32,000 bases of DNA, from positions 3,660,001 through 3,692,000 of the forward strand of contig NC_003272.1 in NCBI RefSeq assembly GCF_000009705.1. Reading direction: 5' to 3'. The notes beneath the pieces were generated by a model. It was not told the origin of the DNA, ran no database searches, and worked only from the letters and a program-made list of their open reading frames with translations. The DNA is from Nostoc sp. PCC 7120 = FACHB-418. GTDB lineage: Bacteria; Cyanobacteriota; Cyanobacteriia; Cyanobacteriales; Nostocaceae. Below, piece after piece: positions 1-32,000 of this stretch (within the stretch, counting starts at the first letter, position 1; every line of letters starts with the position of its first letter). The position numbers were made by a program, and so were the translations under genes.

Positions 1-110
1 TCAATGTTCAGTGTTCAGTAACAGTACCTGTCTGAGAGATATCTTACAAAAGTTATAGCCCATTAGATTCACACAAATTAGCTGTCACTAGGCCAATTAT
101 CCAGATTTTC

Positions 111-794
111 ATGAGTAGCGAAATCCAACTCAGCCTCTTTAACGAAGAATCAAACTTTAACCAACAAGATTTGATTCCCAAGGATGCCAAAATTCCCATT
201 CCACCCGGAACGTATACCAATATGACCGAGTTGGCACAGCATTGTAATCAGTGCCAGCGTTGTGAATTGGGTAGCACCCGTACCCATGCTGTGGTCGGCA
301 GAGGTAACCTCAAAGCACCTATTATGGTCGTTGGAGAAGCACCTGGTCAAAATGAAGACGAAACAGGCCTGCCTTTTGTCGGTAGATCAGGGCAGTTGCT
401 AGATAAAATCTTAGCATCAGTGGATTTGACTACTGAGCATGATGTTTATATTGCTAACATTAATAAGTGCCGACCACCTGATAATCGAGTTCCTACCCCT
501 AATGAAATGGCGGCTTGTTTACCATATTTATTAGAACAAATACGCCTTGTTAACCCCAAAATCATTTTGCTCACAGGTGCAACCGCCGTCAAAGGACTTA
601 CTGGTGATAAACGCGGCATTACAAAGATTCGCGGCCAGTGGATAGAGTGGGCAGGACATTTATGTATGCCCATTTTCCACCCCTCTTATTTATTGCGTAA
701 CCCTTCTAAGGAGCAAGGTAGTCCTAAATGGTTAATGTGGCAAGATATACGAGCAGTACGCACTAAGTACGATGAAATACGGGAAAGCAATTGA
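111..794 (+). CDS. Uracil-DNA glycosylase, family 4
   Basis: 227-aa ORF with the family-4 UDG motifs GEAPGQNED and HPSYLLRNP. An N-terminal Cys cluster (CNQCQRCELG) is typical of the Fe-S containing family-4 enzymes. Confidence 0.9.
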   Translation: MSSEIQLSLFNEESNFNQQDLIPKDAKIPIPPGTYTNMTELAQHCNQCQRCELGSTRTHAVVGRGNLKAPIMVVGEAPGQNEDETGLPFVGRSGQLLDKILASVDLTTEHDVYIANINKCRPPDNRVPTPNEMAACLPYLLEQIRLVNPKIILLTGATAVKGLTGDKRGITKIRGQWIEWAGHLCMPIFHPSYLLRNPSKEQGSPKWLMWQDIRAVRTKYDEIRESN

Positions 795-893
795 ATTAAA
801 AAGCTTTCTTCGTATTCGGCTAATTGCTGACGATATGGTTACTTTGCTGGGTAATAGGTAATTGTTTTTTACTATTATTTATGGCGCTACGCG

Positions 894-912
894 TGTCAGT
901 TGTCAGTTGTTG
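894..912. repeat. Heptamer tandem repeat (TGTCAGT x2 plus a partial unit), STRR-like
   Basis: Direct reading gives tgtcagt tgtcagt tgttg, in an intergenic position. Confidence 0.7.
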
Positions 913-1017
913 AAAGGATATAGTTTAATACCCCATCCCAAGAGTGGGTGGTTTGTAGGCGTTTTCTTGAAAAGTTGCTCCTCTTGGGTAGAACCCAAGA
1001 CCGCACTTTTCGCTTTG

Positions 1018-1040
1018 CTACTGACTACTGACTACTGACA
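1018..1040. repeat. Heptamer tandem repeat (CTGACTA x3), STRR-like
   Basis: Direct reading gives cta ctgacta ctgacta ctgaca. Short tandemly repeated heptamers are characteristic of heterocystous cyanobacteria. Confidence 0.8.
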
Positions 1041-1045
1041 AACAC

Positions 1046-1071
1046 TCCATCCCCTTATGGGTGGATTTTTT
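1046..1071 (+). terminator. Terminator-like hairpin TCCATCCC-N5-GGGTGGA followed by T6
   Basis: An 8-bp stem (one G-U pair) and 5-nt loop are followed by tttttt. The same hairpin family recurs at about 940-965 and, on the other strand, at 30771-30798. It lies 250 nt after the UDG stop, so its assignment to that gene is uncertain. Confidence 0.4.
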
Positions 1072-1405
1072 ATTTCTTTAGCCATAGATAACTCACGATT
1101 CAATCTAAAAACTATTCATATTTCATTAGTAATTAAAATAATAAGATCATTACGAATATTGTTGTTAATCTCTACTTTTCCTCTAATAAACTCGTGTTTT
1201 TCATTTCATCTTCTGGTGATAATCAAATGTTCTGTTTCAGGAAATATTTCTTTGGGTAGTAGAGTTATTACCTGAAAAAGCAAGATGGTTAGCAGTAGGA
1301 GGTGAAAATGGGTCAACTCATGAGCCAAGAGGCAACGGACAAGCTGTTATCGATATCGCCCAATCTCATAACGACACGAATCTGGCACGATTTGAGGGTA
1401 ATGCG

Positions 1406-1633
1406 GTGCAAAAAACCGTCGAGCAAGTGGGTTTAGCAAAATTGGTTGAGTCGAATGTGCGTTTCACACGCGCCAACATTGAAGGTCGAAAAACTCTACT
1501 TTGTGTAATTTATGTGCAGCATCAACCGCACGTTACAGCATCTAGTGAAGAAATTAGCGATCGCCTCACCCAAGATATTCAAACTCAATTATTAAACCAA
1601 GATTTTAATATCACACCTTTCAAATGCCTGTGA
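1406..1633 (+). CDS. Hypothetical protein; start unresolved and possibly a gene remnant
   Basis: 75-aa ORF with a GTG start. The same frame is open back to 1223 with no ATG, GTG or TTG. A strong SD plus ATG at 1308 sits in another frame. No family was recognised. Confidence 0.3.
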   Translation: MQKTVEQVGLAKLVESNVRFTRANIEGRKTLLCVIYVQHQPHVTASSEEISDRLTQDIQTQLLNQDFNITPFKCL

Positions 1634-1773
1634 AGATTGTTTACTGAAATTAGCGATCGCTCCTCATAGACCTTCCTATATCGAAAGCAACCTAATAGTT
1701 ATTTCTCCCCTTGCTTACCATACTTTTTCACATAAGTCTTGATCTAAAAACCAAAATTAAATGAGGAAAGTTC

Positions 1774-2766
1774 ATGAATGCAGAAATCTCCACAGCGTGG
1801 GATAAGGTTCAAAGCATGATCAACGGTTTCATTGCTTTGCTACCCAATATGGCCTTAGCGTTGATTGTCTTTCTAATATTTTTGTTTGTTGCTAGCAGAA
1901 TTAAGGCACTAGTCAAGCGATTAACTCGCAATCGTCGTTCTGCACGGAATCTGGGATTAGTGTTAGGAAGATTAGCGCAAGGTGTAACAATTTTGATTGG
2001 GTTGTTTATCGCCCTTTCCATTGTGATCCCCACATTTAGAGCAGGTGATTTGGTGCAACTGTTGGGAATTAGTGGTGTTGCCATTGGTTTTGCCTTCCGC
2101 GATATTCTGCAAAACTTCCTCTCTGGGATTTTAATTCTGCTAACTGAACCTTTTCAAATCGATGACCAAATTGTATTTAAAGGCTTTGAGGGGACTGTAG
2201 AGAATATCGAGACACGGGCAACGACAATTAGAACTTATGACGGTCGGCGGATTGTTATTCCTAACTCTGAGTTATTTACTAATTCGGTAACTGTTAACAC
2301 TGCCTTTGATAGCCGTAGATTAGAGTACGATGTCGGTATTGGCTATGGCGATGACATGGATCTAGCCAAGCATTTGATGTTAAATGCAGTTCTTAGCATA
2401 GATGAAGTTTTAAAAGATCCTGCGCCTGATGTACTGGCAATGGAACTTGCCGAAAGTACGGTCAATATTCGTGTGCGTTGGTGGATTAAACCACCACGCA
2501 GGGCAGATGATTTATCTTCGCGGGATAAGGTAATCTCTGCAATTAAGAAAACGCTTGTTGCTAACGGTATTGATTTACCCTTCCCAACACAACAAATTCT
2601 ATTTCACGACCAAACCGAAGAGACAGATGGAAACCGCTCCCGTCAGCGTGAAGGTTGGCCAGCCGGGAAAAGCGAAGTACCAAAGCCTCGCCGTGTCAGT
2701 GATTCGCTCAGGTTACTTGCTCAAGCGCGCGCCTCACAAGATGGTAACGGCAAAGTAGATTCTTAA
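1774..2766 (+). CDS. Mechanosensitive ion channel, MscS family
   Basis: 330 aa with N-terminal hydrophobic helices followed by the conserved MscS pore and beta-domain block (GVAIGFAFRDILQNFLSGILILLTEPFQIDD...RIVIPNSELFTNSVTVNT). AGGA lies upstream of the ATG. Confidence 0.9.
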   Translation: MNAEISTAWDKVQSMINGFIALLPNMALALIVFLIFLFVASRIKALVKRLTRNRRSARNLGLVLGRLAQGVTILIGLFIALSIVIPTFRAGDLVQLLGISGVAIGFAFRDILQNFLSGILILLTEPFQIDDQIVFKGFEGTVENIETRATTIRTYDGRRIVIPNSELFTNSVTVNTAFDSRRLEYDVGIGYGDDMDLAKHLMLNAVLSIDEVLKDPAPDVLAMELAESTVNIRVRWWIKPPRRADDLSSRDKVISAIKKTLVANGIDLPFPTQQILFHDQTEETDGNRSRQREGWPAGKSEVPKPRRVSDSLRLLAQARASQDGNGKVDS

Positions 2767-2919
2767 ACTAACGAACGATGAAAAACTTCAAGATTAGCAA
2801 ACAGTGGGATCAACTCCACTCCAGTTATCGTAAATTCAAGGGCTTAAGACCCCTCTCTTACAAAGTTCTGTGACGCTCTCTACGAGACGCTAAAAGCGAA
2901 CGCAGACTCGCTAACGCCA

Positions 2920-3127
2920 GAAGCCGGCGCACCCTGCGGCAATACGGTTCGGATAAGCAAGGGAAGCAGAGGAGGTAGGGGAGGAAAGAAGTTTATTTTC
3001 ATAATTTTTCTCTTCCCCTGCTTCTCTTCTCCCCTTACTTCCCCTGCCTGTCTTAACCAAGAAATCCCTTAACCGAACCGTATTGCACTCTGCGAGAACT
3101 CCTAAAGGCGAAGCCGTAGGCTTCTGA
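2920..3127. repeat. Long imperfect palindrome, MITE-like intergenic element
   Basis: The outer arms are cagaagcc...gcaatacggttcgg (2920-2952) and ccgaaccgtattgc...ggcttctg (3073-3127). The inner arms are gggaagcagagg and cccctgcttctc, around an AT-rich centre. Confidence 0.5.
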
Positions 3128-3269
3128 ATTGTTAATGGTTCATACCAGCAGTTATGGCGGTAGTAGCTACTGCTTTAGCTTTCACCATGCTGAAGATGAC
3201 CGTACAGACAAGGTAGAAATTGATTATTGGTGGGTTTAAACTGGTGGAGTTTTTTGGATTCGTGTCACA

Positions 3270-3788
3270 TCAATGGCGACTGTAATGTGTCAGTATCCAC
3301 AAAGCACACCGTTCCAAAATTACGAGCGCAGCGACAATGCCAACTGCCAAACCAAATAAAACTAGATTGTTTTCATTACCTGCCTTGAGAGCAAAACTTA
3401 ATGAAGTGGCGACGGCGGGTGGATGAACGACATCTAAAAATATCATCAGAACAATTGTTAAAATCATGGCAATTCCAGCTGATAAATACCCAGGCCCTAA
3501 AGTCAAATAAATCAATAAGCCAATTATCGCTGCGAACATTTGAGAGATAATAAGTGTCCTTACTGTATTGGTTCCGTGTTGTGGATCTAAGTAAATCAGA
3601 AAAGAACTGGAAGCAAGAGAAGCAAATAAAAGTCGCTGACGACTAAGCACTTCAACCAATGCTAGCACCGTCAAGATCACCAGCGTTGGCATTGAGGCTA
3701 AAGCAAATTCACCCTTTAAAGTTAATCTACGCCTTTTGCGGTTATTTCCGGGCTTGATAGATTCTAATTCTTTATTTTCGTTCTTCAT
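3270..3788 (-). CDS. HPP family membrane protein
   Basis: 172 aa with about 4 hydrophobic helices and the diagnostic HPP motif (LDVVHPPAVATS). Confidence 0.75.
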   Translation of the reverse strand: MKNENKELESIKPGNNRKRRRLTLKGEFALASMPTLVILTVLALVEVLSRQRLLFASLASSSFLIYLDPQHGTNTVRTLIISQMFAAIIGLLIYLTLGPGYLSAGIAMILTIVLMIFLDVVHPPAVATSLSFALKAGNENNLVLFGLAVGIVAALVILERCALWILTHYSRH

Positions 3789-3956
3789 TCCTCCTTTTTC
3801 TCCTTCCTCATTAGATGTTTCTTAGGATAATCTAATGTTTATCTCTTGACTTCTGTCACTTGACTAACTTCAAAAGTCAGTGTGAATGCTTGACCCATTT
3901 CTTTAGAGGGAAATGCTTCTCAAGACCATTGCTACTTCCACAATCATCATGTCGGT

Positions 3957-4418
3957 TCAAAATACATTTATCCGTCCATCATTGAGTATATAGAGAGAGC
4001 GATGACCTTCGGTCGGTTGGAGACCATTGCCTGGGTAACGCCAAGTAGGGTGAAATTCTACACGTAGAGTGCCAAAGTTTGGTTTAGAAACAACAGCTTG
4101 TAATGGCGCTCCCGTTTCATCCCAAAAAACCAGAGAAAGATTCGGTTGGGAATCTTCCTGTTGGGGAAATTGCAGTTTTTGTTGAGGTTGTAGGTGAATG
4201 GGAGGCGCACCTTGGACTCTTTCTAGTTCGACTAAATTTGATGTCTTATTGATAATTTCTAAGCGAATCCGTTGCCCTGGTGTAAACTGTAGCGGTCGTG
4301 AGCCACATTTAGAAGCACAAGTTCCGGCTAATGTGGTGCTGGGATGGTCTATCGATACCACTAAAACAGTAGCTGCAACCAAGGCAAAAGGCAGTTTCTT
4401 AAACATACTATCCAGCAT
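3957..4418 (-). CDS. Hypothetical secreted protein
   Basis: 153-aa ORF with a signal-peptide-like N-terminus (KKLPFALVAATVLVVS). No recognisable domain. The start may be the second Met, at 4406. Confidence 0.55.
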   Translation of the reverse strand: MLDSMFKKLPFALVAATVLVVSIDHPSTTLAGTCASKCGSRPLQFTPGQRIRLEIINKTSNLVELERVQGAPPIHLQPQQKLQFPQQEDSQPNLSLVFWDETGAPLQAVVSKPNFGTLRVEFHPTWRYPGNGLQPTEGHRSLYILNDGRINVF

Positions 4419-4541
4419 AAATAATTTTGGGTGGCGATCGCCGCGTCAATTTAATAAATTTTCGGCGTTCAGCGACAATACTTATGCAGAATAGTAGCCT
4501 AGTGGAGTGCTATCCAACCTCAGCAAATATCCAGAATTTAC

Positions 4542-5036
4542 TTAAATCATCTCAAACTCTAATTGATGACTTTTGAGAAAATCATGGGTGAAATGATCAA
4601 CCACATTAGTATCAGCAAGTTCTAAATTATAAAAATCTACAACCTCATGGTCAAAATATGGACCGGCGTGCCAAGTCCCCTGATTTAATTTAATAAAACA
4701 ATTCCCTGGAATGCGGAAAGCTGCAATCTCTTCTAACATCGGTATATCTGCATCATTGTGAGGAGGACAAACCGCGATTAACCAATCCTTACCTGCTAGA
4801 GAACCTAAACATTGAGTGCATTGGAGATGGCGAGTAATTTTATGAAACTTCCGACCCCGTTTTTGCAGTTGCATAATATAAAAGCGGGGTGTACCATTCT
4901 GCAAATTTAATTGTGCATCTTCGGCATCAAAAGCTTTATCATCTGAACTAGGAAAAATTACTTGTCCATAACGCGAAAAATTCTCTGATGTTATCCACTC
5001 TACTGTTAATGTTTGGACGGTTTGTGATGTATTCAT
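4542..5036 (-). CDS. Ureidoglycolate lyase (AllA)-like cupin protein
   Basis: 164 aa. FSRYGQVI, ITRHLQCTQCLGSLAGKDWLIAV and GTWHAGPYF align by eye to the AllA blocks F..YGDVI, LERHPLGTQAFIPM and NVWHHPLF. Confidence 0.65.
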   Translation of the reverse strand: MNTSQTVQTLTVEWITSENFSRYGQVIFPSSDDKAFDAEDAQLNLQNGTPRFYIMQLQKRGRKFHKITRHLQCTQCLGSLAGKDWLIAVCPPHNDADIPMLEEIAAFRIPGNCFIKLNQGTWHAGPYFDHEVVDFYNLELADTNVVDHFTHDFLKSHQLEFEMI

Positions 5037-5173
5037 AGAATATTCATGGTAATTGGTAATTGATAATAATTGGAAGCTGATTTAATGTTGTTGGCATAGC
5101 CTACACCGATACAGAAAAAATTAAGATACCCATTGCCCACTACAATCATGGTAAGGTATATTGGACTCCCAAC

Positions 5174-5668
5174 TTATGTAAGTTTAATTAATTCTTTACT
5201 CATTTTGATAACAGGAACTATTACTCCTTTACTCAATTGGTGGGGAGATTTTTCTATAGCATGGAATCCTAAGCGTAAATAAAATCCTTCAGCATAAAGA
5301 CTAGCAGTTGTGATGACTTTATCAACTTTTTGCTGAGTTGCTTGATGAAAAAAATGTTCTACTAAGGCTCGGCCATTTCCTCTACCTTGATAATGAGGAT
5401 GTACATATAAGGCAATTAATTCATCAACAATATAACTAGTAAATCCGACAATGTTATTGCCCTCAACTGCAACCCAGAATGTTTCTGATTTCATCCTTTT
5501 GAGAATATGAGAACCGTCTGGTTTAGACAAATGATTACGCCAAGCTAACAATTCTTGTCGGGTGTAAAAAGTTGCAGGTAGAGCTTTGATAGCAGCAATA
5601 TGAACTGCACTCAGTACCCACGCATCTTGTTTTTCAGCAGGTCTCAAAAATATTCCATTGGCATTCAT
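5174..5668 (-). CDS. GNAT family N-acetyltransferase
   Basis: 164 aa with the acetyl-CoA binding motif YVHPHYQGRGNGRALVEH. Confidence 0.85.
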   Translation of the reverse strand: MNANGIFLRPAEKQDAWVLSAVHIAAIKALPATFYTRQELLAWRNHLSKPDGSHILKRMKSETFWVAVEGNNIVGFTSYIVDELIALYVHPHYQGRGNGRALVEHFFHQATQQKVDKVITTASLYAEGFYLRLGFHAIEKSPHQLSKGVIVPVIKMSKELIKLT

Positions 5669-5741
5669 ACAAAAATTTTACAGTTGAGAGATTACTGCTG
5701 GGACAAGGAGTTGTGTGATCTCACGTTCTAATGTCAGGATA

Positions 5742-6017
5742 TCAAGTTTCTTGAGCCGTGTTTTGCTTTTGGTTAATTATTTGGGCAAATTGTCGTCTGG
5801 TTTCCGGTAAATTTTGACTAGCGGCTTGGACACGCGCCAAAACATCCGCAGGAGTGCTTGGAGGAGAACCGCTATTAATAAGGAGGCTGGGGATTGTATT
5901 TGATTTGTAGTTGAATTTATTGAGCGATCGCCTCTCCAAATCATTGCTTGTAATGAGATTACGGTCAATGACTACCCGTTCTTTCACTACATCCACGGAA
6001 TGGGCAGCAATGATCAT
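5742..6017 (-). CDS. Hypothetical protein
   Basis: 91-aa ORF with no confident family match. An in-frame stop lies 9 nt upstream of the ATG. Confidence 0.3.
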   Translation of the reverse strand: MIIAAHSVDVVKERVVIDRNLITSNDLERRSLNKFNYKSNTIPSLLINSGSPPSTPADVLARVQAASQNLPETRRQFAQIINQKQNTAQET

Positions 6018-6132
6018 TCTTTCTCATCTCTGCTCATCTGTCCACATAGCAAATTCTCACAAAATTAGCAGATTTACCTCTCCTATTGCGCTGTAAACTA
6101 CTTTTACAGGAGTTTAATAGGTAAAAGCAGCC

Positions 6133-6687
6133 TTGGAAAAATTGTTGAAAATATCGAGAATAATTGATGCCTTTACAGAACGCATAGGTCGATATACCAG
6201 TTGGTTGGTGTTAGTCATGGTCATACTAGGCGTGTGGAATGTTGTCGGGCGATATTTAGGCCGCATTAGCGGTAACAACCTCACATCCAACGCTTATATA
6301 GAAGCTCAATGGTATATTTTTGATGTAATTTTCTTCTTAGGGGCTGCTTATACCCTGAAGCATAATGAACACGTCCGCGTTGATATTTTTTATAGTAATT
6401 GGCAACGTCGGCGTAAAGCGATCGCCGACTTTCTCGGAACCATATTTTTTCTCATTCCTTTCAGCATCATAGTGATTTTTGTTTCTTGGGAAACCATTGT
6501 CGCATCATGGCAGATTGGTGAATTATCACCCGATCCAGGTGGGTTGCCCCGCTACCCCATTAAAGCCATGATTATCGTTGGCTTTGTGTTGTTAATTATT
6601 CAAGGAATTTCCCAAGCAATTAAAAATTTAGCAATTATCCAAGGCAGACTAGAACCCCAGGAGGAAAATCATGACACTGGCTTATGA
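6133..6687 (+). CDS. dctQ: TRAP transporter small permease subunit (DctQ family)
   Basis: 184 aa with 4 hydrophobic helices and a TTG start. It overlaps the downstream large permease by 17 nt, as is typical for dctQM. Confidence 0.85.
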   Translation: MEKLLKISRIIDAFTERIGRYTSWLVLVMVILGVWNVVGRYLGRISGNNLTSNAYIEAQWYIFDVIFFLGAAYTLKHNEHVRVDIFYSNWQRRRKAIADFLGTIFFLIPFSIIVIFVSWETIVASWQIGELSPDPGGLPRYPIKAMIIVGFVLLIIQGISQAIKNLAIIQGRLEPQEENHDTGL

Positions 6688-8008
6688 ATGGTTGGGGCCA
6701 GTGATGTTTGCTGGTGCTTTAGTTCTATTATCTTCAGGCTACCCAGTAGCTTTTTCTTTGGGTGGAGTAGCGATTTTATTTGGATTGTTGGGAATTGGTT
6801 TAGGTGTCTTTGACCCTATATTCCTCACAGCCATGCCACAGCGTATTTTCGGCATTATGGCTAATTATACCCTGTTAGCAATCCCTTATTTTATTTTTAT
6901 GGGGGCAATGTTAGAAAAATCTGGCATTGCCGAAAGACTCCTAGAAACAATGGGTATTTTGTTAGGACGCTTGCGTGGTGGACTTGCTTTAGCCGTTGTC
7001 TTAGTAGGCGCATTATTAGCTGCAACCACTGGTGTAGTAGCAGCCACAGTGGTGGCAATGGGTTTGATTTCTCTACCGATTATGCTGCGCTATGGATACA
7101 ACAAAGAATTAGCCACTGGTGTGATTGCTGCATCGGGAACCTTGGGACAAATTATCCCGCCGAGTGTGGTGTTAGTTGTATTAGGTGATCAATTGGGTAT
7201 ATCGGTAGGAGACTTGTTCATTGGTTCCGTGATTCCAGGTTTGATGATGGCAAGTGCTTTTGCCCTTCATGTATTAATTGTGGCTTTCATCAGACCGGAT
7301 GTAGCTCCAGCCTTACCTGCCCAAGTGAGAGAAATCGGTGGTAAAGCCTTGGGAAAAAGGGTGATACAGGTGATGATACCGCCTTTGATACTGATTTTAT
7401 TAGTATTGGGGAGTATCTTTTTTGGCTTTGCTACACCAACAGAAGCAGGTGCAGTAGGTTGTGCTGGGGCGATCGCTCTTGCGGCTGCTAATGGTCAATT
7501 CACTTTAGAATCATTACGCCAAGTCTGCGATACTACCTTACGCATCACTAGTATGGTAGTTTTTATCCTCATTGGCTCCACTGCATTTAGTTTAGTGTTC
7601 CGGGGATTGAACGGCGATCAATTCATGTTCGATGTCCTAGCCAATCTCCCTGGTGGTAAAATCGGCTTTTTGTTTGTCAGCATGACGACAGTATTTCTTT
7701 TGGGCTTTTTCATCGATTTTTTCGAGATTGCCTTTATTGTCATACCTTTATTTGTTCCAGTTGCCCAAAAATTAGGCATTGACTTAGTTTGGTACGGTGT
7801 GATTTTAGGCGCAAATTTGCAAACATCCTTTCTCACACCACCCTTTGGCTTTGCCTTATTTTATTTACGAGGTGTAGCACCACCAGAAGTCACCACATCA
7901 GATATTTATCGCGGTGTCATACCCTTTATTCTCTTGCAACTTTTAGTCCTGCTGTTAATCATTATTTTCCCCGGAATTGTCAGTTTCCTACCATCTTTGG
8001 GAAGTTAA
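6671..8008 (+). CDS. dctM: TRAP transporter large permease subunit (DctM family)
   Basis: 445-aa polytopic membrane protein with DctM-type blocks (IPYFIFMGAMLEKSGIAERL, ASGTLGQIIPPS, LGANLQTSFLTPPFGFALFYL). Confidence 0.92.
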   Translation: MTLAYEWLGPVMFAGALVLLSSGYPVAFSLGGVAILFGLLGIGLGVFDPIFLTAMPQRIFGIMANYTLLAIPYFIFMGAMLEKSGIAERLLETMGILLGRLRGGLALAVVLVGALLAATTGVVAATVVAMGLISLPIMLRYGYNKELATGVIAASGTLGQIIPPSVVLVVLGDQLGISVGDLFIGSVIPGLMMASAFALHVLIVAFIRPDVAPALPAQVREIGGKALGKRVIQVMIPPLILILLVLGSIFFGFATPTEAGAVGCAGAIALAAANGQFTLESLRQVCDTTLRITSMVVFILIGSTAFSLVFRGLNGDQFMFDVLANLPGGKIGFLFVSMTTVFLLGFFIDFFEIAFIVIPLFVPVAQKLGIDLVWYGVILGANLQTSFLTPPFGFALFYLRGVAPPEVTTSDIYRGVIPFILLQLLVLLLIIIFPGIVSFLPSLGS

Positions 8009-8112
8009 AGTATTGGTAATTACGCAGTTTTCTTTTGCATTAAGTACAAGGTTATTAGTTTTAAGGCAGTCCCGATGAAAAAATTTCACAGTCATAGATG
8101 AAAGATATCTTT

Positions 8113-8147
8113 CCCCTACACCCCCACACCCTTACACCCCTATACCC
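8113..8147. repeat. Degenerate 7-8-mer tandem repeat (ACCCCTAC-like), STRR-like
   Basis: Reading gives cccctac acccccac acccttac acccctat accc. The complementary version recurs at 20287-20318. Confidence 0.7.
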
Positions 8148-8164
8148 TCTAAAAAAACTATTAG

Positions 8165-8188
8165 CAACTGACAACTGACTATTGACTA
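8165..8188. repeat. Heptamer tandem repeat (CAACTGA-like)
   Basis: Reading gives caactga caactga ctattga cta, directly abutting the dctP stop. Confidence 0.7.
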
Positions 8189-9273
8189 GAACTAGCAAAA
8201 TTTTCATAGCTCAATTCATTAACCCGATTCCAGGCGAAAATCTGCTTACGGAAGGCTTTCCACTGCTCGTAAACTTGTTTGAAAGCTGCATCTTTACTAG
8301 CATTTTCTTCAAAAATATCAAAAGAAATTTTCTGAGCCGCCTGCATAATTTCTTGACTGTAGGGAACAAGCTTTGTCCCACCTGCTAGTAATCTTGTAAG
8401 CGCTTCTCCATTTAAAGCATCATACTGATTGAGCATCGTTAAGTTAGCTTCTACAGTCGCCGTTTTAAATATTTCCTGATATTCCTTTGGGAGACGATTC
8501 CAAGCATTCAGGTTAACTAATACATCCAAAGTTGGGCCTGGTTCCCACCAACCAGGATAATAGTAAAATTGGGCAGCTTTATTCAGTCCCAGTTTCTCGT
8601 CATCGTAGGGGCCTACCCATTCGGCTGCATCAATTGCACCTCTGTCTAAAGCTAAATAAATTTCGCCTCCTGGTAATACTTGCACATTTACACCTAAACG
8701 GGACATAACTTGTCCGCCTAAGCCCGGAATCCGCATTTTCAAGCCTTTGAGGTCAGAGACAGATTTAATTTCTTTTTTGAACCATCCCCCCATCTGTGCG
8801 CCGGTACTACCAGCCGGAAAATTAATCACATTGAAATTAGCATAAATTTTTTGGATAGCCGCTAGTCCACCACCCTGGTAAAGCCAAGCATACTGTTGTT
8901 GGGCATTTAAACCGAAGGGTACAGAGGTGGCGAAAGCCAAAGCCGGACTTTTACCGATGTAATAGTAACTGGATGTATGACCACATTCCACAGTTCCGGC
9001 TTGTACAGCATCGAGAACTTGCAAACCTGGTACTAATTCCCCCGCCGCAAATGGTGTAATTTTGAAACGCCCGTTGGTCATTTCTGCTACTCTTTTGGCA
9101 ACGGTTTCTGCACCAATAAAAGTTCCTAAAGACTTAGGCCAGCTAGTCGTCATTCGCCAGCGCACGTTTGGTAATCCTGCTTGTACGGAAGATGTATTAG
9201 TTTGGGTACAGGAAACTAAAGCTGTAGTTGCTGTGGCGATCGCAGCAGTATTCAAAACTTCTCGGCGTTTCAT
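8179..9273 (-). CDS. dctP: TRAP transporter substrate-binding protein (DctP family)
   Basis: 364 aa. The N-terminus [22 protein letters not shown] combines a twin-arginine-like motif with a lipobox-like LVSC. The body matches periplasmic TRAP binding proteins ([24 protein letters not shown]). It is convergent with dctQM. Confidence 0.9.
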
Positions 9274-9439
9274 AGTTTGGTGTTAGTTAGGGAAATGACG
9301 TAAATCCAGGCTGATACAGAACTTTATCAGTTTTTTGCCATTTTTTGCTTATTCTTAATTCCATTAAGCGAAAAATATACCAGCTTGGAACTCGACAGAT
9401 GCACCTATAAATACACAACTTTCTAGAATAAGAGACCAT

Positions 9440-9820
9440 TTAGGGACTTGCAGATAAACTAAAATCATTAAATCTTTGCTGGATTGACGATATATATTTA
9501 TCATCCCAAGTACTGCCTAGTAATAGTACCCAATCCCCTTCATCTGAGGGAAATAGATGAATGTCTAGAGCAATTCCATTATTCGTTTTGATATGGGGTA
9601 AAAACAAAGGAATATCATCAAGTGGTAATAGCCCTTCTAAAAAAAATGCTTGCTCATTAATTTTCGCTCCCTGACAGAGATTGGTGAATCCATATTTAGC
9701 TATATCACCTCCCCATGTTAATAAGCTACCATCTTTTTTTACTAAAAAATAGGCAAGCGATCGCTCCATCAAGATCATATCCAGTAGATAGTTAATTACT
9801 GGATTAGGTATATTTAGCAT
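9440..9820 (-). CDS. Hypothetical small protein, possibly an alpha/beta sensor-like fold, coupled to the GTPase gene
   Basis: 126 aa. The ATG follows the GTPase TAA with no spacer (TAAATG), and GGAGA lies 5 nt upstream. No catalytic motif was seen. The pattern AYFLVKKDGSLL...DIHLF...WVLLLGST resembles N-terminal PAS-like modules of cyanobacterial signalling proteins, which is inference only. Confidence 0.6.
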   Translation of the reverse strand: MLNIPNPVINYLLDMILMERSLAYFLVKKDGSLLTWGGDIAKYGFTNLCQGAKINEQAFFLEGLLPLDDIPLFLPHIKTNNGIALDIHLFPSDEGDWVLLLGSTWDDKYISSIQQRFNDFSLSASP

Positions 9821-10318
9821 TTATGTCTCCATAATTTTTTGAGCCAGAATTTGGAAAACATCTTCTACTCCTATTCCAGTTTTAGCACTAGTTTTTACTA
9901 CATTCCACCCTTTTTCTACTAAAGAATTAAGTTCAGCCGGGTCTATCTCCCATTCATCAGTCATATCCCATTTATTCATCACTAAAACAAACGGAATTTG
10001 ACCAAGATTATCTTCCAAGCTATTCTGTAAACGATAAGCTGTTTCTAATGTATTCTTGCGAGTTCCATCTACTACTAATAAATAGCCAGAACAACCCCGC
10101 ATATATGACATTTGTAATTTTTGTAATTCATCTTCGCCATAAATATCCCAAATAATTAAATTAATGGAATTTTCTGGGAGATGAACAAGTTTTTTATCAA
10201 CTTTAACTCCAACAGTAGTTTGATATTTTTCCGAAAAAATACTATAAACAAATCTAGCTACTAAACTAGTTTTACCAGTAGCAAATGCACCCACCATACA
10301 AATCTTTTTTTGAATCAT
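9821..10318 (-). CDS. Ras/Rab-like small GTPase
   Basis: 165 aa with all five G motifs: G1 GAFATGKT, switch-I Thr in YQTTVGV, G3 WDIYGE, G4 NKWD, G5 TSAKTGIGVEDVF. It aligns by eye along the whole length of H-Ras. Confidence 0.85.
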   Translation of the reverse strand: MIQKKICMVGAFATGKTSLVARFVYSIFSEKYQTTVGVKVDKKLVHLPENSINLIIWDIYGEDELQKLQMSYMRGCSGYLLVVDGTRKNTLETAYRLQNSLEDNLGQIPFVLVMNKWDMTDEWEIDPAELNSLVEKGWNVVKTSAKTGIGVEDVFQILAQKIMET

Positions 10319-10333
10319 ACCCTTGAGTTTGAT

Positions 10334-12133
10334 TTATTTCGAGCTGCCAACCCTCATAATTATGACCTTGAAAGACACTCTGCGATTAAATTTTTTACCT
10401 TCATCTGTCAATTCTGGCTGCAAAGGTTGGCTAGAACTTACTCCTAATACTTGTAACTGGCTGGTGCTAATCCCTTGAGAAGATAGATAAGATAAAACTC
10501 TCTGACTGCGTCCTGCGCTCAGTTGAGCATTCCTTGATTCTGTACCAGTAGTATTAGTATGTCCTATTATTTGAATATGTACATCTTTCTCTAGATATTT
10601 AGCGATGGGTAAAAGTTTTTTAATTGCTAATACTAAGTTATTTAATTTAGATAATTCACTAGGAATAATTTCTTGAGAGCCTTCTGGAAAAAAGATAATT
10701 TCTCGCTCAATTTGACTTTGGTATATTGCTAATTCGTTTAATTCGCTTTCTACAAGATCCTGATCTTGAAATTGAGTTAATCCGGGTATTACAGACCATG
10801 ATTTACGTGTGGCTAAAATCCATTGACGGGGTGCAGAGCCAACAGCATAGAGAACGCCATTATGATCAATTCTTAGTGATGCAGTAGGTGGAGGTTGGAG
10901 TAATTTATTTACCCTTTTTATCATCAACTGGGGTTCTAAAGATAAATAACTTTGCCAATGACTGACAATTGTTTGAGGATTGAGTTTTGTTTGTTGTAGT
11001 AAGGTATGGGGATCTGATGCCAAGGGATCACGCAATCCAGAGATAAAATATTTACCGAACTGCTGTTTGGTGTCAGTTACCACAATACCGGGTTGAGAAT
11101 CGAGTTCTTGCAAGTAAGCACGCCAACGTAATTGCTCTCTGACAGCAAGAAAACTCCAAATCCCACAGGCGATCGCTATAATACCTAAAAAAGTCCAAGC
11201 GTATTTGTAACTTTTTTTTGACGCAGATTTAAATTTATACTGGCTGATTAGGCAAGATTCTAAATAAGGCTGACATACTTGAAATGGTTTTGCATCCCCA
11301 GCAAAGTCTTTCATCTCTCGACTCAGCTTGAGATGAATTTTTTCAATTGCTGTTTGCAGACTTAATCTCAATTCTTGGGGGGGATTACCCCGGATTGTCG
11401 CCGCTAATAAGGCTTGTGGCCCTTCTGTAATCCAGATTCGCAGTTCTCCAAAACGCAAACTTTGCAATTGATCTGTTTTTTGAACACTAAAAGAATCTTT
11501 GATAAAGTCTTGAATAGCGGTCAACATCGCCACCACTAAATCTGGGTCTTGGCTGGTTACTTGATTGGCTACAAGATGTTGCAACAATAATCCTGTATTT
11601 TTATGTATTAAGAATATCTGTTCTACTCGATAAACTAATGTCCGCAATAAAACTATTTCTGCAAATGGTTTTCCTGTACGTTTCGCTTCTAGTCGCCATT
11701 GCAAACTTTCCCAGGAAAAACTATGCTCTAGAGCTTGGTTGAGGGATTGCATCATTTCATCGAGCAATGTAGCGATCGCTTTCCGAGATGCAGGAATAAT
11801 GACTGGAAAAAAAGCTTCTGAAAGTATATTTTCATCTTGTTGAACAGAAACTTGAATCGCTTCTTCAACAATAGAAATCATCGCTGCAATTAGTTGTTTA
11901 TCTTGTTGCGATCTTAAGATCACAGCCTCTGGAAGTAAGCGACTAATATCTTCTGGTCTGATGTGTGGATTATCTAAAAGTTCATAAAGTTGGTTAAGTT
12001 TAGCTGGCTCAACTCCCAACAACAAACTCCGAAGTTTACTAAGTTCATCATCAACTTTAGTGATTTTGTTAATTAATGATAAGTCATTACCAGGGGATAT
12101 TTGACTGCTAGAATCTATTGCATCATTATTCAT
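10334..12133 (-). CDS. Bitopic membrane protein with a C-terminal OmpA/MotB-type peptidoglycan-binding domain
   Basis: 599 aa with a single TM at about residues 312-331, preceded by a Lys-rich stretch. The C-terminus has the OmpA-like signature (IQIIGHTNTTGTESRNAQLSAGRSQRVLSYL...NRRVSFKVI). The N-terminal 300 aa are soluble and have no recognised family. Confidence 0.85.
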   Translation of the reverse strand: MNNDAIDSSSQISPGNDLSLINKITKVDDELSKLRSLLLGVEPAKLNQLYELLDNPHIRPEDISRLLPEAVILRSQQDKQLIAAMISIVEEAIQVSVQQDENILSEAFFPVIIPASRKAIATLLDEMMQSLNQALEHSFSWESLQWRLEAKRTGKPFAEIVLLRTLVYRVEQIFLIHKNTGLLLQHLVANQVTSQDPDLVVAMLTAIQDFIKDSFSVQKTDQLQSLRFGELRIWITEGPQALLAATIRGNPPQELRLSLQTAIEKIHLKLSREMKDFAGDAKPFQVCQPYLESCLISQYKFKSASKKSYKYAWTFLGIIAIACGIWSFLAVREQLRWRAYLQELDSQPGIVVTDTKQQFGKYFISGLRDPLASDPHTLLQQTKLNPQTIVSHWQSYLSLEPQLMIKRVNKLLQPPPTASLRIDHNGVLYAVGSAPRQWILATRKSWSVIPGLTQFQDQDLVESELNELAIYQSQIEREIIFFPEGSQEIIPSELSKLNNLVLAIKKLLPIAKYLEKDVHIQIIGHTNTTGTESRNAQLSAGRSQRVLSYLSSQGISTSQLQVLGVSSSQPLQPELTDEGKKFNRRVSFKVIIMRVGSSK

Positions 12134-12375
12134 TAATATAATCCCCCAAACTACACTCTATAATTAGATAATTTTTTAGGCAAACTAGCCAGGAGAATTA
12201 GAATATATCTGGCAATATTTACCTCTTAAGTAAGCCAATGGGGACAACATAAAACTATATAAATAAAGATAAGCTAGGCTAAAAACCTCTTTCTTAGCCT
12301 TACAATCTCTGCCTTATCCAACCTGCAAATATTTACGCTGTTCTGCTTATGTACTGAAAATATTGGATGATTTTC

Positions 12376-12978
12376 TTATTTATTTAGCCGAAAAGCAATT
12401 TCTGTGAATAAATCTGCCAGATGAGTCCGGTCAGCTTTATCATGACTTAGTTGCTGAGTTTCTTTTTCTATCAAACTATTTATTTCTTCATATTTTTGTC
12501 TAATTTCATCTTGTAAATTTTTCGATTGAATTAAAATTTGTTCGCGTAGATTACGTTGATTACTAATAGTTTGTTCAGCAAACTGAACCAATTTCTTCTC
12601 TAATGATGTATGAAGAAATTTATACTCCTCCGTAATTGCTTTTAAATGAGATTCTCTTTCCATTTGCTCATTTTTTATACTTTCACTTAAAACTTCAACT
12701 TCCGCCTTTATATATACCTCTAAAGCATCCAAGCGTTCTTTAGTTTCATCTCGTACATGAGATAATTCTTTAACTATCCGTTCTTCCAAACCAGCAAACC
12801 TCTTGTCGAGTTCCTGCATTTGGTTACCAATGAGAATCTCTCTAATTTTGTCTAAATTATTACTTTCACTAACACTAGTACGGGATTGTTGTTTATTTAT
12901 TGTTGAATTGATGCTACCGTTCTCTAATGATCTTGCATTGTTATCGGTAGAGGCTTCGGTTAGATTCATAGATGACAA
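12376..12978 (-). CDS. Coiled-coil protein, hypothetical
   Basis: 200 aa. A Ser/Asn-rich N-terminus is followed by about 150 aa of heptad-like charged sequence (LEERIVKELSHVRDETKERLDALEVYIKAEVEVL...). Confidence 0.65.
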   Translation of the reverse strand: MSSMNLTEASTDNNARSLENGSINSTINKQQSRTSVSESNNLDKIREILIGNQMQELDKRFAGLEERIVKELSHVRDETKERLDALEVYIKAEVEVLSESIKNEQMERESHLKAITEEYKFLHTSLEKKLVQFAEQTISNQRNLREQILIQSKNLQDEIRQKYEEINSLIEKETQQLSHDKADRTHLADLFTEIAFRLNK

Positions 12979-13117
12979 CCCTGATTAATACTGAAAAAAT
13001 ATACAAGATTTATTCTTGCATATTACACTCAATAATACCATTCTAGGCAAGAGTGTATGATTACACTCTCTACCAGTATAAACATATCTAATTTTCACTG
13101 AATATAAATAAATCTTT

Positions 13118-14503
13118 CTAAATCAGAAACCGGATTAACACATACAATGCTGAGGCAATTAGTTGTAATATTGTGACTGGAATACCATAGTGAAGAAAAG
13201 TTTTAAAAGAAATCCGTCGTCCGTGCTGTTCGGAAATTCCCGCCGCTACGATGTTAGACGATGCACCAACTAACGTACCATTCCCGCCTAAGGTTGCACC
13301 AAACATCATGGCGTAAAACAATGGTAAAACTTCTGGGGGAAATTGTCCTTGAAAGTCGCGTGCTAAGACTTCTGCGGGTGCTAATCCTACAGTGACAAGG
13401 TATTGCTTGAGCAGGGGAACCATCGCCACTACCAAGGGAATATTAGGTACGACACTCGATAAAATTCCTACAAGAAACAACAACACCAGAGAACCCAAGA
13501 TAATATTTTTTCCTAAAATAGCTGCCAATATCCCTGATAGACCACCAATTACGCCTGTTTTTTCTAATCCTCCAATCAGCACAAAAATACTCATAAAAAA
13601 TATTAATGTACTCCAGTCTACATCGCGCAAAATATTGTTGACTGTATCAATTTTGCTATGGTGAGATAGTAGTAAAGCCAAAGCTGCGCCTAACAGAGCC
13701 ACAGCCGCCGGGGAAATCGGTATTGGCAGGGATTCTCCAATCACAAAAAATAGCAGGACAAAAGCGACAATTACTGCACCCAGACTCAAAACCCGTGGAT
13801 GATTAATTTCTGGGTGTGGTAATTCTTCCAGATTCTCTAATTTTGTATGCCAAATTTTGCGGAATAAAAATGGCAAAGTGAGAGTTACCACAGCGACTGC
13901 AATGACACCACCTAAACTCAGTTTCCATAGATAATCTATAAAACTTATATTGACAGCATCACCTACAATAAATGTTGCTGGGTCACCTACTAATGTCAGC
14001 AATCCAGCACTATTGGCAATCAAAACCATCAATATCAATAAAGGTACAAAATTTATCCCTATTTCTTGTGCCATTGGTGGAATTAGTGGCGCTAACAACA
14101 TCACTGTTGTTGCATTTGGTAAAACTGCACAAATAGGAGTAACAATAGCAACAATACCGAGTAAAAGACGCTTACCATCGCCTTTAGCTAATATCACTAT
14201 TTGGGTTGCCAAATAATCAAATATCTTAGTAGGCTCAAATGCTCTAACTAAAACCATTACACCAAAAAATAATCCCAGTGTGCCATAACTATTACCAATG
14301 TAAGCAACAGCTTCCTGTAAAGTCATCACATTAGTAAATACTAATAATAATGCTCCTAATAAGGCTGCAATAGTCAAATGCACCCATTCCGTCATAACTA
14401 GAAAGATGACACTGATAAATACGATGACACTTAGGAGTGCTTGCCAGTTTTCCACGCCTACCTCTTGTAGCTTATATTGTTGCGTAATAGCGAAAAAAGT
14501 CAC
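13118..14503 (-). CDS. ArsB/NhaD-superfamily (CitMHS/SLC13-like) ion permease
   Basis: 461-aa polytopic membrane protein with blocks typical of this superfamily (LLTLVGDPATFIVG, GGNGTLVGASSNIV). The GTG start at 14503 lies inside a hairpin. An alternative GTG at 14455 is preceded by AGAGG. Confidence 0.75.
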   Translation of the reverse strand: MTFFAITQQYKLQEVGVENWQALLSVIVFISVIFLVMTEWVHLTIAALLGALLLVFTNVMTLQEAVAYIGNSYGTLGLFFGVMVLVRAFEPTKIFDYLATQIVILAKGDGKRLLLGIVAIVTPICAVLPNATTVMLLAPLIPPMAQEIGINFVPLLILMVLIANSAGLLTLVGDPATFIVGDAVNISFIDYLWKLSLGGVIAVAVVTLTLPFLFRKIWHTKLENLEELPHPEINHPRVLSLGAVIVAFVLLFFVIGESLPIPISPAAVALLGAALALLLSHHSKIDTVNNILRDVDWSTLIFFMSIFVLIGGLEKTGVIGGLSGILAAILGKNIILGSLVLLFLVGILSSVVPNIPLVVAMVPLLKQYLVTVGLAPAEVLARDFQGQFPPEVLPLFYAMMFGATLGGNGTLVGASSNIVAAGISEQHGRRISFKTFLHYGIPVTILQLIASALYVLIRFLI

Positions 14504-14524
14504 CTAAAATATGGTGACTTTTTT
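14493..14524 (-). terminator. Hairpin plus U-run between the USP-like gene and the permease gene
   Basis: The minus strand reads aaaaaagtcacc-atatttta-ggtgactttttt. The GC core is only 6 bp, so this is a weak terminator or attenuator candidate. Confidence 0.4.
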
Positions 14525-14570
14525 CTGTATTTTCATTTAGATAAATAACTTCTGAAAGTCGGGGTCAGAA

Positions 14571-15275
14571 TTATTCATCTATACATTCAGGAATCCCTAA
14601 GACAGCACAGGGGAAATTATAACCTAAGGTTTCAATGAGAGGATGATAAACAGATTTACAACCCAAAAATAAGATATCAGCAGCTTCAAATTCTGCAACT
14701 TTTCTCAACTCTGTACTTACACAACCGAAGCGTAGATGAGATTTGAATGAACCTTGCCATTCTTCAGCCAAAGTTCTTGCCTGCCAAATAATTCTATCTG
14801 CTTCTTGCAGTGGTGTTAGTGTGTCTGTTTGAAGATATGATTTAATTCCTGTCAGTTTCGGTTGAGTAATTACAGATGTGCTGGATTTTTTTGTTTCACT
14901 TGGCGGCAATTCTATTGTCGGCAAGCGTTTAGCAAAGCTTAAAATATTAGAACGATTTTTTGTGTTGCTATCTTCTACTACATAAACAGCTTGCACAGTG
15001 ACTTGTTGATTAGTCGCCAACCTTGTTTGATGGGCAATCCAACAGGCTATATCTAGTGCTGTATGGCTGTTAGGAGAAGCGTCATAACCAACAATTAAGT
15101 TGATTGATTGTGTTGTTTGACCTTTTTGGGGTTCTGGTAATAAAACCATTTGGTCAATTAAATCATCACGACCCATAGCACTTTGCAGGCGTGCTAACAT
15201 TGGCTTAATTTTCACAGCTTTAACTTCTCCTAAACTTAACGAACACATCAACGAGAAGCAGGGTAAAACGGACAT
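14571..15275 (-). CDS. Universal stress protein (UspA)-like protein
   Basis: 234-aa ORF. INLIVGYDASPNSHTALDIA and ADILFLGCKS...CAVLGIP resemble the first strand and C-terminal blocks of USP domains. No canonical G-2x-G-9x-G(S/T) ATP motif was seen. The start is uncertain: 15275 ATG, 15215 GTG after AGGAG, or 15200 ATG. Confidence 0.6.
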   Translation of the reverse strand: MSVLPCFSLMCSLSLGEVKAVKIKPMLARLQSAMGRDDLIDQMVLLPEPQKGQTTQSINLIVGYDASPNSHTALDIACWIAHQTRLATNQQVTVQAVYVVEDSNTKNRSNILSFAKRLPTIELPPSETKKSSTSVITQPKLTGIKSYLQTDTLTPLQEADRIIWQARTLAEEWQGSFKSHLRFGCVSTELRKVAEFEAADILFLGCKSVYHPLIETLGYNFPCAVLGIPECIDE

Positions 15276-15330
15276 TCATATCCGTAAGGAAACCCCAATA
15301 ACAACTGGTATCAAAGCCAAAGTCTTGGGG

Positions 15331-15540
15331 GTTCCTTCCATTGCCGACGGAGTTAGCTGACGGGCTAAGACTGGAAGGTGTCTCTCTTTAAGAGTGCGGA
15401 GTAATGAGTAATGAGTGCTGAGTTTAATACTTGGTTACTCTTGACTGTTTACTCTAGGTTAGCTACTCTCTGCAAGATGCGCCCCATAACATGGTTCCTC
15501 CGTTCCAAATGATTGCAAACTTAATTTGAATTAGGCTACC
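15331..15540 (-). promoter_or_regulatory. c-di-AMP riboswitch-like leader (ydaO-yuaA class), copy B
   Basis: The minus strand reads UUCAAAU-loop-AUUUGGA ACGGAGGAACCA UGUUA UGGGGCGCAUCU ... CCUUCCA GUCUUAGCCCGUCAGCUAACUCCGUCGGCAA UGGAAGG. The blocks ACGGAGGAACC, UGGGG..AUC and CCCGNCAGCUAAC.CCG..GGCAAU match the ydaO aptamer as I remember it. It is paralogous to copy A. Confidence 0.7.
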
Positions 15541-15563
15541 CACTAAAGAGATAATAGACTACT

Positions 15564-16424
15564 TTACTCTTCTTGAGCAAAATATTTGTCGAGAAAGTTT
15601 AAGGCATGATTACGAAGTTCAAAGTATGCTTTTGAGTTACGTATAGCAGACCTGTCGCGTGGATGAGAAAATGGTACTTCTAATATTTCTCCAATGTTTG
15701 CGGCTGGGCCATTTGTCATTAATACGATGCGATGGGCTACGCCCCGCCGTAGGCGATCGCTCATATAAATTGCCTCATCGACATCATGGGTAATCATCAT
15801 TACTGCTTGGCGATTATTTTCCCAGATATCTAATACTTGTCTTTGTAATTTACCTCTAGTTAAATCATCTAATGCGCCAAAAGGTTCATCCATTAACAGC
15901 ATTTTTGGACGAATGGCTAAGGCTCTGGCACTCCCTACTCTTTGTTTCATACCTCCAGAGATTTCATCAGGATATTTATCTGCTGCCGGGGTCAAGTTTA
16001 CCATTGCCAAGTGTTTGTTCACAATGCCAATTTTTTCTGCTCCATTAGCATTTTTTAACACTTCATCAACTGCTAGACGGATATTTTTCTTCACTGTTAA
16101 CCACGGTAAGAGGGAATAATTTTGAAATACCATCATTCTTTCCGCACCTGGCTTGTGAATTTCTTTACCGTCAAGCCTGACTGAGCCAGAAGTGCTTTTT
16201 TCTAAGCCCGCCACAATTTTTAATAAAGTGGATTTGCCGCATCCAGAATGTCCAATTACAGAAATAAATTCGTTTTCAATAATAGTTAAATTCACCCCAT
16301 CTAAAACAACAAAGTTACTTTTATCTGGTGTTAGATAAGACCTAACTAAATTCTCAATTTCTAAAAAATTAGTGCGCGGTATAGCTTTGTCATGAGCATC
16401 TATTGTTGATGGTGTATATTTCAT
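15564..16424 (-). CDS. ABC transporter ATP-binding protein, NitT/TauT (NrtD/CmpD/SsuB-like) family
   Basis: 286 aa with Walker A GHSGCGKST, signature ISGGMKQR, Walker B LLMDEPFGALD and H-loop ITHD. AGGAG lies 8 nt upstream of the ATG. Confidence 0.9.
   Translation of the reverse strand: MKYTPSTIDAHDKAIPRTNFLEIENLVRSYLTPDKSNFVVLDGVNLTIIENEFISVIGHSGCGKSTLLKIVAGLEKSTSGSVRLDGKEIHKPGAERMMVFQNYSLLPWLTVKKNIRLAVDEVLKNANGAEKIGIVNKHLAMVNLTPAADKYPDEISGGMKQRVGSARALAIRPKMLLMDEPFGALDDLTRGKLQRQVLDIWENNRQAVMMITHDVDEAIYMSDRLRRGVAHRIVLMTNGPAANIGEILEVPFSHPRDRSAIRNSKAYFELRNHALNFLDKYFAQEE
15729..15752. repeat. 24-nt in-frame palindromic mini-insertion (small-dispersed-repeat-like) inside the ABC ATPase gene
   Basis: The coding strand reads GATCGC|CTACGGCGGGGCGTAGCCCATCGC|ATC. 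This adds LRRGVAHR between the normally contiguous SDR and IV(L/M)MTNGP. It is flanked by direct ATCGC and has a near-palindromic core (GCCTACG...CGTAGCC). Confidence 0.5.
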
Positions 16425-16480
16425 ATCAAATGCTCCTAAAAGTTTTTAACTATGTATCAATAAAAATCAAAATTCCCAGT

Positions 16481-17180
16481 TCAAGACATGAAAAAACGAG
16501 TAGGAGCGTTAGCCCTAATTGCAGAACTATTTAAATACCCAACAGGGTTACTGGGGTCAAAACCTTTCTTATCTATAAAATACTTCTGGTGGTTCAACCT
16601 TGTAATCATCCGGGGAACATTGAATCCCCATTTCGGCAGCTATCTGGCGATATTGTTCATGGTCATGGCGTTACCGTGACGATAGATTGTTATGGCTGCA
16701 CATAGGGGAGAGAGGAGCGTGCTATGCGGGCGTTGATGACTGCACCAGATACGATAAGCGCAGCATCAAGACGACCATAAATTAAGCCGTCGCAGGAGGT
16801 AGCCCAACTGGCTTCGCGGTTGAGTTGGACGTTTAAGCCATACTTGCGAAAGAAGCCTTTTTCCAGGCGATCGCAAATGGCGCACAATCATTTATGGGAA
16901 AGTATCCGACAATCAAATCGGGTTTTTCTAAATCGCTGGATTTGATTACTGGTTTGATGGCTAGGGCTTCTTGGGTTAGGCCTTGGGCAACTAACGCTTC
17001 TGGTGGAGTGGGCATTAATTCATGATTTGCCAGGGTAATAACCCACCACAACAAGATAATTCCTAAGAATCCCAAGGCAGGAAGTACGACTACATCCCTC
17101 ATCAAAATTGGTTTTGCTGTTTTCCATGCAGATTGAGTCGCAACAGCTGCAATCGCTGCTAAATTTAATTGAAATATCAT
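16481..17180 (-). pseudogene. Decayed NitT/TauT ABC transporter genes: a permease N-terminal fragment fused to frameshifted, internally deleted NrtA/CmpA-like binding-protein fragments
   Basis: Three minus-strand frames each carry pieces. The first is a permease-like N-terminus (ILMRDVVVLPALGFLGIILLWWVI...LMPTPPEAL). It runs directly into a binding-protein block (LEKPDLIVGYFPINDCAPFAIAWKK). After a frameshift comes GFFRKYGLNVQLNREASWATSCDGLIYGRLDAA. The last pieces are C-terminal fragments EQYRQIAAEMGIQCSPDDYKVEPPEVF and FIDKKGFDPSNPVGYLNSSAI. Only about 700 bp remain where more than 2 kb would be expected. Confidence 0.75.
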
Positions 17181-17280
17181 TGTGCCACCCCAACAGAGTT
17201 AAGTGCAGGTACGAAAACATGAGCAGTACCAGCCTTGGACACTGACGAGAGCAAAACATTTATCAAATGCTGTCTCTTCA

Positions 17281-17490
17281 GTCTCCTCTCAATGCCTACG
17301 AAGTTAGCTGACGGGCTAGGGCTGAGAGATGCCCCTCTCTGGCGAGTGCTGAGTAATGAGTTCTGAGTTCAGTATTTAGCTAGATTTAATGTTTAACTCT
17401 TGACTCTTTAGTTGACACTCTCTGTGAGATACGCCCCACAAATTGGTTCCTCCGCTCCAACCTTAAATACTATGGTGGGTTGGATTAGGC
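17281..17490 (-). promoter_or_regulatory. c-di-AMP riboswitch-like leader (ydaO-yuaA class), copy A
   Basis: The minus strand reads UCCAACC-loop-GGUUGGA GCGGAGGAACCA AUUUG UGGGGCGUAUCU ... AGAGGGGC AU CUCUCA GCCCUAGCCCGUCAGCUAACUUCGUAGGCAU UGAGAG GAG. These match the hallmark ydaO blocks (GAGCGGgGGAaCCA, UGGGGuGAAUC, CCCGnCAGCUAACcUCGUAaGC) as I remember them. It lies about 100 nt upstream of the ORF at 17180. Confidence 0.8.
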
Positions 17491-17634
17491 TGACTTACTC
17501 GAATAGATAATAATAAACCTTACAGTAACATCTTTTTTACAGAAAAACAATCCCCAATTTGTAAATGTTGTTGACATCATTACAAACAGGTAACTGATTA
17601 TGGAAGTTTTCCGTAATTAATAACCGCAATTGAT

Positions 17635-17780
17635 ATAAGTTATTCTGCTTTAAAGTTGCACAATCCATTGTGAGGGCTGTTGACTGTTGACCGTCAACGG
17701 TCAAAACAATTCGCAATTGCGAATTGTTAGGTCAATAGCCCTTATTAGTAGTTATGCAATTTAGGCGCGCTTTAACTTAG
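17635..17780. mobile_element. Palindromic MITE-like element, copy 1 (family shared with 28742-28863)
   Basis: About 146 bp that folds into one long hairpin. Terminal repeats are taagtta/taactta and inner arms are gggctgttgactgttgac.../...gtcaatagccc. A perfect 24-nt palindrome, aacaattcgcaattgcgaattgtt, is nested at the centre. Confidence 0.6.
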
Positions 17781-18016
17781 TATCATAACCATGCACAGTT
17801 AAGCATGAGGATACCTAGCTATGTGATTAATTTTATGTTGAGCAACTGGTAATAATCAATCCTGCTTGGGAGTTAAACAGAATTTTTCCTGAGTCATCAA
17901 TAATATCTATCACTTGGTAGGTGAATTTTCTCTCTGATTGCGATAATGTCCACTCTGCTCGTTAAACTAATTTCATATAGAATTAATTCCTCTATCTCAT
18001 AGCTGAATTTAAAATA

Positions 18017-19207
18017 ATGGAATTTAGTCAAGTACTGGCTGACAATACTAACATCATCATCGCCAAATGGGTTGTGGCAGTGCGTGAGGATAGACAGATA
18101 GAAAGCGCTGATGATTTATCATACACAGCCATTAAAAACCATATTCCTGATGTTTTTAAGGCAATGGTCACAGTACTTTCACAATCCCAAGAGAGTGATA
18201 TTAAATCCATTGTGACGGCCAGTTGGCAGCACGGATTACTACGGGCTGAACAGGGTTTTGATCCGTCAGAAATTGCCCGCGAATATAGACTATTAAGGAA
18301 AGTTGTATTTGATACTATAGAAGTTGATTTATTACAGAGAACACCCGGCGAAATTATTCGTTCTATGCGTTTAATTGATGCGGTGATTGATGAAGCGATC
18401 GCCAGATGTTTTCATAGTTATGTTGGTGAACGCTTGCGGGAATTAGAACATTTGCAATCTTCTTTGACGCTTCATAATGAAGAACTAACACGTTTAGTCA
18501 CTAGCAACGAAGATAAACTATCACAACTAGCCCACGAACTTAAACACCCACTCACGGCGATTATTGGTTATTCAGATTTATTTTTACGACAACAAAGGCG
18601 AGAAATTACAAGAATAGATAACACGGTCAACATAGAACATATTGAGCGCGTATTACGCAATGGCAGACATTTATTGCGGTTAATTAATAATGTCCTAGAA
18701 CTGTCACGATATGAAGCCGGTAAAATTCAGTTGCAACCGGCACCAATTCATATTCGAGACTTAATTAACAATGTTTGTGAGATGCTAGAACCTTTAGCGG
18801 CGGAGAAGAATTTAGCAATTTTAATTAACTGGGTACAAGCACCTAGTGAAATAATTACAGATGGTTTTCAATTACAACAAATTATTACCAATCTTGTGAG
18901 TAATGCAATTCGCTATACAGAGTCAGGCAACATTAGTATAGTCTGTGAAGCAATAGATGATCAAAAGTGGGCGATCGCTGTCTCTGATACAGGAATTGGC
19001 ATTGCCGAAAAAGACCAAACTAAGATATTTGAACCTTATTTTCGCGTTAGTTCTAAAGACCGTCCCTACCTTCCTGACAGTACAGGCTTAGGTTTAGCAA
19101 TCGTTTCGCGGTTAGTGAAGCTATTGCAAGGTGAAATTAACTTAGTCTCCAAAGAAGGGTTGGGTTCCACATTCACTGTGACTTTACCTTTAAAAGTAAA
19201 AACTTGA
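18017..19207 (+). CDS. Cytoplasmic sensor histidine kinase (HisKA + HATPase_c) with an RsbRD-N-like N-terminal domain
   Basis: 396 aa with H-box ELKHPLTAIIGYSDLF, N-box LVSNAIRYT, G1 DTGIGI and G2 GLGLAIV. No TM segment and no adjacent response regulator. Confidence 0.9.
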   Translation: MEFSQVLADNTNIIIAKWVVAVREDRQIESADDLSYTAIKNHIPDVFKAMVTVLSQSQESDIKSIVTASWQHGLLRAEQGFDPSEIAREYRLLRKVVFDTIEVDLLQRTPGEIIRSMRLIDAVIDEAIARCFHSYVGERLRELEHLQSSLTLHNEELTRLVTSNEDKLSQLAHELKHPLTAIIGYSDLFLRQQRREITRIDNTVNIEHIERVLRNGRHLLRLINNVLELSRYEAGKIQLQPAPIHIRDLINNVCEMLEPLAAEKNLAILINWVQAPSEIITDGFQLQQIITNLVSNAIRYTESGNISIVCEAIDDQKWAIAVSDTGIGIAEKDQTKIFEPYFRVSSKDRPYLPDSTGLGLAIVSRLVKLLQGEINLVSKEGLGSTFTVTLPLKVKT

Positions 19208-19338
19208 GCAATTGTCAACCAAAAGGGGATGGAATTTTACGCTTGATCAATAAATTTTCCTGCACGAAATTCTCCTGCACGCCGCCTCAACTTTAAAATA
19301 AATGTAGTTGCAGTTATCGCCTCACTATATTCAAACTG

Positions 19339-20289
19339 ATGGACAAAAAGAGCAAGCCAGACTGGGCTGGTGAAAGTTTACTCTCCAATTTCGTGAATTT
19401 GTTGATTCAAACTAAACCCATTTATGGGGTGATGAAACAGCAGGCTAGACAAGTCCTCATCAAAACGGCTGAGAAAAACGGTATTCCCTGGCGGAAAAAC
19501 TACGAAGCACTCCAAGTATCACCTGCAAAAAAACTGCTGGCGGCGGTGACTAACCCTCATGTGATTTATCCCGACTACTATAAAGTACCCTTTCACGCTT
19601 ATACGGAAGGTAATTTATGCTGGGACGCTGCTTTTGAAACTGAATCAGCTACCTATGCAATGGCGTTGCGGGTATGGCCTCAAGAAAACCTAACTTGGGA
19701 AGCCGCTCATGCTAGGCTCAGAGGCACTTTTCATGACGCTTTAGAAACATACGCTCCCCAGCAGGTTAGAGATATTTTAGATATTGGTTGCTCGGTTGGT
19801 GTTTCTACCTTGGCGCTGCATCGTTATTACCAACGCCGGGAAAGGTATCCAGTCAGGACTGTGGGTTTGGATTTATCGCCCTATATGCTAGCTGTAGCTA
19901 AAACTAGGGATGTTAATAGTGAAATATCTGAATGGCTTCATGCTAGGGCCGAAAACACAGGCTTACCCGATAAATCTTTTGATTTGGTTACTATCCAGTT
20001 TGTTACCCATGAACTTCCTGGCTACGTCAGTCAGGAAATTTTCGCCGAAGCCAAACGGTTATTACGTCCTGGTGGTTATATTGCTCTAGTTGATAATAAC
20101 CCGCGATCGCCTGTCATCCAAAATCTCCCCCCCGTCCTCTTCACTCTCATGAAAAGTACTGAGCCGTGGAGTGATGACTACTACACCTTTGACATCGAAG
20201 CCGCGCTACAAGCCGTAGGTTTTGCACCACCAATCACAGTCCCCAGCGACCCCCGACACCGGACAATTATTGCGAGGAAACCAGATTAG
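19339..20289 (+). CDS. Class I SAM-dependent methyltransferase
   Basis: 316 aa with SAM motif I ILDIGCSVGVST and post-I/II blocks (VGLDLSPYML, LRPGGYIALVD). Confidence 0.85.
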   Translation: MDKKSKPDWAGESLLSNFVNLLIQTKPIYGVMKQQARQVLIKTAEKNGIPWRKNYEALQVSPAKKLLAAVTNPHVIYPDYYKVPFHAYTEGNLCWDAAFETESATYAMALRVWPQENLTWEAAHARLRGTFHDALETYAPQQVRDILDIGCSVGVSTLALHRYYQRRERYPVRTVGLDLSPYMLAVAKTRDVNSEISEWLHARAENTGLPDKSFDLVTIQFVTHELPGYVSQEIFAEAKRLLRPGGYIALVDNNPRSPVIQNLPPVLFTLMKSTEPWSDDYYTFDIEAALQAVGFAPPITVPSDPRHRTIIARKPD

Positions 20290-20318
20290 GGTTTAGGGGT
20301 GTAGGGGTATAGGGGTTT
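20287..20318. repeat. Degenerate 7-8-mer tandem repeat (TAGGGGT-like), complement of the 8113-8147 repeat
   Basis: Reading gives tagggtt taggggtg taggggta taggggtt, starting at the stop codon of the methyltransferase gene. Confidence 0.7.
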
Positions 20319-20426
20319 CAAACATTTGTTTTGAATTTTGAATTGATTCATAACCCTTATCCTTGGTATTTCGTTTTCATGCGTAATTCTTACCAGATTA
20401 AACCCAAACTCTGCGTACCCCCGCGT

Positions 20427-22118
20427 TTAAAGGCCAACTCTGTCCAGCATCGCCAAATGCTGACTGACCGGAGCTAGGGTATTAGCCACAATCATCCCAC
20501 TAGCAGCGACGGCTGGCAGACCGATACCGGGAAATGTGGAATCACCACAGCACATTAACCCTGGAAGGGGTGTACCATGACCAGGAAACAAACCAGAGGC
20601 GGCGGAAATTGCGGGGCCGTAGGAACCACGATAGCGGCGTAAAAATCTCTCATGGGTAAGGGGTGTACCTACCAATTGGATTTCACAACGAGAGCGAATA
20701 TCAGGAATGATACGTTCTACAGCTTGCCACATCACCTCGGCACGCGATCGCTTTTGTTGTTCATATTCCTGACTTCTTCTGTCCACCCCTTGCCACAGTG
20801 CGTAAGGTTCATTACCAGGAGTATATATAACGCGATGTGCGACTTATTTTTGAAACCCCTCTCCAAACCTCTCCCCAAACCTCTCCCCGAAGCGGAGAGA
20901 GGCTTTGAATCTTATTCCCCTTCCCTCGCAGGGAAGGGGTTGGGGGTTAGGTTTGAGAGAAAGTTGCACACCGCGTTATATATGAATTACGTGTTTGCCC
21001 TGTGGTGCTAAAGACGGGTCAAGAATTGAGGGAATCGATACCAAAACAACATTCTGGGGCGCAGTAATCCCCAATTCCCAATCATTCACCACAATATAAT
21101 GACAAGCCAAATCTAGGGGTAAACCTTGGGCATTAATACCCAGATGCAGGTGCATGAAACTATCACATTCGGGTGTGCCTTGGCGTTGGCTGCGGAATTT
21201 TTGGGATACAGCCCCCTCCGGTAATAACTTCAGCGTATCCCAGATCGAAGCATTAGACACAACCGCCCGCCGCGCCCGAATTTCTTGCCCACCTCGCAGC
21301 CCGACACCTACCGCTTTGTTACCTTCTACCAATATTTGTTCAACATGGGCATTGAGTAGCAATTCCCCACCGTATTTTTTTAATCCCTCTACCAAAGCAT
21401 TAACTAAAGCACCACTACCACCAATGGGGTAATCTAAAGCTACTCCTGGGCGATACCAATCGGCGAACATGAATGCTACCTCTGCCGCATTGGTTCCCGA
21501 AGCTGGGAGTCCAGAGAGGAGAAAACACAGTAAATTCAGCCAGTTACTAATAAACTGGTCATGGACAACCCCATCCATGATGCGAGAGAAAGGCCCCGTT
21601 AACTTGAGGAAATTCGCAGATTGTTTAGCCAGAGTGGGAGCAAATCTGCCGATAGTTAGTGCTGCGCCTATATCCCAGCGTAATGCAGCTGGGGGAAGAG
21701 CGATCGCCGCCTGGGCTAGTGGTGTCATCACCTGTTGCAACCGCCGCCATTCAGCCACCGCCGCCTCTCCCCGCAGTCTCCCCAGCACTTCACAAAATTG
21801 TTCTGCACCCACCGCAGCATCAAAATCACCTTCAGGTAAGCAACAGCCCCAAGTATCATAAGTGACCCAGGGCAAATCAACACCAACTGCATCTAGCACC
21901 TGTCGTAAAGGGTTAACCGAAGGACTATAAGACAAACCAGAGTAAAGAGAAGGCCCCGAATCAAACTTAAATCCTTGACGTTCAAAACCGTGCGCCGCCC
22001 CACCAGGGATCGAATGACTCTCACAAACAGTCACATCAAACCCATAACGCGCCAGTAAAGCAGCACAACTCAACCCCCCAACGCCGCTACCAATAACTAC
22101 TACATCTGTTTGCTTCAT
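20427..22118 (-). pseudogene. Phytoene-desaturase-family (COG1233, CrtISO/CrtH-like) FAD-dependent oxidoreductase, interrupted by a MITE
   Basis: The N-terminal 380-aa ORF (Rossmann motif VVVIGSGVGGLSCAALLA) ends in a stop created inside the insertion. The C-terminal part continues in another frame (YTPGNEPYALWQGVDRRSQEYE...VGTPLTHERFLRRYRGSYGP...CCGDSTFPGIGLPAVAASG). Removing the element plus one TA restores a single frame of about 510 aa. Confidence 0.85.
20828..20978. mobile_element. 151-bp MITE with 16-bp terminal inverted repeats inserted at a TA-rich site
   Basis: The terminal repeats are taacgcgatgtgcgac (20828-20843) and gttgcacaccgcgtta (20963-20978), matching 14/16. Internal hairpins are cctctccccgaagcggagagagg and ccccttccctcgcagggaagggg. 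The flanks read ...atata|element|tatata... Confidence 0.75.
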
Positions 22119-22148
22119 CCGCGTTTATCCGCGTTTATCTGCGTTTAA
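22119..22148. repeat. 10-nt tandem repeat x3 (CCGCGTTTAT) abutting the start codon of the oxidoreductase gene
   Basis: Plus strand: ccgcgtttat ccgcgtttat ctgcgtttaa. Minus strand: ttaaacgcag ataaacgcgg ataaacgcgg ATG. Confidence 0.8.
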
Positions 22149-22204
22149 TTTTTCCCCATCCAATACACTATTCTAAATTAGACAGTCCAGTAGGGTGCGT
22201 CATA

Positions 22205-22236
22205 CAATTTAAAATTCAAAATTCAAAATTCAAAAA
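22205..22236. repeat. Heptamer tandem repeat (AAATTCA x3-4)
   Basis: Reading gives caattta aaattca aaattca aaattca aaaag. The complementary ttgaatt ttgaatt is seen at 20330-20346. Confidence 0.8.
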
Positions 22237-22309
22237 GTAGATTATACAACCTAGACACAACAGGACTTTTCACCCAGCCCCCAATCCCCAGTCCTACCTA
22301 AAAACCCCT

Positions 22310-22336
22310 AAAAAAAACCTCCCAATTTGTGGGAGG
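22310..22336 (-). terminator. Rho-independent terminator of the 1040-aa gene
   Basis: The minus strand reads CCTCCCAcaaaTTGGGAGG followed by TTTTTTTT, 31 nt after the stop codon. Confidence 0.8.
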
Positions 22337-22366
22337 TGAGAAATTTAGCAGAGAAAATTTGTCTAC

Positions 22367-25300
22367 CTACACGAGAACAACCGCGATCGCTCCTCCTAAG
22401 GCGGCGAAAACTGCGGAAACCACTGCTGTGGCAAACAACCACCAAGAAGCTGTGGCGGCGGCTTTGCGGGTTTCTTCGGCTTGCCGTTGGGCTTGATGTT
22501 TCACTTCTTCCAGGCGGCGCTGTGCTTCGTGTTGTAGGCGTTCGGCCCGTTGTAATACGGTGTTGCGCGCTCGTTCTATTTGGTCAATTACGCGGTTAGC
22601 ATCTTCCTCTGAGATGTCATCGCGGGAACTGACGATCGCGACTAAGGTTTCGCGGTTGAATGAGGATAGGCGATCGCGCAACGCATCGAATCCGGCTTGT
22701 GGGTCTTCTAATAAGGTGCGAACATCCCGCTTAATGCCGTCGTAGTTAAGTTCGGGACGTTCCAAAGCGTTGAGATAGTTACGAATGCGGGCAAAAACCC
22801 CGTCTATTACGTCATGAATTCGCCGTTGGATACTCCGCACCTGTTCGACAAATTGCTCTTGTACGGAAACTATATTATCGGCAATTCTGGCTGCTTCCTC
22901 GTCGCTGATATCTTCTCGAATCTTCAACAGAGCAATAATTGTGGAACGGTCAAAATGGGCTAGGCGATCGCTAAAGCTTTCTACCCCGACGCGTGGATCA
23001 TGCAGTAATAATTGCAAGTCACGTTTAATTCCTTCTGGATTTAATTCTTCCTTACCAGTTTGTCGCAGGTATTCTGCCAAGTATGCTTGGAAGTTCTGCA
23101 CCTGTTGCTGAGTGCGGGTAGCTAGGCGACGGGGCGCGCGCACGATATTGCGGATGGAACCTTGTACTGAGTCAATCACCTCATTAACTTGCTGTTCGCT
23201 CAAGTCTTGGCGCTGACTGAGTAATTTTACTAAGGTGTCCCGGTCTACTTGGGACAAACGACGGCGTAAAGCAACTGCACCTTCCTGGGGGTTTTCAAAC
23301 AGTCTATTTAAATCTCGTTGAATCCCTTCGGGGTTAAGTTCTTCTTTACCTGTTTTTCGCAGGTAATCAGCAATGGTTGTAGTTACAGAGTCGTATTGCT
23401 CTTTGGCTTTGTCGGCTACTATTTGGGGTGTATGGCGGACACCATGCCAAGACTCTTCCACAGTATGAATAATTTGATGTGCTTGGTCTTCGCTAATATC
23501 TTGACGTTGACTGAGCAACTGTACCAATGTTTCCCGGTCAAAACGAGATAAACGCGCCCGAATGGCCGAGATTCCAGCTTGGGGATCTGCTAATAGTGTT
23601 TTCAGGTCGCCACGGATAGCATCGGGGTTTAGTTCTCCTTTACCAGTGTTACGCAGATATGACTCGACATTTAACCACAGGGTTTCTGCTTGATATCTGG
23701 CTTGGTCTGCCAAGTTTTTCGACTCTAACAAGACGCGATCGCGCTCTCTTTCCAAATCATCAATAATTCTGTCTGGCTCTCCTGGCTGCATATCATTGCG
23801 TTCTAACAATATCTGCTGCATGGAGTAGCGGTCAATTATTGCCAGTCGCCGAGTCAAGGTTTCATGATCTGCATCGGCATCTTCCAACAGAGGTTTGAAA
23901 TCTCTCTCAATTCCTTCTGGTGTCAAATCTGCTTTATTCGTCACCAGCAAATAACTTTCGATTCGGCGTTGCAAATCTTGGGTAATTTCTCGTTCTTCGT
24001 CGGCTGTGACTATCACCAGCACTGACTGACGCACAGCTTCTAGCTGGTCGGCAATGTGCTGAATTTGTCCTTGGGTAAGCAGTCCCCGTTGTTGCAAGAT
24101 GTTCACAAAATCATTGCGGGAAAGGCGTTCTAGTTCCCGGCGCACTGTCCCAGGATCGGCGGCTGGGTCATGGATGACATCGCGGAATTCTTCCGCAATT
24201 CTTTGCTCGCTCAATTGCCAAGCATAGGTGTTAGACAGATAGTTTTCCACATCAGCCCGAATGGGGCTATATGGTTGTGATGGCACAGGTAAGCCTAATT
24301 TACCTGCTTGATCTGTGGCTTTATCTTTAGCTGTGGTGAGTGCGTGCCAAATTTTTTCCACATCCAAATCAGATAAATCTGTTCTCCCCAACGCAATCCC
24401 AGTGAGTGCGGATATACCTTGCTGGATTGTGCTTTGAATTGGCCCGGCTGGTGCAGCTTTTTGGTCTGTTTCCTTCGCGGAACGGCTTTCGGAGATTAAT
24501 CTGTCCAACTTGGCGCTGAGTTCATCAGTCTTAGCTTGTCCCGGTGGTAAGGATTTCAGATATTCAACCAACTCACCCAAACGGTCTGGAGTCGGTTGTT
24601 GCTGAGTTACCGTTTGCTGCCAAACATTGTATAAGGTGTCAGCTATCCGCTTCACGTCTCGCTTGGAAAGGTCGGTACGGCTACTCACTAAATCAATGAA
24701 CTTTTGCCGATCAATATTACGTAAGTCTGGACTACCGGCGATCGCTTTTAATTGAGGGTCACTCAGTAACCTTTCAAACTCACTGCGAATATTAGATATA
24801 TCTAACTCTGGTGGACGCAGTTTTTCAATATAATCTTCTATGTTTTCACGGATACTGAGAGGGTCGATGGCACTACCTAATTCCCGACGCATGGCGGCGG
24901 CGGCGGCTTCGGCTGTAGCTACAACCTGTTGATTAACGGCTTTTGCTCCCAAAGCGGCGGTAGCTGTCCCCATAATCGCCTGAAAGCCAGAGGTGGCAGT
25001 GTTAACTACCGAGCCGATGAGAGAACCAACTGTCGTGGAACTCACCCAAACTAACAGCAGGAAGTATGCACCCCAAATCACCAGACCGAGAATTGCCCCT
25101 AATCTAGGGTCTAGAATTACTAGGCTGAGTTTGACCGCCAAGAAAGAAGCGACTAATAAGGCGATCGTCACAGTAATTAGTGTCCACAGCCCCACAGCTG
25201 TCCCAATCTTGCGAATCGTCCCGCCAAAGCTTCCTGTTTCCTCTGTATCCGACCCTGAGTCAGATGAACGCCCCAGGTAGGAAATACCTGCGGCTACAGA

Positions 25301-25489
25301 AAGGTTGGTTAATACTAACTGGAAGGCAAAGGCGAGAATTACCCCAGAAAGCAAAGCCACAAAAAAGCGCGGGCCGGAAGTCAGAACCGATGCCTGTGCT
25401 GGTGTAACCCCTGTTGTCTCGACTGGAATCTGTGCTGCCCACAATAGGGGCTTGAACAGTTTCAATGTAATTTCCGTACTTTGAAACAT
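22367..25489 (-). CDS. Large repeat-containing membrane protein (N-terminal TM bundle, 8 repeats of about 97 aa, C-terminal TM tail)
   Basis: 1040 aa. Hydrophobic helices lie at about residues 41-63, 97-120 and 128-150, and at the extreme C-terminus (WWLFATAVVSAVFAALGGAIAVVLV). Internal repeats start near residues 219, 309, 416, 512, 610, 709, 806 and 905, with consensus YL..TGKEELNPEGI.RDL..LL.DP..G...L..RLS..DR.TLV.LLSQR.D+SE.Q. Confidence 0.85.
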   Translation of the reverse strand: MFQSTEITLKLFKPLLWAAQIPVETTGVTPAQASVLTSGPRFFVALLSGVILAFAFQLVLTNLSVAAGISYLGRSSDSGSDTEETGSFGGTIRKIGTAVGLWTLITVTIALLVASFLAVKLSLVILDPRLGAILGLVIWGAYFLLLVWVSSTTVGSLIGSVVNTATSGFQAIMGTATAALGAKAVNQQVVATAEAAAAAMRRELGSAIDPLSIRENIEDYIEKLRPPELDISNIRSEFERLLSDPQLKAIAGSPDLRNIDRQKFIDLVSSRTDLSKRDVKRIADTLYNVWQQTVTQQQPTPDRLGELVEYLKSLPPGQAKTDELSAKLDRLISESRSAKETDQKAAPAGPIQSTIQQGISALTGIALGRTDLSDLDVEKIWHALTTAKDKATDQAGKLGLPVPSQPYSPIRADVENYLSNTYAWQLSEQRIAEEFRDVIHDPAADPGTVRRELERLSRNDFVNILQQRGLLTQGQIQHIADQLEAVRQSVLVIVTADEEREITQDLQRRIESYLLVTNKADLTPEGIERDFKPLLEDADADHETLTRRLAIIDRYSMQQILLERNDMQPGEPDRIIDDLERERDRVLLESKNLADQARYQAETLWLNVESYLRNTGKGELNPDAIRGDLKTLLADPQAGISAIRARLSRFDRETLVQLLSQRQDISEDQAHQIIHTVEESWHGVRHTPQIVADKAKEQYDSVTTTIADYLRKTGKEELNPEGIQRDLNRLFENPQEGAVALRRRLSQVDRDTLVKLLSQRQDLSEQQVNEVIDSVQGSIRNIVRAPRRLATRTQQQVQNFQAYLAEYLRQTGKEELNPEGIKRDLQLLLHDPRVGVESFSDRLAHFDRSTIIALLKIREDISDEEAARIADNIVSVQEQFVEQVRSIQRRIHDVIDGVFARIRNYLNALERPELNYDGIKRDVRTLLEDPQAGFDALRDRLSSFNRETLVAIVSSRDDISEEDANRVIDQIERARNTVLQRAERLQHEAQRRLEEVKHQAQRQAEETRKAAATASWWLFATAVVSAVFAALGGAIAVVLV

Positions 25490-25824
25490 TGTATTTCCTT
25501 TTTTTTAAGCAATTTAAATTTGGATGGATTTAGAATTTTGTCAGTTACAAATGTAATTTCTGTATCTATCGCAATGCCCAAATCTTCTTGCTTACAGAAT
25601 CCAAGAATTTAGTACCTCAGAACATCCCCCCAAAGTTTGAAACCTATATCCTGCGGCAGATAGAACTTTGACTATTTAAAGGTGGCAATTTTCCTTTAAT
25701 TCTATCTGAATATCAACTGAAAAGCCTTGCTAATCATGCTTATTCTAAAGTTGTTTTTAATTGCTTGATTCCCGTGAATATATTTATTTAAATAAGCTAT
25801 TTTTTTATGAAATTCCCTGATGAG

Positions 25825-25842
25825 TTTACATTTATTTACAAA
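25825..25842 (+). promoter_or_regulatory. HLR1 (high-light regulatory 1) element, predicted RpaB-type binding site
   Basis: TTTACATT-TA-TTTACAAA matches the published consensus (G/T)TTACA(T/A)(T/A)-N2-(G/T)TTACA(T/A)(T/A) exactly. It lies about 160 nt upstream of the first hli ATG, in the divergent intergenic region. Confidence 0.6.
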
Positions 25843-26002
25843 TAGAATTTTTATCACCTCCTTCAGGGGTATTTGACAGAATTGAAATGTATCCAGTAAT
25901 AGTCCCCTAGAAGTGGCTATACTTTGTACCCACCGACAGAAAGCATCTGATTGATGAATAGCTAAAGTAAAGTTAAGTAACGCAATTATTCAGGATAAAA
26001 AA

Positions 26003-26206
26003 ATGGAAACTCGCTCTACTACCGACTTACCAAAAGTTGCCACAGAATACAACGGCGTAGACCGTAACGCTTTTCTGTTTGGTTGGAATCCCCAATCGGA
26101 AATATGGAACGGACGTTTGGCAATGATTGGATTTCTAGCTTATCTATTGTGGGATTTAGCTGGCTACAGCGTCCTGCGTGATGTATTACACCTCATCGGT
26201 TACTAA
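26003..26206 (+). CDS. hli: High-light-inducible protein (HLIP/Scp, CAB/ELIP/HLIP family)
   Basis: 67 aa with a single TM carrying the chlorophyll-binding motif EIWNGRLAMIGFLAYLLWD. Confidence 0.9.
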   Translation: METRSTTDLPKVATEYNGVDRNAFLFGWNPQSEIWNGRLAMIGFLAYLLWDLAGYSVLRDVLHLIGY

Positions 26207-26250
26207 AAAACTCTGTAGTCGAACATCAACTTTATTTAGGAGAAACAACG

Positions 26251-26454
26251 ATGCAAACTCGTCCATCCACTGATTTACCACCTGTTGCACCAGCATATAA
26301 CGGTGTAGACCGCAATGCCTTTTTATTCGGCTGGACTCCCCAATCGGAAATATGGAACGGTCGCCTAGCAATGATTGGATTTCTGGCTTATTTGCTGTGG
26401 GATTTAGCAGGCTACAGCGTCCTACGCGATGTATTACACCTCATCCGATATTAA
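26251..26454 (+). CDS. hli: High-light-inducible protein (HLIP/Scp), tandem paralog
   Basis: 67 aa. Over the last 53 residues it differs from the upstream copy at only 2 positions, while the DNA differs mostly at third codon positions. A 44-nt spacer carrying GGAG precedes the ATG. Confidence 0.9.
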   Translation: MQTRPSTDLPPVAPAYNGVDRNAFLFGWTPQSEIWNGRLAMIGFLAYLLWDLAGYSVLRDVLHLIRY

Positions 26455-26466
26455 AATCGCAGCATC

Positions 26467-26499
26467 AATACCCGACTTGCTAACAAGATCGGGTATTTT
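26467..26499 (+). terminator. Probable terminator of the hli pair
   Basis: The stem is cccgac-ttg / caagatcggg (one bulge) with loop ctaa, followed by tatttt. Confidence 0.5.
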
Positions 26500-26630
26500 G
26501 ATTAATGACATTTTTTTGGATTTCTTATCCAAAGCGGAGTTCAAAAATTAAGATAGATATTCATCGTGATGCGGGATGAGCAGTGATTGATAGATTAATG
26601 AAAATGTCATACAGAAAACAATCTACATCC

Positions 26631-27125
26631 TTATGGCAAGACAAATGATATGAGAATGAAGCTAATTAGCAAGTGACCAATCAAACGGTTTATAGAAATT
26701 CCCAAGCTGTAAATAGTAGAAAATCCCCACCAATTCCAATATTGCAAATCAACACTGAAAATACTGGTGAGAGTTGTTAACACAATCAATAATAATCGTG
26801 TATAAATAGATTGTGTTGCTGTTAACAGCAATATTGATGTCAAAGTAGTTGCAACCAGTAATTCAGTAATAAATTCAATGATAAAGAATCGACTTATGGA
26901 ATAGTAGCTCTCAGTCCTGACCGCGATAAACGCTGTAACTTTGTCTTTTATATAATACAATCCTTTCGTGGATTGGCGTTCCAAAATTTCACCCACGGTT
27001 GATTGAGTTTCCAACTCCTTAACACTTCTAATACCCCAAGGTGTTAAGCTTTGGGTGAGTCCACTCCATAAAAATAAAAGCACTCCCCCAATGATTGCAC
27101 CTTTAAGCAAGCTAAACCAATCCAC
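26631..27125 (-). CDS. Hypothetical membrane protein
   Basis: 164 aa with a GTG start and about 4 hydrophobic segments. It lies 77 nt downstream of the monooxygenase gene on the same strand. Confidence 0.55.
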   Translation of the reverse strand: MDWFSLLKGAIIGGVLLFLWSGLTQSLTPWGIRSVKELETQSTVGEILERQSTKGLYYIKDKVTAFIAVRTESYYSISRFFIIEFITELLVATTLTSILLLTATQSIYTRLLLIVLTTLTSIFSVDLQYWNWWGFSTIYSLGISINRLIGHLLISFILISFVLP

Positions 27126-27202
27126 GTTTTATCTCCTCTAAAGTATGTATTTTGGTGACATTCACACATAATTATACTAAACAGAGAAAGATTTATGAAT
27201 TC

Positions 27203-28720
27203 TTACAATAACCCCTCTATGATTTCGTCAAAATTACGCTGATAAACTTGTTCAGAGTAACTTTGCCAGTGTTTTTGTGAAGCATAAGGAGAACGTTTTA
27301 ATGTCGCCTGCTGCACATAAGCCATTAATGGGCGACGAAGCAATTCATATTTTTCAAATGCGGTATCTATAGCTTGTTGATTATGCCAATAATTACCTTG
27401 GGCAATTTTAGCGATTAGTGTGGCTACTACTAACGCATCTTCCAATCCTTGATTAGCACCTTGAGCCATGAATGGGGGCATTCCATGTGCCGCATCACCT
27501 ACTAATACAACTCGCCCAGCACTCCATTTGGGTTGAATTGGAGAAGATGTACTTAGACTATTGTCTGAATCTAAATGAGTGACGCGATGTACATAATATG
27601 GGCGCTGTTTTATATTAGCTGGTGGAGATAAAAGAACTAATTGCCGTAGGGAATCGGGAAATTCTGCTTGTTCAAATACCTGAGTAACTAATTCTTGTAA
27701 AGAGTTATTAGGTGGATTTTGCAAAGACTCCAAAGCTACGGGCAAATGTACGATATATCCAAACTGATTAGCTCTGCGGAATAACAATATTCTGATATCT
27801 GGTGTATCATCTGCCACATTTTTAGATATTTCACCATCAAATATGGTAACAATTGTTGAGCCTTGTAAAAACTTATCTTCGAGTTCTATTTCTAATTCCT
27901 TGGGGAGATCATCAAGACCTTGACAAGTTATAGCGGCAAACCCAGAATATTCAGGTCTGGATAAATCTTGATTTGGACTATCTTGATACATAACTCTACG
28001 GATTGTCGAGTTAATTCCATCTGCGGCTACTATTAGTTTAGCTCGGAAAGATTTTGTCACTGATTCTTGAACCTTATTCTCCGAATTTTCCGAATCTGTG
28101 TCATTCCAATGAGCATAAGGATTAGCTTCTAGTGTAGTATCAGATAGACAATCCAACTGCACATATTCACTCTCTGGCTCATCTACAATATTGATGCAAC
28201 GGTGATTAGCTCTAACTTGGTTTTGGGGTAGTAAGTTTCTTAAAGCTGTCTGCAAATCGTACCAAGATATTGTTAATCGACCTTCACCATAATCTTGAAC
28301 CCATTGATCAAAATCGAGAGGAATAGAGTAAACTATCTGTCCTTGTACATTTCTGCAATGCCACTTTTGTGTAGTATCAGGTGCTGTTTTGTTTTGAGAT
28401 TTAGGCTGAGACTTCGCAAAAGTAATACTGGCCGTTTTCACTGCTTCATAAGCATTATTATCCAAACATCTGAGAGCTTTTAATCCATTGGGAAGAAGAT
28501 CCAAACCTTGACCAACCTGACGAAAAGCACGGGTCTGATCTAATACAACAATGTTTTCAATACCCCGCTTATGTAAACCGATAGCTGTGGCCAAACCAAT
28601 AGGCCCAGCACCAACAACAATAACATCGTATATATGTGAATTTACATCAGTGGGTAACGGAGATGATTGTAATACAGATTGCTCTTTCGTTGTTTCGTGA
28701 ATTGATTGATTTTCCGACAT
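27203..28720 (-). CDS. FAD-dependent monooxygenase (aromatic-ring hydroxylase / zeaxanthin-epoxidase-like family)
   Basis: 505 aa with the dinucleotide fold YDVIVVGAGPIGLATAIGL and the FAD/substrate motif VVLVGDAAHGMPPFMAQGANQGLEDA. Confidence 0.9.
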   Translation of the reverse strand: MSENQSIHETTKEQSVLQSSPLPTDVNSHIYDVIVVGAGPIGLATAIGLHKRGIENIVVLDQTRAFRQVGQGLDLLPNGLKALRCLDNNAYEAVKTASITFAKSQPKSQNKTAPDTTQKWHCRNVQGQIVYSIPLDFDQWVQDYGEGRLTISWYDLQTALRNLLPQNQVRANHRCINIVDEPESEYVQLDCLSDTTLEANPYAHWNDTDSENSENKVQESVTKSFRAKLIVAADGINSTIRRVMYQDSPNQDLSRPEYSGFAAITCQGLDDLPKELEIELEDKFLQGSTIVTIFDGEISKNVADDTPDIRILLFRRANQFGYIVHLPVALESLQNPPNNSLQELVTQVFEQAEFPDSLRQLVLLSPPANIKQRPYYVHRVTHLDSDNSLSTSSPIQPKWSAGRVVLVGDAAHGMPPFMAQGANQGLEDALVVATLIAKIAQGNYWHNQQAIDTAFEKYELLRRPLMAYVQQATLKRSPYASQKHWQSYSEQVYQRNFDEIIEGLL

Positions 28721-28741
28721 ACTTATACAGATAAAGATTTA

Positions 28742-28863
28742 ATAAGCTATTCTGCTTTTAAGTTGCATAATCCATCGTGAGGGCTGTTAACTGTTGACAG
28801 TCAATGGTCAACAGTTAACAGCCCTTATTAGCAGTTATACAATTTAGCCGCGCATTAGCTTAG
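28742..28863. mobile_element. Palindromic MITE-like element, copy 2 (family shared with 17635-17780)
   Basis: About 122 bp. Terminal repeats are taagcta/tagctta and the inner inverted repeat is a perfect 18 bp (gggctgttaactgttgac / gtcaacagttaacagccc). It ends 22 nt upstream of the monooxygenase ATG. Confidence 0.6.
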
Positions 28864-29050
28864 AAAGCAAGTAATCATAAATATAATAAACTACTGTCGG
28901 TTCTACGAATTAAATAGTAGCTAATATCTTTAAATATCTTTTTATACTCGTTGATTAATACATGAGCGCTTATTATCTAGTTACCTAATCAGCTTAGGAA
29001 CTTCTTATCAATTGACTCCATCATCATAGATAATGTGAGGAGTTACATCC

Positions 29051-29542
29051 ATGTTTAAATTCCCAATCAATATTGTATTGAATTTAACAATTATTGGATT
29101 GTTTTCCAGTTATATAGCAATCTTTACAAACCCTGTTATTGCTAGTGAAGCAATAATTGATAAAAATTGCCGCTATCATCGGAGAACACCACAAAATATA
29201 CAAAAGATTCCCCCAAAAAGCCGCGCAACTGTATACTTTACATCGGGCTTCAATGCTAATAAACAAAAATACTTTTTACAAGTGCTAAAACTTCCCAATT
29301 CTACAGGTATTTTTTGTTTGTTTAGTACTAACTCTCAAAAAGCCAAGAAAATACCTGAAACCCAACTGATTCAAAATAAACAGATTGAAAAAGTGGAAAA
29401 ACTTTCTGAACAGGCTGCAACTTATATTGTGACTGTGAAAGGTAATAAAAACGAAAATATCTTCCGAGCTTTCTATAAATTAAACCTTAGCAATCCCTAT
29501 CGCCCGGAGATGACACCAATTATCAAAATATATAAAAGCTAA
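29051..29542 (+). CDS. Hypothetical secreted protein
   Basis: 163 aa with GAGGAG 9 nt upstream of the ATG and a signal-peptide-like N-terminus (LNLTIIGLFSSYIAIFTNPVIA). Lys/Asn-rich, with no family recognised. Confidence 0.5.
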   Translation: MFKFPINIVLNLTIIGLFSSYIAIFTNPVIASEAIIDKNCRYHRRTPQNIQKIPPKSRATVYFTSGFNANKQKYFLQVLKLPNSTGIFCLFSTNSQKAKKIPETQLIQNKQIEKVEKLSEQAATYIVTVKGNKNENIFRAFYKLNLSNPYRPEMTPIIKIYKS

Positions 29543-29722
29543 CCATAGAGAAAGCCATCTGTAGAGATATGGCAGTTTTCCGAGAGTTGAGGACATATTT
29601 TAGTAACAAAATTTTGATACTAAAAGCCTTCCCAGACTATTTCTTGTCCTCTCTGCCCCTACAAATGGCTTTATTTACCATAAATAAAGCTAGTATAAGC
29701 TCAACCTAGTCATTTTTTATTT

Positions 29723-30697
29723 TCATTTTAGCGATCGCCTGACTAACATCTGCGGAAGCCAAAAAAGATAAGAATATGCCTGTTTTGCGTGACTGTAAAG
29801 CGAGAATAACTGAGCTTTACTCAATAATGTGTAGGGTTGGAGTGTTTTGAGAATTTCTCCCAACTTATCTTTTCCTACAGTTTGACTGACACCACTAACA
29901 ACATAATCTTGTAAATGCGGCGGTAATTGCCAGTCAATATTAGCATCTGGTTGATGTATTACAGGTTCAACATTACCTCGCCATGCAACTCCCATAATTT
30001 GCATGGTTTGATATACCATTGTGTTCCAACCTTTCTCTTTCAAATAGTCTAACCCTTGCCCTACATCAGGAGAAGCCAAATCGTGAAATAAAATTAAAGC
30101 ATCCGGTTCTGCAAGTTGTTCACAAATAATTGCATCATTAAGTGGGGCTGGTGCTTCATGATGACCATCTATAAAAATCAACGACCATTTACGTTGAAAT
30201 TGATTTGCTATCTCTGCTACTTTTTGGGGGCTGTATCCTGGTATGAGATTTACTGATTCCTTTACCCCTGCTGACTTCAGTGATTCTGTAACGCTTTCAT
30301 TAAACAATTGTTCAGCAAGCATAGGATCAATGACATCAAGCTCTACTCCTCCTAGAGCTAAATGACAAGCTGACCAACCCATCCAACAACCTATTTCTAA
30401 AGCTTTTTTCCCCTTAAATTTTAAAGCTGTATTGTATAAAATGTGAGCCTCATCTCTGCTAACAAATCCCACCTCTTGACGGCGCTGATCAACATAAAAG
30501 TTATGAGCAATATCTCGCCGGAGATAAAACCAAAAAGAATCATATCTGTTGCCCAAAATCATATTGGGAAAACATGAGTCTGGTTGAATAGTAGAAAAAC
30601 CGGACGAAACATAATCTCCGGTTGGAAATGACTCATTTTTTATTACTTTTACTGTGTTTTCTTTCATAGATAATTGTCTGAGTATTGGATCAACCAA
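29723..30697 (-). CDS. Class I SAM-dependent methyltransferase (Methyltransf_24 / O-MTase family 3-like)
   Basis: The ORF track starts at TTG 30697; the ATG at 30667 (MKENTV...) is more likely. Motif I is ALEIGCWMGWSACHLALGG, with the downstream block LIFIDGHHE. Confidence 0.8.
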   Translation of the reverse strand: MVDPILRQLSMKENTVKVIKNESFPTGDYVSSGFSTIQPDSCFPNMILGNRYDSFWFYLRRDIAHNFYVDQRRQEVGFVSRDEAHILYNTALKFKGKKALEIGCWMGWSACHLALGGVELDVIDPMLAEQLFNESVTESLKSAGVKESVNLIPGYSPQKVAEIANQFQRKWSLIFIDGHHEAPAPLNDAIICEQLAEPDALILFHDLASPDVGQGLDYLKEKGWNTMVYQTMQIMGVAWRGNVEPVIHQPDANIDWQLPPHLQDYVVSGVSQTVGKDKLGEILKTLQPYTLLSKAQLFSLYSHAKQAYSYLFWLPQMLVRRSLK

Positions 30698-30770
30698 AAT
30701 TTAGCCACAATATATAGAGGCGATTTTGATCATAGGTAATGGGTAATTGGTAAATTTTGTTCCTATTACC

Positions 30771-30798
30771 GAAAACTCCACCCACAAAGGGATGGAGT
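30771..30798 (-). terminator. Terminator-like hairpin of the CCATCCC/GGGTGG family downstream of the DnaJ-pentapeptide gene
   Basis: The minus strand reads actccatccc-tttg-tgggtggagt followed by tttc, about 125 nt after the stop at 30925. Confidence 0.4.
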
Positions 30799-30924
30799 CT
30801 TTCATGTCATCGAACTCACCTTGTATCAATCCCCGTCAGGAATTGAAATAGATTTTAACCAAATAACTGATTGATCAATGGGAAATTTAGCTTAAAACAA
30901 GAATTCCCTACCCAGCACAGTTTA

Positions 30925-31578
30925 TTAGCGATGAACAAGCCCATCAGGCATAATCGCACCACTTAAGTTTGCGCCTATCAACTTTACCAGTAGGCGATCG
31001 CCTGAACGAATCCGCGCTCCTGTCAGGTCTGCACCCCGCAAGTCAGCACCACTGAGATCAGCACCAATTAAATTAGCAGAGCGCAAATTCGCTTCTCTTA
31101 AGTCAGCTAAGAGTAAATTGGCTCTAAACAAGTTGGCCTCTGACAAATCCGCACCTCTGAGAATCACTTTGTGCATAAAAGTGTCACTGAGATTAGCACC
31201 GCTCAGGTTAGCATAGCTGAGGTTTCTGCCAGATAAATCTTTGTTACTCAAATTTGCCCGACTAAAATCTTTGCCACTCAAGTCTGAGTTCTGTTTTTGT
31301 GGCTGATGGGTTTCTTGGTATGATTTTTGGGGTTCCGGTGGGCGATGGTGATAAACATGATGAGCCTTACCATTGCCATTTAACGAGCGCAATTTGTCAC
31401 GAGCTTCGTTAATGGCCTTGAGTTTGTCTTGTGCTTTTTGTTGCAAGCGGACATTATCTTTGGGTAGGCGATCGGGATGCCACACAAACACCAAATCCTT
31501 ATAAGCTTGGTTAACTTCCTCAAGGGTAGCCCCTACTTCCAATTCCAATACCCTATAATACCGCTCCAGCTCGCTCAT
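30925..31578 (-). CDS. J-domain protein fused to pentapeptide repeats
   Basis: 217 aa. The N-terminal J domain reads [31 protein letters not shown] with the HPD motif. The C-terminus has more than 15 pentapeptide repeats ([10 protein letters not shown] ... [15 protein letters not shown]). Confidence 0.9.
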
Positions 31579-31852
31579 AAGATGTTTTAGTGGCGAATCA
31601 ACTTAATTATGAGAGATATAGCCCTCCATATTTATCAATAGGGACTGGGCAGTTCCGTAGTCACTTTTACATAGTTTAGATGCTACGGTAAAACATTAGT
31701 ACTCAGACATTATATAAGCCTATCGCAGCAAACTCAGTCTATCAATAACTTTTTTCCCTGCCAGTCCGGAGATAGGAATTCAGAAATCAGAATCGAGTGT
31801 GGAAATCCAAATTTACTTGTTGCTCTATTCTAGATTCTGAAGGCTTCAGCAA

Positions 31853-32000
31853 TTATCTTTCGGCTTGCCTATTTCTCCATCTAGTGATAGCTCGAAAATA
31901 TGCGGCTACGGGAATTTGATAAACTTCTATAAAAATCCAAATAATAATTGATAAATGCGACAAAAAAGTTAATATTGTCCAAATATACGGCAGCCAAGTC
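31853..32000 (-). CDS. 3' end of a truncated membrane-protein ORF that continues beyond the window
   Basis: The open frame from the window edge reads ..WLPYIWTILTFLSHLSIIIWIFIEVYQIPVAAYFRAITRWRNRQAER*. It is hydrophobic, short, and has no family call. Confidence 0.3.
   Translation of the reverse strand, partial: TWLPYIWTILTFLSHLSIIIWIFIEVYQIPVAAYFRAITRWRNRQAER

Follow-up and report, generated by a model that had tools for sequence, protein, structure and literature searches.

Four co-oriented minus-strand genes in Nostoc sp. PCC 7120 encode a coiled-coil protein, a 599-aa bitopic protein, a 165-aa GTPase, and a 126-aa protein. Does this cluster, which a sequence-only reading could not assign to a described system, belong to a known one, and what might it do? 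The cluster was analysed within a window of 32,000 nucleotides (contig NC_003272.1, positions 3,660,001 to 3,692,000). All coordinates below refer to the window.

The cluster is a copy of the Group 1 Rup system

The four window proteins match exactly the Nostoc sp. PCC 7120 records BAB74728-BAB74731. The cluster represents, in PCC 7120, the Group 1 Rup system catalogued in 2014. The Group 1 Rup neighbourhood was defined by comparative genomics (Wuichet & Søgaard-Andersen 2014, Genome Biol Evol 7:57; PMC4316618) and consists of a GTPase without catalytic Gln, a DUFX-TM-OmpA protein, and a coiled-coil protein, DUFY. Table S2 of that paper contains the entry "Rup Group 1, Nostoc PCC 7120, <Rup<OmpA:DUFX<DUFY, 165", along with the Anabaena variabilis Ava_0879 and N. 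punctiforme Npun_F1891 loci, and the envelope-signalling reading was already proposed there for the group.

The PCC 7120 cluster shares with the published system the GTPase family (eukaryote-like G1-G5, no Gln in G3), the DUFX-TM-OmpA and coiled-coil DUFY proteins, and the gene order. However, the two display two differences. First, the fourth gene of the paper, encoding a GGDEF/EAL or histidine-kinase protein whose conserved N-terminal region carries an invariant Gln (PMC4316618), is absent from the PCC 7120 locus. Second, the gene coupled to the GTPase gene encodes a stand-alone PAS-like domain of a family distinct from that fused to kinase, GGDEF-EAL, and HD-GYP proteins. The PCC 7120 locus is a reduced form that encodes no enzymatic output. 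New in this analysis are the co-conservation counts, the PAS-like assignment of the 126-aa protein, the pairing with a second-family kinase, and the predicted roadblock/longin-like order of the 599-aa protein. No experimental work on the interactions, GTPase activity, or phenotype of any Rup member was found in the literature, including that after PMC4316618.

Table 1. Features of the Group 1 Rup cluster in the window
Feature	Position	Strand	Details or evidence
Coiled-coil protein, BAB74731, "DUFY" of Group 1 Rup	12376..12969	-	197 aa from ATG at 12969
Spacer, coiled-coil gene to three-gene operon	12134..12375	-	242 nt; terminator-like hairpin at 12276-12300
599-aa bitopic protein, BAB74730, "DUFX:OmpA"	10334..12133	-	ORF, Pfam, AF2 model, exact record match
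Most conserved block, residues 158-282 of the 599-aa protein	11288..11662	-	Alignments and AF2 model
Single TM helix, residues ~311-333 (YAWTFLGIIAIACGIWSFLAV)	11135..11203	-	Hydropathy scan; AF2 helix 310-346
Periplasmic part of the 599-aa protein	10346..11095	-	Pfam, AF2, Foldseek
165-aa Rup Group 1 GTPase, BAB74729, "Rab family GTPase" per NCBI	9821..10318	-	ORF, Pfam, motifs
126-aa predicted stand-alone PAS-like domain with C-terminal helix, BAB74728	9440..9820	-	ORF, AF2, Foldseek

The gene coordinates and spacings given by the sequence-only reading were confirmed on the sequence. The stop codon of the 599-aa gene lies 15 nt from the ATG of the GTPase gene. The TAA of the GTPase gene directly adjoins the start codon (ATG) of the 126-aa gene, which is preceded at a short distance by GGAGA (ggagacataaatg). 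The hairpin in the spacer is only suggestive, as terminator-like sites in the region do not exceed the shuffle expectation. The coiled-coil gene can also be read from a TTG at 12978, giving an ORF at 12376-12978 of 200 aa. Public annotation uses the ATG, and the 197-aa version matches BAB74731.1 exactly. The coiled-coil protein contains a conserved N-terminal motif, NLDKIREILIGNQMQELDKRF, and a conserved C-terminal motif, DRTHLADLFTEIAFRLN; in Pfam, its 200-aa form gave weak matches of coiled-coil type only.

The GTPase is Ras/Rab-like and lacks the catalytic Gln

The 165-aa protein matches the Pfam Ras family over residues 5-163 (E=2.3e-31), in line with its initial description as a Ras/Rab-like GTPase. 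All nucleotide-binding motifs are present (G1 GAFATGKT, T35, G3 DIYGE, NKWD, and SAK). Phe12 occupies the position of Ras Gly12, and Glu62 replaces the catalytic Gln at the position of Ras Gln61. Gln occurs at this position in none of the 74 matched G3 motifs of syntenic GTPases. The 165-aa GTPase carries no C-terminal lipidation motif. By sequence, its closest solved structures in the PDB are Rab23 and Rab6. Syntenic GTPases are 48-62% identical to it in other phyla and 52-65% identical in non-Nostocales cyanobacteria. Group 1 Rup proteins have been reported as the closest prokaryotic relatives of eukaryotic Rab, Ras, Rho, and Ran (PMC4316618).

The 599-aa protein spans the membrane and ends in an OmpA-like domain

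The 599-aa protein has one hydrophobic segment and a C-terminal OmpA domain, as first described. Five Lys residues precede the TM helix, whereas the net charge beyond it is zero, which favours an N-in topology. The TM helix contains no Asp.

The most conserved cytoplasmic block includes the motifs VEQIFLIH and MLTAIQDF and the invariant residues E171, Q172, and H177. Its predicted AF2 element order, β-β-α-β-β-β-α, resembles that of roadblock/longin domains, and the fit covers residues 169-275, where the mean pLDDT of 10-residue blocks is 52-88. Pfam returned sub-threshold matches only, to Fuz_longin_1 (E=0.033) and to Robl_LC7 (E=0.11, found in one of 24 family members). No such relation emerged when profiles were searched against sequences from the PDB or against a Roadblock sequence. 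Foldseek with the whole 599-aa model returned OmpA domains only, the list of matches being saturated by them. The cytoplasmic part is predicted to have a roadblock/longin-like strand-helix order, based on the secondary-structure order and the two sub-threshold matches.

In the periplasmic part, residues ~347-480 form α/β repeats modelled with a pLDDT above 90. Residues 482-596 constitute an OmpA-like peptidoglycan-binding domain with GHTNTTG and LSAGRS motifs (Pfam OmpA E=3.7e-14 across residues 482-584). The best Foldseek matches are OmpA C-domains, Pal, MotB, and Rv0899. At the position of the GHTD Asp of the wider family, this domain carries Asn, which makes peptidoglycan binding uncertain. 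DUFX copies in Dehalococcoidia lack the OmpA part.

The 126-aa protein has a PAS-like fold

The 126-aa protein has no match in NCBIfam, PADLOC, or Pfam, including any PAS model. Its AF2 model (pLDDT 84.7) displays the element order H-E-E-h-h-E-E-E-H, and Foldseek matches it in the PDB to phytochrome PAS/PHY domains, the PAS-like domain of FlrB, the VC2136 kinase, and LOV domains (E ~1e-3, TM ~0.5). This modest structural match points to a PAS-like sensor fold. Representative proteins matching the 126-aa protein at E<=1e-3 number 825; about two thirds are longer proteins, and the domain lies at or near the N terminus in 147 of the 150 matches listed. In these relatives, nucleotidyl cyclases, histidine kinases, and sigma-54 activators carry it as their N-terminal module, and the fusion partners include Guanylate_cyc, HisKA/HATPase, PAS, REC, and Sigma54_activat. 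In a diverse alignment of 39 sequences, P66 and Q115 are invariant. Gln115, encoded at 9476-9478, lies within the C-terminal helix, which is of low confidence (pLDDT 55-66). Instead of serving as a catalytic finger, this residue could play a structural part in a signalling helix.

Members of a second PAS-like family, distinct in sequence, occur as fusions with kinases, GGDEF-EAL proteins, and HD-GYP proteins. The survey included 34 loci in which the first-family gene is stand-alone (125-157 aa), and each of them also has a gene of the second family, encoding a full-length histidine kinase of ~370 aa in 33 cases. These 34 loci are nearly all from Nostocales.

Three proteins join these modules in single chains. 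P0260 fuses a PAS-like domain to DUFX-TM-OmpA and is 41% identical to the 599-aa protein, and L059 and L065 each contain both PAS-like families. These fusions support a physical association.

At least one of the two families adjoins the GTPase gene in 64 of 66 loci, where the PAS-like genes follow it. This context bears on whether the system transduces signals or instead serves as a spatial or polarity module. In the latter case, the peptidoglycan-anchored protein would mark sites in the envelope, for instance septa or cell junctions, where the GTPase would bind and be released in cycles. The coiled-coil protein would form a cytoskeletal scaffold, and the whole would be comparable to MglA/MglB/RomR, which directs machinery to cell poles. 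MglA-type precedents exist (PMC4316618), and the pairing of a GTPase with a protein of roadblock/longin-like predicted cytoplasmic topology, the conserved coiled-coil partner, and the lack of an enzymatic output at the PCC 7120 locus are all consistent with such a role. However, a PAS-like gene at nearly every locus argues against it, as does the fact that, except in the stand-alone form of Nostocales, the PAS-like domains are fused to classic signalling outputs (cyclases, kinases, GGDEF-EAL proteins, HD-GYP proteins, or sigma-54 activators). In addition, the Rup system occurs in many lineages without known surface motility, and the G3 motif of the GTPase is DxxG rather than the MglA-type TxxG. 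We consider the polarity role unlikely.

The gene arrangement is conserved and not mobile

A DUFX-anchored scan of 185,579 species genomes recovered at least 514 loci, and 80 were kept for a gene-order survey. The kept loci come from Cyanobacteria, Acidobacteriota, Dehalococcoidia, Proteobacteria, and one MAG labelled Heliobacteriaceae. DUFX homologues (more than 6900 at E<=1e-10) are found in Cyanobacteria, Acidobacteriota, Chloroflexota, Planctomycetota, and Proteobacteria. The GTPase gene directly follows DUFX in 73 of 73 assessable loci, and the coiled-coil DUFY gene lies directly upstream of DUFX in 73 of 75. As it recurs at this frequency in other genomes, the arrangement is far beyond chance, and synteny, on which the sequence-only reading had made its proposal depend, is present. 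The tight coupling of the GTPase and 126-aa genes, also highlighted there, is conserved, with a gap of 0 nt in 28 of 52 loci.

The cytoplasmic DUFX domain was found in five of 72,556 plasmid records, all of them megaplasmids scored as non-mobilizable, and in no phage record. The Rup system is not mobile. These counts speak against an anti-phage or conflict system built from an NTPase switch and a membrane-anchored ZorB/MotB-like component. The PADLOC ZorB model does match the OmpA domain (best E=8.8e-10), but the matches cover the generic OmpA domain only, and the other three proteins have no significant match to a defence model. Nor is there a MotA/ZorA partner, and the TM helix lacks the Asp. 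The order of the genes holds across phyla, and within the clade their flanks are conserved too. The domains associated with them belong to signalling enzymes and not to toxins or nucleases. A defence function is disfavoured and appears highly improbable.

The cluster of the PCC 7120 clade might also be a decaying, functionless remnant left after the adjacent histidine-kinase gene was lost and the PAS-like protein was deprived of its output domain. The second-family kinase gene that accompanies the stand-alone first-family gene elsewhere is missing from the locus in PCC 7120, T. variabilis, and Nostoc sp. TCL26-01, the 126-aa protein of PCC 7120 falls 10 residues short of its T. variabilis orthologue, and dN/dS of the cluster genes is 2-4 times higher than that of the flanking transporter genes. 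However, all four ORFs are intact in these three genomes, and translational coupling and the invariant residues are kept. Within this clade, whose locus lacks the kinase gene, dN/dS of the four genes is 0.08-0.21 over dS up to 1.4, which indicates clear purifying selection. Decay is therefore very unlikely.

A proposed envelope-anchored GTPase switch

The PCC 7120 copy is most probably an envelope-anchored small-GTPase signalling switch, a reading to which we assign a probability of about 0.6. Like the authors of PMC4316618, we infer rather than observe the physical link between the GTPase and the cell wall. The peptidoglycan-tethered 599-aa protein would recruit the GTPase to the inner membrane through its cytoplasmic helical region and roadblock/longin-like domain, and would set the nucleotide state of the GTPase according to the state of the envelope. 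GTP-bound Rup would then bind the PAS-like module, and the coiled-coil protein may scaffold the complex. Since the Rup GTPase has no catalytic Gln of its own, hydrolysis would need a residue in trans. The PAS-like protein offers its invariant Gln115 as a candidate, and the 599-aa protein offers Arg117 or Gln172. The locus in the PCC 7120 clade contains neither an output domain nor a kinase gene, so the 126-aa protein may act there as a GAP or adaptor, with any output located elsewhere in the genome. For the same lack of an output domain at the locus, the signalling reading is incomplete for the PCC 7120 copy. In general, the Rup system probably links the state of the cell envelope to cAMP/cGMP, c-di-GMP, or phosphorelay outputs.

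A narrower proposal, that the DUFX cytoplasmic domain is a true longin/roadblock-type GTPase platform and that the PAS-like partner gives the catalytic Gln in trans, is tentative and rather doubtful. If true, a Rab-like GTPase, a longin/roadblock regulator, and trans-Gln GAP logic would already be found in bacteria, wired to the cell wall, and the PCC 7120 clade would represent a minimal, output-free form in a genetically tractable organism. No other bacterial small GTPases are as similar to eukaryotic Ras and Rab as the Rup GTPases, and the PCC 7120 copy, reduced to four genes in a standard genetic model, lends itself to practical tests of the switch. With the cluster catalogued in 2014, its value is that of a well-defined experimental target, not of a discovery.

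Comparison with known systems

The distinction from MglA/MglB and the conservon drawn in the sequence-only reading holds. MglA/MglB(/RomR-RomX) of Myxococcus xanthus likewise comprises a Ras-superfamily GTPase encoded beside its regulator, and the presumed regulator of the present cluster may be roadblock-like too. However, the G3 motif is TxxGQ in MglA-type GTPases and DxxGE here, the cluster contains no stand-alone MglB, with Robl_LC7 never above threshold, and the partner spans the membrane once and carries an OmpA domain.

The actinobacterial conservon (CvnA-D / Mfp) is similar in that a multi-gene operon joins a small GTPase, a membrane sensor, and two-component-type parts, an analogy drawn also for Group 1 Rup in PMC4316618. 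In contrast, the present cluster has no CvnA-type membrane kinase, CvnB roadblock protein, or CvnC/DUF742 protein, as no HisKA/HATPase, Robl_LC7, or DUF742 match was obtained. The GTPase belongs to the Rup family, whereas CvnD belongs to the MglA family.

In YfiB-YfiR-YfiN (TpbB), an OmpA-like peptidoglycan-binding protein also reports the envelope state to a cytoplasmic second-messenger enzyme, and YfiB structures are among the matches to the OmpA domain of the 599-aa protein. YfiB differs in being an outer-membrane lipoprotein that acts via a periplasmic repressor, and that system has no GTPase. A stator of the MotAB/ExbBD/ZorAB type was considered and rejected: the TM helix has no Asp, no MotA/ZorA gene lies nearby, and the ZorB matches are confined to the OmpA domain.

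In established eukaryotic biochemistry (in part Anand et al., cited in PMC4316618), Mon1-Ccz1 and Ragulator are longin/roadblock GEF platforms, TBC-domain RabGAPs supply a Gln finger, and RapGAP supplies an Asn. The Rup system resembles eukaryotic Rab/Rap regulation in its partner of predicted longin/roadblock-like topology and in its GTPase without catalytic Gln, for which catalysis in trans is therefore expected. It differs in having no TBC or RapGAP domain, the candidate fingers residing instead in the PAS-like protein and DUFX.

Gene organization and prior description

The four genes lie co-oriented on the minus strand of the Nostoc (Anabaena) sp. PCC 7120 chromosome, and the anatomy given for them in the sequence-only reading is correct in every detail. 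Exact-sequence look-up identifies their products as BAB74728 to BAB74731; the downstream neighbor is the TRAP binding protein all3028 (BAB74727). In NCBI records, the GTPase appears as 'Rab family GTPase', the 599-aa protein as 'OmpA family protein', and the other two as 'hypothetical'. In the public annotation, the coiled-coil gene begins at ATG 12969, which gives a 197-aa product identical to BAB74731.1. A promoter and terminator scan of the cluster region returned site counts no higher than shuffle expectation.

Features of the cluster, of the modeled 599-aa protein, and of the upstream region
Feature	Position or length	Strand	Basis
Coiled-coil protein gene, 200 aa from TTG start	12376-12978	minus	ORF table, sequence
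Spacer, coiled-coil gene to 599-aa gene	242 nt	minus	sequence
599-aa protein gene	10334-12133	minus	ORF table, sequence
Spacer, 599-aa gene to GTPase gene	15 nt	minus	sequence
GTPase gene, 165 aa	9821-10318	minus	ORF table; Pfam Ras, E=2.3e-31
126-aa protein gene	9440-9820	minus	ATG directly abuts GTPase TAA; GGAGA upstream
599-aa model, long helices	residues 19-165		
599-aa model, β-β-α-β-β-β-α block	residues 169-275		
599-aa model, TM helix	residues 310-346		
599-aa model, α/β repeats	residues 350-480		
599-aa model, OmpA-like domain	residues 482-596		
CitMHS/ArsB-type transporter gene	13118-14503	minus	
Usp-like gene	14571-15275	minus	
c-di-AMP riboswitch	15327-15547	minus	Rfam RF00379, 51 bits; gathering score 38
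c-di-AMP riboswitch	17278-17501	minus	Rfam RF00379, 67 bits; gathering score 38

The cluster had been regarded as unassignable to any described system, which proved incorrect. The Rup family, short for 'Ras superfamily GTPase of unknown function in prokaryotes', was introduced by Wuichet & Søgaard-Andersen 2014 (PMC4316618) in a survey of prokaryotic Ras-superfamily GTPases. Its Table S2 contains the entry 'Nostoc PCC 7120 ... <Rup<OmpA:DUFX<DUFY, 165 aa', as well as Ava_0879 and Npun_F1891. The cluster was thus already on record as part of a described system. Group 1 Rup GTPases resemble eukaryotic ones in their G motifs, except that the G3 glutamine is missing. They are encoded near a cytoplasmic coiled-coil protein (DUFY), a protein composed of a domain of unknown function (DUFX), an inner-membrane helix and OmpA, and an output protein (GGDEF/EAL or histidine kinase) with an invariant Gln N-terminally. 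The authors proposed envelope-linked, conservon-like signaling in which Gln is supplied in trans (PMC4316618).

Conservation of the gene order

The cytoplasmic domain of the 599-aa protein (DUFX alignment) was used to scan one genome per species across 185,579 species. At least 514 loci encode a DUFX relative; 80 were retrieved with flanks, and their ORFs were called and searched with family profiles. The GTPase gene lies directly downstream of the DUFX gene at all 73 assessable loci, with a median gap of 15 nt, and the coiled-coil gene directly upstream at 73 of 75. A homolog of the 126-aa protein follows the GTPase at 52 of 70 loci, the gap being exactly 0 nt in 28 of the 52. Synteny of the GTPase, DUFX, and coiled-coil genes, for which a neighborhood search had been proposed, is thus kept, and the 80-locus survey leaves their co-conservation in related genomes clear.

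Besides Nostocales, the surveyed loci represent other Cyanobacteria (Gloeobacterales and Sericytochromatia among them), Acidobacteriota, Dehalococcoidia, Gammaproteobacteria, Deltaproteobacteria, and a single MAG labeled Heliobacteriaceae. The Dehalococcoidia DUFX copies are without the OmpA part. Identity of the syntenic GTPases to that of the window is 52-65% for cyanobacteria outside Nostocales and 48-62% for other phyla. A profile search at E<=1e-10 found more than 6900 DUFX homologs, Planctomycetota and Mesorhizobium among them; those named carry only the label OmpA family protein or similarly generic ones.

That the cluster is a defense system is very improbable, as the DUFX cytoplasmic domain is absent from phages and occurs in only five megaplasmids, all non-mobilizable. 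Megaplasmids of Nostoc flagelliforme (H4, NZ_CP024792.1) and Nostoc sp. UHCC 0926 (H5, NZ_CP117772.1) encode a distant paralog of this domain (23-24% identity across 85% of the query), a possible sign of a second, divergent lineage of DUFX in the genus.

The GTPase

The G1 motif of the GTPase is GAFATGKT, with Phe12, conserved across the family, at the position of Ras Gly12. Thr35 is present, and NKWD and SAK are canonical. The G3 motif is DIYGED, with Glu62 at the position of Ras Gln61; none of the 74 matched G3 motifs among family GTPases has Gln at this position. From the biochemistry of Ras, Rap, and Rab, a bulky residue 12 combined with the loss of Gln61 is expected to slow GTP hydrolysis and to require residues in trans. 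By analogy, the Rup GTPase would be expected to hydrolyze GTP slowly and to depend on such residues. Since the GTPase carries no lipidation motif at its C terminus, partners must mediate any association with the membrane.

The 599-aa and coiled-coil proteins

Residues 482-584 of the 599-aa protein match Pfam OmpA (E=3.7e-14). A single hydrophobic helix at residues ~311-333, preceded by five lysines, fits an N-in, C-out topology. The first 300 residues gave no match above threshold in Pfam, NCBIfam, or PADLOC, and profile searches of the uncharacterized parts of the cluster against PDB sequences gave only OmpA matches or noise. A MotB-stator reading was ruled out, as the TM helix contains no Asp and there is no MotA gene.

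An AlphaFold2 model built on a 40-sequence multi-phylum alignment has a mean pLDDT of 76.6. The value exceeds 90 for the periplasmic portion and, averaged over blocks of 10 residues, is 48-88 in the cytoplasmic portion (21-300). The best 50 Foldseek matches of the whole model are all OmpA-like domains. The residues most conserved in the DUFX family lie in the β-β-α-β-β-β-α block, in VEQxFLIH (invariant Glu171, Gln172, and His177) and MLTAIQDF; Arg117 and Trp146, upstream of the block, are also invariant. Roadblock/LC7 and longin domains, classic regulators of small GTPases, have the same order of elements as is predicted for the block. Single family members gave sub-threshold Pfam matches to Fuz_longin_1 (E=0.033) and Robl_LC7 (E=0.11). 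An hhalign comparison of the β-α-β block with human DYNLRB1 was not significant (E=0.46), with the elements in register, and other profile tests for roadblock or longin in the cytoplasmic region were negative. Support for a roadblock/longin-like block is weak, and the reading is taken as a lead.

In the OmpA-like domain, residues 521-527 (window 10553-10573, minus strand) read GHTNTTG in Nostocales versus GHTDxxG in the wider-family consensus, Asn527 replacing Asp. The Asp of GHTD is a peptidoglycan (DAP) contact in characterized OmpA-like domains, so the substitution may alter peptidoglycan binding. The domain retains the Arg of the LSxxRA motif.

The 200-aa protein has only weak coiled-coil-type matches in Pfam, NCBIfam, and PADLOC. 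Its N-terminal helical motif LDKIREILIGNQMQELDKRFAGLE (12780-12860, minus strand) resembles LSKLRSLLLGVEPAKLNQLYELLD of the 599-aa protein (11960-12050, minus strand), and each is highly conserved within its own family. A pairwise hhalign E value of 0.031 is too weak for homology of the two N termini to be claimed.

Two families of PAS-like input domains

The 126-aa protein matched nothing above threshold in Pfam, NCBIfam, or PADLOC. Its Nostocales homologs are all 123-152 aa. Among 1.84 billion representative proteins, a profile search detected 825 relatives, of which about two thirds are longer; of the 150 matches listed, 147 have the domain at or near the N terminus. In Pfam scans of the longer relatives, some are fused to a class III nucleotidyl cyclase; this ~340-aa form occurs in non-heterocystous cyanobacteria and Sericytochromatia. 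Others carry HisKA/HATPase, in some cases combined with PAS, GAF, or REC, a sigma-54 AAA+ activator, or only PAS. Pro66 and Gln115 are the only invariant residues across 39 diverse aligned sequences, with Gln114, Gly37, Gly38, Tyr43, and Gly44 near-invariant. In the confident AlphaFold2 model (pLDDT 84.7), an N-terminal helix precedes a sheet of five strands, the second and third of which are separated by short helices, and Gln114/115 lie on a C-terminal helix. The Foldseek matches of the model in the PDB, of modest score, are PAS-type sensor domains (phytochrome PAS/PHY, FlrB, VC2136, and LOV). Judged from these fusions and the predicted fold, the 126-aa protein is an input module of the kind usually found at the front of signaling enzymes, here encoded on its own.

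At loci without this first family, a gene downstream of the GTPase encodes a distinct N-terminal domain, with the motifs FLENFLIDAEEFW and IQKARENQL followed by a helix that also carries an invariant Gln. In this second family, the domain is joined to a histidine kinase (~370 aa), GGDEF-EAL, or HD-GYP. By profile, the family occurs at 55 of the 66 loci with enough flank, and at least one of the two families at 64. The families share a Q-x-[A/x]-x-[E/N] helix motif and are treated as separate because of an hhalign probability of 0.6%. The 'fourth gene' of PMC4316618 is probably the second-family gene, since the outputs described in 2014 (GGDEF/EAL, kinase) match it. Two proteins from other genomes (L059:5055-6509 and L065:7217-9541) carry both domains one after the other, in front of HD-GYP or PAS-kinase outputs, and a metagenomic protein, P0260, joins the first-family domain to a DUFX-TM-OmpA protein 41% identical to the 599-aa protein. 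These natural fusions support a physical association of the components.

All 34 surveyed loci with a stand-alone first-family gene (125-157 aa), nearly all from Nostocales, have a second-family gene immediately after it, which encodes a full-length ~370-aa kinase in 33. No second-family gene was found in the window by tblastn, nor at the locus in T. variabilis or Nostoc sp. TCL26-01, where unrelated genes follow. The module of the PCC 7120 clade is therefore reduced and lacks an enzymatic output there. A functionless remnant is nevertheless unlikely, because all four genes have dN/dS values of 0.08-0.21 in comparisons of PCC 7120 with T. variabilis or TCL26-01; those of the flanking transporter genes are 0.04-0.06.

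Neighboring features

Of the two c-di-AMP riboswitches, the one at 15327-15547 lies directly upstream of the Usp-like and CitMHS/ArsB-type genes, which are immediately upstream of the Rup cluster, 139 nt from the coiled-coil gene. The arrangement recurs in three of eight other Nostocales loci tested, and locus L004 has the order riboswitch, Usp-like gene, coiled-coil gene. The proximity may represent shared regulation or only inherited synteny. An apparent ABC-transporter remnant occupies 16424-17180 (minus strand). Its permease ORF (16833-17180) encodes 115 aa versus 283 aa in two other loci (L001 and L013), and the ~480-510-aa binding-protein gene that those loci have between permease and ATPase is absent here; together, this suggests a deletion in PCC 7120. 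At 20000-25000, G+C is 0.46-0.50 versus about 0.38-0.41 elsewhere in the window; a 1040-aa ORF (22367-25489, minus strand) lies in this region.

Proposed mechanism and relation to the described system

From the domain architectures, GTPase motif losses, fusions, and synteny, we infer the following mechanism. The bitopic 599-aa protein, tethered to peptidoglycan, would report the state of the envelope across the inner membrane, and its cytoplasmic region would recruit the GTPase and set its nucleotide state. The GTP-bound form would engage the PAS-like modules, which form the N-terminal part of cyclases, kinases, or c-di-GMP enzymes in the majority of genomes. Hydrolysis would rely on a residue in trans, for which Gln115 of the PAS-like protein and Gln172 or Arg117 of DUFX are candidates, and the coiled-coil protein would scaffold the complex. 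In PCC 7120, the 126-aa protein may act as a GAP or as an adaptor without its own output. A spatial or polarity role for the cluster is a less favored possibility, and a fairly unlikely one.

Literature searches with the locus tags all3028-all3032, Npun_F1889-1892, and Ava_0878/0879 found nothing; those on Rup proteins after 2014 returned plant RUP papers and passing mentions only, and a combined-term search nothing relevant. Group 1 Rup is an already known system, described by computational definition, for which experimental characterization was not found in the literature. To the 2014 description, the present analysis adds a broader synteny survey, the identification of the 126-aa GTPase-coupled protein as a stand-alone PAS-like input module, and, tentatively, the roadblock/longin-like reading of DUFX. 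It also adds a clade, that of PCC 7120, in which the locus has no neighboring kinase gene and the core is still conserved, and PCC 7120 is a good organism in which to characterize a Rup system.

Follow-up and report, generated by a model that had tools for sequence, protein, structure and literature searches.

The closest described relatives of the leader reported here are the c-di-AMP riboswitches preceding ydaO/kimA and yuaA/ktrA in B. subtilis (RF00379; 4QK8, 4QLM, 4W90). The Bacillus examples use intrinsic terminators. For cyanobacteria, c-di-AMP riboswitch regulons have been linked to osmoprotectant transport and synthesis (Nelson et al. 2013, as cited in PMC5986932 and PMC4284465), and the verified cyanobacterial members to osmolyte and ion transport (PMC10117731, PMC5986932). 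In Synechocystis sp. PCC 6803, a verified c-di-AMP riboswitch lies upstream of slr0753, a gene for a putative chloride exporter (PMC10117731). A further point of reference are the NrtABCD (nitrate) and CmpABCD (bicarbonate) importers, as the permease and ATPase orthologous to those of our locus pass the models TIGR01183 and TIGR01184. Unlike in these systems, the genes here run in the order permease, binding protein, ATPase, the one ATPase lacks an NrtC-type regulatory domain, and the importer operon is headed by a c-di-AMP riboswitch.

We scanned the window, i.e. the whole analysed stretch of 32,000 nt, against Rfam 15 at gathering thresholds and obtained two matches, both to RF00379. The first of these, termed aptamer 1, covers the full model (positions 1-134) with E=1.2e-13 for the whole window. 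It scores 66.9 bits, the gathering score being 38; permissive filters gave the same result, and a permissive Rfam scan of 15200-17620 returned no family besides RF00379. An earlier note, made by eye, had proposed a ydaO-class leader at 17281-17490 and asked for a covariance-model check. The check was passed decisively and the proposed element is real, only that the match is slightly longer than assumed (Table 1). All sequence blocks named at that time were recovered in the claimed order on the minus strand of 17100-17700, namely UCCAACC...GGUUGGA, GCGGAGGAACCA and UGGGGCGUAUCU, then, past a long stretch of variable sequence, AGAGGGGC and CCCGUCAGCUAACUUCGUAGGCAU, together with CUCUCA/UGAGAG.

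With the Bacillus leaders, aptamer 1 shares the junction blocks GGAACC, GGGG and CCCGUCAGCUAAC, the P1 helix, the loop-to-tail pseudoknot and, judged by its orthologs, the location in the 5' leader of transport genes. It differs from them by two inserts, one of 20 nt in the first hairpin and one of 84 nt in the variable stem, the latter with tandem heptamers. Among orthologs, the pairs of the first hairpin (UCCAACC/GGUUGGA) vary in a compensatory manner (AACC/GGUU, AGCG/CGCU, AGUG/CACU and AGCC/GGCU), and every aptamer column that is invariant in 37 Nostocales orthologs is unaltered in the window. CUCUCA and UGAGAG had been taken for a stem enclosing the 3' block; they are instead the two strands of the family's pseudoknot, in which the hairpin-loop CUCUCA pairs with the UGAGAG tail after P1. 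Loop and tail co-vary between two aptamer classes (CUCUCA:UGAGAG versus CUUCCA:UGGAAG), as seen in about 120 aptamers. Given this match in sequence and structure, the aptamer 1 RNA would still bind c-di-AMP, presumably two molecules of it.

The 84-nt insert is built partly of the heptamers (period 7, 3.9 copies according to TRF) and folds as an imperfect long hairpin. Among orthologs of aptamer 1, the variable-stem insert ranges from about 8 to more than 150 nt. Similar tandem heptamers occur in the variable stem of the second aptamer (15399-15416) and in the spacer upstream of aptamer 1 (17677-17691), and their number and kind differ among relatives, both in variable stems and in the spacers after aptamer 2. 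This variation in the stems explains the aptamer length range of about 115 to 280 nt.

Table 1. Features of the leader, the decayed operon and the downstream unit, with coordinates in the window
Feature	Position	Strand	Basis or remark
Candidate -10 box TATTAT	17507..17512	-	predicted; conserved 5' flank GAGUAAGUCAGCC lies about 7 nt downstream
c-di-AMP riboswitch aptamer 1 (RF00379)	17278..17501	-	cmscan, 66.9 bits (gathering score 38)
Tandem heptamers forming the 3' arm of the expanded variable stem (RNA-strand unit AGAACUC-like)	17344..17370	-	TRF
Pseudoknot 5' strand CUCUCA, loop of the GGGGC...GCCC hairpin	17323..17328	-	loop/tail covariation
Pseudoknot 3' strand UGAGAG, directly after P1	17286..17291	-	covariation and sequence
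Hairpin HP-A (GGAGACUGAAGAG...CUCGUCAGUGUCC)	17237..17285	-	RNAalifold; 4 pairs with compensatory changes
Hairpin HP-B (GGUAC, U-rich loop, GUACC)	17208..17230	-	RNAalifold consensus
Shine-Dalgarno region UGGGGU (UGAGGU in most orthologs)	17187..17192	-	alignment; 7-9 nt before the ATG at 17180
NrtB-like permease remnant, codons 1-65 of about 283	16986..17180	-	tblastn
Chimeric 115-codon ORF	16833..17180	-	permease N-terminus, in-frame binding-protein residues 35-81, out-of-frame tail
NrtA/CmpA-like binding-protein remnants	16483..16988	-	tblastn; blastn against the closest related locus (L001)
NrtD-like ABC ATPase ORF, 286 codons, open with lesions	15564..16424	-	scores above the cut-offs of Pfam ABC_tran and TIGR01184
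Insertion of 24 nt with a palindrome (CTACGGCGGGGCGTAGCCCATCGC) at a GCGATCGC (HIP1) site	15729..15752	-	in the ATPase gene
Second RF00379 aptamer (aptamer 2)	15327..15547	-	cmscan, 51.0 bits, E 3.4e-9
Universal stress protein gene (Usp), intact	14571-15275	-	Pfam, NCBIfam, synteny
CitMHS/ArsB-superfamily permease gene, intact	13118-14503	-	Pfam, NCBIfam, synteny

Using the ATPase as query and one genome per species, we found 80 cyanobacterial loci at 71-87% identity, among them Nostoc, Calothrix, Tolypothrix, Anabaena, Microcoleus, Oscillatoria, Chroococcidiopsis and Leptolyngbya. In the closest one (L001), an RF00379 aptamer (3084-3364) is followed by genes for a permease of 283, a binding protein of 480 and an ATPase of 278 residues, and then by a second RF00379 aptamer (6870-7118), Usp and the CitMHS permease. 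Among 23 loci searched with Rfam, the aptamer lies directly upstream of the permease in all 21 with sufficient contig (55-82 bits); two loci (L063 and L072) gave no aptamer match, and their contigs end within or just downstream of the permease gene. Aptamer 1 is orthologous to these aptamers preceding intact operons. A simple pattern for the 3' block detects the first aptamer in about 75 of the 80 loci, which belong to several orders; there the leader is followed by intact genes for permease, binding protein and ATPase. The orthologous permease scores above the cut-off of the NCBIfam nitrate-permease model, and the orthologous binding protein is homologous to the C-terminal domains of NrtC/CmpC (E 6e-63), to NrtA (2G29) and to CmpA (2I48), with no NCBIfam model matching it. 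A NitT/TauT transporter had been considered an atypical context for this riboswitch class. With the same importer behind the leader in about 75 of 80 loci, this view does not hold, and the predicted NrtB/NrtD-like NitT/TauT ABC importer is the normal cargo of the leader across cyanobacterial orders.

In the window, the situation behind the leader is different. The permease remnant is 88% identical to the permease of L001 over residues 1-66 (tblastn). A deletion of 854 nt with its junction at ~16987/16988 has removed permease codons 66-283, the spacer and binding-protein codons 1-34. Of the binding protein, codons 35-150 remain in three frames and about 425-480 in two, codons 151-424 being lost through a second deletion of 822 nt at about 16653; one of the fragments carries the NMT1_2 signature of Pfam. 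In total, comparison with L001 shows two deletions and three or more frameshifts in the permease and binding-protein genes. The chimeric ORF is probably a by-product of the 854-nt deletion. It has one predicted membrane helix, stands behind an intact ribosome-binding site and is called as a gene in some assemblies, with nothing to suggest a function. The earlier description of the first downstream genes as fragments, a permease N-terminus and a frameshifted binding protein, is borne out by tblastn and blastn, and comparison with the intact orthologous loci confirms that the leader heads a decayed operon. No complete three-gene importer that could serve as functional cargo is left behind the leader.

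The exact ATPase protein is present on 20 public contigs. The same decayed structure was found in three isolate assemblies and two metagenomes, with 1-2 differences per 6.9 kb; since these five assemblies share it, the decay is not an assembly artefact and is fixed in the lineage. A metagenome scan for a closer relative with an intact operon returned nothing above 82% identity.

As to the third gene of the operon, the ATPase had been called intact. Its ORF is indeed open and has a good ribosome-binding site, but the gene carries several lesions. The 24-nt insertion (internal palindrome CTACG...CGTAG) is in frame, and the eight residues it adds, LRRGVAHR, separate the H-loop helix from the strand that follows; the insertion is present in five assemblies of the same species and in none of the 80 genome orthologs. 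In addition, I165S and A187D affect columns that are invariant in the other 80 sequences. A relative-rate count, with L001 as the sister lineage and the remaining Nostocales serving as outgroup, gave a ratio of window-derived to L001-derived amino-acid changes of 13:5 for the ATPase, compared with 28:47 for three neighbouring intact genes (Fisher p=0.009) and 26:3 for the pseudogene fragments. Of the nucleotide columns that do not vary among 37-38 orthologs, 1.65% are altered in the ATPase, 1.7% in intact genes and 5.2% in pseudogene fragments; with codon positions 1 and 2 only, 7 of 381 invariant columns are altered in the ATPase versus 9 of 1247 in the controls. Our reading of these figures is that the ATPase is likely under partial or recent relaxation, rather than intact.

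We also asked whether the 24-nt insertion is a dispersed mini-element; a search of the window and of 85 loci revealed no further copy. We assume that this insertion and the one in the ATPase gene of L031 (see below) may be very small mobile repeats of the kind found in Nostoc genomes.

The leader has fared better than the genes behind it. In an alignment of leaders from 38 Nostocales, 127 columns are invariant in all others, and the window deviates at one of them (0.8%). Here an A in the 3' strand of HP-A has become G, as is also the case in other orders. At the rate of the pseudogene fragments (17 of 325 invariant columns), about 6.6 changes would be expected. The difference of 1/127 versus 17/325 is significant (Fisher p=0.03), albeit from small counts, and agrees with the earlier impression that the aptamer is better preserved than its cargo. 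For comparison, 23 of 1368 invariant columns are altered in intact genes (37-38 Nostocales orthologs), none of 116 in aptamer 2, and the leaders of intact operons have 0-3 private changes each. Within the limits of small counts and a target of ~330 nt, the test favours a retained function of the leader, which evolves like functional sequence and is probably still functional.

A second case of decay was met in L031 (Nostoc sp. S5 bin 2, 3774-6861), where the same operon has been damaged independently. The permease has a premature stop, and binding-protein residues 195-446 are deleted (0.75 kb). The ATPase ORF is open, with the Walker A glycine changed to arginine and an eight-residue insertion of its own; the 24-nt insertion responsible differs in sequence and site from that in the window. 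Both aptamers of this locus score normally (67.9 and 53.6 bits). The decay apparently is recent. That L031 has decayed too indicates that the operon is dispensable and has been lost more than once. Since a recently decayed locus keeps its aptamer, a simple lag can also yield an intact leader.

The platform between aptamer 1 and the start codon (~110 nt) is conserved across orders. An RNAalifold consensus of 35 orthologs from several orders predicts two hairpins, HP-A and HP-B. HP-A is the MFE structure in every sequence folded; the CATTT-GAT-AAATG hairpin described before is real, but merely the tip of this conserved helix of ~20 bp. The pairs of HP-B are nearly invariant, with G-U changes only. 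Terminator search and folding found no stem with a U tract directly 3' in the platform, i.e. no canonical terminator, in accordance with the failure of the first inspection to find a convincing one. The only match on this strand, at 17244-17224, was rejected as a terminator: it has a weak 7-bp stem with the U run 5-6 nt off, and it overlaps HP-A and HP-B and competes with both. Unlike its Bacillus counterparts, the leader in the window thus combines a platform of ~110 nt with two hairpins, no canonical terminator and a dead cargo.

Upstream of aptamer 1, the candidate -10 box would imply a transcription start near 17499-17500, and orthologs have hexamers of the TAGTAT/TATATT type equally far from the invariant UUAGAGUAAGUCAGCC block. 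Some public assemblies annotate a 59-codon ORF ahead of aptamer 1 (17537-17716, minus strand). Without a family match and situated in a spacer of low conservation, it probably is no gene. Farther upstream, a histidine kinase gene (18017-19207) is oriented divergently. In Nostoc favosum (L004), a match to the Rfam whalefall-1 sRNA sits between the histidine kinase gene and aptamer 1 (2398-2458, minus strand), barely above threshold (39.3 bits, gathering score 37); no such match was seen in the window.

How the platform would translate ligand binding into an output was approached by folding. Blocking the pseudoknot strand left HP-A and the accessibility of the ribosome-binding site unaltered, and no alternative platform structure that depended consistently on the ligand emerged. 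A long-range helix ("anti-P1") that would pair the 5' flank GAGUAAGUCAGCC with GGCUGGUACUGCUC in the platform is strong in the MFE structure of L004; it is inconsistent across orthologs, has no clear compensatory changes and was not adopted. An anti-SD pairing of CUCAUCAG with CUGUUGAG would be plausible on paper; both sides are nearly invariant. A small upstream ORF in the platform was discarded, as its AUG is not conserved and indels are not multiples of three, and no other known RNA motif was found in the platform (no extra Rfam match at E<=1). Because there is no canonical terminator and the ribosome-binding site lies near conserved structure, we favour, with low confidence, an output that acts on translation or mRNA stability over classical intrinsic termination.

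The second aptamer, 1.95 kb downstream of the first, had not been mentioned before. It begins 17 nt past the ATPase stop codon (20-40 nt in Nostocales relatives), its position is conserved in the Nostocales, and most of them have a second aptamer after the ATPase. Its pseudoknot reads CUUCCA:UGGAAG. A conserved A/T-rich, -10-like element (TAGATTAT / TATTAT) is located between the ATPase stop and the aptamer. A long hairpin (GGAAGGAACCCCCAA...UUGGGGUUUCCUU), the 5' strand of which overlaps the tail of aptamer 2, may serve as the switching element of this aptamer. The cargo consists of the Usp and CitMHS genes (13118..15275, minus strand); beyond CitMHS, genes for a coiled-coil protein and an OmpA-domain protein follow on the same strand. 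Like the slr0753 riboswitch of Synechocystis, which governs an ion/anion permease, aptamer 2 leads a permease; the ancestral cargo of aptamer 1, on the other hand, is an ABC importer. We presume that the CitMHS/ArsB-superfamily permease belongs to the same broad class as the slr0753 permease. Outside the Nostocales (Oscillatoria, Chroococcidiopsis and others), the CitMHS gene is found upstream of the ABC operon with an aptamer of its own (L064, also L051, L058, L061 and L071). In L064, three RF00379 aptamers lie on one strand before CitMHS, the ABC operon and Usp (8-169, 1762-1938 and 5346-5472). The region is a small cluster of up to three riboswitch-led units, CitMHS permease, ABC importer and Usp.

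Taken as a whole, i.e. covering jointly the riboswitch identity, the decay of the cargo, the kept leader and its inferred action, it seems to us quite probable that 17278-17501 on the minus strand is the orthologous, structurally intact c-di-AMP riboswitch of a Nostocales cyanobacterium. In relatives, aptamer, pseudoknot, platform and ribosome-binding site lead the permease/binding-protein/ATPase operon. In this species, the 854-nt and 822-nt deletions together with the frameshifts (at least three) have inactivated the operon, the ATPase ORF surviving with its insertion and accelerated change, and the leader has kept the conservation level of functional leaders. Binding of c-di-AMP would stabilise the pseudoknot and P1. 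If the leader acts like the characterised members of its family, high c-di-AMP would then lower the expression of the downstream sequence, here the ATPase and the chimeric ORF, perhaps along with read-through to the unit of aptamer 2.

That the RF00379 match is a chance resemblance, or the operon decay an assembly artefact, is extremely improbable. Apart from general caution towards a proposal made by eye, nothing speaks for it; it is refuted by the E value (E=1e-13) and the full-length model match, by orthologs at the same syntenic position, and by deletions, frameshifts and the ATPase insertion being common to five independent assemblies. A more serious question is whether the leader is a non-functional relic, useless since the death of the operon, yet short and still unhit by mutation. 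Its cargo cannot encode a transporter, so that any regulatory output would be without obvious benefit, the ATPase shows signs of relaxation, and the freshly decayed operon of L031 retains its aptamer. Moreover, a leader of ~330 nt is a small mutational target that may persist by chance. At least five disabling indel events have occurred in the original ~2.3 kb, from which fewer than one would be expected in the leader, and the lack of indels there is therefore uninformative. The substitutions point the other way: at columns invariant in Nostocales orthologs, the leader is altered far less often than the pseudogene fragments, and in this respect it cannot be told apart from aptamer 2 or the leaders of intact operons. 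On this evidence we regard a relic as possible, though rather unlikely.

If the leader is functional, as we prefer to assume, the roles that remain besides that of a relic are regulation of the ATPase and chimeric ORF, or gating of read-through to Usp-CitMHS. The latter would follow from a single long transcription unit, in which aptamer 1 and its promoter control the flow into aptamer 2 and Usp-CitMHS, with two aptamers in series. The short distance between the ATPase stop and aptamer 2, in the window as well as in Nostocales relatives, would fit such a unit, no terminator-like site was found between the aptamers on the minus strand, and it would account for the keeping of both the leader and the open ATPase frame. 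However, the -10-like element before aptamer 2 (TAGATTAT / TATTAT) suggests a promoter of its own, and in other orders the units are arranged differently (aptamer-CitMHS, aptamer-ABC, aptamer-Usp) and have one aptamer apiece, suggesting independent units; we therefore deem a long unit unlikely. Doubtful, too, is a broader proposal by which selection would keep the leader for a cargo-independent role, be it serial gating of Usp-CitMHS or a stand-alone c-di-AMP-binding RNA. If true, the two-hairpin platform without a terminator would represent an undescribed output mechanism for this riboswitch class.

The current understanding of the c-di-AMP riboswitch family is unchanged by these findings: the standard model detects the leader without difficulty, and a known family is met in its usual cyanobacterial context. 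Aptamer 1 is an ordinary member of this family in an unusual evolutionary state. The interest is modest and lies in the orphaned, conserved leader, in the cluster of riboswitch-led units and in the platform without a terminator. The two independent decays, in the window and in L031, amount to a natural experiment on the time for which a riboswitch persists after the loss of its genes, and the conserved terminator-less platform provides a concrete target for elucidating the mode of action of cyanobacterial c-di-AMP riboswitches.
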